A stretch of DNA of 56,703 nucleotides from a virus (taxonomy: Duplodnaviria; Caudoviricetes), in IMG/VR virus record IMGVR_UViG_3300033141_000963, positions 1 to 56,703 of that record; one strand, 5' to 3'. The translations under genes were made by a program, and so were the position numbers. The notes under the pieces are model-generated. The model saw only the letters and a program-made list of their open reading frames with translations, ran no database searches and was not told the DNA's origin. Below, piece after piece: positions 1 to 56,703 of the stretch; within the stretch, counting starts at the first letter, position 1; every line of letters starts with the position of its first letter.

Positions 1-1
1 A

Positions 2-220
2 TTTGGATTAGAGAAATCTTTGAATTATAACGAGTCTGTAGGAAATAGACTAAATGCACCAACTGGTGTTACTTCATATGGAGACGGTGCTAGTGGTGTT
101 GCAGGTAATAACCTAACTCCTCTGGACGCACAAGGTATCTGGTTAAAGATGGAACTAGCTGCCGGAACTTCAAGTACCAATAGTTTTTATAGAATCCAAG
201 TTGAAGGAACAACTATATAA
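2..220 (+). CDS. C-terminal part of a putative virion structural protein (5' truncated by window edge)
   Basis: Frame is open from base 2 (FGLEKSLNYNESVG...) to TAA at 218-220, which overlaps the next ATG (TAATG); beta-strand-like C-terminus GIWLKMELAAG...YRIQVEGTTI. Confidence 0.7.
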   Translation, partial: FGLEKSLNYNESVGNRLNAPTGVTSYGDGASGVAGNNLTPLDAQGIWLKMELAAGTSSTNSFYRIQVEGTTI

Positions 221-1980
221 TGCCTACTCCACTAACAGTTGAATTTATTGGATCAAGAGTTACCTCTCTTCAAAATGCTGACTTAGGTGATTGTTCAGCA
301 GAAAAGGTAGCTGGTGGTGGTGCTGCTGTTGGTGAGCAGACTTCTTCTTTGTCTGTGCAAGGCGGTGAAGCTATCGCGATGGATTATCCTACAGCTTCTC
401 GTTTTTGTACTTTAACCTTTGATATTGTTAGTGCCGGTGGAACTGCTTTAGATTTTACTTCTGGAGGAACTGAAGAAGGACAGCTTCTTTGGATTTGGGG
501 AAATGCACTTTTGCCTTTAACTTCAACCGGAACCAATACTGATGGTGCAATCGGTGGTTTTGGAATTATAGTTTCTGATAACGCTACAGCGGCAGGAAAC
601 TCTTATGCTGGATGGACCTTTTATGGATCTGAAAACTATCCCGGTGGTTTTCAAAAAATGGTTATTGATCCAACGATAAGGCCAACTTTTTCTGGTGGTG
701 GATTTGCAGCCACAGATCTTGCGGCTATTAGAAAAGTGGGTGTGTTTTTTGTATCTGACGCACTTGCAAAGGGTGGTGCTGATGCATGTATTTTTGATGC
801 AATTGACATTGGCTCTGGACTGAGAATCTATGGAAGTGGAACTCCAGACGCAGGATTTAAAGACCTTATTGATGCAGACGAAGGAGATACCAATAACAGA
901 TATGGTGTTATCAAATCTTTGGATTCCTCATCTACTATTGTTGAAATTCAGGGTGTGCTAGAGATCGGTAGCGGTAATAATGCTCAAACTGTATTTGATG
1001 ATATTAATAGAATTGTAAATTTTGGTGCTCCTCAATCTATTGATACATCAGTAACTCCTCAAGTATTTAGTAATAGTATTCCTACTAATTTTCAAAAAGT
1101 TTTAATTAACGGTAACACAACATCTGGAACCATCGTACAGATGGGAGAAAAAGTTGGTGATGGAGATACAGCTAGAGGACGAAACGGATGTTTTCTTCTT
1201 GGCAACGCTAATTATGATCTAACCTTTAAACCTAACAATAATGGTGAAGTAGACAATTGCCTACTTTACGGTACTACTATTCGTGATTTTAGAGAAGAAA
1301 TAGCTTGGTTAAACACTCCGACTGGTCACGAGTTTATTGGTTCTACGATTGACGGTGGTGCTGAATTTACGGCAGATAGCGGTGTTATTATTAGAAACTC
1401 TACCTTCCAGAACGCTTTTGATGATATACTAGAGATGAATCCGGCATTTAGGTGGAACTCTGGAACAAATATTAAGAACAGTAACTTTATTGCAAACGAG
1501 TATGGTGTTCATCATCCATTTACAGGAACATTTATCTACGATAATTTGCAGTTCTCTGATAATACTACTGCTGATATCTTGTTTACTTATGCTACTCCTC
1601 CGGGCGGAAATCTTCTTATCCAAGCTACAAATGGTGCTAATCCCGCAACTTCAAGTATCGGAACTAGTGGTCAGCTTGGTAACACGATTACTATTGAAAA
1701 TACTGTTCTTTTAACATTAACAGATATTGTTCCGGGGTCGGAAGTAAGAATATATAAATCTAATCCAACAGGCGTTTTTCCAACAGAATTGGCTGGTATA
1801 GAATCAGAGGATGATGGAACCTTTGAATATGCTTATAATTATACTGGGGACTTTGACGCAGATATCGTTATTGTGAATACAGGATATGTCTATTTTAGAC
1901 AGGACGATAATACATTAACGAACACTCCAAATACGATTAAAATTAACCAAGTTTTTGACAGAAATTACGAGAATCCTTAA
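220..1980 (+). CDS. Putative virion structural/fibre protein with beta-helix-like C-terminal half (586 aa)
   Basis: G/T/S/N-rich; short beta-helix-like repeats (IIRNSTF, NIKNSNF, IYDNLQF); C-terminal LTLTDIVPGSEVRIY-type motif seen in phage tail proteins; in structural operon. Confidence 0.6.
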   Translation: MPTPLTVEFIGSRVTSLQNADLGDCSAEKVAGGGAAVGEQTSSLSVQGGEAIAMDYPTASRFCTLTFDIVSAGGTALDFTSGGTEEGQLLWIWGNALLPLTSTGTNTDGAIGGFGIIVSDNATAAGNSYAGWTFYGSENYPGGFQKMVIDPTIRPTFSGGGFAATDLAAIRKVGVFFVSDALAKGGADACIFDAIDIGSGLRIYGSGTPDAGFKDLIDADEGDTNNRYGVIKSLDSSSTIVEIQGVLEIGSGNNAQTVFDDINRIVNFGAPQSIDTSVTPQVFSNSIPTNFQKVLINGNTTSGTIVQMGEKVGDGDTARGRNGCFLLGNANYDLTFKPNNNGEVDNCLLYGTTIRDFREEIAWLNTPTGHEFIGSTIDGGAEFTADSGVIIRNSTFQNAFDDILEMNPAFRWNSGTNIKNSNFIANEYGVHHPFTGTFIYDNLQFSDNTTADILFTYATPPGGNLLIQATNGANPATSSIGTSGQLGNTITIENTVLLTLTDIVPGSEVRIYKSNPTGVFPTELAGIESEDDGTFEYAYNYTGDFDADIVIVNTGYVYFRQDDNTLTNTPNTIKINQVFDRNYENP

Positions 1981-1994
1981 TAGAGGTGTATTAA

Positions 1995-2234
1995 ATGACA
2001 GATAGGAAAGTTGAATATGGACTGATAGAAACCTTTTGCCCGGCTCCTGAAAACGCAGACTGTACGGATTTTAAGTGTACTAGGGTAATTAAGTTTATGG
2101 ATAAGTGTTTTATTGACCATAAAACCGGAGAATTGTACTGCCATGATTGTGGAACAATTCAAAAGTATGAAAGGAAAATGGCTCAGAGAAGAAAAAGTAT
2201 GGGTATACCTGAAGTTAAAATTAACGGAGAATAA
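1995..2234 (+). CDS. Small Cys-rich, probable zinc-binding hypothetical protein (79 aa)
   Basis: SD GAGGTG upstream; six Cys including YCHDCG; fills the gap between two structural genes. Confidence 0.65.
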   Translation: MTDRKVEYGLIETFCPAPENADCTDFKCTRVIKFMDKCFIDHKTGELYCHDCGTIQKYERKMAQRRKSMGIPEVKINGE

Positions 2235-2237
2235 TAA

Positions 2238-4778
2238 ATGGCAATTATAACCGATCCAGATAATCTAGACAGGCTACAGGTGCTTGTGGATTATTATAAT
2301 CAGAAGATAGGTATTAAGCCTGTCTTCTCTACAACTCCATTGGTCAATTATAACCTACTTGCTGAGACTGGTGTTGGTGAAACTCAAGGCGATCAGGCAT
2401 ATCCCTATGCTTTTAAAGCTGCTAGTTTTGCAGGTTCCGGTGTTGCAAGTGGTGACATTTTGACTATTTTGAACGGTCAGAACATCGACCACTGGACTAT
2501 TACAGGTCTTGTTGATTCAACTGGCCTTTTGGTCAGTTCACCTTTTGGTGCGACTGGTGAAACAGATATTAACTATGCAATTTTGACCCCTACAGGTGGT
2601 ACTGTAACTGATGGTGCTACACTACAGGCTATCTACTCGTTCCTCAAGGAAGAGTGGAAAACAGCGGGTTCAGGTTTCGTAGATTTGATTCAGTTTATTT
2701 TCCCACTTGAATCTATCACGAGAGAGCAGTTTGAAATTGGTGGTGCTACTCACGGTGACTTCGACTGGAGAGATAACGATACGAGAGAATTGATTCGTAC
2801 TGGTGGTTGGGCTAAACTAGACAGTGCTGGTACAGTAAAGCAAACTTACGCTGGGGTTATCACTCTCGGTAGCTTGGATTCAGACACTCAAGTTTACTAT
2901 CAGCAAGTCGATTCTACATCTGGTACTGTAACTGACCCTAAGAACTTCGTTTTGACAGGACCAGTGAATCAGGCCATTTTGGTTCAAGATACTGATGCCG
3001 GTGACGACTTCAGAACATTCTTGAAGATTTTTGCTAGAAAGAAAGGTAAATCATACTCTCAGTCCGAAATCGCTGATATTGGTGTTAGCACTCTTGAGTC
3101 TATCGTGAACAGATTCCCTGTTACTCACGGTGACGATCCTGCTATTGTTGACTCTGATGGTGATCTTGCTGGTGGTGTAAAAATTTACCAAACTGGTGTC
3201 ATTCTAGGTACAGGAACAGACTATACAACAAGTGTTTCTTCCGCTTCGGCACAAGAAAAGACATTCACTGTTACTGTTGCTGCTGGTGACTTCCAAGCAT
3301 CTGGTGTTACAGCTAAAGATTTTATCAACCTTCAAGGTACTGATGCTGCTTTAGATGATGATTTCTTTGAAATTATTTCTGTAGATAGTGCAACTCAACT
3401 TACTCTTCTACAAGAGCCTACAGTTGCTATTCCAGCAGAAGCATCTATTACAGGCGTTTTATACAGTAGAAGAAGAGCAAATGAGAGAAGTGACGGACAA
3501 ATCCAAAATATTGGTGGTTCGGATCTTTCTGGTACTCTCACAAGTGCTGCTTCTGACTTTGTTAGCTCTGGCGTTGCCGCAGGTGATATTGTTGGTATCC
3601 TTGCATCTGGATCTACTTCATTAGATGAAAATGTTGGTACATACAAAGTTCTTAGCATAACAGATCTTAATAACGTAGTTCTTGATACGCAAGATCAACC
3701 ATTCCCAACTACTCAAAGTGCTGCTACATTTAACTTTGAAGTTTATCGTCCCGGAATGTACTTGCAATACAAGAGGGAAGTTGCTGCTAATGTCGGTGCT
3801 GACGCAACATCTGGTCTTGTAATGAGTAGTGCTTCTCCTGATACTATTCAGCGTAGAGATGGTGGAAACTTCGCAACAGACGGATATGTTGTTGGTGGTG
3901 TTATTAGAGTTGGAAATGCAGAAGACGCTGGTAACATCGGAAGCTATGTTATCTCTGGTATCTCTACAACTACTGAAACTAACGATACTGTTAGCTTGTT
4001 CCAGAACACAACATTGACTGCAAATGCTGCTGATACTACTGCTACACTTAGTGGTGAGAACGGATTCCTTCGCTCTCCACAAAACCAAGCATTTAGCTAC
4101 AACTGGAGATTGTTCGGAAACGATGGTACTCTTGCTAACTGCTTCCAGTGGTTGCAGAAACAGCTTCGTCGTGGTGCTTCCGTTGCACTTGACGATTCTG
4201 ACTTCAGAACTCTTTCTGATATCAGTACAGCAAGTGGTGTTTTCCGTGGTGATGTTACCGACCTTCTCATGAACTTCGCTTCTCCAAACGGTACTACATT
4301 GAACTTGTTCATTGACGACCTTAATGCAAACGAGAAAAACAATGTTACCTTTGAAGACGTTCTTGGGGTTGGAAGAAACTTCGCCTTCTTGTCTGTTATT
4401 AGTATTTCTGTTAATGCTAACATTATTGACGATGATGATACCAAATTGGTTGTATTCTTCACAAATGATGATGCTGGTGACAACACTGGTCGTGACTACG
4501 GAACAGATGAAGCAATTATCGTACAAGACACAAGCAATTCAGATATGATCGCTGGTGTTAGTGCAGATATTACATCTTCTCCTGTGAACTTTGAGTATGA
4601 CTTTGATAACAATACTCAAAGAGGAGCAGCTTCCGCTGGTACGCCCGCACCTGTTACTATTGTTGCTATCGGATTGAACACAGCACAGTATGTGTCAACC
4701 GCTGGTACGGTTACGAGACAAAGTACAAATACTTTCTCGCTCGTGTCCGCTCTTGAGCGTAACTATAGTAATACTTAA
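2238..4778 (+). CDS. Putative virion structural protein with repeated beta domains (846 aa)
   Basis: SD GGAG; acidic, T/S/G/D-rich; motif TLQAIYSFLKEEW; four internal F-x-x-S/D-G-V/Y repeats; followed by a strong hairpin. Confidence 0.65.
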   Translation: MAIITDPDNLDRLQVLVDYYNQKIGIKPVFSTTPLVNYNLLAETGVGETQGDQAYPYAFKAASFAGSGVASGDILTILNGQNIDHWTITGLVDSTGLLVSSPFGATGETDINYAILTPTGGTVTDGATLQAIYSFLKEEWKTAGSGFVDLIQFIFPLESITREQFEIGGATHGDFDWRDNDTRELIRTGGWAKLDSAGTVKQTYAGVITLGSLDSDTQVYYQQVDSTSGTVTDPKNFVLTGPVNQAILVQDTDAGDDFRTFLKIFARKKGKSYSQSEIADIGVSTLESIVNRFPVTHGDDPAIVDSDGDLAGGVKIYQTGVILGTGTDYTTSVSSASAQEKTFTVTVAAGDFQASGVTAKDFINLQGTDAALDDDFFEIISVDSATQLTLLQEPTVAIPAEASITGVLYSRRRANERSDGQIQNIGGSDLSGTLTSAASDFVSSGVAAGDIVGILASGSTSLDENVGTYKVLSITDLNNVVLDTQDQPFPTTQSAATFNFEVYRPGMYLQYKREVAANVGADATSGLVMSSASPDTIQRRDGGNFATDGYVVGGVIRVGNAEDAGNIGSYVISGISTTTETNDTVSLFQNTTLTANAADTTATLSGENGFLRSPQNQAFSYNWRLFGNDGTLANCFQWLQKQLRRGASVALDDSDFRTLSDISTASGVFRGDVTDLLMNFASPNGTTLNLFIDDLNANEKNNVTFEDVLGVGRNFAFLSVISISVNANIIDDDDTKLVVFFTNDDAGDNTGRDYGTDEAIIVQDTSNSDMIAGVSADITSSPVNFEYDFDNNTQRGAASAGTPAPVTIVAIGLNTAQYVSTAGTVTRQSTNTFSLVSALERNYSNT

Positions 4779-4797
4779 TCCTTTGAGATATTAATTA

Positions 4798-4839
4798 CCT
4801 ACCTCGTATATAATAACTATGTGCGAGGTAGGAATTTTT
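4798..4839 (+). terminator. Stem-loop, probable intrinsic terminator
   Basis: CCTACCTCGTATATA-ATAAC-TATGTGCGAGGTAGG, 15-bp stem with two G:U pairs that pair only on the + transcript, followed by AATTTTT. Confidence 0.6.
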
Positions 4840-4873
4840 ATAAATAGGACAAACAAAAAATAGGTGATAAAAA

Positions 4874-6508
4874 ATGGCAATAAATGAAAACGGCTTTATT
4901 AGGCTACCGCCTGACAGTACGGGTAAAAAATCCGCTGCTGCCGGTAGACTAGTAATCTTCTTTACCGGAGAAGGGTCTACAAAATTTGAAGTTGGTCAAA
5001 CTGTCACAGGTGGAAATAGTGGTGCTAGTGGTGAAATCGTTGGTATTGAGCGTGCTGGTTTTGCTTCGGGCGAAGGAGAGTTATTTTTAGATTTATCTAC
5101 AATTACTAATGGGCCATTTCAAGTTTTAGAAAATCTTCTTGTTGGTGTCACCATAATTGCTACAGTTAAATCTGATGCAGACTTGAGTGAGCTTTACTAT
5201 CAAAAAAGCACAATTGTAGATAGAGATGATCCTGCTCACTCGCTAAAAATCGACAGAAATGGAGATGGATTTGTTAGGTTTGATGAAGGTTCTCCTGCAC
5301 TTAGTACCTTTGGTGGATTAATCAGTGAACCTACAGAAAGTTCTCGTCAATACGTTTATGCTTACGATGAAAGACCAAATGAATTTTATGATGTAACTGC
5401 TGGAAGTGGAACTTTAACTTACGCATCAAGTCAAAGATCTATTGTTCTGGATACAAATGGAACTGCAAGTGGCGACCTAGTTACTAGGCAGAGTCACCTT
5501 TATCATCCATATCAGCCCGGAACTATGAGCAAGATTATGCAAACATTGGCGGTTGGAGATACAGGTAAAGCTAATGTTAGAAGAAGATGGGGTTACTTTG
5601 ACGAAGAAAACGGAATTTTTTGGGAACTAGATGGAACAGATTTATATGTTGTAGTTCGATCTAATACTACTGGTTCTGTTGTTGATACAAGAGTAATACA
5701 ATCAGATTGGAATAGAGACGAGCTTGATGGAACAACAAACTTCAATTTAGACATAACAAAAGAAAATCTTTATTGGATGGATTTCCAGTGGCTTGGTGTT
5801 GGTGTTGTTAGATTTGGAATTTACGAATCAGATGGTAGAAAAACTACTTGCCATGTGGTAGAAAACCCAAACAATGAAACAAACCCCTACATGCGTCAAG
5901 GTACTTTACCTATAAGATATGAATGTGAAAATACTAATAACGCCGCTTCTTCTAGTGAGCTAAAGGCAACTTGTGCTGTTGTTCAGCTTGCTGGTACTAT
6001 CAAAAGACAATTTTCTTCATTTGGTGCTACCTGTGCTTCTCCTACTCCTGTAGCTTTTGGCGATGGAGAAGTTCCAATAATGAGTATAAGACCTAAAGCG
6101 ACATTCAATGGGTTAGTAAATCATGCATTAACTATTCCAGAAGAATTCCATGTTATTTCAGATCCAAACACATCTAGTGGACTTTTTAATGTAAGATTAA
6201 GAAATAATAGCATTACTCAAGGTGGCAGTTTTACAGGAATAAATGCAAACAGTGTTACAGAAGTAAACCATGCTGTTACTGGCCTCCTTGCCTCTGGAGT
6301 GGTTCAATATGCCTCAACAATCAAAGGTGGCGATGCTTACAGTCAGCAATTTGAAAGTTTCAACCCTTACCAACAAAAGAGTTTAATTACTACTGTATTG
6401 TCAGACAATGTTACACAACCTGCGATGACAATTACTGTTGAAGCTATGACAGCAAGTTCCACTGGTGATTTTTTCGCAACAATGAATCTAAATGAGATGG
6501 TATACTAA
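4874..6508 (+). CDS. Conserved phage virion structural protein, beta-sandwich/lectin-like (544 aa)
   Basis: SD AGGTG; motifs RLPPDSTGK, YQPG, RRWGYFD..NGIFWE, MDFQWLGVG.VRFG typical of a widespread phage structural family. Confidence 0.65.
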   Translation: MAINENGFIRLPPDSTGKKSAAAGRLVIFFTGEGSTKFEVGQTVTGGNSGASGEIVGIERAGFASGEGELFLDLSTITNGPFQVLENLLVGVTIIATVKSDADLSELYYQKSTIVDRDDPAHSLKIDRNGDGFVRFDEGSPALSTFGGLISEPTESSRQYVYAYDERPNEFYDVTAGSGTLTYASSQRSIVLDTNGTASGDLVTRQSHLYHPYQPGTMSKIMQTLAVGDTGKANVRRRWGYFDEENGIFWELDGTDLYVVVRSNTTGSVVDTRVIQSDWNRDELDGTTNFNLDITKENLYWMDFQWLGVGVVRFGIYESDGRKTTCHVVENPNNETNPYMRQGTLPIRYECENTNNAASSSELKATCAVVQLAGTIKRQFSSFGATCASPTPVAFGDGEVPIMSIRPKATFNGLVNHALTIPEEFHVISDPNTSSGLFNVRLRNNSITQGGSFTGINANSVTEVNHAVTGLLASGVVQYASTIKGGDAYSQQFESFNPYQQKSLITTVLSDNVTQPAMTITVEAMTASSTGDFFATMNLNEMVY

Positions 6509-7182
6509 TGTTTCATCATGGTTGGCCTATGAATCAAGATTTATGGACGTTATACCACAAAGTTACATTTGATGGTCCAAATAAACTTATTATAGTAAAT
6601 GCGGGCGAACTTAATATTAATATTAAACAGGATATTTATTCAGCTTGGAAAGAATGGGCAAAACAAAGAGATTATTTAAAGTTTTTGGCAGCGTGTAGAA
6701 GTGTGGGTGGCGACCCTACGGTTGAAGGAGCCTTTCTAGGTTCTACATTTTTCACTATTAACGGTTGGCAAATAGAAATATCGGAAGGTACTACATTTGT
6801 TGGTAATATCTTCTCGGACGATTTCAATAGTCCATTTACCACAGAGCCGAATGTTGACTTAGCTACATCACAGGTTTCAAACCTTATTGATGCTATCGAA
6901 GTTAGCACTAGCGATTTGATTCAAGCTGGCATTGCCACTACAGGCACTATCAGCGAACAAACAACAGTGATACAAAACACACTACCTACTGGAGTTGTAA
7001 ACGAATTAAATAATACACTTTACGATGGAGTGCCATATGAAGATATTATGGCTATACTACTATCAATGGCACAAGGCAGGATAGTCGAAAGTTCTTCTGG
7101 CGTATTTGATTTTTACGCACAGAATAATACGGGTGTCCTTTATACACTTACAAAATCGGGCAATGAAAGAAACAGAAGCTAA
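6508..7182 (+). CDS. Conserved phage structural protein (224 aa)
   Basis: TAATG coupling at both ends; motifs FDGPNKLI, DIYSAWKEW, RSVGGDP, FFTINGWQI. Confidence 0.6.
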   Translation: MFHHGWPMNQDLWTLYHKVTFDGPNKLIIVNAGELNINIKQDIYSAWKEWAKQRDYLKFLAACRSVGGDPTVEGAFLGSTFFTINGWQIEISEGTTFVGNIFSDDFNSPFTTEPNVDLATSQVSNLIDAIEVSTSDLIQAGIATTGTISEQTTVIQNTLPTGVVNELNNTLYDGVPYEDIMAILLSMAQGRIVESSSGVFDFYAQNNTGVLYTLTKSGNERNRS

Positions 7183-8045
7183 TGAGTATCGGAACAGATT
7201 TAACGTCTGTATCAACCCAAGGTTGGTATACCGAGCCTTCACTAACTGACAGACTGACTCCAATATCAACTTTTGGTTGGTATTACTCGGAGGCAGCAGT
7301 AAATACGATTTCTGTTGTTCTTTCACTTCCTATAGAAACACTACAAACTATATCGTTAAACTTTAATAAACCGATAGAGAACCTATCAAGCATTAAATTT
7401 ATAAACAATGTTCCAATAGAAAATTTAGGAGGTTTCAAGTCACCTGAACAAAACTTACCAATAGAATTTAGAGAGGCTATATCTGTATTAACTCAGCAAA
7501 ATCTGCCTATCGACATTCTTTCAACTACCTTGATTTCTAATAACTTACCAATAGAAAACTTACTGAATATTCAGTTAATAAATAACATACCAGTTGAAAA
7601 TCTGTCAAAGATAGGTGCTTCAAACCAGAACTTACCTATAGAATTCAGAGAAGCTATTGCTGTTTTAAGTCAACAGAACCTACCGATTGAGGTACTTTCA
7701 GATATAGTAGTTGCAAATAATGCACCTGTAGAAAACCTATCTAAAACTAATTTTATTAATAATTTACCTATTGATAACTTAGCGACATTAGATACTCAGA
7801 CATACAATTTGCCGATTGAATTTAGAGAAGTTATTTCTGTATTCACTCTGCAAGATATGCCGATTGAGATCCTTTCTACTTTAACTGCTAATAACGATTT
7901 GCCTATAGATATTGTTGGTGAAACAAGAATTTGGGTCTTGGATAGAAGAGGGGTAATTTGGGCAGTTCCAGAGCGAGGAAATGAATGGATAAGAGTCGCT
8001 CAATCAGATACTTGGATAGTGAATGAAAGAGGAAACTCTTGTTAG
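7182..8045 (+). CDS. Repeat-shaft fibre-like protein (287 aa)
   Basis: Fourteen P-[IV]-[ED] repeats, Trp-rich termini; directly upstream of a fibre-adaptor-like gene. Confidence 0.65.
   Translation: MSIGTDLTSVSTQGWYTEPSLTDRLTPISTFGWYYSEAAVNTISVVLSLPIETLQTISLNFNKPIENLSSIKFINNVPIENLGGFKSPEQNLPIEFREAISVLTQQNLPIDILSTTLISNNLPIENLLNIQLINNIPVENLSKIGASNQNLPIEFREAIAVLSQQNLPIEVLSDIVVANNAPVENLSKTNFINNLPIDNLATLDTQTYNLPIEFREVISVFTLQDMPIEILSTLTANNDLPIDIVGETRIWVLDRRGVIWAVPERGNEWIRVAQSDTWIVNERGNSC
7323..7913 (+). repeat. Coding tandem repeat: 14 x (14-16 aa) units, core = 3 x 59-aa (177-bp) super-repeat
   Basis: Super-repeats start at 7365, 7542, 7719 (next unit 7896), each with 14+15+16+14 aa subunits; NLPIEFRE recurs three times. 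Confidence 0.9.
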
Positions 8046-8075
8046 ACAGAAAAACCGTTTTTATGGAAAATTTAT

Positions 8076-8381
8076 ATGTCAATTACAGCAAATCAAAGAC
8101 TTTGTAAACAGCCAGTGGAAAAAAGAAAATTCGCTATGGAGTTTAATGCACTTTTAGCTTCTGGCGAAACGATAACTGGCATAACCAGCGTAGCTTCAGA
8201 AGAAATAAATGGTGGGGCAAGTGATTTAACGATTACTGGTCAAACTGTAAATGGTACAAAAGTAGAAATGTTTATTGAAGGTGGTACTTCTGGTATTACT
8301 TATCGAATTGAAGTTACTATTACTACTAACGGTTCCCAAATCCTTCAGGGTGACGGAATACTATACGTCTCGGATAGATAA
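8076..8381 (+). CDS. Phage fibre-tail adaptor-like protein (gp77-like, 101 aa)
   Basis: Family pattern KQP.E....MEF...L..GETI...FIEGGT.G..Y.I...ITT..G/S. Confidence 0.65.
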   Translation: MSITANQRLCKQPVEKRKFAMEFNALLASGETITGITSVASEEINGGASDLTITGQTVNGTKVEMFIEGGTSGITYRIEVTITTNGSQILQGDGILYVSDR

Positions 8382-8395
8382 TAAGGTAAATAATA

Positions 8396-8938
8396 ATGGC
8401 AAGTTGGCAAAATACAAGTTTACTTATGCTTAGAACCATGCTAAATGATGCTGGGTGTGGTGAAAGCAAATACTCAAATAACAGGCTTGAAGATCTGTTG
8501 ATTACTGCTGCGTACTTTATACCTATTGATGTTAATTTTAATAGTACATATGTAGTTGATGTAGAGGCTTACACAATAACGCCAGATCCAATTGGTCAAT
8601 CAGATGGTGCAGAATTTATAAATTTCATGGTTTTAAAAGCTGCATGTATCGCTGATGAGGGTAACTTTAGAAACTCTGCATTGCTACAAGGTGTTACCGC
8701 TAGATGTGGTCCAGCAGTACTAAATACGAACTCATACGGTCAGTATTTAAACGAATTACTTACAAATGGCCCATGTAAGGTGTATCAAGATGTGAGTAGT
8801 GATTATAACTTTAGTTACGAGGGCAAGAAAATTATTAGAGCTATAATGAGTCCGTTTGTCTCTAATGATTTTTATCCTCCTATGGGTGATACTGGTGGTG
8901 CTGATAGACAAGGCCCGAACAATGTTTACTGGTTCTAA
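8396..8938 (+). CDS. Putative head-tail adaptor/connector (180 aa)
   Basis: N-terminal LR.ML.D.....YS..RL..L pattern like head-completion proteins; first gene of the neck cluster. Confidence 0.5.
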   Translation: MASWQNTSLLMLRTMLNDAGCGESKYSNNRLEDLLITAAYFIPIDVNFNSTYVVDVEAYTITPDPIGQSDGAEFINFMVLKAACIADEGNFRNSALLQGVTARCGPAVLNTNSYGQYLNELLTNGPCKVYQDVSSDYNFSYEGKKIIRAIMSPFVSNDFYPPMGDTGGADRQGPNNVYWF

Positions 8939-8962
8939 AAATAAATTTTCGGAGAAATAAAA

Positions 8963-9187
8963 ATGGCAATTATATACCAACCTAAAGGTACAGCTACGGA
9001 GCATAAAGAGGGCACAATCGTTATTGCCGCCCCAAGAGGTGCTTTAAGTGGCACAGTTCCAGCCGGTTCTGGATGGGCAGGTACAAATTATACTATAGAT
9101 ACATATGTGTCAAATCTTCCTACAACTGGAACGATTGATGCCAAATACAGCGTTAGATTTACGGGGTGTGATATTTGCAGTAATTAA
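8963..9187 (+). CDS. Small hypothetical virion-module protein (74 aa)
   Basis: SD GGAG; T/G-rich; C-terminal CDIC. Confidence 0.6.
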   Translation: MAIIYQPKGTATEHKEGTIVIAAPRGALSGTVPAGSGWAGTNYTIDTYVSNLPTTGTIDAKYSVRFTGCDICSN

Positions 9188-9209
9188 TAGTCTCTAACTG
9201 GGGTGCGTC

Positions 9210-9398
9210 ATGAATATTTTAAGAAAGATGATGGTGATGGTTTTGGGTATTAGAATGTCTTTAATCGCATGTAGAATAAGACGTAGGGATTTTCGCTCAA
9301 AGAAGTTTCAATTACGCACAGATGTTTTAGTTAGTAGATACTATAGATTAAAAATGGTAAAGAAAGACCTACAGAAGAAATTAAAAAATGATAAATAA
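9210..9398 (+). CDS. Small basic hypothetical protein (62 aa)
   Basis: SD-like GGGGTG; fills the gap and overlaps next start; K/R-rich. Confidence 0.45.
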   Translation: MNILRKMMVMVLGIRMSLIACRIRRRDFRSKKFQLRTDVLVSRYYRLKMVKKDLQKKLKNDK

Positions 9399-9909
9399 TT
9401 TTTCAGGCATTATTAGTGCAGACTTCAAGGCGTTATTCACCAATGCTATATCGGCATTGCTGTATGACGATGCACTTACTCAGCCATGCAAAATATACTA
9501 TGGTATCACACGCTATGAGGACTGTACCAATTGCGTCTACGATCCGATTGGTCAAAAATCATCAAATAGATTTCAAGACGGTGGGCCGGTTCCTTTTCCG
9601 TTTGGCACTATATGTCCTATGTGTAATGGCAATGGAAAGCGTCCTGTTGAATCATCAGAAGATATTAATCTAATGATAGTTTGGGACCATAAAGAGTTTA
9701 TGAACGCTGGAACAGTAAACAACCCAGAAGGAATGGTTCAAACAATTACGTTTGCAAGCAATATTCCTAAGTTGAAAAGAGCAAAAGAAATAATCGTTAA
9801 TTCAGATCAAGGCTCATACGGAAGATATAGGTATCAAAGAGCTTCTGAACCACAACCATGCGGCTTCAGTAGTGAATTTGTAGAATGTCTTTGGAAGAGG
9901 TCTGGATAA
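9388..9909 (+). CDS. Putative head-closure/neck protein with zinc finger (173 aa)
   Basis: CTNC...CPMCNGNG motif, as in neck proteins of several large phages; position in neck cluster. Confidence 0.55.
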   Translation: MINNFSGIISADFKALFTNAISALLYDDALTQPCKIYYGITRYEDCTNCVYDPIGQKSSNRFQDGGPVPFPFGTICPMCNGNGKRPVESSEDINLMIVWDHKEFMNAGTVNNPEGMVQTITFASNIPKLKRAKEIIVNSDQGSYGRYRYQRASEPQPCGFSSEFVECLWKRSG

Positions 9910-10541
9910 TGACTATCGAAGCATCTATTCAACTACTTAATTTTGACAGTCAATTTGATAAGAATGTCAAGAAAGAAATAAATAAAAAGATAGCCTCGGT
10001 TATGTCTGCGGCTACTAAAGCAATAAAGAAAAAATTAGAAGTAGAGTTATACAACGCAATTGAATCATCGCAAACTTGGCAAGCTGTCAAGGGCGGTGTT
10101 TTGCGTGGTGAGCTTGGTATACAAAATGTCTCATCTATAGATAATATTCTAAATACTTGGGCAGAAGGTATACAAGTTACATATGAAAGAAACACAGAGT
10201 TTGGGATTATAAAGATAGGTATGATACGTTCAGATTATTCTGACGTTCTTTCTTTACCCCAATCTTCTTTTCCGTATGTTAGCAGTAGAAGTAGTGGCAT
10301 CATTGAGTGGTTACGTTGGTTGCTTCTCGAAAGCACTCAAACGATTGTCTCTGGTTATACTTTTAACCCTCGGAACTCAGGAAGGACTGGATTGGGAATC
10401 ATGGTTAAGACGGGAGGTGGCTGGTCGGTTCCTCCGCAATATGCGGGATCAGCTACAGATAACTTTGCAACTAGATCTTTGGCAGATATAGAAAAAGTCA
10501 TAGATAGGGTTGTGAAAGAAGAAGTGAGTAGGAGATTCTAA
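9909..10541 (+). CDS. Putative neck/tail component (HK97 gp10-like position), 210 aa from ATG 9909
   Basis: TAATG coupling at 9907-9911 favours this start over 9885; between closure and tail-completion genes. Confidence 0.45.
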   Translation: MTIEASIQLLNFDSQFDKNVKKEINKKIASVMSAATKAIKKKLEVELYNAIESSQTWQAVKGGVLRGELGIQNVSSIDNILNTWAEGIQVTYERNTEFGIIKIGMIRSDYSDVLSLPQSSFPYVSSRSSGIIEWLRWLLLESTQTIVSGYTFNPRNSGRTGLGIMVKTGGGWSVPPQYAGSATDNFATRSLADIEKVIDRVVKEEVSRRF

Positions 10542-10542
10542 A

Positions 10543-11499
10543 ATGGCTAATGCTGATTATACAAAATTAAATAAGCACGTTACTCAGATAGGAAAGACGT
10601 TATTAACGTCCCAACTTGAGAGTAATTTAAAAACTTATTTCGATTGGGGACTTCTTGGCGTTGGTAGTTTTAGTAATGTCTCAATACCGACTTCAGGTGC
10701 ATATGGTGGTACGTTCGACAAACTGCGACTTGTTGATGATCCCTCATATACTCTTGGGCAGGTATGGGAAGGGCCAAGAAAGGACTGGGTTTGGGAAACA
10801 GGAGTTGATTACGATACCCAACCCAATGTTTTAACAGGTGTTTATGTAAATGGTACATTCTATGGGACTGGCGATGCCACTTATGGTCATCATTACAACT
10901 ACCCCCTCGGTAGGGTTGTATTTGATAATGCAGTAACAGAAAACAGTACCGTCCAAGTAGACTATGCCTATAGAAATGTTCAAGTCTATATTGCGGATCA
11001 AGCCCCTTGGTGGGATGAATTGCAATACGACTCATTTAGAGTGGACGATCCTACACTTTATGATGTTGGCTCTGGTAATTGGCAAATACTTGCTAATAAC
11101 AGGGTTCAGCTTCCAGCGGTTGTGATTGAGGCTGTTCCAAGAAGAACACTTCAGCCTTATGAATTAGGAACCGTTGGAAATTGGGTGTATCAGGATGTGC
11201 TATTTCACATATTATCCGAATCTAGGTGGTGGAGAAATCAACTTATTGATGTAATATCTCTAGAAAAAGATAGAACAATATGGTTATATGATAACAACAC
11301 TGTTGCGAGTGCCACTGGCTATCCTTTGGATTATAGAGGCATGAGGAGCAGTCAAGCGATAATGTACCCAGAGTTAGTCGAAAGCTACAGGTACAAAATG
11401 GCCCGTTACTACAACATGGTCGTTACAGAAATGTCTTCTCCTAATAGTAGATTTCATAGAGGAACTGTAAGAGCTACTTTTGAAGTGGTAATGGCATAA
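10543..11499 (+). CDS. Putative tail completion/terminator protein (318 aa)
   Basis: QLPAVVIE motif typical of tail terminators; immediately upstream of the tail tube gene. Confidence 0.5.
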   Translation: MANADYTKLNKHVTQIGKTLLTSQLESNLKTYFDWGLLGVGSFSNVSIPTSGAYGGTFDKLRLVDDPSYTLGQVWEGPRKDWVWETGVDYDTQPNVLTGVYVNGTFYGTGDATYGHHYNYPLGRVVFDNAVTENSTVQVDYAYRNVQVYIADQAPWWDELQYDSFRVDDPTLYDVGSGNWQILANNRVQLPAVVIEAVPRRTLQPYELGTVGNWVYQDVLFHILSESRWWRNQLIDVISLEKDRTIWLYDNNTVASATGYPLDYRGMRSSQAIMYPELVESYRYKMARYYNMVVTEMSSPNSRFHRGTVRATFEVVMA

Positions 11500-11575
11500 T
11501 TTAATATAAATGGTGTATTCTCTTTTAGAAAAAAGGTAATATACATACTTTTTCAATTTCAGGAGAAGAATAAAA

Positions 11576-12739
11576 ATGGCTAATAATAGAATTTACTACC
11601 CAATTCAACAGGTAGCTTTTCGTAAGCCGGGAAGCGTTGGTTCTGCTGATGCGGTAGAGGCACATGGTGTCCAGTCCGTAGCAATTACGACAACCTTCAA
11701 CCTAGAACAAGCATTTGAACTAGGTCAGCTTGCGATTTATGAAAATATCGAAGGTGTTCCAGATGTTGAAGTAAGTCTAAGTAAGGTCTTAGATGGGTAT
11801 CCGACACTTTTCTGTCTTGCAACTGCTACCGATGCGGAAGGTGGAAACCTTTCCGGTCCACAGCTTGCAAAGCGTGCTCCAGCAGAGACTCTCGTTCAGT
11901 TGGGAATCTTTGGTGAAGATCTAGAGTCATCTAGTGGAGTTGCTAAGCAGTATGTTGAAATGTCTGGATTGACAGTTTCTTCCGTTGCTTATAACTTCCC
12001 ACTTGAAGACAATTTCTCAGAAGATGTAACACTTGCTGGGAATAATAAGGTTTGGGGAGCATATAATAATGAAGACGTTCTTGGTGTTACTTGTAACTCA
12101 CCTTTTGTGAGAACAGGTATTGACGGTCAGTTTACTGGCAATAATGATGCACCTATTGGCTCTGGTGGTGTTAATCGTCGTGAAAACATGATTTTCGCAA
12201 CCACTACAGCACAAGCAGCGGACGCAGATTATACAAGACTTCCGGGCGATATCTTTGGTGTTAGTGATGGTGGTGTTAAGTCTGGTCTTGTACGTGTTAG
12301 CTCAATGACAGTTTCGACTGACTTGGCTCGTGAAGATTTGTTTGAGCTTGGTGCTAGAACACCATACGCAAAAACAGTTACATTCCCAGTTGAAGTTACA
12401 TGTGATATCGAAGTTACTTCGGTTTCTGGTGACTTGGTTAATGCAATTGATGATTGTGGAAATGAAACTCAGTGCGTAAGTCCAAACAACTTGAAAGACA
12501 GAAAGATTCGTATCGCAACATGCGAAGGAACTAGAATTTACCTCGGTGAAAAGAATAAACTTTCTTCGGTTTCATACGGAGGGGGTGATGCTGGTGGAGG
12601 AAACGTAACAGTTACTTACTCCTATCAGACATTTAATGATTTTACAGTCCTTCACTCTGGTGATGATTTCAACTCACTAGGTCAAACTTGGTGGGCTGCT
12701 AGATCCGGCTACATGGGTGCTGATACTCAAGGTCAATAA
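11576..12739 (+). CDS. Major tail tube protein (387 aa)
   Basis: SD AGGAG; duplicated tube-like motifs (GVQSVAITTTFNLEQAFELGQ / SSMTVSTDLAREDLFELGA); followed by terminator; canonical position before chaperones and tape measure. Confidence 0.7.
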   Translation: MANNRIYYPIQQVAFRKPGSVGSADAVEAHGVQSVAITTTFNLEQAFELGQLAIYENIEGVPDVEVSLSKVLDGYPTLFCLATATDAEGGNLSGPQLAKRAPAETLVQLGIFGEDLESSSGVAKQYVEMSGLTVSSVAYNFPLEDNFSEDVTLAGNNKVWGAYNNEDVLGVTCNSPFVRTGIDGQFTGNNDAPIGSGGVNRRENMIFATTTAQAADADYTRLPGDIFGVSDGGVKSGLVRVSSMTVSTDLAREDLFELGARTPYAKTVTFPVEVTCDIEVTSVSGDLVNAIDDCGNETQCVSPNNLKDRKIRIATCEGTRIYLGEKNKLSSVSYGGGDAGGGNVTVTYSYQTFNDFTVLHSGDDFNSLGQTWWAARSGYMGADTQGQ

Positions 12740-12761
12740 AAGCTGGTATGCTTTATTATCT

Positions 12762-12801
12762 GGCTTGGGGGTTTTACGACCCCCTTGCCTTTTATTTTTT
12801 T
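12762..12801 (+). terminator. Intrinsic terminator after tail tube gene
   Basis: GGC-TT-GGGGGTT-TTAC-GACCCCC-TT-GCC followed by TTTTATTTTTTT. Confidence 0.8.
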
Positions 12802-12817
12802 CAGGATTTTAGGATAA

Positions 12818-13873
12818 ATGGAAGAAAACATTAGAAAATCTGTCCTTAATAGGATAGACACAGGAATAACATTTCTAAATATAAAGAATTCTCTTTATTC
12901 TATGCATATGCCCACAAAGGAACAAAGGGCTATCTCTGAGCTTGTATATCGCGAAACGATAGAAGATTCCAAGTATAGTGAATTAATAACAAGAGCACAA
13001 GCAAAGCATTATCTCGCTATGAAGGGTATCTGGAACGCTAATAACGATACTGAATTAGAGAAACTAAATAAGTATCTAGAAGATTTAAAAATACAATTAT
13101 ATGAATCTATTTTTAATGATAAAAAGAAAAAGCAATTAAGAAGACAGATAAAGAATGTCAAGAGCAGCGTAAATAAGAATCTCTGCAAAAAATATTCTTT
13201 AGATCATGTAACCCTTGAAAATCATGCTGAAACAACAAGAGATGAGTTTTTAGTAGCAATAACTATTAAAGACAGTGAAGGCAAGCAGGTATACTCTTAT
13301 GATAAATGGTCAGAGACAGACAATCTAATTTTACAACGATTCCTGAACTTCATACTTGCTAATACTTTATCCACAGAGGATTTTAGAGAACTCGCAAGAA
13401 CAGAACCATTTAGGAGTAAGTGGTCGTTACATAAAAGCAATACATTTGGTACAACTGAAAATTCTCCTGAACAGCTTACCCTAATGATGTATGCTAGAAT
13501 GTATGATAATGTATATGAGCATCCTGAAAAGCCGGGGGATGATATTATCAATGATGATGATATGCTAGACGGTTGGTTTGCTAAACAAAGACGAGAGGCA
13601 GAGCAGGCAAGGAAGAAAAAAGAAATTGACGACATACTTGGAAACAAGGGGGTCAATAAAGATGGTGGTGGTGAAATGTTTGTTGTTGCAAACAGTGCTG
13701 CCGAGGCTGCAAAAATTCGAGGTGTAAACGATATTGCATCTAGAATGAAGATGAAACAAAGACAGGCTGCTATCGACAAAACAGGTAAAATAGAAGAACA
13801 AAACCTTCCAGATGTTAAGATGGACTTAAAGGCAGAAGCCATGAAGCAAATGGCTGATCGCTTCAAAAAGTAA
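12818..13873 (+). CDS. Putative tail assembly chaperone-like protein (351 aa)
   Basis: Charged helical protein between tube and tape measure genes; motif YDNVYEHPEKP...I.DDD.LDGW. Confidence 0.45.
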   Translation: MEENIRKSVLNRIDTGITFLNIKNSLYSMHMPTKEQRAISELVYRETIEDSKYSELITRAQAKHYLAMKGIWNANNDTELEKLNKYLEDLKIQLYESIFNDKKKKQLRRQIKNVKSSVNKNLCKKYSLDHVTLENHAETTRDEFLVAITIKDSEGKQVYSYDKWSETDNLILQRFLNFILANTLSTEDFRELARTEPFRSKWSLHKSNTFGTTENSPEQLTLMMYARMYDNVYEHPEKPGDDIINDDDMLDGWFAKQRREAEQARKKKEIDDILGNKGVNKDGGGEMFVVANSAAEAAKIRGVNDIASRMKMKQRQAAIDKTGKIEEQNLPDVKMDLKAEAMKQMADRFKK

Positions 13874-13887
13874 AGGAAATAATAAAA

Positions 13888-14202
13888 ATGAGCGAAGAAA
13901 AAAAGTACAACGAATTTTCAAAGAAGAGATTGTTGAATAATCTTGAGAAAAAATTCAATACAACAATAATTGGATCTTTAGCTGTATTCGAGGAAGAGTT
14001 TGGTCATCTTTGGGGTCATGGACTTCCAAGCGATCAACTCACAGAAGAACAGAAAGATTTGAAAAAGTTGTGGAAGAGGGCTAGGGTTAAGATACTTGAT
14101 AATGGCGGGTCCAATTTGAGGGCGGCACAAAGTGAACTAGCACAATATAGTTTTCATTGGAATCGTTATGTTACACATTTTAATTTAGGTAATAGGGAAT
14201 AA
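13888..14202 (+). CDS. Hypothetical helical protein in tail-chaperone position (104 aa)
   Basis: SD AAGGA; conserved-looking FEEEFGHLWG and R.KILDNG motifs. Confidence 0.6.
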   Translation: MSEEKKYNEFSKKRLLNNLEKKFNTTIIGSLAVFEEEFGHLWGHGLPSDQLTEEQKDLKKLWKRARVKILDNGGSNLRAAQSELAQYSFHWNRYVTHFNLGNRE

Positions 14203-14215
14203 ACAGGAGAATATT

Positions 14216-15127
14216 ATGCCAAAGGTAGAGAAATTAGAAGATCGTAGAGTTTTTGAAGTAGCTGGTGAAAAGTACGCAGTTAGACGACCCACCATGCAGG
14301 AGCTTACTAAAGCTAACGAGATGAGAAGAAAAACCTTTAATGAGGAGCTTGCTGCTGGTACTATGCTAAGGGATCAGCTAGATGAAGAACTAAGAAAAAG
14401 GAAATTATGGTCTGATGATAGAGAAGCTAGATATCAGCTATTGAGGCAAGAGGTTGTAGACGGGGAATATTCGCTTGCAAAGGGTGGAATCAGTCTAAGT
14501 CAGGCAAAAGAAATCGCAATTGATATGCGTAGAAAAAGAGCAGAAATGGTACAAATGCTTTCTTCTCGTACAGATTTAGATGCAAATACCTGCGAAGGCA
14601 AGGCCGATTCTGTTAGGTTCAACTTCCTTTTTGCTAACTGTTTGGTGTATAATGATACAGATGAACCATTTTTCAAAAATGGGCTTGGTGATTATTTACT
14701 AAAGCAGGAACATCCAGTATCCATAGTAGGTGCTACAGAGTTCTTTTATCTGATTTCAGAGTCAGATGATGTGGACGCAAGGTTGCCAGAAAACAAATTT
14801 CTGAAAAAGTACAAGTTTGCAAACGAAGAGTACAACCTTGTTGACGCAGATGGGAAACTCGTTGATACCGAAGGGAAACATATCGACGCAGATGGAAATT
14901 ATATTAAGTGGACATCTGATACAGACTATGTTTTAGTCGATGCAAGCGGTAGAGAACTCGATGCAGAAGGTGAATTTAAAGTCGAATTTGCTGGGTTCTT
15001 GGATGACAGCGGTAAAAAAATTGATGAATCATTATACTCTGAAGATGCAACACCAGAGAATGAAGAGTCAAAACCAAAGCCCAAAAGACGGACACGTAAA
15101 AAGACCGAGGCTTCAGCAGAGGCTTAA
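14216..15127 (+). CDS. Putative tail assembly chaperone-like protein (303 aa)
   Basis: SD AGGAG; N-terminal YAVRRPT; short LVDADG-type repeats; basic C-terminal tail; directly upstream of tape measure. Confidence 0.5.
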   Translation: MPKVEKLEDRRVFEVAGEKYAVRRPTMQELTKANEMRRKTFNEELAAGTMLRDQLDEELRKRKLWSDDREARYQLLRQEVVDGEYSLAKGGISLSQAKEIAIDMRRKRAEMVQMLSSRTDLDANTCEGKADSVRFNFLFANCLVYNDTDEPFFKNGLGDYLLKQEHPVSIVGATEFFYLISESDDVDARLPENKFLKKYKFANEEYNLVDADGKLVDTEGKHIDADGNYIKWTSDTDYVLVDASGRELDAEGEFKVEFAGFLDDSGKKIDESLYSEDATPENEESKPKPKRRTRKKTEASAEA

Positions 15128-15145
15128 AGTCATTAACATTTGGAT

Positions 15146-15192
15146 AAGCGACCTTAAACTTGAAGACATACTTTCAAGAGGGGTCGCTTTTT
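15146..15192 (+). terminator. Long imperfect stem-loop with U-tract upstream of tape measure gene
   Basis: AAGCGACCT (15146-15154) pairs with GGGTCGCTT (15181-15189); inner CTTGAA/TTCAAG stem; T-run at 3' end. Confidence 0.55.
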
Positions 15193-15211
15193 GCTTATAA
15201 GGTAATATCAA

Positions 15212-18200
15212 ATGGCATTTAATATAAACGCAGCAGTAGTTCTTAGTGGCCCAAAGAACATTGGTAAAGTTAGTAGTAGCATTAAAAAGCAGCTATCTGG
15301 CATAAATGTTCCTGTAAATATAAAACTTGACAAAAACACCGCAAGGGGTATAAGATCTGTCAACACCCAATTACAGGGACTCAACACTACTTTATCAACG
15401 CTACAGAAAAACGCAGCTACCACAGCTTCTTCTTTCAGATCTCTTGCTAATTCCACCAAGTCAATTCAGAGTGGTGCGAAAGCAGTAAGCTCTGCCACAT
15501 CCAATGTAAATAAGTCATTGGGGCAAACAGCCAAGGCTGCAAATGTTGCTGGTGGTGCTTTACAAAACTTTGGTAAAGATGCTGCTCTTGCTGCACGTAG
15601 ATTTGCTGCGTTTAGTGTTGCCACTGGTGTTATATTTGGTTTTACTAGAGCCGTTGGTACTGCCACAAAAGAAGCAATTCAATTTGAACGTGAACTTGCT
15701 AAGATTACTCAGGTTACTGGCAAAGCAGGTAAAGATCTTGATGGCCTTAGAAAGACTGTTGACTCCTTGGCTACTGGTTTGGGGCTTGGTGCTAATGAGC
15801 TTTTAGGTGTTGGCCGTACATTTGCACAAACTGGTCAATCACTAAATCAAATCGAAAAATCATTAAAGGCTGTTGCTAAAGCATCTCTTGCACCTACTTT
15901 CGGTGATATTCAGAAAACAACAGAAGGTGCTATTGCTGCTCTTAGTCAGTTCAAGCTAGAGGCAGATGCACTAGAGGGTGTTCTTGGATCTTTGAATCAA
16001 GTATCTAAAAGATTCGCTGTTGAATCTGACGACTTGATCTCTGTTATTCGTCGTGCTGGTGGTGTGTTTGCTGCATCATCGCAACAGCTTGGTGCTCCAG
16101 AAGAAAGACTTCGTGAGCTTATTGGTATCTTCACCGCTGTTAGATCTACAACTCGTGAATCTGCTGATACAATTGCTACTGGTTTGAGAACTATCTTTAC
16201 TCGTATCCAAAGACCTCAAACAATTGAATTCCTGAAGCAATTCGGAGTTCAGTTAAGAGCAACTAAGGATGATGCAAAGGCACTTGGTGTTGCAGAAGGA
16301 GACTTTATTGGTATTTTTGAAGCCCTTAAAAGAATATCTAAAGCATCAAAGGGTCTTGATACTCTGCAAACTGCTAGGTTGGTTGAAGAACTTGGTGGTG
16401 TTCGTCAGGTAGGTAAATTGATTCCTGCTTTGCAGAACTTTGAAAAAGCAGAAAAGGCTGTTCAGGTCGCACTCAAGGGTAGAGGTAGTATTGCAAAAGA
16501 TGTTGGAATTGCGACACGAACACTTTCTGTTCAGATAGAGCAGCTACAGCAACGATTCGGAAAACTTATTCGTGATATTGCCGACTCGTCTACATTCCAG
16601 AATTTAGCTAGATTTGCTATACAAACAGCAAACGCATTTATTACTCTTGCTGATGCTTTAAGGCCAATTCTTCCTGCACTCACAGCCATTGCTGCTGTAA
16701 AAATCGGTGCTGGTGCTATCGGATTCGGAAGAGGTTTTCTTGGGGGTCTTTCCAAAGGTGGAGGAGCAACTGGAGTAGGTTCTGGTCTTGCTAGTGTAGC
16801 AACAGGTGGCGGCAGTGCCCAACAAACAGCGACACAAAAACAAGCTGCATCTGCTGCTTCTAAAAATACTACTGCTTTAAATTCTAATACATCTGCATTA
16901 AAGACATTAAATACATCTATCAGCAACCTACAGAGATCTTCTCAAACATTAAACACAAGTGCTGGTAAACTAACAACTCAAGCCTCAACCCTTAATGCTA
17001 CTTTAACAAGGCTTCCTGCTCAGATTGCCGCTTCGACTCGTGGTGGTGGTGCTATACCCATTGGTGGAGGAAGAGGCAGGAGGCGTGCTGCTGGTGGTAA
17101 AATCCCTAAGTTTAAAAAAGGCGGCTTTGTTGAAGGTGCTTCTCATGCTCAGGGCGGTGTTGTTGCTGAACTTGAGGGTGGTGAGCTTGTTGTTCCAAAG
17201 GAACAGGCAAAGAGACTTGCTGTTGGTGGTTTGGCGAAGGCTGCTTCTAAAAGAGCGTCTTCTGGTAGAGGATTAGGTAAAACTGAAGATTTATTCAAAC
17301 CATCTAGTGCTGGCGGTCTTGGCATCGAACTTACTGCTGGCTTTGGTAAATTCTTAGGTAAAAATTTGCCGGGAACAGGTGGTAAAACAAATAGATTCGC
17401 TAACTTGCCACCAGCAGAGCAAAAAAGATTAGCAACCGAATATAGAAAAAGCAAAAGAGGACAAGGAACTTCTGGTGTTGCGGCAAGCAACGCTGGAGCT
17501 AAGAATGTAAGATTAAATCTTTTACCAAATAAATTTGCTGGACTTTTCTTGACTGGTACTGAAAGTCGAGGTACTGGTACTGGTGCTGGTATTGCTCCTT
17601 CTGCAAAAGTACAAGCTGCACTTGTTGCAAAAGCCAAAAAATCGGGTTTTCCAAAAGCAGAAAGAGTTACTCTATCAGGACCAGTTTCTCAATTTGTTTC
17701 TGATAAGAATGAAAGAAGATCTGGTATAGATAAAGAAACCGCAGAGGCAGCAGAAGAGGCATTTAATTCAGCCACCAAAAAAGCACTTACCTCAGAAAAG
17801 TTAGATATTGGTAATGGAACGCCATTTAAGGTTTCTGACACTGCCATTGCTAATGCTGTAAAACCTTTGTTCCAAAAAGATGGTTTAAAAACTAATAGTG
17901 CCCAAGCAACCATTCAAGGATATCTTCTTGAGGGTATTATCGGCGTTATGGGTAAAATCCAACCACAAAGTTCAGAAGCAAACTTTGATTTTCGTTTTGA
18001 TAAGGGCAAGAATGTAAGTTTTGAAGGGCTTGCAGACTTCTTCGGGCAGCAGGCGAATTTATTTAGACCGTTACGTGCTGGCGATGCTAAAAGACAAGCT
18101 AGTGCAAAAAGTGTTACTTCTATCTTTAATAAAAGTGCTAAATTATTATCTTCTGAACCTATCGGTGATTCTGCATCATTTGTAGCAGCTAGAAACGGAA

Positions 18201-21200
18201 AAATGATTCCGGGAGATGGAATGACTCCTGTTGCTGTTTCAAATGGCGAGGGCGTTATAGCACCCAATGTAGCAAAAGGAAATCTTGCAGATCTAGAGAA
18301 AGCAAGAAAAGGTGATGCGGAGGCTATTTCTCGCGTTGCCAATCTTCCTATATCAAAAATTAAAGGAATAGGTACTGGAACATCTGATAGTATCAAAGGT
18401 GAGCTTCCTGCAAACAGCTTTGTTCTTCCTGCACGATCCATGAAAAAAATGCGAGAGCAGAAACTTAATGTTGGCGGTGTTGTAAGAGGAGTTGGTTCCG
18501 CAGTTAAAAAAGACCCAACTACTGCTTTGTTCTTGGGCCTTGAAGCATCTTTGCTTGCAACCTCTAAGTCATCAGAAGAATTTAAATCTAACTTGGTTAA
18601 TGCTGGACTTACCTTGGCTTTCTTTGGGCCACAACTAAAAGAATTTGCAGCTAATATTAAAAATGCTTCTAATGAATTATCAAAGAGTGCTGGAGCACAA
18701 GCGTCTGCACCTACTAAAAAAGCCCGCAAAGTAACTGCTAATCTTGATGATATTAGACGTGGAAATGCTATAGTAAAGGCTGGAAGCGTTAATCCCAGAC
18801 TTAATGCAGCCACTAATACACAACTCAGTAGCTCAAGCAAAGCTCTTGCTAATGTTGCAAATGATAAGACTGCAAAATCAAATGCACTTGCTGCTAAAGC
18901 AAATAAAGCAACAGCAAATGCAATTACAGAAGTTGAAAAAACAAAAAAATTAACTAGTCAAAGAAATGCTTCTTTAAAAAAATTACAAGGCTCAGAGAAA
19001 AAATTATCAAGCCTGAAAGAGACACAGGCTCGCCAAATTAAAATTGTGCAACAGGCGGAAGCAAAAGTTGCAACCCTAGAGGCAAAAAAAGCTAATCTAA
19101 TACAAACACAAAATAAGATAATCGCTGACCAATCTGCAAAGACAGCAAGATTAAATCAGATTGTCGGTGACAAAGACCCTAGAGCGTTACAGAACCAAAA
19201 AGATCTAAAATTTGCAAAAGAACAACTCAAGGAAGCCCAAGGCGTAAACGCTAGAGGTGGCACTAAAGGTGGACAGAAGTTTGCTCAGGGTCAAATAAAA
19301 ACACTCCAAGCAAATGTTACCAATCTAGAGAGACAAGGGGCAGCAATACAAAAGAGTTTGGCTAACGAGGCAAACGTATTAGCTAGACAAACTGGCGGTG
19401 GAGCACAAAAAGGTCTAGCAAATATCGGCAGCAAAATTTCTTCACTTGATAAAGACATTAAGGGTCTTAATGCCGGTGCTCGTGCCCTTAAAGGAAGCGT
19501 TTTAGACTTAGACACCCAAATTGCAAAACAAGGAAAAATTGTTGCAGACAATACTAAAGCTGCCAAAACTTCACAAGCTGCATTAAAGAGACAAACGCAA
19601 GTTGCCCAAAAAGCAGTTGCAAATCAGCGAACAGCACGTACCGCTGCTACAGCCGCTCGTGGTGTTGCACAAGCAGCAAGAGGAAGACTTGCAGACTTTA
19701 ATACTCTTGCAAAAGCGGAGCAAGGCAGAAGAGCATTATCATCCGGTACTAGGGCTGCAAGAATTGCTGGCAAGGATGGTTTGTCAAGAGCAGCTAGATT
19801 TGAACGTGCTAGAAGTATTAGAGAAGCTAGATTTGCTAGAGTAAATCCGGGAGCTAAAAATCCATTTGCAAAAGGTAGATTTGGATTTAAAGGTTTTCAG
19901 TTGGGTAATTTTGGGATTGCTGGTCGTGCTGGTGGTACTGGTCTTGCAGGACTTGGTGCAAAAGCTGGAACTGTTGCCAAGGCTGGTCTTGGTGGTCCGG
20001 GCGGTATCGCTGCATTACTTGCTAGTTTGTTTGGTGATGCAGTAGTAAATACTGGTACTGAGGCTATTGTTGGAAAACAAAAAACTGTTGCTGGTGCTAA
20101 AGGGTTTAGTCAAGAACAAGGCGGAAGAAGAACTGCCCAAATTACTGGTGGGTTGAAAGGTGGTATTAGCGGTGCTGCACTTGGTGCTAGTATCGGTTTA
20201 TCGACTGGGCCACTTGCTCCGATTTTAGCACCTGTATTTGCTGCTGTTGGTGCTTTGGTTGGAACGGTTGATGGAGTTCTAAGCGGATTAAAAGGTCAGC
20301 TTGAATTTGAAACATTAGAAAAAGCAGAAAATGCTGGGCTAAAGTTAGGAACTGCATTAGATACATTGTCAGAAAAAGGCTTTAAAAATGTTGAAGCTCT
20401 AGATGCTGTTACCGATGCTTCAAATGGTCTGGTTTCTCAGGTGGTTGCAACAAGTTCAAGACTAAATGCCCTAACCTTTAGTGGAAGACAAGAAGGACTT
20501 GCCGTAGCAGGAGGTACTAATATTGCTGGCGGTGCTGTTCAGGCATTTGCTAATTTTTCAGATAACCTGAGTGTTGGTTTCAATTTGCTTGGAAAAGTTA
20601 TATCTCAAGAAACCGGAACGGGCATAGAAGGCTTTTCAAATAGCATCGGAGGTCTTATAGATCAGGCTTTATTGGCAGATCAGACATTATCTGAAAGTTC
20701 AAATGGTCTTGTAAGTTTCTTTGGTTCTATTCGCAAAGGTACGGCAGAACTTCTTGGGTTTGATGTTGAGGGCAGAGCTAACGCCGCTCGACAAAAGGTT
20801 GTTGGTGCTGGTCAGCTTATAAATGCAGAAAATTTCCAAAGATCATTAATTGCAATACCACAAGAAGCACTAGAAAAAGCAAGCATAACATTCCAAGGGC
20901 TTGGTCCAGCTATTGCTAATAGTATTAGTATTGATGACGTTGCAGAAATAGCCGGTCAAGGTTCTGGAAGTTTTGATGACTTACTTGAATCGTTGAAGGC
21001 AGCAGGAGATGGGTCAGAAGAATTCAAAGCTCAGTTGGCAGCACTTAAAGGTCTTGCTGGTGTTGAAGCACTAAAACAAGCCAAAGATTTGTCAGGAGTT
21101 TTTTCTGAAATAGCTGCTGCTGGGAAAGATAGTGGTCGCGAAGGACTTCTAAAAACATTATTTGCTATCGGAGAAAATTCTGCACAAGCATTTGCACAAG

Positions 21201-24200
21201 GCGTTTCTTCTGGAAAATCATTTGAAGAATCGGGTCAGTTGGCTGGTGAAAAATTCACAGATCAAATTCAAGCAAGACTAAATGCTTCTCGAAGCGGTAT
21301 TGATCTAAAGGAGATTGGAATTGATGACCTTGAAGATTTACAAAATAAATTGCAAGAAAATCCTGCACTTTTGACTCAATTATCTGGTGCTCTTGGTGTT
21401 AATTCTCAGGAACTTTCAACACTTATTAATCAAACAGACGGATACATAAGTTCTGTAGAAGAGCAAATTACAGCACAGGTTGCAGCAGAACAAAAACAAA
21501 GGCTAGTAAATGATCTATTGCGTACTCAAGCTCAAGGTCTTGATGCGTTTGCCGCTGCACTAGAAGATTTAGACGCTCGCGTTGGAAATATCGTATCAGA
21601 CTTTACTACTACTGCATCAAATGTTCAGCAAGAAGTTTCAAGAATATTTAGTACTCAGCAAAAAGTAAGTGCTGTAGGAAGAGCTAATGTATTTGAAGGT
21701 GGAGGTAGGGGTCGTTCAAGAGAAGAATTGCAAGCTGGAGTTGACAGGGTTAGAAAATCAATTGCGGGCGATCCTTCTGATTTTGCAGACCTTCCAGATA
21801 CAATCGCTCTTGGAAACAGATTACCACAAGCCTTGAAAGATACAGTAGATCAAATTGATAGAGAGGGAGGCAAATTTACTTTTGAAGAAGTAAAAGATAA
21901 ATTGATTGATAATATCAATGCCGAAGGTGATATATTCTCTGGTCTTTCAGAGCCAGTTAAACAGCAATTGACAGCATCATTAGAAGGTGTATTTGTTGGT
22001 TTAAGACAAGGCGGTGGTGAATTAGGTATTGCTGATATCAAGAATACTTTGCAGGAATTTGGAGGAATCCAAGCTAAATTTACTGAATTAAGTCAGCGAT
22101 CAGCGAGCGTATTGGAAAACGTAACGAATAATTTAAATACATTCAATGCTGCGATACTTGAAAGTGCAAACCTAGTAGTAGAAGCATCAAGACAAAGAGT
22201 AGATGCAGAACTAAGTGTTCTTGAGCGTGGTTCTTCATTCGAGGATCAGTTTGATAGATTTAGAACTGGTAGTAGAGATTCTTTAACTAAAGCAAATTCT
22301 AGATTCGCTGCAAGACAAGCTACTTTACTCAATGCTGGCGGTGCTGGTACTGCAACTGTAGGTGGTGTAAATCTTGGAACAGTTGGTGGTGGCGATTTGC
22401 TTGATAGAAGAACCGGGCTTGAAGACATCAGAAAGGGGCTATTAGACAAGATAGGCGAGCTTACTGGTGTTGACACAACAAATACAAGAGATGTTGTTGC
22501 GGCTGCACAAGGATTTGATGGTGCTGACCAACTTATTACTGAGCTTGGCAATACGACTGCTGCTCTTGAAGGTACAAAACGTGCTATTGAAGAAGCTACA
22601 AGTGAAACCGCTAGGCTTTCTGCAATCGAAGATAGACTTGCTAGTATTAATGAAAGCAGACTAAGTGAAAGACAAAGATTGCAGTCTGGACTTAGCCAAC
22701 TTTCAAATGCAAAAACACCTGAAGAAAGAAATAAAATTCTCAATGAGATTCAAAGACCATTTATTGCTGCAAGCAAACTTGCTGCTGGTCAAGCACTTTC
22801 AGTACAAGAAGGTGCTGCACTTCAAAGTGACTTGCTTTCTGGAAATACTGGTATTGTAGCAAATGCATTTAGGCAACAAAATCCGGGTGCAACAGAAGAA
22901 GAGGTCGCTGACTTTATTGAAAACAGTCTTGCAAACTTCCAAATCGGTGGTCAGAATCTATTCAGAGGTCTTGGTCTTGGTGCAGATGCTACTGCTGCCG
23001 TATTCGGAGCACCAGATGGTCCGGGTGCGACAGCTAAAGGAAAAACAAAAGAAGAACAATCTTTACTTAGTGAAGCAGAGAAAATTCAGCAAGAACAGTT
23101 AAAACTAATTGAGGGTACTGTAAATCAGAATACAGATTTGCTTACTGCACAACAAGATATTTACAAACAAAAAATAATAGAAACAACCGATGCCTTATTC
23201 TCTTCGGCAAATGCGTTTGCAGCACTTAGAGACAAAGAACAAGAGCTTCTTGCACTATCACAGCAAAGACTTGAGCAAACAAAACAGGTTGCTCTTGAAG
23301 AAGCTAAAGTCGAAGAGGAAAAGAAACTTGATGAAGCAGAAAAGAGACTGGGAAAATCAAAAGCAGAAAAACAATCAAGGCTTGATAGCTTTGCTAAAGG
23401 TGAGGAAGCTGTAGGTAAAAATCTTGGAACTAAAGGATTATTAGCGAGTCTAAAGCAGGCTACCGGAAGCAGTGCTGCTGACGCTGCGGCTCAGGCTGAA
23501 AGGTCAATTAAAGGAAATAAGGGTGTCTCAAAAGAAGTAATAAGAGATGATGTCGCTCTACAATTGTCTGGTTTGGTAGAAACATTAGCTTTTGCCGGTC
23601 AGCCGAGAAGTGATGAATCAGAGGCTTTCCAGTTAGGTCTATTTGAAAAACTAGCAGCAGCTACCGCCGGTAAAGATATTGAATCTCCAGAGGTCGCAGC
23701 AGCGTTTAATAAAATTATCTCTGATGCACTTAGTAGTGAAAAGTCTGGTTTTACACAAAGAACAGATAAAATTATTGCTGAAGATGCCGCGATTGTTAAA
23801 AAATCACAAGAAGGTATAGCAGCTAAAAATAAAGAAATTAAAGCATCTCAAGAAGCACAAGCTGAACTCAAGAAGAAAGCACAAGAAGAAGCTGCTAGTA
23901 GAGAGGCAGCAAAGAAAGCAAGAGATGCTGCTAATAAACAAGCTGCTGGTGCTGCTCCGGGAACGCCAACAGTCGGAGATAGGATCAGTAGCAAATTCAC
24001 TGAGGATCAAAAGAAAATTCTTGCCGGAATGGACCCCCCTGCTGCGGATGCACTTGGATCATTAGATCCCGGCGATGGAGTGTCACAATCGGTCAAAGCA
24101 AACGCCCAAGCCAGAGCCAGAGAAGCAAAAGCCGCTGGTATTGATCCGGGAGCAGCAAAAGCCGCTGCTGGAAATCTTAAAGCACCATCTGGCAGATTTG

Positions 24201-25087
24201 CAGGTAGCGGAACAGACTTCGGTACTTTAGAAGAAATAAGAAAAGTAAAATCTTTTAATCAATTTAAAGAAGCTGTTGGTCCTCAAAACGCTCAACTTTT
24301 CCTTGATGAAAAGAAAGATCAAGCCGCAGATAGAGCAAGACAAAAGCAAATAGCAGCAGAAGCATCAGATCCAAGGAAGAGAGCCAGAAGATTGGCGGAT
24401 CTTGAAAAAGAACAAAAAGCACAAGCAAATAGGGAAGCACTTTTGGAAAAGAAAGGTGGTTTTGGGGAAGAAGATGCAGCTAGACTATCAGAACTAAAAC
24501 AAACTGTAGGTCCGCTTAGTGAGGATCAAAGCAGAGAGCTTGCAAGCCTAAAAGCAAGACAAGGACTTTCTACTAGAATTGGTACTGGAGAAAAAAGAAT
24601 ACAAGCACTTAGCCTTGGTGCTGCTACTGGTGCAACCCCTCAAGAGACACAAAATCTTCAACAAGCCGAAGCAGCAAAAGCAGAGCAAACTTCAGTTATC
24701 AATAACGCAAAAGCACAGCAACAAGTACAGCAACAGACAGCACAAGGTGTTCCAACTCAAGCACAAGGAAAAATTCCTAATCCAGCGGGGCAACCAGTAG
24801 ATGCAAAATCAGGAAGTGGTGGAGCACAAGCCGGTGGAGCACAAGCCTTGTCGGATGCAGTAAATACAATAACATCTTCGACGTTCGCGAAAGATTTGCT
24901 CAGTGCTGCTACTAAATTATCAGAACTAGAAACATTAAATATAAATTTTGAAGGATCAATTAAGCCTATCGAGGTTATATTAAATGGGGGAGCTTTATTG
25001 AGAGAAATGAAAGAGGGCATAAAACAGGAACTAATACCTCTTATTAGCGACCAAGTTACCAAAGAATTACAAAACTTGAATCTATAG
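15212..25087 (+). CDS. Tail tape measure protein, TP901-type N-terminal core (3291 aa)
   Basis: Ala/Gly/Lys-rich helical; TP901-like core (FERELAKITQV...TTRESADTIATGLRTIFTRI); GASHAQGGV..ELEGGE and GIGTGTSDSI motifs common in tape measures; canonical position. Confidence 0.9.
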   Translation: MAFNINAAVVLSGPKNIGKVSSSIKKQLSGINVPVNIKLDKNTARGIRSVNTQLQGLNTTLSTLQKNAATTASSFRSLANSTKSIQSGAKAVSSATSNVNKSLGQTAKAANVAGGALQNFGKDAALAARRFAAFSVATGVIFGFTRAVGTATKEAIQFERELAKITQVTGKAGKDLDGLRKTVDSLATGLGLGANELLGVGRTFAQTGQSLNQIEKSLKAVAKASLAPTFGDIQKTTEGAIAALSQFKLEADALEGVLGSLNQVSKRFAVESDDLISVIRRAGGVFAASSQQLGAPEERLRELIGIFTAVRSTTRESADTIATGLRTIFTRIQRPQTIEFLKQFGVQLRATKDDAKALGVAEGDFIGIFEALKRISKASKGLDTLQTARLVEELGGVRQVGKLIPALQNFEKAEKAVQVALKGRGSIAKDVGIATRTLSVQIEQLQQRFGKLIRDIADSSTFQNLARFAIQTANAFITLADALRPILPALTAIAAVKIGAGAIGFGRGFLGGLSKGGGATGVGSGLASVATGGGSAQQTATQKQAASAASKNTTALNSNTSALKTLNTSISNLQRSSQTLNTSAGKLTTQASTLNATLTRLPAQIAASTRGGGAIPIGGGRGRRRAAGGKIPKFKKGGFVEGASHAQGGVVAELEGGELVVPKEQAKRLAVGGLAKAASKRASSGRGLGKTEDLFKPSSAGGLGIELTAGFGKFLGKNLPGTGGKTNRFANLPPAEQKRLATEYRKSKRGQGTSGVAASNAGAKNVRLNLLPNKFAGLFLTGTESRGTGTGAGIAPSAKVQAALVAKAKKSGFPKAERVTLSGPVSQFVSDKNERRSGIDKETAEAAEEAFNSATKKALTSEKLDIGNGTPFKVSDTAIANAVKPLFQKDGLKTNSAQATIQGYLLEGIIGVMGKIQPQSSEANFDFRFDKGKNVSFEGLADFFGQQANLFRPLRAGDAKRQASAKSVTSIFNKSAKLLSSEPIGDSASFVAARNGKMIPGDGMTPVAVSNGEGVIAPNVAKGNLADLEKARKGDAEAISRVANLPISKIKGIGTGTSDSIKGELPANSFVLPARSMKKMREQKLNVGGVVRGVGSAVKKDPTTALFLGLEASLLATSKSSEEFKSNLVNAGLTLAFFGPQLKEFAANIKNASNELSKSAGAQASAPTKKARKVTANLDDIRRGNAIVKAGSVNPRLNAATNTQLSSSSKALANVANDKTAKSNALAAKANKATANAITEVEKTKKLTSQRNASLKKLQGSEKKLSSLKETQARQIKIVQQAEAKVATLEAKKANLIQTQNKIIADQSAKTARLNQIVGDKDPRALQNQKDLKFAKEQLKEAQGVNARGGTKGGQKFAQGQIKTLQANVTNLERQGAAIQKSLANEANVLARQTGGGAQKGLANIGSKISSLDKDIKGLNAGARALKGSVLDLDTQIAKQGKIVADNTKAAKTSQAALKRQTQVAQKAVANQRTARTAATAARGVAQAARGRLADFNTLAKAEQGRRALSSGTRAARIAGKDGLSRAARFERARSIREARFARVNPGAKNPFAKGRFGFKGFQLGNFGIAGRAGGTGLAGLGAKAGTVAKAGLGGPGGIAALLASLFGDAVVNTGTEAIVGKQKTVAGAKGFSQEQGGRRTAQITGGLKGGISGAALGASIGLSTGPLAPILAPVFAAVGALVGTVDGVLSGLKGQLEFETLEKAENAGLKLGTALDTLSEKGFKNVEALDAVTDASNGLVSQVVATSSRLNALTFSGRQEGLAVAGGTNIAGGAVQAFANFSDNLSVGFNLLGKVISQETGTGIEGFSNSIGGLIDQALLADQTLSESSNGLVSFFGSIRKGTAELLGFDVEGRANAARQKVVGAGQLINAENFQRSLIAIPQEALEKASITFQGLGPAIANSISIDDVAEIAGQGSGSFDDLLESLKAAGDGSEEFKAQLAALKGLAGVEALKQAKDLSGVFSEIAAAGKDSGREGLLKTLFAIGENSAQAFAQGVSSGKSFEESGQLAGEKFTDQIQARLNASRSGIDLKEIGIDDLEDLQNKLQENPALLTQLSGALGVNSQELSTLINQTDGYISSVEEQITAQVAAEQKQRLVNDLLRTQAQGLDAFAAALEDLDARVGNIVSDFTTTASNVQQEVSRIFSTQQKVSAVGRANVFEGGGRGRSREELQAGVDRVRKSIAGDPSDFADLPDTIALGNRLPQALKDTVDQIDREGGKFTFEEVKDKLIDNINAEGDIFSGLSEPVKQQLTASLEGVFVGLRQGGGELGIADIKNTLQEFGGIQAKFTELSQRSASVLENVTNNLNTFNAAILESANLVVEASRQRVDAELSVLERGSSFEDQFDRFRTGSRDSLTKANSRFAARQATLLNAGGAGTATVGGVNLGTVGGGDLLDRRTGLEDIRKGLLDKIGELTGVDTTNTRDVVAAAQGFDGADQLITELGNTTAALEGTKRAIEEATSETARLSAIEDRLASINESRLSERQRLQSGLSQLSNAKTPEERNKILNEIQRPFIAASKLAAGQALSVQEGAALQSDLLSGNTGIVANAFRQQNPGATEEEVADFIENSLANFQIGGQNLFRGLGLGADATAAVFGAPDGPGATAKGKTKEEQSLLSEAEKIQQEQLKLIEGTVNQNTDLLTAQQDIYKQKIIETTDALFSSANAFAALRDKEQELLALSQQRLEQTKQVALEEAKVEEEKKLDEAEKRLGKSKAEKQSRLDSFAKGEEAVGKNLGTKGLLASLKQATGSSAADAAAQAERSIKGNKGVSKEVIRDDVALQLSGLVETLAFAGQPRSDESEAFQLGLFEKLAAATAGKDIESPEVAAAFNKIISDALSSEKSGFTQRTDKIIAEDAAIVKKSQEGIAAKNKEIKASQEAQAELKKKAQEEAASREAAKKARDAANKQAAGAAPGTPTVGDRISSKFTEDQKKILAGMDPPAADALGSLDPGDGVSQSVKANAQARAREAKAAGIDPGAAKAAAGNLKAPSGRFAGSGTDFGTLEEIRKVKSFNQFKEAVGPQNAQLFLDEKKDQAADRARQKQIAAEASDPRKRARRLADLEKEQKAQANREALLEKKGGFGEEDAARLSELKQTVGPLSEDQSRELASLKARQGLSTRIGTGEKRIQALSLGAATGATPQETQNLQQAEAAKAEQTSVINNAKAQQQVQQQTAQGVPTQAQGKIPNPAGQPVDAKSGSGGAQAGGAQALSDAVNTITSSTFAKDLLSAATKLSELETLNINFEGSIKPIEVILNGGALLREMKEGIKQELIPLISDQVTKELQNLNL

Positions 25088-25099
25088 GGAATAGAAAAG

Positions 25100-26794
25100 A
25101 TGTCAGCACATACATGCACAACTTTTACATACGGTGAATATGAGTTAAAACCAGCACCGCTATTCAACGCTTCAACTACCTTATTAAAAACACCTGATGG
25201 TAGTGGGTATGGTGTTATCTATAATATTGATTTCAATGGGACTATTCTATTAACCGGAGTAGAGGAAAGAGAATCAGGTATTAAGGGCGTATTCACAGAA
25301 ATAGAGGCTTTCCAAAAGGCTTTCAATAGAGAAGGCAGGCTACTACTAGTTCGTCACTCTGGGGCTGGCGATACCGACTATACTGCTATTTTCAGTGGCT
25401 ATCCTAGAATTGACAGTTATAGTATTAATCAAAGAGGTGGTGATAATTTTGTTTTTGCTGCTGATTACGATTTTTCTCTTAACTTAACTACTTGGCGAGG
25501 TGGGTTTGGGGACGATTATGTTGACCCCTTTAATAATAACACAGGTACGGAACGAGAATTTCCGCAATACCCTCCATATATCGAGTCTATGAATGAGTCA
25601 TGGGATATCGAAATGGATCAAGATAGAGTTCCAAGTGTATGGAGACATGTTGATGAGTTTGGCAATGAAAGCGGTGCTGAAGTTCAGCCATTTTATGCAA
25701 CTGTAAATCACACAGTTGACGTTCAAGCAAGGCTAATATTTACTGGATGGGACTCAAGCAACGACGAAACAGTTCATACAGATCCGTGGGATGATGCAAA
25801 ATCTTGGGTTAGTGGATATCTATATTCAAACGATGGTCTAGCTACTAGAGCTTACGATCAGAAAAAATATGGTTTTGTTACGGGTTTATTGCAGCTAAAC
25901 AAGGTGTATAACCTAAGTGGTCAAGGTTATAAAAACATGATTAGAAACCACTACAGAAGTGTATCATCAAATATAACAGAAGGTACAATTCAGGTTAAAG
26001 AAACATATTTAATAGCACCCCAGCCATCTTCAGGCGATCTACAAAGTAATGACGCAAGAGAAGATTGGACTGCTACAATGAACTTTTCAAATGGACTTTA
26101 TACTTTTAATGTTAATGGTGAGATAAAAGGTCTTGAGACAAATAATTATGCAAATCTTGAAAAACCGGGATTTCAATGGTCAATTGCCGATTCACGTTTT
26201 GCAAGGGCAGAAGAGTATTGGAATCTAGTAGAACCAAGACTAAGAACTAGGGCGATGGTTGCAAGGGAGAAGATAAATAGCGGTGAAGGTGCTTGTGCTT
26301 TTAATGTTCCTAAAATTCCATCGACCCCAACGCAACAAACTGTTGGATTTAATCCAGCAGCGGGTACTATATCATACGACTATTCATATGAACTTTTCCC
26401 AAAAACCTTAGATTGCGGTGACGATTTTTGTATATTATCACAACAGATAAGGGTTGATGATACAAATGCCAACGATGTTTTTGCTTCTCATGTTATACTT
26501 GGAAGGAGACAAGGGCCAATATTACAAGATCTTGGAACAGTAACAGCAAAACAGAGGTCAGTTAGTGTAGAAATACGTGTACCGCCACCAACTTCGATTG
26601 CTACTACTGGATATATGTATCAAACTTTTCCCACTGGTTGTGTAAACGATCTTGTTGCACAACTAACAGGAAATCTTTCCCCAGCACCAGACCAAGTATT
26701 TGTTACACAAAACACTGAGTCATTAGGAATTACAGATGGAACTTACACGAAACAGGTTGCGGTCATATATACACAGTGTGCTCCACCAGCATAG
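25100..26794 (+). CDS. Putative distal tail/baseplate protein (564 aa)
   Basis: Beta-rich, immediately downstream of tape measure; repeated GTI.Y.Y-type strands. Confidence 0.5.
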   Translation: MSAHTCTTFTYGEYELKPAPLFNASTTLLKTPDGSGYGVIYNIDFNGTILLTGVEERESGIKGVFTEIEAFQKAFNREGRLLLVRHSGAGDTDYTAIFSGYPRIDSYSINQRGGDNFVFAADYDFSLNLTTWRGGFGDDYVDPFNNNTGTEREFPQYPPYIESMNESWDIEMDQDRVPSVWRHVDEFGNESGAEVQPFYATVNHTVDVQARLIFTGWDSSNDETVHTDPWDDAKSWVSGYLYSNDGLATRAYDQKKYGFVTGLLQLNKVYNLSGQGYKNMIRNHYRSVSSNITEGTIQVKETYLIAPQPSSGDLQSNDAREDWTATMNFSNGLYTFNVNGEIKGLETNNYANLEKPGFQWSIADSRFARAEEYWNLVEPRLRTRAMVAREKINSGEGACAFNVPKIPSTPTQQTVGFNPAAGTISYDYSYELFPKTLDCGDDFCILSQQIRVDDTNANDVFASHVILGRRQGPILQDLGTVTAKQRSVSVEIRVPPPTSIATTGYMYQTFPTGCVNDLVAQLTGNLSPAPDQVFVTQNTESLGITDGTYTKQVAVIYTQCAPPA

Positions 26795-26824
26795 TAATAT
26801 TAAAAATAAGGAACAATAAATACA

Positions 26825-29800
26825 ATGGCAATTAATAATTGTACTCCTCCGAGAATATTTGGACCACCTGCACAAACATTATTTTTAGGTGCAAGCGTAA
26901 AAGATTTTACTCTAACTGCTGGGTGGAACGAGCAGGCTTCAAATCTTACAGTAACTCTTGTTGAAGATACTAGATGTGCAGGAAATAAAGTTTACTGGGA
27001 TGAGAATCTAAATAGACAGTCTGGGGTTATGGTAGATCCGGGTTTTGTTGAACCAGAACCGGGAAGTGCAGTTTATTTCAGAATGGAAGAAGATCCAAGA
27101 GCGGAAGATGCTTCTGATAGGAAAGGTATAGAATATGCTGGTCTTGTTCAAAGTTGGACTAAGGCATATAATAATCAAGGAAATCCAGTATATACTGTCC
27201 AAATTACAGACCCTAGAATCGTATTACAAAATACTCAGGTCGTTGTAAATAATTATGCTGGTGCTACTGCTGGAGTGCCAAACTTATTAAATGCATATGC
27301 TTTCACAGAAGGACAAGTACGAGGTTCAGATATATGTGGTTCTAGTCCAGTTGGAAGGTTTGGTGGTGTTACATTTGATGGTACTCCGGGTTTTCCTGCA
27401 AATGCTAGAGGTATGGCTTGGAATGATATCAAATGTGCCATTCATACACTTACATCATGTCCAAATGCAGCTATAGCTCAGGGGTTTTACGGAAGTTATC
27501 TAAATGGCTCAAGGATAAGGTATATTGAAGGTGCTGATCTTAGTTACGGTACTATTCGTACTAATGATGGATACATGGTTGACTTATCAGATGTGCCATT
27601 TGCACCAACAGACTATAGAATATCCGGCCCCACATTATCTGTTATGGAGCTTGTCACTCAGGTATGTCAAGATGCAGGTTGTGATTTTTATGTAGAATAT
27701 CAGCCAACCAAAAATGGCTCTACTATCTATAATATTATTAAAATTCGCACAGCACAGCGTCAAAACCAACCAGCTATGGGTGCATTGCAAACCTTTATAG
27801 ATCAACAAAGCGGTCTTGCTGAAGAAGCCCAAGGTGGCATTATATCTTGGACTGAGGGTGAAGAAGTAAGAAATGAAGATACTTCTATTTATTTAATTGG
27901 TGGAGAACAAAGATTTGATCTAGAGATCACTAATTTGGGTATGCTCCCATATTGGGGTCTTGACAATGACGGAGCACTAATACAAGCACAGGTTGCCGCT
28001 GGTGAGTATCAAGTAAGGCTAGATGTAAGGAGACTTAACGGATCTCTATACACCTCGTTTGCTACTTCATTTATTTGGGTGTCTGAATCGGAATTGCGTG
28101 CTGCTTTAGGAGATTTTGACGCTTGGAAACACGTAACTCTGGCTAAAGGTCTTGGCGTTGCAACTCATTTTGCAAGTATAAAACAGCAAAAGTTTTTAAG
28201 TGCTGAGAAGATACAGCAGGCAGCAGATGGTGAAATACCTGCTCATGGTTTGGTTATTCCATCAATTGATGCTACATCTAATGATAATGATCCTAACAAT
28301 TCTTCTGCTAAAGATGTAACAAAAATATATGATTTTATTAAGTCGTTTGCTGATGAATTTTATGGAAAACAATTTATAGCTGCTACGGATTTTATATGCT
28401 ACGTTCCAGATACCGATGCGAACAAATTCAAGTATTCTCATGAGCCATCTACAGAAGGCTGCTGGATTGATGGCGGTACAGTAATTGGTCTTGATGTAAC
28501 AAGCTCTGCCGCTGACTTTTTTACCAGTAATGATGGAAGATTCCAACCAATAATTAGATATCCATACTCTGCTGGCTTTACATATGCTGGTGCAGGAGGT
28601 AGTCTTGTTGCCGACCCATCTAATCTTGGTGATAATAATTATATTACTAATGGTACTTACATTTGGCAAAAGGCCGATATTGACACAAGAATAATTTTTG
28701 GAAACCCTCAAGCTCCCGGAAATGGTGTTCCCGGAATGTTGTTAAAGGTCGGTGCTCCTGTTTACAATACAACAAGTAGAGATACTGGCGGAACAGACGG
28801 TGTGGATCAAAACCAAGCCGGTGCTGACTTCCTAGCAGAAGAGACTGGTGGTGCTGGATTAACTGTTCCTAGTTGGAGAGATAGATCCGCATTTTCTCTT
28901 TCAATGGTTGGCAATGCAATATCTCCTGATGCAGCTATGGTTCCTATTTGGAGTCATGTAGATGTATATGGTCCTTGGGGTGTTGCTGGACCACCGGGAC
29001 AAACTAGGGTTGTAAATGACGACAGCTTTGTTCCTTGGGAATTTGGTAGTGCATCATTGATGGCTGCTGCTGCTATAGATAAAGTTAGTAATGCAACGAC
29101 TAGTATGTTAAAGGGTGAGCGTGGAACAGTTCAAATCGCTGGGTTCTTAGGTAGACCTCTTGGTTCTGAGCTTTTAGCTGCTCCGGGAAATAATGATTAT
29201 ATTGAAAGTAGAACGCCATCCTTCACTCAATGTGCTGATGCTGTAGCTTACACATACCTATCAAAACCGGGATGGCAGGGGTCAAATGGACCAAACATAA
29301 CAAATATTAATGTCGGTGTTGGTGCTAACGGTTTTACAACAGAATATCAATTCAGTACATATACTCCAAGATTCGGAAGATTTGATAAAGATAATGCTGA
29401 CAGACTAAAGCAAATAGGTCAACAAAGATTAGCTCAGGCAAGAAACGCTAGAGCGAAACAAGCACTAGCACAACAAATTACTGCCGCTGTTTCAAACATA
29501 AGACAAAGAATCAATGACCAATTAGGTAAAAGTGCAAGAGCACCAAAATCTGCAAGTCATATGTTTATCGGTGGATTTGCTGGGGAAAGAAATGAATCAT
29601 TTACTTTGAACGCAAAAGAGGCTTCACTTACTTTCCCAAATGATGCTAAGTATGCCGAATCCGCCATGATGAGTATAGACGGTTTGATTCGTCCTGTATC
29701 AAAGGCTGGTGATGGATCTTTACCTCGTTTTATTAATTATACTGAATCTACATGCTCTGGTAATGTAAATCAATCAATTGCTCCAGACGGTCCAAAATAT

Positions 29801-32800
29801 ACATACTCTGGAATAAAAGTAAGTCAAGACTTCTTAGACCCACTTTCTAATCCCGGAGAGGGAGTTTCAGTAAGAGATACCGCTGCGTCTGGACATGACA
29901 TTGAAATTCTAGGCAGGAATACATCAGCACCTCCTTCTGGATGGGCAATCGCTGAAGGTGAAGAAGAGGGTTCAACTGGATATGCAGATGATTATAGATT
30001 CTTTGCAATGAGAGGTCCGCTTGTACTCCAAGGTTGGGGTTATGATACAGCAGGAAAACCAGTTCCAAATGCTTCTGATAGTGATGCAAATGCTGAAGCT
30101 GGTACATTTACAACTTCAAGTCTACAAGATGAATTTCTAGCTGGCTTTTTAAAGAAACCAAAAACTTGGCCTGTAGCACCAGTTGATTTGCGTCTTGATA
30201 GAAAACGTGGTGTATGGACTGTTCCACCTCCTCCAAGAAACCTCCATGTCAATGCAACAGGTAGTTGCTTGTCTGAAGATACTATCGCTTCTGTAACCAA
30301 TGCTCAGACTACATATGACGATACTGGCGGCACTGTAGACAATGATATTAAGATAACAGCAAGTCCTTGGGATGTTGAGCTACCAAAAGCAGTTGGTAAA
30401 ATTCCAGTTTATTATGATACAAGTGATTGTAAATACTATCCTTTTCCAGTTAATAGACTAGATATAACTTCTAGTGGCGTAGGTGGCACAGGAACCGCTG
30501 GATACTTTGATAGATTTTCAGATGTTAAGCATATTGTTTTTGCCAGCGGCTTCTCAGGTATTAGCCTGACTAGCGGTTGTGATAATACTGTATATATTCA
30601 TGCGATACAGCAAACTGGGGATACCGTAGAGAATCTTGCTCAATACAAGCAAAACACTAGTCCTTTCTGGCCCGATTCTATAAGTTCCTCCTGTTCAGGT
30701 AACTTGCCAACTACAGTAGACAGTTGTAGTGGTACTGATTGTCTTACAATTGGCAAAGGGCTAACATTATCTGTTGATGGAACCGGTCTTTTACTTGACT
30801 CTTGGCAGTTTATCGAGGATATAGGTTATACATGTAGTGCCGGATCATTTACATCTGGTTCGTTAGGATGTAATCCTTATAATTCATTACAAATTGGGTC
30901 TGGCTTGGTAGTATCAGAAGAGACTGCCGATTCCGTATATACCATTAATAGCCTGATAGACGTTTATGGTCGCACCGTCACAACTTGCGTTAATCCTACT
31001 GGTCCAACTGCCAGAGTTGCAAATGCAGCAGAACACGGGTTAGATTTTGTTGGCTGGTTATCTACTTCAGTTGATTCCTCCACCTGTAGAGTTCGAGTAA
31101 GTGGTGTTGAGCCTACGATACGTGTCTTAAATACACCTACTTGTCCTGCCTCCGAATCGCCAACCGATCTTGGACTAGCAAATTCAATAGTCTTTACAAC
31201 CGGACTGAAAGCCACGATTGATGGTTGTCGTGCAACAGTAACATCTACATTTGGTGTTGAAGGTTTTGATAATAATTGCGACCAAAATGTAAGTACATAC
31301 ACACCGATAACAGGCATCAGTTTTAGCACTGGTTTGAATGTTTGGGACGATGGTTGCGGTAGGGTTAAAGTTGCCTCAACATTGTTTATCTCTGGAAAGC
31401 CAGTATGCAATGAGCTTAGTCCGGGCGTAGGTAGAAATCCATATTATTATAGTAATACTCCTACTGGTCTTGTATTTGGCAAGGGTATAAAAATTGTTGA
31501 AGCTGACTCACCAGTATTCTGTCAGCCGAATATATCTGTTAGTTTACACGTTAGCGGTACTAACTCATATACAAATTTAAAAGAAAAAATAAGCGATTGG
31601 GATGCTCTTATTTTTACAGGTAATTTAAGTGTTGACTCAACTGATGCTTGTACTGTAACAATTAGTGGCGATAATCGGATATCATTCTCTGGTGAAGAAA
31701 ACTGTGGTCAAAGCAAAGTGGCTGATTTTCTCCAAAGAAGATTAATTGCTAGTACAGGCTTGATGATAGAACAACAGGCCGAAGGTGCTGTTATTAGCTC
31801 TAATTTTATCGCCAATGGTTATTCTGACGCATGTATCCAAACTCCATCTGAGGAAATCACAGATGTGCGAATAAGAGAGCTTAGTTTTGGAACTGGTCTT
31901 ATATTCACAACCGGATTATGTAGTGCAACAATTGATTCTCCTTACTTTATCAAAACTACTGGCGATTGTCGGGGAACAAGCTATGAAAGAACCACAACAG
32001 GACTTCGCATCGGTGCAGGTCTAAGGGTAGATGGTATTGGTTGTAATCCTTTGATATCAGCAAATCTGTTTGCTAGTGGTGCGGCTGGTGCGGGTGGTGC
32101 TATACAGAAGATACAGGGGTGGAATAATATCCAAGTCACTGGTGATATTTATGTAGAACAAATAGATGATTGCACTATCCAAATAAGTGGTGCTGCTGGT
32201 GGTGGTGAAGTTGCTGTGACTGGAAGCACTAATGCATGTGTTTGGAGTGCAGATACAACAAATAATTCTATAGAAGGCATTATATTCGGAACCGGACTGT
32301 CAACTACAGTCAGTGGTAATAGTATTCACGTTAATTCACGATTCGGAGTTACTGGAACTCCAGATGGTTGCAGAGGAGAATACTATTCCGACAGAAATAT
32401 AACAGGAATTGAAGTAGGTAGGGGTCTTGCATTATCATCTAACGCCTCATGTAGACCAATATTGAGATCAAATATCTATGCCAGTGGTGCTTCTTCGGCT
32501 GGCGGAGCCGTTGATGTTAAAACAGCAGCATGGGACGCTATTCAGTTTACTGGAAATTTAACAACAACATATAGTGCAAGCGATTGTAAGATAGTTGTAA
32601 GCGGCGTTAATACTTCTAGCATTGCTGTAACCGGCAGCGACGATCCATGCACTGTAAACCAAAATACAAAAAACAATGATATAGCTGGTTTCTTATTCGG
32701 AACTGGCCTTAAAGTCACCGATGATGGTGGTTTGATTAATGTTAATTCTCGATTCTTGGTAGGCGGTGTTAAAGATGGATGTAGAGGAACTGAGGTCAAC

Positions 32801-35800
32801 GCTGCAAATGCTACTGGAATTAATGTTGGTAAAGGTCTTTTATTAACTAATAGTGCTGGTTGTAGTTCACTTATTTCAACTAATCTTGCTATAAGTGGTG
32901 CTTCAACACTTGGTGGTGCAGTCAATAAATACACTGGATGGGATGCTATTCAGGTAACTGGCAGTTTAGTTGTAGAACAAGTTGATTCCTGTACTGTTAG
33001 AATTAGCGGTGTTGATAACTCCTTTCCTATCACGGTAACAGGAAGCACAAACCCATGCACCCTTGGTGCTGACACGGTAGTGCAAGAGACTGCTGGAATT
33101 GTGTTCTCGACAGGACTAAAAACTATAACGTCTGCGGATGGCGTTTCTGTTTCCGCACCATTTTCCGTTTCCGGTGATGGTAGTGCTTGCCGTGGAGAAT
33201 ATTTCGCTCAATCAACTACAACTGGTATAGTAGTTGGTAAAGGCTTGAAGGCAAGTGCAGATGCCTCATGTGCTACTTTAATTGATTTTAATGTAGCTGC
33301 TAGTGGTGGTCCCGGAGATACAAAATTACAAGGCTGGGACGGTATTCAATTTACAGGCAATCTTACTGTTTCATCTATTGACGGTTGTACCATTCGTGTT
33401 AGCGGATCTCAAAGCCCAATTGCTATAACCGGAAGTACGAATCCTTGCACACCAGCAAACGATACTGTTGTCAATTCTGCTGATGGAATAATATTTGGAA
33501 CTGGCCTAAAAACAACACAAGATGCTGATGGCGGTGTCCATGTTAATTCAAAGTTCTACGTTTCGGGCGATGGTGGAGTGTGTGGAGGAACATACGCTGC
33601 TGGGGCACATACGACAGGAATTGTTGTTGGTGCTGGACTAAAGGCAACAAACTCTAGCTGTAGCTCAAATATTGAATTGAATTTCTTGGCATCTCAAGGT
33701 GCTGCTTGTGGTGCTGGGGCTGGTTCTGAATCTGCTATCAGTAAAATGGTTTATGGAACTGGTTTAACATTCACCGCAAATGGATGTACTGGTACACTCC
33801 TATCAAATATTACTGCCAATGGATCTACATATGCTAATCCATGTGATGTTGCAAGCAGATCAGACACTTTTGCTAATAAGCGTTTCCAAAATATTGAGTT
33901 CGCTGGCTACCTCAACTCTGCAATAGACGGTTGTGACGTTGTTGTTAGTGGTGGAAAGTCGCCTATCAATATGGGTCCAGATGGCTCATTATTTGAAGCT
34001 GTTGGATTAGTTGCTGGCAAAAGAATAGATATCACTTCTAGCGGAACATGTACTGGGGTTATTAGTGCAACCTCAATATCTATTACTGGTAGTTCTGATG
34101 AATGTACTGACGCAAGAGATGTAACTGCTAGTGATATTGATGGAATCATATTTGGAACTGGCTTACGAGCAACATCTACTGATGGTGGATTAATTATAGA
34201 CAGTCCATTTGAAGTAGAAGGATTAGGTGTGTGTAGCTCTGCTGCCTATGCCGCATCTCAATCTTCTAAGTTACAATTCGGAAAAGGACTTCTTGTTACC
34301 GAAAATACTGCATGTGAGCAATTAGTACAGTCAAATATTAAAGTATTGGCGACTGGAACTTCTGGCACTTTTGATAATATTGAATTTGTTGGAAATCTAT
34401 CGACAACTTGGGATGGGTGTGGAGTAACAGTAAGCGGTACATCATCTGCATTGATATCAGTTAGCGGTGATAATTCATGTGGCAAAAGTTACTATAATAA
34501 TGGAAGTGTTACTGGATTGATGTTCAGTACTGGTCTTGCTGTTTCAGAAGATGGTGCTGGCAATGCTGTTATTTCAAGCACGATCAGGGCACAGGGTGGT
34601 GCTATTACTGATGAGTGTGCAGTTCCGCCAACCAGAGATGCTGCATTTGATAGCTTATTCACTAACCTTATCTTTACTGGATATTTAAGTTCATCAACTG
34701 ATGGATGTGATGTAACAATCGAAGGTAAGAGAAGTCCTATAACTATCTCAAAGAGTGGAACATTCTGTGGTACGGAAGTAAGCGAGAGCGGAAATATCAC
34801 TAATCTTAGTATTGGTAGTGGTCTAGCCTTAACAGGTGTTGCAGGTTGCTCCGCTACTTTATTAACAGATATGAAGATTAGTCAGGCCGAAACTTGTAAT
34901 AGAAGTGCTGTACCAGAAGCCTTGTTCACAAACCTAGAGTTTAAAACTGGTCTTGCAATTACCCAAAAGGCTGGTTCATCGTGTACTTGGGAAATCAGTA
35001 ATGTATTTAATGTTGAGGGTAATAATGACTGCGGCTATGGAGGTGGAACAACTTCTGTAAATGGTGTTGAGAAAATAGTATTCTCATCAGGCTTGGCAAT
35101 TCAGGATGATGGAAATTGTCAAGTAACTGTTACTTCTAAAAAGCTAGTCGGTGGAGGCGGAAGCAATGGATGTTTAGGCGGAACCGCTTCTCCTGTTCCG
35201 TTTGACACACTATTATTCTCTGGACTTAGTGTTTCAACAGACGGATGTACCACAACAATTGGTGGTCCAACACTAACTGTTGCACACAATGGTTCTTGTA
35301 ACTCAAGCACACTGGCTACATCTTGCTTTAATAATCTTATATTCTCTACGGGTATTAAGATTGAAGGAAGCAACGGAACCTACGAAGTTGCAGGTGGAAT
35401 CGAATTCCTTAAAACAGGGTGTGGTGCTCCTTCAAATATCAATAATTATAGCAACTTTGCAAATGTGATAGTCGGAGAAGGTCTTAATGCACGAGATGTT
35501 GGCTTATGTACTGTAAAAATTGATGCCGGTCTATCTGGTATTAGAAGTGGTAGTCAAATTCGCGGCCAGCAAGTCAACTGTGGAACACCAAGTGCGGTTC
35601 CTCCGGGGACTTGTAGTACTGATTGCTTGGCTGCTGGGTATGAAGGTCCATTTGACGATAGAAGCATACCTTTGGCTGTTAATGGTCTTTATTCTGGTCC
35701 GGGTATTGGATTTGCTTCATGTGAAGGCGATTGTGATCTTATTATATTCCAAAATAGTGCTGTATCTGGACTTAACAATACCTGTGGTGGCGAGCTTGGT

Positions 35801-36130
35801 CTTCAGGTTTACTCAACATACTTCTCAAATGCATTTACAATCAACGGAAATAAAGGTGTTGACCTAACAACCAATACCCCTGTTGATGGTGCAACATTCA
35901 GTCATGGTGTTAATGTATTCATGAATGAGGGCGGTGGAGCTTGGAATTGCAGTCTTGTTACTGGAGTTGAGTTTGAACAAACCAAAGTCGATGGATATGT
36001 GACAAATGTAACTGTAACACCATTATTCGGAGTCCTTGGTGGTTCAAGCACATGTGATCCGGGTGATGCGACATCTAAAGATCTGCCGGGAGAGTCCAAA
36101 AAATTCTGGGTAACAACTATTCCATGCTAA
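26825..36130 (+). CDS. Giant tail-tip protein: hub-like N-terminal ~1130 aa plus Cys-rich repeat fibre (3101 aa)
   Basis: SD AAGGA; hub-like N-terminus (ITDPR, ELVTQVCQDAGCDFYV); after WPVAPVDLR..RGVW (30167) come ~40-45-aa repeats with [IL]xF[GS]xGL and Cys. Confidence 0.7.
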   Translation: MAINNCTPPRIFGPPAQTLFLGASVKDFTLTAGWNEQASNLTVTLVEDTRCAGNKVYWDENLNRQSGVMVDPGFVEPEPGSAVYFRMEEDPRAEDASDRKGIEYAGLVQSWTKAYNNQGNPVYTVQITDPRIVLQNTQVVVNNYAGATAGVPNLLNAYAFTEGQVRGSDICGSSPVGRFGGVTFDGTPGFPANARGMAWNDIKCAIHTLTSCPNAAIAQGFYGSYLNGSRIRYIEGADLSYGTIRTNDGYMVDLSDVPFAPTDYRISGPTLSVMELVTQVCQDAGCDFYVEYQPTKNGSTIYNIIKIRTAQRQNQPAMGALQTFIDQQSGLAEEAQGGIISWTEGEEVRNEDTSIYLIGGEQRFDLEITNLGMLPYWGLDNDGALIQAQVAAGEYQVRLDVRRLNGSLYTSFATSFIWVSESELRAALGDFDAWKHVTLAKGLGVATHFASIKQQKFLSAEKIQQAADGEIPAHGLVIPSIDATSNDNDPNNSSAKDVTKIYDFIKSFADEFYGKQFIAATDFICYVPDTDANKFKYSHEPSTEGCWIDGGTVIGLDVTSSAADFFTSNDGRFQPIIRYPYSAGFTYAGAGGSLVADPSNLGDNNYITNGTYIWQKADIDTRIIFGNPQAPGNGVPGMLLKVGAPVYNTTSRDTGGTDGVDQNQAGADFLAEETGGAGLTVPSWRDRSAFSLSMVGNAISPDAAMVPIWSHVDVYGPWGVAGPPGQTRVVNDDSFVPWEFGSASLMAAAAIDKVSNATTSMLKGERGTVQIAGFLGRPLGSELLAAPGNNDYIESRTPSFTQCADAVAYTYLSKPGWQGSNGPNITNINVGVGANGFTTEYQFSTYTPRFGRFDKDNADRLKQIGQQRLAQARNARAKQALAQQITAAVSNIRQRINDQLGKSARAPKSASHMFIGGFAGERNESFTLNAKEASLTFPNDAKYAESAMMSIDGLIRPVSKAGDGSLPRFINYTESTCSGNVNQSIAPDGPKYTYSGIKVSQDFLDPLSNPGEGVSVRDTAASGHDIEILGRNTSAPPSGWAIAEGEEEGSTGYADDYRFFAMRGPLVLQGWGYDTAGKPVPNASDSDANAEAGTFTTSSLQDEFLAGFLKKPKTWPVAPVDLRLDRKRGVWTVPPPPRNLHVNATGSCLSEDTIASVTNAQTTYDDTGGTVDNDIKITASPWDVELPKAVGKIPVYYDTSDCKYYPFPVNRLDITSSGVGGTGTAGYFDRFSDVKHIVFASGFSGISLTSGCDNTVYIHAIQQTGDTVENLAQYKQNTSPFWPDSISSSCSGNLPTTVDSCSGTDCLTIGKGLTLSVDGTGLLLDSWQFIEDIGYTCSAGSFTSGSLGCNPYNSLQIGSGLVVSEETADSVYTINSLIDVYGRTVTTCVNPTGPTARVANAAEHGLDFVGWLSTSVDSSTCRVRVSGVEPTIRVLNTPTCPASESPTDLGLANSIVFTTGLKATIDGCRATVTSTFGVEGFDNNCDQNVSTYTPITGISFSTGLNVWDDGCGRVKVASTLFISGKPVCNELSPGVGRNPYYYSNTPTGLVFGKGIKIVEADSPVFCQPNISVSLHVSGTNSYTNLKEKISDWDALIFTGNLSVDSTDACTVTISGDNRISFSGEENCGQSKVADFLQRRLIASTGLMIEQQAEGAVISSNFIANGYSDACIQTPSEEITDVRIRELSFGTGLIFTTGLCSATIDSPYFIKTTGDCRGTSYERTTTGLRIGAGLRVDGIGCNPLISANLFASGAAGAGGAIQKIQGWNNIQVTGDIYVEQIDDCTIQISGAAGGGEVAVTGSTNACVWSADTTNNSIEGIIFGTGLSTTVSGNSIHVNSRFGVTGTPDGCRGEYYSDRNITGIEVGRGLALSSNASCRPILRSNIYASGASSAGGAVDVKTAAWDAIQFTGNLTTTYSASDCKIVVSGVNTSSIAVTGSDDPCTVNQNTKNNDIAGFLFGTGLKVTDDGGLINVNSRFLVGGVKDGCRGTEVNAANATGINVGKGLLLTNSAGCSSLISTNLAISGASTLGGAVNKYTGWDAIQVTGSLVVEQVDSCTVRISGVDNSFPITVTGSTNPCTLGADTVVQETAGIVFSTGLKTITSADGVSVSAPFSVSGDGSACRGEYFAQSTTTGIVVGKGLKASADASCATLIDFNVAASGGPGDTKLQGWDGIQFTGNLTVSSIDGCTIRVSGSQSPIAITGSTNPCTPANDTVVNSADGIIFGTGLKTTQDADGGVHVNSKFYVSGDGGVCGGTYAAGAHTTGIVVGAGLKATNSSCSSNIELNFLASQGAACGAGAGSESAISKMVYGTGLTFTANGCTGTLLSNITANGSTYANPCDVASRSDTFANKRFQNIEFAGYLNSAIDGCDVVVSGGKSPINMGPDGSLFEAVGLVAGKRIDITSSGTCTGVISATSISITGSSDECTDARDVTASDIDGIIFGTGLRATSTDGGLIIDSPFEVEGLGVCSSAAYAASQSSKLQFGKGLLVTENTACEQLVQSNIKVLATGTSGTFDNIEFVGNLSTTWDGCGVTVSGTSSALISVSGDNSCGKSYYNNGSVTGLMFSTGLAVSEDGAGNAVISSTIRAQGGAITDECAVPPTRDAAFDSLFTNLIFTGYLSSSTDGCDVTIEGKRSPITISKSGTFCGTEVSESGNITNLSIGSGLALTGVAGCSATLLTDMKISQAETCNRSAVPEALFTNLEFKTGLAITQKAGSSCTWEISNVFNVEGNNDCGYGGGTTSVNGVEKIVFSSGLAIQDDGNCQVTVTSKKLVGGGGSNGCLGGTASPVPFDTLLFSGLSVSTDGCTTTIGGPTLTVAHNGSCNSSTLATSCFNNLIFSTGIKIEGSNGTYEVAGGIEFLKTGCGAPSNINNYSNFANVIVGEGLNARDVGLCTVKIDAGLSGIRSGSQIRGQQVNCGTPSAVPPGTCSTDCLAAGYEGPFDDRSIPLAVNGLYSGPGIGFASCEGDCDLIIFQNSAVSGLNNTCGGELGLQVYSTYFSNAFTINGNKGVDLTTNTPVDGATFSHGVNVFMNEGGGAWNCSLVTGVEFEQTKVDGYVTNVTVTPLFGVLGGSSTCDPGDATSKDLPGESKKFWVTTIPC
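30700..35530 (+). repeat. Degenerate coding repeats of ~40-45 aa with a ~130-137-aa three-unit super-repeat in the centre
   Basis: [VI]TGS[TDS]xxC units start at 32216, 32627, 33035, 33425 (spacings 411, 408, 390 nt) and 34082; WDAIQFTG-type unit recurs five times. Outer boundaries approximate. Confidence 0.8.
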
Positions 36131-36171
36131 CCTGTAATCGGTGTAGTATATAATATAAGGAGGACTTAAAA

Positions 36172-36492
36172 ATGACACAAGAAGGTTCAAAAGCACATCT
36201 GCAAGAAGTTGTAGATTATTTAGAGAAAGAAGAAGATATAAAACTGGAAAACTTCAAACATAAAGACCCAGAAGGCGTTGGTGATAGTCTTGAAAGAGCA
36301 TTTGCAAAGTTCGGAGTCACTGAAGAAACAGTAGAAAAATTTTCAGGTATTGGGGGATGTGGATGTCAAAAGGTTAAGAAGTTTCTTAATCAGATTTTCC
36401 CATACAGAAAGAAAGATGAGTCTGCTGCTGAAGAACCACCTCAAGAAAATTCAGGCGGTGGCGGTGGCGGTAGCGGCGGCGGTGCAAAGTAG
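36172..36492 (+). CDS. Small phage protein with GxGD...CGC...LN motif (106 aa)
   Basis: Strong SD AAGGAGG; GVGDSLE...GGCGCQKVKKFLN; poly-Gly tail. Confidence 0.75.
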   Translation: MTQEGSKAHLQEVVDYLEKEEDIKLENFKHKDPEGVGDSLERAFAKFGVTEETVEKFSGIGGCGCQKVKKFLNQIFPYRKKDESAAEEPPQENSGGGGGGSGGGAK

Positions 36493-36527
36493 AAATAAAA
36501 AAGGGGCTGGCTATTTAACCAACCCCT
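36493..36527 (-). terminator. Intrinsic terminator between the convergent arms
   Basis: On - strand AGGGGTTGG-TTAAATAG-CCAGCCCCT then TTTTTATTT; U:G pair works on - strand (C:A mismatch on +); a T-run also follows on +, so possibly bidirectional. Confidence 0.75.
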
Positions 36528-36555
36528 CCTTTTAAAAAAATATAGTATTAATACA

Positions 36556-36945
36556 CTATGACTTTTTAAAGATATACCAGCCGTTGTTTGGCAACCATCC
36601 ATTATGACTATCTGCATAGTCTTTTTCATCTGATCTCTGAGACTGCTGTGTTTCAGAGAGATGGTTCCATCGCGTTTTTGGATAGATGTCTCCACTTTTG
36701 CCTTTAACTGTGCTGTATACAAGTTTTGCACCACAGTCTTTAAAGTTTTGGCAAACAATTTCTAGCCAGTCATTCTCATCTTTGTCTTTTCGACAAACGA
36801 AATTAAACTTTCTACCATTACATCTTCCACACTTCTCATGCTTAAAGATTTCTGTGATTCTAGAAAGAGCTTTGAAGGCATCAACTTCCTTCTCTACTTC
36901 TTCCTCAATCCACACTCCATCTCCTATTTGAACTTTTACTAACAT
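36556..36945 (-). CDS. Zinc-finger hypothetical protein (129 aa)
   Basis: CGRC...C-x5-C; TAATG coupled to upstream gene. Confidence 0.7.
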   Translation of the reverse strand: MLVKVQIGDGVWIEEEVEKEVDAFKALSRITEIFKHEKCGRCNGRKFNFVCRKDKDENDWLEIVCQNFKDCGAKLVYSTVKGKSGDIYPKTRWNHLSETQQSQRSDEKDYADSHNGWLPNNGWYIFKKS

Positions 36946-37655
36946 TATTTAGCTCCGAATGTTTCTTCCCAATTATCATTATAACCAGATAGGTCATCTG
37001 GAGTACCTTCACGTTGATACCCAGACAGTTTATTAATCATCAACCGTCCCTCTAGGTTCTTGATATCCCGAATTGATTTAGGATCGTCACTATTAGCTTT
37101 AACGAAACTAACCAAATCTACATTATTCCTTTTGCACAAAGTCTTGATTGCTACGATTTGCTGATCGTTAATAGGTTCGTCGGTGTTGAACTCTTCATCA
37201 GACTCAGATGAGATTTCTTCAGCAGTTTGAACCCTGATCTTCAATGCACGCCTCAAAGCCTTTCCTTCAGCCTTAGTACATGCAGTAGCAACAAGATGTT
37301 TATTAAATGGTGCAGGAATCGTATCACCAAGAACATCAACGCAAGCACTGACAACAATTTCTGTGCCATTAAACTTACGAATAACAAGAGTATGTTTTGC
37401 AGTAACTTTACCGATATACTTTTGCTTTGGAATTTCTAAGATGTCTGTATCCGATCTAACAATCTCACCATATAGTTTTTCTGTAACTCTTCTAAGTCCA
37501 TCAGTTGTTGGATTGCCATCTAGTAGCTCATGATCTGAAAGTTCATCTAAGATATAATCAACCCACTTAGGATCAGTAGGATTAACCTTAAAGTCATTAA
37601 TCTCAAGAGCACCATCCTCAACAACTTCTTCCACAATGTCCTGAATCTTTGTCAT
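36945..37655 (-). CDS. Rad52/Sak-like single-strand annealing protein (236 aa)
   Basis: DGLRR...beta strands...ATACTKAEGKALRRAL helix resembles the Rad52-fold; C-terminal INDQQI..I..L helical domain as in annealases. Confidence 0.55.
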   Translation of the reverse strand: MTKIQDIVEEVVEDGALEINDFKVNPTDPKWVDYILDELSDHELLDGNPTTDGLRRVTEKLYGEIVRSDTDILEIPKQKYIGKVTAKHTLVIRKFNGTEIVVSACVDVLGDTIPAPFNKHLVATACTKAEGKALRRALKIRVQTAEEISSESDEEFNTDEPINDQQIVAIKTLCKRNNVDLVSFVKANSDDPKSIRDIKNLEGRLMINKLSGYQREGTPDDLSGYNDNWEETFGAK

Positions 37656-38446
37656 ATTTCAAAATACCTTTCATTCTTCTTAGGAAAATTATCTCTTACT
37701 TTTTCTAATATGTTTAAAACAGAGGAAGCTACATTCCTGAACTGCCTTTGAGAATCTCTTTTAACCAATTTTACTCTGATAAGTACCATATCGGCAGATA
37801 AAATTAATCCATTTTTCTGTGTATCAGCAGCCATTCTTTTTTGTAACTTTTCTTCACCACGTATAGGCTCGAAGTGCATAGGTCCATCAATCTCAATAGC
37901 TGTCCTGCAATCCCTAACATAAAGGTCAATATGGAACTTCTCATTCTGTAACAAGTGTTCCTTATGCTTATCCACTTTATAACCTTCTTCAATCAAGAAA
38001 TCGAACAGGTATTTCTCCATTTTAGACCCGTTTCTAGATGCCTCCTGCATTGCCTCTGACGATCTTTTAAAAAAGTGCGTCTTCTCATGCTCTGTTTTTT
38101 TATTCCAAGATTCTGTGCCTATTTGTGACCTATATTCTCTCTCTTCGTCAGTCATAGAATCCCAGACTTTCCCCTGACTCTCACTGATTTTCATCTTAGT
38201 TTCCGCTGATTGTTTTTTACCAGCAGTAGGATGCTCAACCTTTCCTTCCGAGAGAGCTATTTTCTGTGCATCTGATTTACTTCTGGATTCAATTCCAAGT
38301 TTCTTGGCATCTCTACGAACTCTATTTGGGTATGTACCCAGCATATCTGCTATTTCTTTCCAGCTTTTATTTCCATTGGAATAATACTTCGTATAATATG
38401 CCAGCCTTATAGAATCTAAATCAGTAAAAAATGTTTCTTTAGCCAT
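37652..38446 (-). CDS. Free-standing homing-type endonuclease: HTH + NUMOD3-like repeats + Vsr/DUF559-like nuclease
   Basis: HTH (SWKEIADMLG), GKKQSAETKMKISES, catalytic HIDLY...AIEIDG..H; start 38446 (TAATG overlap, SD AAAGGTGA). Confidence 0.7.
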   Translation of the reverse strand: MAKETFFTDLDSIRLAYYTKYYSNGNKSWKEIADMLGTYPNRVRRDAKKLGIESRSKSDAQKIALSEGKVEHPTAGKKQSAETKMKISESQGKVWDSMTDEEREYRSQIGTESWNKKTEHEKTHFFKRSSEAMQEASRNGSKMEKYLFDFLIEEGYKVDKHKEHLLQNEKFHIDLYVRDCRTAIEIDGPMHFEPIRGEEKLQKRMAADTQKNGLILSADMVLIRVKLVKRDSQRQFRNVASSVLNILEKVRDNFPKKNERYFEI

Positions 38447-38889
38447 TATATCACCTTTAACAATTCTGAAGCTCTCCAATTATAAACTACTTTATCAACA
38501 GGTCTAAATAGTTTTGAAACAACTTCTTTGTGCTTTTCGCTTCTAACAACAACCTCTAATTGCGTATTCAAGAAAAGATTGCTAACCTGTTGTGCTTGAA
38601 AGTTTTGTAGCTTGGTCCATTCTAAATCCTGAAGATACAATAGCTTCTTTTTTGGGGTCATTGATTTCGCAACGACTTGTGAAGATAACATGTCAGTCGC
38701 TATCAATGTTCCTTGATGGGACATAGCTTCTATTTGTTGCAAGATAGTAAATTTATTTTTAATTGGCAATTGCCTGACTCCGTTTGAAAAAACAAAAACA
38801 GGCATTTGGTCTGATAGTTTATTTAGTTCCCTAAACATAACGTAGAATTTAGGGTTGTTGATAATTTCTTCGGTTACGATTCCTATCAT
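38446..38889 (-). CDS. Glycosyltransferase-like single-domain protein
   Basis: GTLIATD...KKLLYLQDLEW...VVVRSE pattern resembles a GT-B N-terminal half; start 38889 by ATGA overlap. Confidence 0.45.
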   Translation of the reverse strand: MIGIVTEEIINNPKFYVMFRELNKLSDQMPVFVFSNGVRQLPIKNKFTILQQIEAMSHQGTLIATDMLSSQVVAKSMTPKKKLLYLQDLEWTKLQNFQAQQVSNLFLNTQLEVVVRSEKHKEVVSKLFRPVDKVVYNWRASELLKVI

Positions 38890-39665
38890 TTGTAAAGTTC
38901 CTCTATTAATTTGACGCAAAAATCTGTATATGTTTCAAAGGTTGCTTTTTCCACATTCTTTTCTAAAAGATTGCCGCAAACACTCTCAAGTTGCTCATAA
39001 TTAGCAAACTCAAATTCACCTAATCCAACCCACAATTTATTGCCGTTATTCCACATGAGAGGTGCTTTACCATTAGATATTGCTGTATTAAACCACTCTT
39101 CATTAAACATAAGAACAACCTTAGTGGATGCAATTAAGTTTTTATATTCAAGTCTATTAACAGATCCTAAGTAATAAAGAGATGGTAGTCTATTATTACC
39201 ATAAGCCTTGACCTTGTACTTATTACCAAGTGAATCAATCATTCTGGTAATATAGGTATTTGAAACATCATGACCATCAGTAATTAAAAGCACATCACTC
39301 TGATATACTTCATTCATAGTACCGTCACAGTGCCATTGATTTACAAGGTAATCCAGATACATCCCTTGAGTATTTTTGTCTGAAAGATGAATTACTTTGT
39401 CATAAGCATCGTATTCAACACCTGCCTTATCTGTTATTACGACAAACTTGGTTGCCGGAAAATCTTTTTTAGCATATCTAACATGTTCTGGATTCTCTGT
39501 GCCGTTTAGAAATACAATAGTCGGGTTCTTTTCTTCTAATAAAGAAAACAATGGAGTAGTTCCATCAACCCAATGGCTATTTTGTTCAACGATTTCCATT
39601 GACTCTGCAAGATGCAGAATTCTTTGATCCGCTGTTGCAGGATGATAAAAATATATACTTTTCAT
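38886..39665 (-). CDS. Glycosyltransferase-like protein (CgeB/GT-B-like, 259 aa)
   Basis: YQSDVLLI...KVKAYG...YLG......YKNLIASTKVVL pattern; in GT operon. Confidence 0.5.
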   Translation of the reverse strand: MKSIYFYHPATADQRILHLAESMEIVEQNSHWVDGTTPLFSLLEEKNPTIVFLNGTENPEHVRYAKKDFPATKFVVITDKAGVEYDAYDKVIHLSDKNTQGMYLDYLVNQWHCDGTMNEVYQSDVLLITDGHDVSNTYITRMIDSLGNKYKVKAYGNNRLPSLYYLGSVNRLEYKNLIASTKVVLMFNEEWFNTAISNGKAPLMWNNGNKLWVGLGEFEFANYEQLESVCGNLLEKNVEKATFETYTDFCVKLIEELYK

Positions 39666-40366
39666 ATTACTTCTTTTACCTTTTCTAAATCCTTTGAGCT
39701 ATCAATATCAATAATCTTAGCGTCATCATCACTACAAGCAGAGATGACACCTCCATTACTTATAAGTTCATTTATTGCCTCGAATCCAAACATATTGTAA
39801 TTGTCTGGACACCAGCATATCTTTTTAAATATTTCCAATTCCCTATTTTTCAGGAAGATGAGTTGGCCCCACTTATTATCTAGGTCATACATAAGGTTCT
39901 CAATCTTTCCTTTATTGTTTACTATGCACCCAACTTCTGAGTTTTTCATAATGTTAGTGCCAGTAAACAAAGATGTCTTGTTAAAATTCATATTCTCAAG
40001 AGCTTCAGAATTAAATACAAGATCACCATATAGAACTAGAACATCCCTTTTGCAAGCACGAAGTCCCATACCAATAGACCTCACAACATTTGTGGACTCA
40101 TAATGCTCATTCTCTACTTTAACAATATCTGATGGAGTATTGTTCATTAGAGTAATCGCTTCAAATCCACATACCAAGATAATATTAGCATTTGGTATTA
40201 ATGCCTTGATTATTCTTAGCTGGTTGTCAATTATTCTAGACCCATCTTTTAATTTAATCAGCGGCTTAGGCCCATAAGACTTCATTCTTTTACCTAGCCC
40301 AGCCGCAGGAATAACGACATCTATTGGTGTTTTTTCATCTATATTTTTTATGTATTTAATACTCAT
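39662..40366 (-). CDS. Nucleotidyltransferase, NTP_transferase/LicC-like (234 aa)
   Basis: IPAAGLGKRM...PKPL, N..Y..TN...S, LYGDLVF, IDIDS..DL motifs. Confidence 0.85.
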   Translation of the reverse strand: MSIKYIKNIDEKTPIDVVIPAAGLGKRMKSYGPKPLIKLKDGSRIIDNQLRIIKALIPNANIILVCGFEAITLMNNTPSDIVKVENEHYESTNVVRSIGMGLRACKRDVLVLYGDLVFNSEALENMNFNKTSLFTGTNIMKNSEVGCIVNNKGKIENLMYDLDNKWGQLIFLKNRELEIFKKICWCPDNYNMFGFEAINELISNGGVISACSDDDAKIIDIDSSKDLEKVKEVI

Positions 40367-40749
40367 GCACTAAATCCGAAGTAAGGATCTGCTACATGCT
40401 CAATCTTAAATCCATTGTTTATATACGACTGAGCAACCGAAATCAGTTTATTATTTGGGTTTACTGATATCTGAAATCCAGACACCTTTTTAATAAAATA
40501 CGGGTTGTCATTGATATCGTTAGCAGGAGCACTAACGTATACCCTCATCCCATTATCGAAAATTTCATGATCCGTTGTTACAATTCCAACGCTAGGATCA
40601 TTTTCAAAGACATCTTTAATCCGACCAAAGAATCCCTGCAACTCGAATGATTTATTTGACAATACAAATACTTCACCTTCTTGCAAGCTACTCCACTGAG
40701 ATTCTAAGTTGTCAATCTCTACAATCTTTATTTCTTCATCGAAGGACAT
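40363..40749 (-). CDS. Degenerate GT-A (family 2)-like fragment (128 aa)
   Basis: F..DPSVGIVTTD and C-terminal KIEHVADP resemble GT2; no clear DxD. Confidence 0.4.
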   Translation of the reverse strand: MSFDEEIKIVEIDNLESQWSSLQEGEVFVLSNKSFELQGFFGRIKDVFENDPSVGIVTTDHEIFDNGMRVYVSAPANDINDNPYFIKKVSGFQISVNPNNKLISVAQSYINNGFKIEHVADPYFGFSA

Positions 40750-41552
40750 ACATCACCTATTTCGTAAATAAATTTTTCACCGTTCTCTTCGTATTTTAGA
40801 ATCTTATCTTCTAAAGCGACACCGAAAGCATTACCACCATGTTTTTTATGTGTTGTCTTGTTTACAATCATTCCATTGATATCATCAACAGGCTTCACGA
40901 AACCAAGCTGCATCATTTTTATTAATACTGAATTATTTAATTCATCACTAAATTCTTCTGGTATATCAAACTCAGCATTAAAAACAACATAGAATGGCAA
41001 TGGCTTGTCTTTAACACCGTCAAAAACTAAGTCAACCAACGCTCTGTCGTCTAATTCGTCATCATAGATATTCTTTAGGCTATATTGATGAAACTCGGCA
41101 TTTCCCAAAAGTTCGAGAAACTTGCTAGGTGCGATATAATTTTCTGGATCATTAACATAGCTAGTGTAAGACTTGTTAATAATAGTAACAAGATTAGGGG
41201 ATATCTTTTGCGATTTAAGTTTAATCAGGGAACGCTTGATATTCTTAAATTCAGTATCCTTATCCACGATAATCATCGCGTGATATGGAACCTTTGTTTG
41301 AAGTTTTACGATTTTTTCCCAAGTATCTTTTGGTAGACCTTCCATTAGTCTTTCATTTCTGAAAAACATACAGAATCTTCCATCAATAATATCAAATTCC
41401 TTGTCCTCATCCCTAACAGAAACGATCTCAATTCCAGCATCCTCGTAATCCTTTAGCTTGCCTAGCTTACAGCCAACCTGAGTTGACTTTTCCCACTTTG
41501 CAAACACACAAGTTTTACATGATGTATGAATTGTGCTTATTTCCTTAGTCAT
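40728..41552 (-). CDS. Hypothetical protein, Cys-rich N-terminus plus possible GT-A-like domain (274 aa)
   Basis: TSCKTCVFA...GC.LG...FCMFFR; then K..L..LKSQ.I.P..V.I like a GT2 N-terminus. Confidence 0.45.
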   Translation of the reverse strand: MTKEISTIHTSCKTCVFAKWEKSTQVGCKLGKLKDYEDAGIEIVSVRDEDKEFDIIDGRFCMFFRNERLMEGLPKDTWEKIVKLQTKVPYHAMIIVDKDTEFKNIKRSLIKLKSQKISPNLVTIINKSYTSYVNDPENYIAPSKFLELLGNAEFHQYSLKNIYDDELDDRALVDLVFDGVKDKPLPFYVVFNAEFDIPEEFSDELNNSVLIKMMQLGFVKPVDDINGMIVNKTTHKKHGGNAFGVALEDKILKYEENGEKFIYEIGDVCPSMKK

Positions 41553-41941
41553 ACCTTTTGTGCCTCCACTAAATATCTACCGTTATCAACACCGGCAAAC
41601 TTGATTTGAAGTCCCTTGCTTTCCAGTAAAGTTCTTATAGATGTTATAGAGTTGATCCTTTTGCACCTACCGAAGAAACCAGAAGCCTCTTCGATGGCAG
41701 ATTCACCAAAGAATACTTTTCTACATACTTCTAGTCCGTCAATGCCTGACAAAATCAAAACACCATTCTTTCTGATCTTTTGAACAACACTAGCGAGTAC
41801 ATCGTTATTTTCAGAAAACTCTAACACATCTGATACGAATATGGAAGTAAAATAACTATCTGGAGCAAGAACTAAATCCTGTTCGCTTAAATCATTTTCA
41901 TTCCTTTTGTTTACAACCAGATTAATATTCTTGCTAATCAT
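41549..41941 (-). CDS. Truncated SAM-methyltransferase-like protein (130 aa)
   Basis: FTSIFVSDVLEF...QKIRKNGVLIL resembles class I MTase motifs IV-VI; GxG motif I not evident. Confidence 0.45.
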   Translation of the reverse strand: MISKNINLVVNKRNENDLSEQDLVLAPDSYFTSIFVSDVLEFSENNDVLASVVQKIRKNGVLILSGIDGLEVCRKVFFGESAIEEASGFFGRCKRINSITSIRTLLESKGLQIKFAGVDNGRYLVEAQKV

Positions 41942-42883
41942 TTAATTCCTCACAAAACCTTTATTACAGACATGACCTAATAAGTTATTCCACTTGTTTC
42001 CAAACTCTTCTTCAGTAAATTTAGATACATAGTTATACGCATTTTCCACTAATTGTGGCAAACCATCAAATTTTAAAACTTGTTCATAGTTTGCAGGATC
42101 GTTAAACATTGTAGGGCTTTCAACAACAAGACAAAGCTGCTGGGATGCTAAATCCCCAAGATCTTGCGATCCTTTAGGAACTATCACAGGTATCCTGTTT
42201 CTCATGCAATCATACAGCATTGTGTTCTTGTTATGCCACAGATACAAGTACATTGATGCTTTTTCTATTACATTTGTATAAAGACCATTATTTACATTAA
42301 CTCCTAAGCCCTCAACACTTTGTTTAGGTAATGTATTGTCTAATAAAATAAAATTGGCATCCTGATCCTTCTGAATAGTCCTTCCCGGATAATTGATTTC
42401 AACGCTCAGGCATGGAATCTGGCTAATCCAGCTTCTACTAACATCCTTACTGTTGGCTACACAAGCATCTCCACTTCTACCATATAGAACTTCAGGGTTT
42501 GGCAAATTCAAAGTAGCGTGAAGAGGACAAGGAACCTTGGTAATGCTAGAAGCAAAATCGACAACGATAAGAGGCACATGAAGATTGCGTGAAGCATTTT
42601 CAGCACGCTCATACATAGCACCTCTGTTGAATACAATAATTGCATCAACGTGTCTACTAGGAATCTCGTGCATAAAGTCAACGATATGGATATTTGATGG
42701 CTTACTTTCCGTTCCCCACTGTGGGAAATTAGCAATTCCTGTAACCAGATAAAAATCATGAGGTAGTGAATTAGCAAGCATTGAACAATACTCATCCATT
42801 GTCTCATTGACGAGTAAGATTGTTAGCTTTTCTTTTTCCTCAGAAGAGGCATTTCTAATTATATTTTCTATTGCGAACATCAT
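41942..42883 (-). CDS. Glycosyltransferase-like protein, GT-B fold (313 aa)
   Basis: DAIIVF, LHVPLI, ASMYLYL...LYDCM...IPVI resemble a degenerate GT4 C-terminal motif. Confidence 0.5.
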   Translation of the reverse strand: MMFAIENIIRNASSEEKEKLTILLVNETMDEYCSMLANSLPHDFYLVTGIANFPQWGTESKPSNIHIVDFMHEIPSRHVDAIIVFNRGAMYERAENASRNLHVPLIVVDFASSITKVPCPLHATLNLPNPEVLYGRSGDACVANSKDVSRSWISQIPCLSVEINYPGRTIQKDQDANFILLDNTLPKQSVEGLGVNVNNGLYTNVIEKASMYLYLWHNKNTMLYDCMRNRIPVIVPKGSQDLGDLASQQLCLVVESPTMFNDPANYEQVLKFDGLPQLVENAYNYVSKFTEEEFGNKWNNLLGHVCNKGFVRN

Positions 42884-43911
42884 TATCCCTTATTATAACT
42901 TAGAATGTACTGCTTACACTTGTCAACCACTTCGCTATTGACCATTTTCATCTTCCTTCCAATATCTGTGCTGGATGGCACTCTCCAAGAGTTTCTCCCA
43001 GAGTTGATTCCGGGCATAGGTCTGTTATTTAGTAAGCATATTTGCTCGCAAGACTGAACCGAGAGAGGATATTCATCATTGATATTTAGTACATCAAGAA
43101 CAATCGAAGGCTTGGCGTACCTCATCGCATTGGAAAGAGAGTCATTAATCTTACCACCATACTCAACATTGATATAGCAATCAAAGTTTGCATGTGCATA
43201 GTTAAGTAAAGTTTCATCTTTACTATTAACGACCGCAACATCTTTATAGTTTCTTTTATCGGTAAAAATACCAAGCCTTTCCTTTGTCTCTTCAATAAGT
43301 TTCATGACCGCTTCTTTTTCATTACTATCGCAAAAGACAAACATCATTACATTGTCACAAACATAATAGCTTGAAAGAAAAGCAGCAATCGTTTCTGTTA
43401 GTCCAGAAGACTCAGATGGAGATGCGTCTGTGTAGAACTTGACGGTATTCTTATACAAGTCCAAATTAAGTCCCATATCTTGCATACCAGCAAAAGGCTT
43501 ATCGCCAAGACTATGAACAGTGATCCCTGTAGTAACACCCGATTCTTCTAGTAGTTTTTTCTCATTATCACTAAATACAACAACTGCATCAAATAAGTTT
43601 AAAGATTGAGTCCATCCCAAGTCCTTAATATGAGAGTCAACCATAGTAACAGCAATATTCTCGTTAAAGTCACCGTTGTATGCCAAGTTCATAGGAAGTC
43701 CAAACTGAATTAAAACATCCTTACTTTCTACATTATTTTGCTCGTACTTTTCTAGATCACCGATGTCATTTCTCAGATTATTATAGCTATAATACAGTGG
43801 CCTGAGACATAGCTCATCACCTTTGAGTTTTGCCATATCCTTAGCAAGCTCTAGGCTTTTTCTTCCCCAACCGTCTGTTTGTCTATAAGGTGCAATTAAC
43901 AATACACTCAT
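42883..43911 (-). CDS. Glycosyltransferase-like protein, GT4-like (342 aa)
   Basis: LLIAPY...DGWG N-terminus; LNLFDAVVVFS; HANFDCYI...AM..AKP.I; W..P...D....M. Confidence 0.6.
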   Translation of the reverse strand: MSVLLIAPYRQTDGWGRKSLELAKDMAKLKGDELCLRPLYYSYNNLRNDIGDLEKYEQNNVESKDVLIQFGLPMNLAYNGDFNENIAVTMVDSHIKDLGWTQSLNLFDAVVVFSDNEKKLLEESGVTTGITVHSLGDKPFAGMQDMGLNLDLYKNTVKFYTDASPSESSGLTETIAAFLSSYYVCDNVMMFVFCDSNEKEAVMKLIEETKERLGIFTDKRNYKDVAVVNSKDETLLNYAHANFDCYINVEYGGKINDSLSNAMRYAKPSIVLDVLNINDEYPLSVQSCEQICLLNNRPMPGINSGRNSWRVPSSTDIGRKMKMVNSEVVDKCKQYILSYNKG

Positions 43912-45545
43912 TTCTTAACTCTCCTATTTGCTTCCATAATAAAAGCTGGGCCTGTTGTTTTATTGACTCTTTGACTGTCGAAGAAATGCCTTTGTTGTGC
44001 CATTCCAAGAACTTGCTCAAATGCTTTTTTCTGGTCAAATGGTGAAAGATCAACACCAAAGTTAGCACCATAGTTTAAATTTCTCAACATATTTAACATG
44101 TCATATTCGTAAAGTTTGCTTTGGTCTTGAATTACACTTCCGTAGATCCACTCGCAGAATTGAAGGTTGTTAAGACCTTGTGGGATTTCCGTTGGGACTG
44201 GCCTTATAGTTGGTGGCGTATCCCATTTTCCTTGCAGCGGTTTTGTAACCTGAACATTGTCGAAGTAATTCATCCAAGCGTTTGCTGCTATATCCCAAGT
44301 ATACCTTGTAATACATCCTTTCCTTGACTCAAGACGCTTCTTTTTTGCTTGAGCTTCTGTTTGAGTAGCACATTTCAGCATAATGTCTGTTAGTGCCGCA
44401 TTGTTTGGGCCAGATCTATCTGCATTGGTTTCCATTTCTCTAGCCAATTGTGGCTTGATGGGGTATCCATTACAGTGTTTGACGACATCTTCCATAGCAC
44501 TATAATCAATACATGCGATTGGCGTTCCTGCTGCCGCTGCTTCAACCTGTGGCATACCAAAGCCTTCACAAATAGCATATTGAACGTACAAATCCATTAG
44601 ATTGTAAATGTCATTAAGCTCAGAGTGTTCAATACCATTCTGAACTCCCGGCATAGTAGCAGCATGAGATCCACAATGTTCACAAACAGTGATTGCATCC
44701 CTATATCTGGAAACAAAGTGCTTCTTGCAGTTTCTACAAACATATGTAACAAGAAGTTTTGTTCCAAATTCATGGGCTAATGAAGTAATGTTCCATCCCA
44801 TTTTCTCTGGATAGCTTGTATGCAAATATAAAAGAGATCTATCTGCAACATCTTTCGGTGCTTTCTTTAAAAAATCAGAAAAGGAACGCATTAGATCTGG
44901 GAACATTTTACGCTTTTGGTTACGCATAACAGTTCCAACAATAAAGCTGTCTGGATCAAGACCAAACTTTTCTTTGTGTGCTTTCTTATTCGGAATAATA
45001 TTAAATTCAGATGGATCAATGGCAGGAGAAGCACAATCACTTACTTTAAGCCTTCCATGAGTTTGCTCTTCTAAAGTCCTAATTCCATATTCAGAATATG
45101 CCATCAGACCATCACATTTATTAAACCAGTATAGCCATTCGTTTTTCTGAGGCTCACTGTCTACTGTTGGCATCCATACCCAATGAAAGAATGGCAGTAA
45201 CGAAGAATTTGCCACATACGCATCCATCCAAGGATCTCGATATGTAACAACAATGTCTGGCTTGAACTCTAAAACTGCAAATTCAAATCTAGTACATCCC
45301 CATTGGACATTTGGGTTTTCTGTATGTTGCTTTGCATAGTCCTTTTCATTATCCAGTGGTGCATTTCCATAGATTACCCAGTCCGTATTCTCAAAATCAG
45401 TAGAACTAGCATAACATGCGAACTCAGCAATTTCATATTTGCCAGACTTATGTATTCTGGTTAGAATCTCTTTTGCATATGTGCCAAACCCAGAAGCTAG
45501 TTTATGAGATTCAGTTACAAACAATATACGTTTCTTATTTTGCAT
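43908..45545 (-). CDS. Glycosyltransferase family 4 with zinc-ribbon insertion (545 aa)
   Basis: ILFV...SGFG; RNQKRK; YNLMDLYV...EGFGMPQVEAAAAGTP catalytic motif; CRNC...CEHC insert. Confidence 0.9.
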   Translation of the reverse strand: MQNKKRILFVTESHKLASGFGTYAKEILTRIHKSGKYEIAEFACYASSTDFENTDWVIYGNAPLDNEKDYAKQHTENPNVQWGCTRFEFAVLEFKPDIVVTYRDPWMDAYVANSSLLPFFHWVWMPTVDSEPQKNEWLYWFNKCDGLMAYSEYGIRTLEEQTHGRLKVSDCASPAIDPSEFNIIPNKKAHKEKFGLDPDSFIVGTVMRNQKRKMFPDLMRSFSDFLKKAPKDVADRSLLYLHTSYPEKMGWNITSLAHEFGTKLLVTYVCRNCKKHFVSRYRDAITVCEHCGSHAATMPGVQNGIEHSELNDIYNLMDLYVQYAICEGFGMPQVEAAAAGTPIACIDYSAMEDVVKHCNGYPIKPQLAREMETNADRSGPNNAALTDIMLKCATQTEAQAKKKRLESRKGCITRYTWDIAANAWMNYFDNVQVTKPLQGKWDTPPTIRPVPTEIPQGLNNLQFCEWIYGSVIQDQSKLYEYDMLNMLRNLNYGANFGVDLSPFDQKKAFEQVLGMAQQRHFFDSQRVNKTTGPAFIMEANRRVKK

Positions 45546-45978
45546 TTGCTTCTCTTAATCTTTTAACGAGTTTATAGAATTTATTTTTGACTTTAGACGG
45601 TGTTTCATTAACTATGTCACAAATTTCATGGAATTTATAACCATGCTGTCTAAGTTCTAATAGAGTTTTTTCTTCATCGGTCATGTCGTCCAGATAACAT
45701 TCCCAAATCTTATCTGTTGTTTCAGTTGTTGGAGAAGCAATACTGTCTATATTTACAAAACTCTTTCTGTTTTTAATCTCTCTTATGATAGACCACCTGA
45801 TAGGTCGCCAAGCATATGTAGAAATTAGACCGTTGCTTTTGTCGTATTTTTTCAATGCCTTCCAAAGACCAATTCTTCCGGCATCCATCAAGTCTTCACG
45901 CTCTGTATGATTTTTTGGGCCAAATGAGTTTACTATAGAAACTACTAGCCCCATGTTTTGTTCAATCAGTTCGTCCAT
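45535..45978 (-). CDS. RNA polymerase sigma-70 family factor, minimal region 2 + region 4 (147 aa)
   Basis: LIEQNMGLVVSIV, EDLMDAGRIGLWKALKKYD, STYA...IRWSI; C-terminal HTH GYKFHEICDIV. Confidence 0.9.
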   Translation of the reverse strand: MDELIEQNMGLVVSIVNSFGPKNHTEREDLMDAGRIGLWKALKKYDKSNGLISTYAWRPIRWSIIREIKNRKSFVNIDSIASPTTETTDKIWECYLDDMTDEEKTLLELRQHGYKFHEICDIVNETPSKVKNKFYKLVKRLREANAK

Positions 45979-45990
45979 ACTATATCCTTA

Positions 45991-47625
45991 TTATATACAT
46001 TGTTCTAGAGTTTGTGCTTTTTTTACTAAAAAACTTCCTCTTTTTTTATCTCTTTCGCCCCTCAACAATAATATCTTGCCTACGACAATTTTACTCTTGA
46101 GTTTTGACCAATCATCAGAAAAAACAGTGATGTTATCAAGAGAGCAAGTACCGTCTGATACTTTCAAGAAAGCCATTTTCTCACCCTTATGCTGACCACC
46201 TCTGATTTTCCACTCTCGGACATCGCTTATTTGTGCTGCAATAGCAATATAGTTGTTATCAAACCCCTTAATATATTCTCGACAGGTGCAATTTGCATTT
46301 GATGTATCATACTCATCCACTTCTGAACAAGTAATTTCAACTCCAAGCAAATCTCTCTCCTGCTTTGCTCGCCAAGACCACCTATCAATCAATTCATATG
46401 GAGGGTTTTTCAAAGCTGCAATTGACCCATTAACCTGCTCTAAATGCCTTTCTCTATGTACTGTGGCCTTTTTAGACTGTTTGATATGGGGAATTGTTTT
46501 CTCAAGTCCTTCTAAGAATGTCTTTGCTTCAACCTTGGTCAGATAATCTTTATCAGAATCTTTTAATTCTTTATAAATGTTATATTGATACAGCATTTCG
46601 TTTCTTTGTCTTCCATAACAATCAAAAACTCCTGCCCTAATCATAGCATCGAATGAGTTAGACTTAATATATCGTCCAACCTTCATCAAGAACTCATCCC
46701 ATGACATTGCAGCTACATTATAATTGTTTTCATTTACGACACCCTCAATTTGCTTGAAAACACTGACACCAACGCTTTTGACATTCACAAGACCGAAGGT
46801 AGGCAATTTATCAACTAAGCAAAAGTTTTCGTTCATATTAGCGATACTAGGAGGATTAGTATCAATATCCATAGTTCTTGCGTTGTTCACAAGATCATTG
46901 ATCTCTTCAAACGGTTTTGGTTTACCATCTGCATGACGAAGGTATGAAGTAAAGAAGGCTCTAGGAAAGTGAGCTTTGGCATATGCGGTCTGATATCCGT
47001 TTAGTGCATAGCTTACAGAGTGAGACTTATTGAAAGAATACTTCTGAGACTTCTCGATCCAACTAAAAATCTCTTCGGCATCTTTCTCAGTAAAGTTTCC
47101 TTGACTAACAGCACCCTCTAGGAACTCTTTCTTTACTTTAGCCATAAGCTCAACATTCTTTTTACCAATAGCTTTACGAAGATTGTCAGCTTGACCTAGA
47201 GAGAAATTAGCAACCAATTGTGCAATCTGCATAGCTTGTTCCTGATAAACAAGAATCCCTTGGGTTGATTCTAGAATAGGCTTTAGTCTGGGGTCAAAGT
47301 ATTTAACCTCATCTTTACCAGCTTTACGATCAATATAGTGCTGGGTCAGAGACTTACCATCAACAATAGCATCACCACAACCCGGACGAATAATAGCAAT
47401 AAGGTCAGAAAGTTCTTCCACAGTTCTAGGTTTAACTTCTCTTGCCTTGCTTTGCCCAAGCTGAGATTCTAGCTGGAAAACACCTTTAGTATTTCCCTCA
47501 CATATCATGTCCCATGTTCTATCACACTCTAGGGGTAGTGCTTCAATATTCGGGTTGAATACTGGCAAACCCTTAGAGTTTTTTTCAAATTTACAACCGC
47601 ATGGGAACTCGATAAAATCACTCAT
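45991..47625 (-). CDS. dnaE: DNA polymerase III alpha, C-terminal half (fingers, HhH, OB)
   Basis: GVFQLES, IRPG, T.GILVYQEQ.M, ADNLRKAIGKK, YSFNKSH, FGL..VKSVG, MAFLKVSD. Confidence 0.93.
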   Translation of the reverse strand: MSDFIEFPCGCKFEKNSKGLPVFNPNIEALPLECDRTWDMICEGNTKGVFQLESQLGQSKAREVKPRTVEELSDLIAIIRPGCGDAIVDGKSLTQHYIDRKAGKDEVKYFDPRLKPILESTQGILVYQEQAMQIAQLVANFSLGQADNLRKAIGKKNVELMAKVKKEFLEGAVSQGNFTEKDAEEIFSWIEKSQKYSFNKSHSVSYALNGYQTAYAKAHFPRAFFTSYLRHADGKPKPFEEINDLVNNARTMDIDTNPPSIANMNENFCLVDKLPTFGLVNVKSVGVSVFKQIEGVVNENNYNVAAMSWDEFLMKVGRYIKSNSFDAMIRAGVFDCYGRQRNEMLYQYNIYKELKDSDKDYLTKVEAKTFLEGLEKTIPHIKQSKKATVHRERHLEQVNGSIAALKNPPYELIDRWSWRAKQERDLLGVEITCSEVDEYDTSNANCTCREYIKGFDNNYIAIAAQISDVREWKIRGGQHKGEKMAFLKVSDGTCSLDNITVFSDDWSKLKSKIVVGKILLLRGERDKKRGSFLVKKAQTLEQCI

Positions 47626-47635
47626 TGCATCTCCA

Positions 47636-48325
47636 TTAGATATCTACGTTTTCAAAACTTCCTTTGAACTTCGAGATAGACGATTGTTTTCTATGAAACT
47701 TCATGAATCTAGTAATAATTGCTGCTTCTTCAAAAACATCAACTAGTGCATCATGAGCAACACCCAATGCTTTCATTCCAAAGAATTTACGCCAAGTGTC
47801 CATCTTAAAGTCGTATGGCTCTTCGAGATTCTCAAACCACCAGAACAGATTATCCATAGCATCTAACTTAGTTACCGAGGAAAACGGCATCTTAACTTTA
47901 TGCTTCTTGCACAAACGCTCTGCAATCGGAATATCAAACCCTGTAATATTATACCCTGCTGGAATCGGTTCTGGGAACCATTGTCCGGGTTTTTTGTCCA
48001 CAGTAAACTTTTTACAGTAGGTTGCAAAGTTTTTCCAAGCAACTTTCTCGGAAACACCCTGCTTCCATCTTTCGATTACTTCTTCGTATGTAATTCCATA
48101 GTTTTGGGCGTGCCAATTAATAGTACCTTCTCTCTTTGGAACTTCAAAGTATTCTGGCTTATCAATACCGTCTGGCTTAATCATAGTATTAAATGCCTGA
48201 TCTTTTTTGACCTCAAGAGTCTCTGGGTCAATAGGAACAGCAGCAAGCTGAACCGGATTACACAGATCCTTATCTGGCAAGTCAGTCTCAAAGTCAAAGC
48301 AAATAATCCATCTATTATTCTTCAT
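47636..48325 (-). CDS. DEDDh 3'-5' exonuclease (DnaQ-like, 229 aa)
   Basis: FDFETD, AGYNITGFD, AHDALVD. Confidence 0.9.
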   Translation of the reverse strand: MKNNRWIICFDFETDLPDKDLCNPVQLAAVPIDPETLEVKKDQAFNTMIKPDGIDKPEYFEVPKREGTINWHAQNYGITYEEVIERWKQGVSEKVAWKNFATYCKKFTVDKKPGQWFPEPIPAGYNITGFDIPIAERLCKKHKVKMPFSSVTKLDAMDNLFWWFENLEEPYDFKMDTWRKFFGMKALGVAHDALVDVFEEAAIITRFMKFHRKQSSISKFKGSFENVDI

Positions 48326-48527
48326 CTACTTTCTCCACATAGAGCTTTTCAAAACACATAGATCCATTTTTAACTTGAATATGCTTTTCTGTTTCTCCTT
48401 TTTCATTGCCAAGCATTACATCAAAAGACTCGCACATTTTTGACCAAGACTTTCCATCAATAATTACTTTTTTAACAAAAGGATATTTTTGAGAAAGAGA
48501 AATCATATCTCTTCTAAATTCTAACAT
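48315..48527 (-). CDS. Hypothetical protein (70 aa)
   Basis: Overlaps both neighbours and fills the gap between dnaE-N and the exonuclease. Confidence 0.55.
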   Translation of the reverse strand: MLEFRRDMISLSQKYPFVKKVIIDGKSWSKMCESFDVMLGNEKGETEKHIQVKNGSMCFEKLYVEKVDEE

Positions 48528-50410
48528 AGGTCTTCACCTCCAACGATGTTTACAACGTCCATAACTTTGTCTAGTCCTCTAATAGCCAAACAGTCTAATT
48601 TCAATAGTCCAGAGTCTTCACAACTCGGCCCATCGAATCCAGCACGATAGCTTTTACCCTTGCTATCTAGAACCATTGGACATGATTCACTGATTGGTTT
48701 ACTTGATACAACAATACCAGCGGCATGTGTACCTGAAATAATTTTAGTATGCTCGATTCGGATTGCTTGTTCAAATATTTTTGCAAGCCTTCCTTCAAGC
48801 TGTCCATCCTTTCCAAGATGACACCATTCTTTTAGTTTCTCAGGGGTATTTTCTAAAGCCCAAAGAATACTAGATGAATAGCCATATTCTTCTTCAATAT
48901 CTTTTAGTTCGTCAGAAACCTTTGCTTCGTCTTGAAGACACTTAGTAATCGCCTTTTGCTCATCAAACGATATATTTCCGCGAGCAGACATTACTCTTGT
49001 AAGAGATGCCTTACCCTTGAGCGTCTGGAATGTTTGGATTTGTGCAACACACTCCTCTCCGTACTTTCCTTTGATGTATTCAATAGTCTCTTCTCTTGCT
49101 GCCTTTGGAATATCAAAGTCAATATCAGGCCAAGAGATTTTCCCCGGTGCATTACGACCCGCATTATAAAATCTCTCAAAGATAAGATTGAATGGGATAG
49201 GATCTACCTGAGTAATTCCCAAAAGATTAGACACCATACACCCAGCAGCGGAACCACGCCCCGGCCCAGTAATGTATCCTCTGGACCTAACAAAGCGGAG
49301 AATATCATCGACAATAAGAAAATAGCTAGAAAGGCCAATCGAGGTAAAAACTTCCAATTCATTATTCACCCTTTCACCGTATTTAGCAAATTCATCGCTG
49401 TTCTTGTCAACGTGACCCATTTTCCTTTGCCATCCATCACGGTTCAGTTTCCTGAGATACTCTTCTGGAGTCATACCGTTTGGGCATTTAAATTCTGGTG
49501 GCTCTGGGGATTTAAGGATATTATAATCTTCGCACATATCCAAAATCAAGTTGGTGTTCGCAAGCTCCTCATCAGTATGAAACTGCTTCATATCTTCATA
49601 AGAAGGAATATGATAATTGTTTGACTGAAAGAATGTAATCAAAGACCTGTTAGCAACACCCTGTTTAAGCTCTCTCTGGATCTGTGAGATGTTCTTTTTA
49701 AAGTATGTGCATAGAAGCACTCTCTGATCTTCTGCGTCCTCTCTCTCACAATAGTGAGCGTCTGGAGTCGCAACACATGGAGCACCAACTACTTTAGCAA
49801 TTTGCCTAAGAGCATTTCCTACCATTCCAGCAAACTTATTAATCTTAGAATCAATTAGCTGAATTTCAACAAAGAAGTTTTCTTTTCCAAACATAGTTTG
49901 AAGATTCTTTGCCATATGAACACCCTTCTTCATCCAGTCTGGATCAAGACGTTCTCCATCTGTGATAGCGTCAGCAAGTACAGAACCAAGATGTCCGCTA
50001 AAGCAAATTAGATTTCCTCTGTCGGCAGCTTGAGCCAACATATCCATATCAATTCTTGGCTTGTGGTAAAAGTTTTCTTTCTTATTAGATAAAGAAATTA
50101 CCCTTAGTAGGTCTTTCCACCCATTAAGATTCTTTGCGATGATTGGCTGATGAACTAATCTTTTGTTCTCTTTTTTCCTTACTGTCGCATCATCATCTGG
50201 GCAAATGTAAAGTTCGCTACCAAGAAGAGGTCTTAGTCCAGCAGATTTCATCTCTCTTGAGAAATCAACAGCACCGCTAACCGACCCATGATCTGTCAAT
50301 GCACATGCAGATGCACCAATTTTCTGGATACGCTCTGCAATATCATCACATTTGCTTAGACCGTCTAGTAGACTATATTCTGAGTGAACGTGTAACGGCG
50401 TGTATTTCAT
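48521..50410 (-). CDS. dnaE: DNA polymerase III alpha, N-terminal half (PHP, palm/thumb)
   Basis: LHVHSEYSLLDG, LTDHG, TPDAHY, GPGRGSAAG, FERF, PDIDFD, HAAGIV, GLLKLD. Confidence 0.95.
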   Translation of the reverse strand: MKYTPLHVHSEYSLLDGLSKCDDIAERIQKIGASACALTDHGSVSGAVDFSREMKSAGLRPLLGSELYICPDDDATVRKKENKRLVHQPIIAKNLNGWKDLLRVISLSNKKENFYHKPRIDMDMLAQAADRGNLICFSGHLGSVLADAITDGERLDPDWMKKGVHMAKNLQTMFGKENFFVEIQLIDSKINKFAGMVGNALRQIAKVVGAPCVATPDAHYCEREDAEDQRVLLCTYFKKNISQIQRELKQGVANRSLITFFQSNNYHIPSYEDMKQFHTDEELANTNLILDMCEDYNILKSPEPPEFKCPNGMTPEEYLRKLNRDGWQRKMGHVDKNSDEFAKYGERVNNELEVFTSIGLSSYFLIVDDILRFVRSRGYITGPGRGSAAGCMVSNLLGITQVDPIPFNLIFERFYNAGRNAPGKISWPDIDFDIPKAAREETIEYIKGKYGEECVAQIQTFQTLKGKASLTRVMSARGNISFDEQKAITKCLQDEAKVSDELKDIEEEYGYSSSILWALENTPEKLKEWCHLGKDGQLEGRLAKIFEQAIRIEHTKIISGTHAAGIVVSSKPISESCPMVLDSKGKSYRAGFDGPSCEDSGLLKLDCLAIRGLDKVMDVVNIVGGEDLC

Positions 50411-51498
50411 TAATCTTGAACCTTTCCTCCTCCAGAACCATACTTGCCTACAGTATATCCGGGAGCCATGTAGTGTTTAGTAACCCAGTCAATTCCTTTG
50501 AGCTTAATCATGTATCTGACTTGCTCACACTTACTCATTGTTTCACCATACTTCGTTCTCTGTCCGGGTCTATGTTCCTTTAGAGGTTCAATGTTAGTCC
50601 CTTCAAAAGTTGTCTTTCCAGCATGGCACATCGTTCGACACTTCCAGCAATCCTTTGGTCTGATTCTTGGAAGTATCTGTGGCTCATCCGTATCCCTGAT
50701 TTCCTCAAATCTTTTTCTCAGAATTTCTTCTGTTTGTTTCATGTCGGAATCTTGATAGTGGACAGTAAATGGACCACCAGTGTTGATGAAGTAGATTGTC
50801 ATTAGGAATGTGTGAGCTTCTGGATATAGCCTTTTACAAGCATAGTGGTACATTCGCAACTGCGGATTATTGAATAAATTATTCTGATTATATTCTTTAC
50901 CAGATGCCCAGTCTTTTCTCATTCCTGTTTTCCAGTCTACAACCTCATAGACACCATCACCGAGATCACTAACTAAGTCAATAGTCCCTTTTAGTGCTAA
51001 GTGTCCAGATAAATTATACTCTGGATATTCGTACTTTGCCCAATCTTCTTCGATCTCAAAGTCAAAATGAGGTTCCGCATCAACAACATCTCGCTGTCTC
51101 GGATCATACATGCCATCCTTATACTTTAGAGCTTTCCATGCCCAGCTTAGACAATCCTCAAAGTCTCTATCCCTCCAAGCGTTTTTGCCGGTATGGTAGT
51201 TGAAGAGTTGGGTGTAATGCTCGTATACCCTAGCACCGATTGAGTTTAGATATTCCGGCTCATAATTATCAGTAAAAACTTCTCCAATATCTTCGTCATC
51301 AATTACAGCTTTGCCTTCTTGTGCTGCCTTTTTGCATAGTGCTGTAATTTCTAGAATTTTATGAGTAATAGTGCCCTTGTCAGCTTTTTTACCACCAAGT
51401 CCACGCAAACCAAGCGTATATTCGGTATAGAACTGCATGGGACAAGTCCTATGAGTATTAAAGGAACTACTTCTGAAATATACGATTGGGATACCCAT
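50410..51498 (-). CDS. PD-(D/E)XK exonuclease, Cas4/AddB-like with Fe-S-type cysteines (362 aa)
   Basis: SSS...TCP; GT..H..LE; KGTIDLV...VVDWKTG; QLRMY; CWKCRTMC. Confidence 0.85.
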   Translation of the reverse strand: MGIPIVYFRSSSFNTHRTCPMQFYTEYTLGLRGLGGKKADKGTITHKILEITALCKKAAQEGKAVIDDEDIGEVFTDNYEPEYLNSIGARVYEHYTQLFNYHTGKNAWRDRDFEDCLSWAWKALKYKDGMYDPRQRDVVDAEPHFDFEIEEDWAKYEYPEYNLSGHLALKGTIDLVSDLGDGVYEVVDWKTGMRKDWASGKEYNQNNLFNNPQLRMYHYACKRLYPEAHTFLMTIYFINTGGPFTVHYQDSDMKQTEEILRKRFEEIRDTDEPQILPRIRPKDCWKCRTMCHAGKTTFEGTNIEPLKEHRPGQRTKYGETMSKCEQVRYMIKLKGIDWVTKHYMAPGYTVGKYGSGGGKVQD

Positions 51499-51499
51499 A

Positions 51500-52249
51500 T
51501 TAAACTCCTAAATCTGTAAGGTTCTGACATTCCAGATCTTTCAATGCAAAGTAAACCTTTTTATTTAGTTCTGGAATCTGAAGGTTTTGATTATTGATAA
51601 CAGTGTGGCACAATGACAAATTGACCTTTTCACTAGCATGTGTATCTTTTGATTTAAAGATGTCACGCTTCAAGCCAAGGATCAGTGCCCCTTTTTCTTT
51701 CAATAAATTAATTTCATTCTCAAACCTAACATCGCAGACAAGTGCAATCTTAGGATTATCTTTATTAATTCTTCTAACAAGCGTATCAACCCAGATATTC
51801 TCATACATATTCCTGAATACTTCCGTACCCATATATTGTAGAAACTCTCTAATGGTCATAAAGCCTGTTTTTCCGGGAACCTTCTTTGGCATATCTTTCC
51901 ACTTCAGGTGCGTAGACTCATTCTTATCATCATCCGTTCCATATACCTTATTCTCAGGTATTCCAAAAACGTCAATCGCCATACGCTTCAATGGATCTGC
52001 CAACGCATACAGCTTTACGGAGTCCATTTGCTCCATAACAGCCTTTACATTTACGAAAGGTTCCTTGAATGGAAAATAGTCGTCATCAGTTGTTTCTCCA
52101 AAAACATCTGACACTTCTATGTTGCCATGCTTATCAAGTCTAGCTTTCTTGCAAACACCATCCTCAATTAACTTGAGCATAATGATGAAATTGCAGCATG
52201 TGTTTTTGCCGCTTTGCTTTTTACCGGCAAATCCAATAATCTGTGTCAT
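51500..52249 (-). CDS. Deoxynucleoside monophosphate kinase (T4 gp1-like)
   Basis: IIGFAGKKQSGKNT, LADPLK, REFLQYMGTE, DVRFENE, HASE. Confidence 0.9.
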   Translation of the reverse strand: MTQIIGFAGKKQSGKNTCCNFIIMLKLIEDGVCKKARLDKHGNIEVSDVFGETTDDDYFPFKEPFVNVKAVMEQMDSVKLYALADPLKRMAIDVFGIPENKVYGTDDDKNESTHLKWKDMPKKVPGKTGFMTIREFLQYMGTEVFRNMYENIWVDTLVRRINKDNPKIALVCDVRFENEINLLKEKGALILGLKRDIFKSKDTHASEKVNLSLCHTVINNQNLQIPELNKKVYFALKDLECQNLTDLGV

Positions 52250-52477
52250 TTACTGATCTCCATATTTTTCTTCGAGCAATTCTAGCATTTCTAGCCTGTC
52301 TGTTGCGTCAACTAATTTGTTCAATGCTTCGTCTAGGTTGTCCAGATAGTCTTGTGTCGAATGTTCTCCGACACCAGCAGAACTATGAAACAGTAGCTCG
52401 AACGACATCAAGGCAGCTTGATAGTCTGATTCAGCTTTGTTATACAAGTAGTCGATTGCATGTCTTTTAACGCTCAT
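52250..52477 (-). CDS. Hypothetical helical protein (75 aa)
   Basis: ATGA overlap with primase stop; GVGEH motif. Confidence 0.65.
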   Translation of the reverse strand: MSVKRHAIDYLYNKAESDYQAALMSFELLFHSSAGVGEHSTQDYLDNLDEALNKLVDATDRLEMLELLEEKYGDQ

Positions 52478-53619
52478 TGATATACCTCTTTTGCTTGATT
52501 GATTAATGGTAAAATATCTTCTGTAACCTCGTTGGTGCTCATTTCACCAACATCGCTTTTATTAATATCAACTATATAAACCCTATAGGTTCTTTCAAGT
52601 TGATCTTTAATTTTCTCAGCAGCCTCTTGTCCGGCATTGTTTTCATCATTATCCATTATAATAACAACTGTTAATGCACCCGATTCATCTATAAGATGTC
52701 TCTGAGGTGGGTTTAGCGATGTACCGAACAGGGCTACAGAGTTATGAATACCTGATTCCTCAAGTCTCCATACGTTTCCGGGGGATTCTACAAGTATTAT
52801 CACTCCGCTAGAGACAATATGTTCTTTGGCCTTATGATAATTATACAATGCTTTTTCCTTCTCAAACCCTTTTGTGTGCCTCCATTTCGGAAAATAAAAG
52901 CAATCTTTTTGAGGATCGTGATAAGAGCCGCATTTTTCACATGCATCGAATATACTTCTTCCAGTAAACCCGATGATAGTTTCTCCGAGGTCATCATAAA
53001 CTGGAACAACTGCTCGATTAAACATTGGCTTACCATAGGTCTTGCAAGTACCAACGTCATAATCATCAAGGACTTCTATTCCGTATCCACGTTTGAGATA
53101 ATATTGAGATGGAATCTCTACTCTGTCTCTATAAAAGTCTCTTGTTATTGTTCCACGAGCTTTGCTGCCAGACAAGCCAGAAACCATTCGGTTAAATTCA
53201 TGGTTGCCAGAATCAATTGATTGACCCTTTAGACCATTAAAGTTTAATTTATATCTGTCCAGCAAGAACTCGATAGTCTGATCGAAAGATACTGTTTTAT
53301 CCCCCGGAACATTCCAACCATATTTGATTCGTGAAAGTCCTCCACGAATCATACTTAACAATGAAGTCCCAAAATGAGCTTCACATCCATGAGTCCTACA
53401 TTTGTAATGAACTCTATAGTCTGCATCATAGTAAAGATTCAAAGCTGTCTTGTTATCACCGCCGTGAATAAAACATTCTGAGAAATAAACTTTCTGACCT
53501 CGATGGTGTTCAACATCAAAGTAGTCATAAATATCTTCAAGATTATCTAGGACGACTTCTGTTAGCTCATTTATCTTTGATTGATCTTTATATTTAGAAA
53601 GCCACGTCTTCTTCGTCAT
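52474..53619 (-). CDS. dnaG: DNA primase, DnaG-like
   Basis: Zn domain CFIH...C..HGC; NRAVVPV...IGFTGRS; LYNY; TOPRIM ILVES...MDND..AG; start at ATG 53619 preferred over 53643. Confidence 0.88.
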   Translation of the reverse strand: MTKKTWLSKYKDQSKINELTEVVLDNLEDIYDYFDVEHHRGQKVYFSECFIHGGDNKTALNLYYDADYRVHYKCRTHGCEAHFGTSLLSMIRGGLSRIKYGWNVPGDKTVSFDQTIEFLLDRYKLNFNGLKGQSIDSGNHEFNRMVSGLSGSKARGTITRDFYRDRVEIPSQYYLKRGYGIEVLDDYDVGTCKTYGKPMFNRAVVPVYDDLGETIIGFTGRSIFDACEKCGSYHDPQKDCFYFPKWRHTKGFEKEKALYNYHKAKEHIVSSGVIILVESPGNVWRLEESGIHNSVALFGTSLNPPQRHLIDESGALTVVIIMDNDENNAGQEAAEKIKDQLERTYRVYIVDINKSDVGEMSTNEVTEDILPLINQAKEVYQ

Positions 53620-55048
53620 CTTCTTCTTCCGTATAAGAACCACCTTCTGCTAATTCATAAGCTGTTTGTCCTTCGGTGAGTTTTGCATATGCACCTTTCA
53701 TGAGGACATTGATATAATCGCCATCGTCTAGTCCCTCGCCATGTCTAGCGATAATTGGTACTAGCTTTCGGTTGCCATTTTCAGGCCCATCTTGTGCGAT
53801 CTCTTCATCTGATTTCTGCTTATAAATCGTAAAGTTTGAACATAGCCACATGATTCTATCAGAACCACTAGCCGCATCAGTTGATTCTTTATTAATACCA
53901 TCCCTATTAAGCTGAATGAAAGAAAGGATTGGTACTTCGTATCGAAGTGCGAAGTTGTGTAACGCAGTCATCATGAAACCTAGAAGCTGAAATTCCTTGA
54001 GGTCGCTCTTGGCAAGCTCAGATGCTTCCATAAGTTTCAAATAGTCATAAACAATAACGCAGTCTTTTGCTTTGCCTTGGTCATTAAGACCAACTACTTT
54101 GGCAATCCAACGCCGCATGATTGATACTTGATCCTCGAATGGTTTGCCACCAATGTTTTTATGGTAGAACGGAATGTTCTTTTTCTTATTAGCCAACTCC
54201 ATAAGGGAGTTTTTCCTAAAGTCATTCTTAGCAAATTGACCAGTTTCAATATCATTGATAGTGGCTTTACCAGCAGTTCCATATGAAAGCATGGAGCCTC
54301 CACGATTTTGCTGGTCTTTCTTTGTCATCTCGGTATCGAGATAGAGAACAGGAATATCTCGGTTAGCAATATCCGCCCCCATGTTAAGGCCAATCAAGCT
54401 CTTACCAACCTTGGTTCTAGCTCCGATAACATTCACGGTTCCCTTTCTCAATCCACCACCGATTGCAAAGTCATACTTTGTAAATCCAGTGGCAATACCG
54501 ATTTGGTCAATTTGATTCTCTGCCCTATCTTCTAGGTACTCATCCAAGTCACCGAACAAAAGTTCAGGTGCATCGTCATGGTCATTAAGAAGAGAGGTGA
54601 AGTCAAAGATTGATTCTTCTGCAAGCCCCAAGATATGAGATACAGACTCATCACCCTTTAATTGCAAATATTTCTCTTTGGTATCATCAAGCTGATCTAC
54701 CATCATTCTAGCTATTTGTAGCTTCCTCGCCTTTGCAGCGAACTTTCTGACGTTCTCAAAAAGAACAGGAAACTTCATGATTGCATTTAGATGTGCGATC
54801 TCATTTTTATTGTTAAAGAAATCACTAAGACCTATCTCTTTAGCAGATGATAAGATCGAAGGTACATCAATTTTCCTTGTATCATCTTCCTCTAATAGTC
54901 TTTTTACGCAAGCAAAAATTATAGAGTTAGAATCAATAGTAAAAGTGTTGGTATCTACAATGTCAGCAACATCAAAATACGCCTCAGAGCCATGTCTAAC
55001 AATACCTGATAGAACTGCTCTCTCTGCTGCTGGATCAGCTAAAATCAT
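53594..55048 (-). CDS. dnaB: Replicative DNA helicase, DnaB-like (484 aa)
   Basis: AERAVL, GIATGF, Walker A GARTKVGKS, LDTEM, VYDYLKLM, QLNR, ARHG. Confidence 0.93.
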   Translation of the reverse strand: MILADPAAERAVLSGIVRHGSEAYFDVADIVDTNTFTIDSNSIIFACVKRLLEEDDTRKIDVPSILSSAKEIGLSDFFNNKNEIAHLNAIMKFPVLFENVRKFAAKARKLQIARMMVDQLDDTKEKYLQLKGDESVSHILGLAEESIFDFTSLLNDHDDAPELLFGDLDEYLEDRAENQIDQIGIATGFTKYDFAIGGGLRKGTVNVIGARTKVGKSLIGLNMGADIANRDIPVLYLDTEMTKKDQQNRGGSMLSYGTAGKATINDIETGQFAKNDFRKNSLMELANKKKNIPFYHKNIGGKPFEDQVSIMRRWIAKVVGLNDQGKAKDCVIVYDYLKLMEASELAKSDLKEFQLLGFMMTALHNFALRYEVPILSFIQLNRDGINKESTDAASGSDRIMWLCSNFTIYKQKSDEEIAQDGPENGNRKLVPIIARHGEGLDDGDYINVLMKGAYAKLTEGQTAYELAEGGSYTEEEDDEEDVAF

Positions 55049-55053
55049 TTAAA

Positions 55054-55617
55054 TCACCATCCCGCTTGAGTAGAACAAGAATTACATTTCCAACGATTAA
55101 CATTTGCGACAAGTGCAGAAGAAACTTCATATTCATCTCCACACACACAACAATCGACATCAACTAAAGATGACTGCCTTTTAGGTTTTTTAAAGCTAGT
55201 TCTTTGACTTCTAGCCTTCTCATCTTCTGCTGATGCGTTACTCAATTCTACTCGCTCATTTGCATCAAGACCAGCATTACCGATCATTTCTTCAAACTTA
55301 TTTTCTCTTGGTCTATCAATATCCATAGGTAAAACTCTACAGGACTTTCCCCTAGAGCCTCTGCTTTTACCTTTTCTCTTGGATTTTCTCTTGCCAGACC
55401 TTCTGCCTGAATCCTCTTGAGCTTGAGCTTTACTCTTAGAGTTTCCTCTGCCTTTTCTTCTTTTATTAGGTGAGCCTTCCCTTGTAGAATGAATGTGAGT
55501 GTTAAACGTCTTTTCTTCTTCTTGGGGTTGTGGCTCATTATTACCACCCAGCAACTCTACTAAATCATCCTCGCTTAATTTATCTAATAGTTTTGCTATG
55601 AGTTCTTTTTTATTCAT
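55054..55617 (-). CDS. Hypothetical protein, basic low-complexity centre and C-terminal zinc ribbon (187 aa)
   Basis: K/R/S-rich tract; CCVCG...WKCNSC. Confidence 0.65.
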   Translation of the reverse strand: MNKKELIAKLLDKLSEDDLVELLGGNNEPQPQEEEKTFNTHIHSTREGSPNKRRKGRGNSKSKAQAQEDSGRRSGKRKSKRKGKSRGSRGKSCRVLPMDIDRPRENKFEEMIGNAGLDANERVELSNASAEDEKARSQRTSFKKPKRQSSLVDVDCCVCGDEYEVSSALVANVNRWKCNSCSTQAGW

Positions 55618-56102
55618 TTCATCACCTTTGCCCTTTGCAGGTTCACAAACAAATCTCCTATATTTTTTACAGAAGTTGCTAAATATGTTAATCTCTCTGC
55701 ACGTTGCTCTGCATAATTTTTAAGACGCAACAAGTCTTTTGTGTGGGAGTTCTCATTTACAGCTTGTATGAATTGACTATCCCATGAGCCTCTGTACTGA
55801 GCTTCCTTGCCAGAAATCAGAGACTTTATTTTATTAGCTGCCCACTTTGCTCTTGCAGATTCTCTATTGTAGCACCTTTGCAGATGAAAAGAAAAACCAG
55901 CAAGAAGAATAGCCGCTTGAGCACAATCTTCAATACTCAACCGTTCCATTTGTTCTCTGGACATAGACATATATTTCTTGACTTCGGTTTCCTGTTCATG
56001 CGTTTCAGAATAACCAGACAATCCGACCTTGGTTTCATATTCATCCAAAGCGACATCTAGTTTTCCCATCTGGTCTAACGCGATTGAATTATCTCTTTCC
56101 AT
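55614..56102 (-). CDS. Helical protein, possible UvsY-like recombination mediator (162 aa)
   Basis: All-helical coiled-coil character, size and location just downstream of recA; weak functional call. Confidence 0.4.
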   Translation of the reverse strand: MERDNSIALDQMGKLDVALDEYETKVGLSGYSETHEQETEVKKYMSMSREQMERLSIEDCAQAAILLAGFSFHLQRCYNRESARAKWAANKIKSLISGKEAQYRGSWDSQFIQAVNENSHTKDLLRLKNYAEQRAERLTYLATSVKNIGDLFVNLQRAKVMK

Positions 56103-56482
56103 TCCTCCACCTTTTTATCATATGGTAGTTCAATGAGAGTGATGTTATTTGTTTCACACCAATCTCTTTTGTCGGTATCATTCTTTCTCTGATTTAGAAA
56201 GTCCTGTGCGGAAGCATGGTACATAGTATTAAACTTATAATGCTGTTGACCATGAACTTCCACAGCTAATTTAATATTATTAATAAAGAAGTCTAGATAT
56301 TGAGTCTTACTTCTTGGTTTGATAGGAACTTCTTCAAGAATACGCATTGTCGGAAACAACTCGTAAAGAATTTTCCTAGCCTCAGTGTGGAGTTTTGATC
56401 TACGTCTAGAATCGCTTGCAGTAACAATATCTCCAGTTGGCTTCCAAGTGCTTACATTTCCATGTAAATCTCTTACTTTCAT
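56075..56482 (-). CDS. Vsr/DUF559-like PD-(D/E)XK endonuclease (135 aa)
   Basis: ILEE...YLDFF....LAVEVHGQQH...D..K..WC..NNI.LI. Confidence 0.8.
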   Translation of the reverse strand: MKVRDLHGNVSTWKPTGDIVTASDSRRRSKLHTEARKILYELFPTMRILEEVPIKPRSKTQYLDFFINNIKLAVEVHGQQHYKFNTMYHASAQDFLNQRKNDTDKRDWCETNNITLIELPYDKKVEEWKEIIQSR

Positions 56483-56703
56483 GCCATGCCTACCATCTCG
56501 AATACCTGTTGCCTTAATTCATCATAGTATTCTGGGTTATTCTCTAGATAAGTTGCAAAGTTAGACATACCTTGAACCTTCTCACCATTAGGTAAAGTTA
56601 GCCAAGTCTTTCCTTCTACTAATCCATAATCCTTAGCCAATTCAGCTAATTCATATTCATTCCAGATACCATGCCCATACTTAATTATACTCGTAACTTT
56701 TTG
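56479..56703 (-). CDS. recA: RecA C-terminal region (5' truncated; not in the ORF track)
   Basis: My translation: QKVTSIIKYGHGIWNEYELAELAKDYGLVEGKTWLTLPNGEKVQGMSNFATYLENNPEYYDELRQQVFEMVGMA*, matching the RecA C-terminal domain (I.YG.GI....EL......G.....W....K.QG......L..NP); ATGA overlap with next gene. Confidence 0.85.
   Translation of the reverse strand, partial: QKVTSIIKYGHGIWNEYELAELAKDYGLVEGKTWLTLPNGEKVQGMSNFATYLENNPEYYDELRQQVFEMVGMA

Follow-up and report, generated by a model that had tools for sequence, protein, structure and literature searches.

Periodically paired cysteines in the predicted central fibre of an uncultured siphovirus

Results

Layout of the locus

The window, by which we mean the whole 56,703-nucleotide stretch of phage DNA that was analysed, carries a tape measure gene (15212..25087, + strand; 3291 aa), recognised through PHROG tape-measure families with a best E of 4.2e-26, followed by a 564-aa ORF (25100..26794, +) and then by the hub–fibre gene that concerns us here, P0001, called as a single ORF of 3101 aa (26825..36130, +, stop codon included). 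Neither PHROG nor Pfam yielded a family for the 564-aa ORF, which is a candidate distal tail protein by virtue of its position alone, between the tape measure and P0001.

P0001 can be divided into a hub module, some 36 tandem units of about 44 aa, and a 200-aa tip. The conserved N-terminal module spans aa 1–1145 (26825..30259, +; 11 Cys). From its end, marked by the conserved WPVAPVDLRLDRKRGVWT, a linker or neck (aa 1146–1289; 30260..30691, +) leads to the first unit; it contains three Cys (1148, 1202 and 1252), the latter two being invariant in nine family proteins. The array, delimited by a unit HMM plus hand-added anchors, covers aa 1290–2901 (30692..35527, +), its most regular part consisting of three aligned super-repeats (aa 1798–2206; 32216..33442, +). 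The C-terminal tip (aa 2902–3101; 35528..36127, +) is devoid of repeats and includes nine Cys, the terminal residue among them; given its position, it is presumed to be the receptor-binding or assembly end. The region from 30260 to 36130, described in an earlier note as a giant fibre, corresponds to the final 1956 codons, plus the stop, of the 26825–36130 ORF.

Scans of the whole protein against Pfam (at E ≤ 1) and PHROG returned no family, and tblastn searches with both halves against 50,697 phage records gave no match. The repeat part retrieved nothing usable from the PDB by sequence or profile search, and the tip had no match in Pfam and, in the ESM Atlas, weak beta-helix-like leads only (0.89–0.90, below threshold). 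A literature search found, within the terms used, no paper on the 44-aa repeat or its phage group. Since the eight matches in genome contigs came from metagenome bins labelled with eight different lineages, and no tRNA genes occur in the window, no host was assigned.

A hub-like fold in the N-terminal module

The N-terminal module is common to 79 metagenome and 37 viral loci. A PDB profile search for a hub-family match detected an RyR-domain-like stretch only. An AlphaFold2 model of aa 1–1145, built on a 50-row alignment, reached a pLDDT of 78.1, and Foldseek matched it to five PDB entries at E ≤ 0.001, all of them VgrG or contractile-injection-system spikes, the best being VgrG1 (7q5p_A, E 1.5e-5). 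Next came the NF5 tail-associated lysin, Mu gp44 and the tail tips of p2, 80alpha and Bxb1, with about 350 aligned columns; the TM-scores were low (0.12 for the query, 0.21 for the target) because the query is 1145 aa long.

Together with the gene order (tape measure, one ORF, then the hub–fibre gene at 26825), the model supports the presence of a gp27/VgrG-like hub fold within aa 1–1145, as well as the proposal of the earlier note that the fibre is fused to a tail hub. Hubs of the gp27 type are trimers located on the tail axis.

The repeat unit and its higher-order arrangement

The units range from 36 to 51 aa, are mostly 43–46 aa long, and share the core L-x-F-G-x-G-L. Each contains up to two Cys at fixed sites: Cys-a lies 19–20 aa upstream of the L in the G-x-G-L core, and Cys-b 7–9 aa downstream of it. 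These are the two recurring positions in a ~43-aa repeat that had been noticed previously. When 695 units from 51 proteins were aligned, Cys was found at column 7 in 72% of them and at column 34 in 86%; its share of any other column did not exceed 2%. The unit HMM gave 32 matches in the window and four further anchors were placed by hand; written unit by unit, the array reads aaXXXbb aXXb aXb aXb aXb aXXXb aXb aXXXXX aX. The segment from aa 2552 to 2830 consists of X units throughout.

A three-unit super-repeat of about 136 aa, with Cys spacings of 43/27/44/22, is real as the earlier note had claimed, but it does not extend over the whole array, being confined to four aXb blocks (aa 1805–2188 and 2427–2532); the other blocks comprise four, five or more units. 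The super-repeats are 33–57% identical at the protein level and leave no trace in a DNA-level tandem repeat search, which detected only a 24-nt trinucleotide-like run. The autocorrelation at lag 273 was 0.115, as against a maximum of 0.105 over 200 shuffles.

Retrieving relatives of such a sequence required some care. The default bias filter of phmmer masked all repeat relatives, and the search was rerun without it. A single C-terminal query against viral contigs gave seven stretches, none of which was confirmed, whereas an alignment query did recover relatives. An alignment of segments only covered the query better than a mix of whole homologues and segments, and the mix was dropped.

Abundance and conservation of cysteine

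P0001 contains 82 Cys, 11 of them in aa 1–1145 and 71 in aa 1146–3101. The latter figure, equivalent to 3.63% of 1956 residues, agrees with the count of isolated Cys in the earlier note, and CxxC motifs are absent from the entire protein. For comparison, the Cys share is 0.48% (41/8583) in the other 16 plus-strand ORFs and 1.05% (157/14,993) in all 39 other ORFs, against which rate the content of the repeat part has a binomial P of ~1e-18; the tape measure protein has no Cys at all in its 3291 residues. Only nine His are found in aa 1146–3101, and no periodic H-x-H or other metal-ligand motif occurs there, leaving Cys as the sole candidate ligands.

Comparison with two homologues attested to a strict retention of these residues. 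All 71 Cys of the repeat part are kept in P0002, which is 54% identical, and 60 of the 71 in P0003 (42% identical), making Cys the best-kept residue of this part. Gly ranks second (76% and 64%, respectively); for Ala, Val and Ser the retained share is 41–54%, compared to 71/71 for Cys at 54% identity. This pattern supports the view that the Cys of aa 1146–3101 are under selection.

P0001 does end in Cys, as stated in the earlier note (...TTIPC*). The exact terminal Cys recurs in P0002, P0003 ends in PCV, and, of the 20 family members that are complete and non-redundant, 14 have a Cys among their last five residues. Tail-tip ORFs located 3' of the hub in related phages are also Cys-rich (45 Cys in 653 aa in locus L101, 48 in 863 aa in L037), and the Cys content of such non-repeat tail-tip proteins amounts to 5–7%, which is, in terms of composition, the pattern of extracellular disulfide-rich proteins.

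A pairing rule for Cys-a and Cys-b

The earlier note had suggested looking for Cys covariation, and a clear signal emerged for one pairing. In 326 adjacent unit pairs from 34 non-redundant proteins, the presence of Cys-a in one unit was associated with that of Cys-b in the next (two-by-two table 264, 13 / 10, 39; phi 0.73; Fisher P 7e-30, a value that overstates independence, since units share descent both within and between proteins). A shuffle of the unit order answers this concern in part: 2000 within-run shuffles gave on average 78.5 discordant junctions, and never fewer than 62, as compared to the 22 observed. The junctions that break the rule, 22–23 of the 326, belong mostly to two proteins (L081 and L063).

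The five other pairings examined, namely a(i)–b(i), b(i)–a(i+1), a–a, b–b and a(i)–b(i+2), gave phi values between –0.13 and 0.11. Pairing within a unit and pairing of b(i) with a(i+1) were discarded for this lack of correlation. An a–a or b–b scheme is likewise uncorrelated and encounters a parity problem, because blocks of the form 'a X^n b' with n = 0 or 2 exist (n = 0, 1, 2, 3 and more were all found), so that pairing between same-position neighbours cannot be satisfied. A 'nested' scheme, joining the first a of each block to its last b, formally fits the data and was set aside because it seems implausible for long blocks in a rod.

Applied to aa 1290–2930, the a(i)–b(i+1) rule pairs 52 of 61 Cys, and the nine leftovers are confined to the beginning and end of the array. 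The pairs predicted include C1805–C1876, C1849–C1921 and C1942–C2013. The distribution fits pairwise bonds spanning about 71 residues, which would number some 26 per chain. Of the two kinds of Cys staple that the earlier note had envisaged, this co-occurrence favours the disulfide and disfavours a simple same-position Cys3 metal staple.

Structural modelling of the fibre

Three copies of aa 1798–2069 were modelled with ESMFold2, giving an ipSAE of 0.70, as against 0.00 for the best of three controls. Among proteins with structures solved as one-chain pairs, 20 of 30 attained the mark, compared with 1 of 23 among those with single-chain structures; the counts apply only roughly to the present case, which involved its own alignment and three copies instead of two. 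The trimer runs agreed in at least 93% of contacts, with a partner pLDDT of at least 72 and about 1070 inter-chain contacts. As the repeat has no sequence relative in the PDB, the model could not have memorised one. A homotrimeric fibre, also anticipated in the earlier note, is thereby supported at the level of prediction.

The details of the model bear on the Cys in different ways. The listed contacts describe parallel inter-chain strand pairs with offsets of 17–20 and 36–37 residues, and no Cys–Cys pair is found among the 25 inter-chain contacts of lowest error that were listed. The b-Cys and the a_B-Cys fall within the predicted inter-chain interface. All three trimer interface lists omit residues 8 and 145 of the segment, which are a-Cys of A-type units; the proposed partners of these two Cys (segment residues 79 and 216) do appear there. 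Were the fibre a simple triple beta-helix in which each turn takes up one unit, the residue closest to a(i) would be expected from its geometry to be b(i) and not b(i+1).

An AlphaFold2 model of a monomer containing three super-repeats (aa 1798–2206) was uninterpretable, with a pLDDT of 50.6; the two models stem from different programs, making their comparison indirect.

Oxidation machinery

The earlier note had also proposed a search for Erv- or thioredoxin-like genes. Neither the window nor three related genomes yielded a gene for Erv (sulfhydryl oxidase), DsbA or glutaredoxin; all four records are partial, with estimated completeness of 36–81%. One relative (L117) encodes a signal-anchored thioredoxin with the sequence WCGPC.

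Discussion

A possible ladder of disulfides

We lean towards the interpretation that P0001 is a tail-tip hub protein bearing a trimeric central fibre with a ladder of a(i)–b(i+1) disulfides. Support comes from the gene structure, the enrichment and conservation of Cys, the co-occurrence of a(i) with b(i+1), the hub fold and the trimer model, together with the Cys-rich tail-tip ORFs of related phages and the precedent of disulfide-crosslinked tails in Milano and gp39. Counting against the ladder are the absence of Cys–Cys pairs from the listed inter-chain contacts and of the A-type a-Cys from the interface lists, the geometry expected of a plain triple beta-helix, the poor monomer model, the junctions that break the rule, and assembly in a reducing cytoplasm with no oxidase gene found in the four partial records. 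In this interpretation, P0001 would be the Tal/gpJ-like hub of an uncultured, very long-tailed siphovirus, running on into a homotrimeric central fibre in which about 36 beta-rich 44-aa units are stacked. In every unit, Cys-a would be bonded to Cys-b of the next, giving about 26 staples per chain and 78 per fibre, and the stapled runs (the 'a X^n b' blocks, often three units long) would be parted by junctions devoid of a staple.

That the pairs are disulfides, and when and to what end they would form, we infer from these observations. Phage fibres assemble in a reducing cytoplasm, and oxidation would presumably follow lysis, most likely occurring spontaneously once the virion has left that environment. 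By hardening a long and thin fibre, the staples may protect it from unfolding, shear and proteases over a long stay in water.

A bolder version of the same idea, which strikes us as unlikely, has Cys-a(i) bonding to Cys-b(i+1) of the neighbouring chain. Once released into oxic water, the three chains would then be locked covalently into a single rod, with unstapled joints at regular intervals, amounting to a new fibre fold and a redox lock. These would be traits of a clade of uncultured long-tailed aquatic siphoviruses whose tips resemble extracellular disulfide-rich proteins. If this were true, reduction or mechanical opening of the bonds at the host surface could help trigger infection.

Alternative roles for the cysteines

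The Cys might instead be free, small residues packed together in the fibre core and conserved for steric reasons only. Buried Cys stacks are known in beta-helical proteins, assembly is cytoplasmic, and no oxidase gene turned up in the four partial records. In addition, the native P22 tailspike lacks disulfides despite its conserved C-terminal Cys, according to excerpts of the report (PMC3357383). We nevertheless regard this possibility as improbable, because retention of 71/71 Cys at 54% identity is far stricter than is usual for packing residues, the joint presence or absence of positions some 71 residues apart suggests a bonded pair, and the Cys richness extends to the non-repeat tail-tip proteins of related phages, whose composition is that of extracellular disulfide-rich proteins.

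Slightly less credible is a metal–thiolate staple, in which each level of the fibre would offer up to six thiolates, from Cys-a and Cys-b of all three chains, to a metal ion or small cluster at or near the axis. Such sites would be reminiscent of the His–Fe sites at the tip of the T4 long fibre (gp37). The strict conservation of Cys at fixed positions would suit such a site, as would the location of b-Cys and a_B-Cys in the predicted interface; the a(i)/b(i+1) co-occurrence is also expected if both positions feed one site, and the oxidation problem would vanish, since metal sites can form in a reducing cytoplasm. However, a simple same-position Cys3 arrangement predicts that a and b vary independently, whereas their dependence is strong; the Cys are not accompanied by any conserved His, Asp or CxxC; and the A-type a-Cys lie outside the modelled interface. 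All-thiolate six-coordinate sites are moreover unusual.

We give little credence to a single-chain beta-solenoid with one 44-aa coil per rung, the disulfides bridging neighbouring rungs across the core. A partner located exactly one unit away would be reached most simply by a cross-rung bond between adjacent coils, and the A-type a-Cys do not map to the modelled inter-chain interface, but the monomer model is poor, the trimer model is confident and intertwined, and the hub belongs to a trimeric family.

The least probable option is that transient disulfides or reactive thiols aid registration during trimer folding, as proposed for the 'cysteine annulus' of the P22 tailspike, and that they no longer exist in oxidised form once the fibre is mature. 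Bringing three chains, each with 1950 aa of nearly identical repeats, into register is indeed a real folding problem, a Cys among the last five residues is frequent in the relatives, and excerpts of the P22 tailspike report describe transient disulfides in assembly (PMC3357383), but some 26 pairs per chain along the whole array far exceed what registering one end requires, and the a(i)–b(i+1) rule resembles a repeated structural element.

Comparison with known systems

Siphophage tail-tip hub and central-fibre (Tal) proteins include lambda gpJ, T5 pb3/pb4 and SPP1 gp21. P0001 resembles them in the order of tape measure, one ORF and hub, in the VgrG/gp27-type fold, and in having a long C-terminal extension on the tail axis. 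It differs from Tal and VgrG hubs in lacking a sequence-level family match in Pfam, PHROG, the phage records or the PDB, and in that its extension of about 1950 aa is Cys-rich and made of a repeat from no known family.

The adenovirus fibre shaft, a triple beta-spiral (PF00608), shares with the predicted P0001 fibre a trimeric build and short repeats whose turn motif resembles G-x-G-L. The P0001 repeat gave one adenovirus-shaft feature match in the ESM Atlas (0.80, rank 16, below the lead threshold), yet it has no Pfam match at E ≤ 1 and its unit is 44 aa rather than 15. We know of no Cys ladder in the adenovirus shaft.

The statement of the earlier note that phage fibres are generally poor in Cys needs to be qualified in view of exceptions among tail parts (PMC10811340, PMC13576161). 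In the Agrobacterium phage Milano, excerpts of the report describe conserved Cys that crosslink tail components and confer a chemical resistance relieved only by a reductant (PMC10811340). The likeness lies in conserved Cys and in covalent crosslinks within a tail, which for P0001 are predicted. The Milano bonds described there join different subunits of sheath, tube and baseplate, with few per subunit (PMC10811340), unlike a periodic ladder of about 26 predicted pairs inside one repeat protein, and the sequences are unrelated.

In gp39, a protein forming a siphovirus tail tube, an optional Cys pair found in one branch of the family raises thermal stability through inter-ring disulfides, as far as the excerpted account goes (PMC13576161). 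The pair is also optional in the P0001 family, where a few units ('o') and relatives lack it. As portrayed in that account, gp39 differs in being a tube protein with two Cys per monomer, bonded between the rings of a helical polymer and not within a fibre repeat. Finally, the P22 tailspike, a trimeric adhesin, has a C-terminal 'cysteine annulus' near its triple beta-helix and a Cys chemistry tied to trimer assembly (PMC3357383). In the excerpts of that report it has a handful of Cys and transient disulfides, with none in the native state, unlike P0001, whose Cys recur along the whole fibre.

Implications

The paired, strictly conserved Cys of P0001 look like a ladder of disulfide staples, which would be an unusual hardening of a host-sensing fibre. 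Central fibres and tail tips decide host recognition, and their construction in the many uncultured siphoviruses of aquatic habitats is, to our knowledge, very poorly understood. The present analysis offers a specific a(i)–b(i+1) bond map, checkable by mass spectrometry (for instance at the C1805–C1876 and C1849–C1921 pairs), for a repeat family with no relative in Pfam, PHROG or the PDB.

If confirmed, the map would reveal the first phage fibre with a periodic disulfide ladder. Disulfide locking, recently discovered in the tubes and sheaths of tails (Milano, gp39), would then extend to the receptor-binding apparatus, and one would have to ask where and when a virion that is assembled in the cytoplasm becomes oxidised. 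For the design of protein nanofibres, the 44-aa unit could be of interest as a modular element that accepts staples.

The hub-fibre protein and its cysteines

The cysteine-rich region singled out in the earlier note forms the last 1956 codons of a single plus-strand ORF (26825-36130), which encodes a hub-fibre protein of 3101 residues, P0001. Its 82 cysteines are divided between the repeat part (residues 1146-3101; 71, or 3.63% of residues) and the N-terminal module (residues 1-1145; 11). Cysteine makes up 41 of 8583 residues (0.48%) in the other 16 plus-strand ORFs and 1.05% in all 39 other ORFs of the window. The note's description was correct in that the cysteines are isolated (P0001 has no CxxC motif), recur at two positions of a repeat of about 43 residues, and include the C-terminal residue; the three-unit super-repeat it reported held in four blocks only, the others being longer. 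The super-repeats, which share 33-57% protein identity among themselves and leave no tandem repeat at the DNA level, are old.

An AlphaFold2 model of residues 1-1145 (50-row alignment, pLDDT 78.1) matched, by Foldseek against the PDB, VgrG1 (7q5p_A, E 1.5e-5; 4uhv_B) and contractile-injection-system spikes, and also the phage NF5 tail-associated lysin, Mu gp44 and the tail tips of lactococcal p2, 80alpha and Bxb1. As modelled, the module is a gp27/VgrG hub fold, which supports the proposed fusion of the fibre to the tail hub; no family match was found for it at the sequence level. It occurs in 79 metagenome loci (of 205 candidate stretches, 80 were confirmed) and in 37 viral contigs (37 of 61 candidate stretches). 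Its profile also gave a weak match (PDB entry 6uhi_A, E 3.4e-4) to repeat domains of the ryanodine receptor (RyR) over residues 585-669 (window ~28577-28831). The eight matches to the module in genome collections (L118-L125) came from metagenome bins under eight unrelated archaeal and bacterial lineage labels, a spread most likely due to phage contigs mis-binned into genomes.

A pairing rule between neighbouring units

A unit HMM, taken through four iterations over the ORFs of the retrieved loci, aligned 695 units from 51 proteins (658 with a domain E ≤ 0.01), with the core L/I-x-F-G-[ST]-G-L. Of these units, 72% had cysteine at column 7 (position a) and 86% at column 34 (position b), against at most 2% at any other column. 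When units were coded as X (both cysteines), a or b (one) or o (neither), the arrays resolved into blocks of the form a X^n b; the 36 units of the window, four of them anchored by hand, read aaXXXbb aXXb aXb aXb aXb aXXXb aXb aXXXXX aX. Given a single bond type, between a of one unit and b of the next, a(i)-b(i+1), blocks would open with a unit lacking b and close with one lacking a.

Cysteine covariation, a check that the note had suggested, revealed that a(i) and b(i+1) co-occur ([[264,13],[10,39]], phi 0.73; 326 adjacent unit pairs, 34 non-redundant proteins), while five other pairings gave phi values of -0.13 to 0.11. Discordant junctions numbered 22, against a mean of 78.5 and a minimum of 62 in 2000 shuffles of unit order within runs. 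Of the 61 window cysteines in residues 1290-2930, 52 find a partner under the rule, 62-84 residues away (mostly 70-72), and the nine left over all lie at the two array ends. Same-position pairing was rejected, because it cannot account for blocks in which n is 0 or 2.

Structure models of the repeat

Modelled as a monomer, three super-repeats gave a poor result (pLDDT 50.6). In a trimer prediction, also suggested in the note, three copies of residues 1798-2069, from the most regular aXb super-repeats, scored 0.70; the best of three controls scored 0.00. Among proteins with solved structures, 20 of 30 that pair with a second copy of the same chain reach the score mark, as does 1 of 23 that stand as single chains; these figures apply only roughly here, because a separate alignment and three copies were used. 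The three-copy runs had a contact agreement of at least 93% and a partner pLDDT of at least 72, and the model was heavily intertwined (~1070 inter-chain contacts). The lowest-error contacts listed were parallel inter-chain strand pairs with offsets of 17-20 and 36-37 residues. The interface included the b cysteines and the a cysteines of B-type units, not the a cysteines of A-type units. In a plain triple beta-helix that completes one turn per unit, geometry would favour a(i)-b(i), at odds with the sequence-derived a(i)-b(i+1). One solenoid per chain is a rival architecture to the trimer.

Relatives and conservation

HMMER with residues 1600-2500 retrieved only 10 of 1.84 billion representative proteins at E ≤ 0.001; a word-indexed search gave P0002 (54% identical) and P0003 (42%), both of them full-length homologues. 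Cysteine was the most conserved residue of the repeat part (71/71 kept in P0002, 60/71 in P0003), followed by glycine (76% and 64%, respectively). All retrieved repeat homologues combine a cysteine-poor hub with a cysteine-rich repeat part. Some related phages have separate, very cysteine-rich ORFs after the hub gene. Some of these (L058:7672-17103, L052:6489-14507, L037:13971-16559, L101:13575-15533, L079:15502-17463, L045:5775-7811) are non-repetitive, with CC and CxC clusters; examples contain 134 cysteines in >3144 residues, 48 in 863 and 45 in 653. The 44-residue unit HMM did not recognize them.

Genome setting and redox genes

The window covers part of a phage genome (estimated completeness 36%), with structural genes on the plus strand and replication genes on the minus strand. 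Among the former are those for a virion structural protein (4874-6508) and a Gp77-like fibre-tail adaptor (8076-8381), a 173-residue ORF with 7 cysteines (4.0%) and no family match (9388-9909), and the tape measure (15212-25087), separated from the hub-fibre gene downstream by one 564-residue ORF. The tape measure has no cysteine in 3291 residues; those upstream in related loci (2200-2800+ residues) almost all have none either. Tail length usually amounts to ~0.15 nm per tape-measure residue, which implies a tail near 0.5 micrometre.

The minus strand encodes DnaB, primase, a PD-(D/E)XK nuclease, a dNMP kinase, a sigma factor (sigma-70 region 2, 45535-45978), glycosyltransferases (clustered with NTP-transferase, 39662-45545) and two HNH/homing-endonuclease-like ORFs (37652-38479 and 56075-56482). 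Its DnaE-type DNA polymerase III alpha (45991-50410) is split into an ORF with PHP and NTPase domains (48521-50410) and one with finger, HhH and OB domains (45991-47625), between which lies a 229-residue exonuclease-like ORF (47636-48325). The polymerase is ~32% identical to its best phage matches, and tblastn of both halves of P0001 against 50,697 phage records found no cultured relative.

The note had also proposed a search for Erv- and thioredoxin-like genes. Erv/ALR, DsbA and glutaredoxin profiles each gave 0/4 in the window and three related genomes, all partial. Thioredoxin was likewise not found in the incomplete window; one of the three relatives, which carries a 51%-identical hub-fibre gene, does encode a 163-residue thioredoxin-fold protein (L117:1354-1845, record G001) with a WCGPC site and, at its N terminus, a hydrophobic anchor resembling a lipobox. 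It appears to be exported and so is no obvious candidate for oxidising the fibre. Its neighbours, in a stretch that may be phage or host DNA, are a lipid desaturase, a DUF1501 fragment and small signal-peptide-like cysteine-rich ORFs.

Proposed disulfide stapling and its alternatives

We lean towards a reading in which the hub would continue as a trimeric central fibre, with putative a(i)-b(i+1) disulfides linking each unit to the next and arising after virion release. Crosslinking in oxidising surroundings is known for the Q-beta capsid (cited in PMC13576161). Rival explanations for the cysteines are metal-thiolate sites, packing without bonds, and transient disulfides during folding; for the last, the P22 tailspike offers a precedent, its reactive C-terminal cysteine having a transient role in trimer assembly (PMC3357383). 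Disulfides are also described for the phage Milano tail, which is crosslinked throughout and requires DTT to contract (PMC10811340), and for one branch of siphovirus tube proteins, stabilised by inter-ring disulfides (PMC13576161). None of these systems is a periodic ladder within a fibre repeat, and the terms searched returned no literature on the repeat of P0001.

Disulfide-hardened phage tail parts and Tal-fused fibres are already known; P0001 is built on a repeat family without a described relative. Its regular cysteine pattern is real, under strong selection, and widespread in an uncultured clade.
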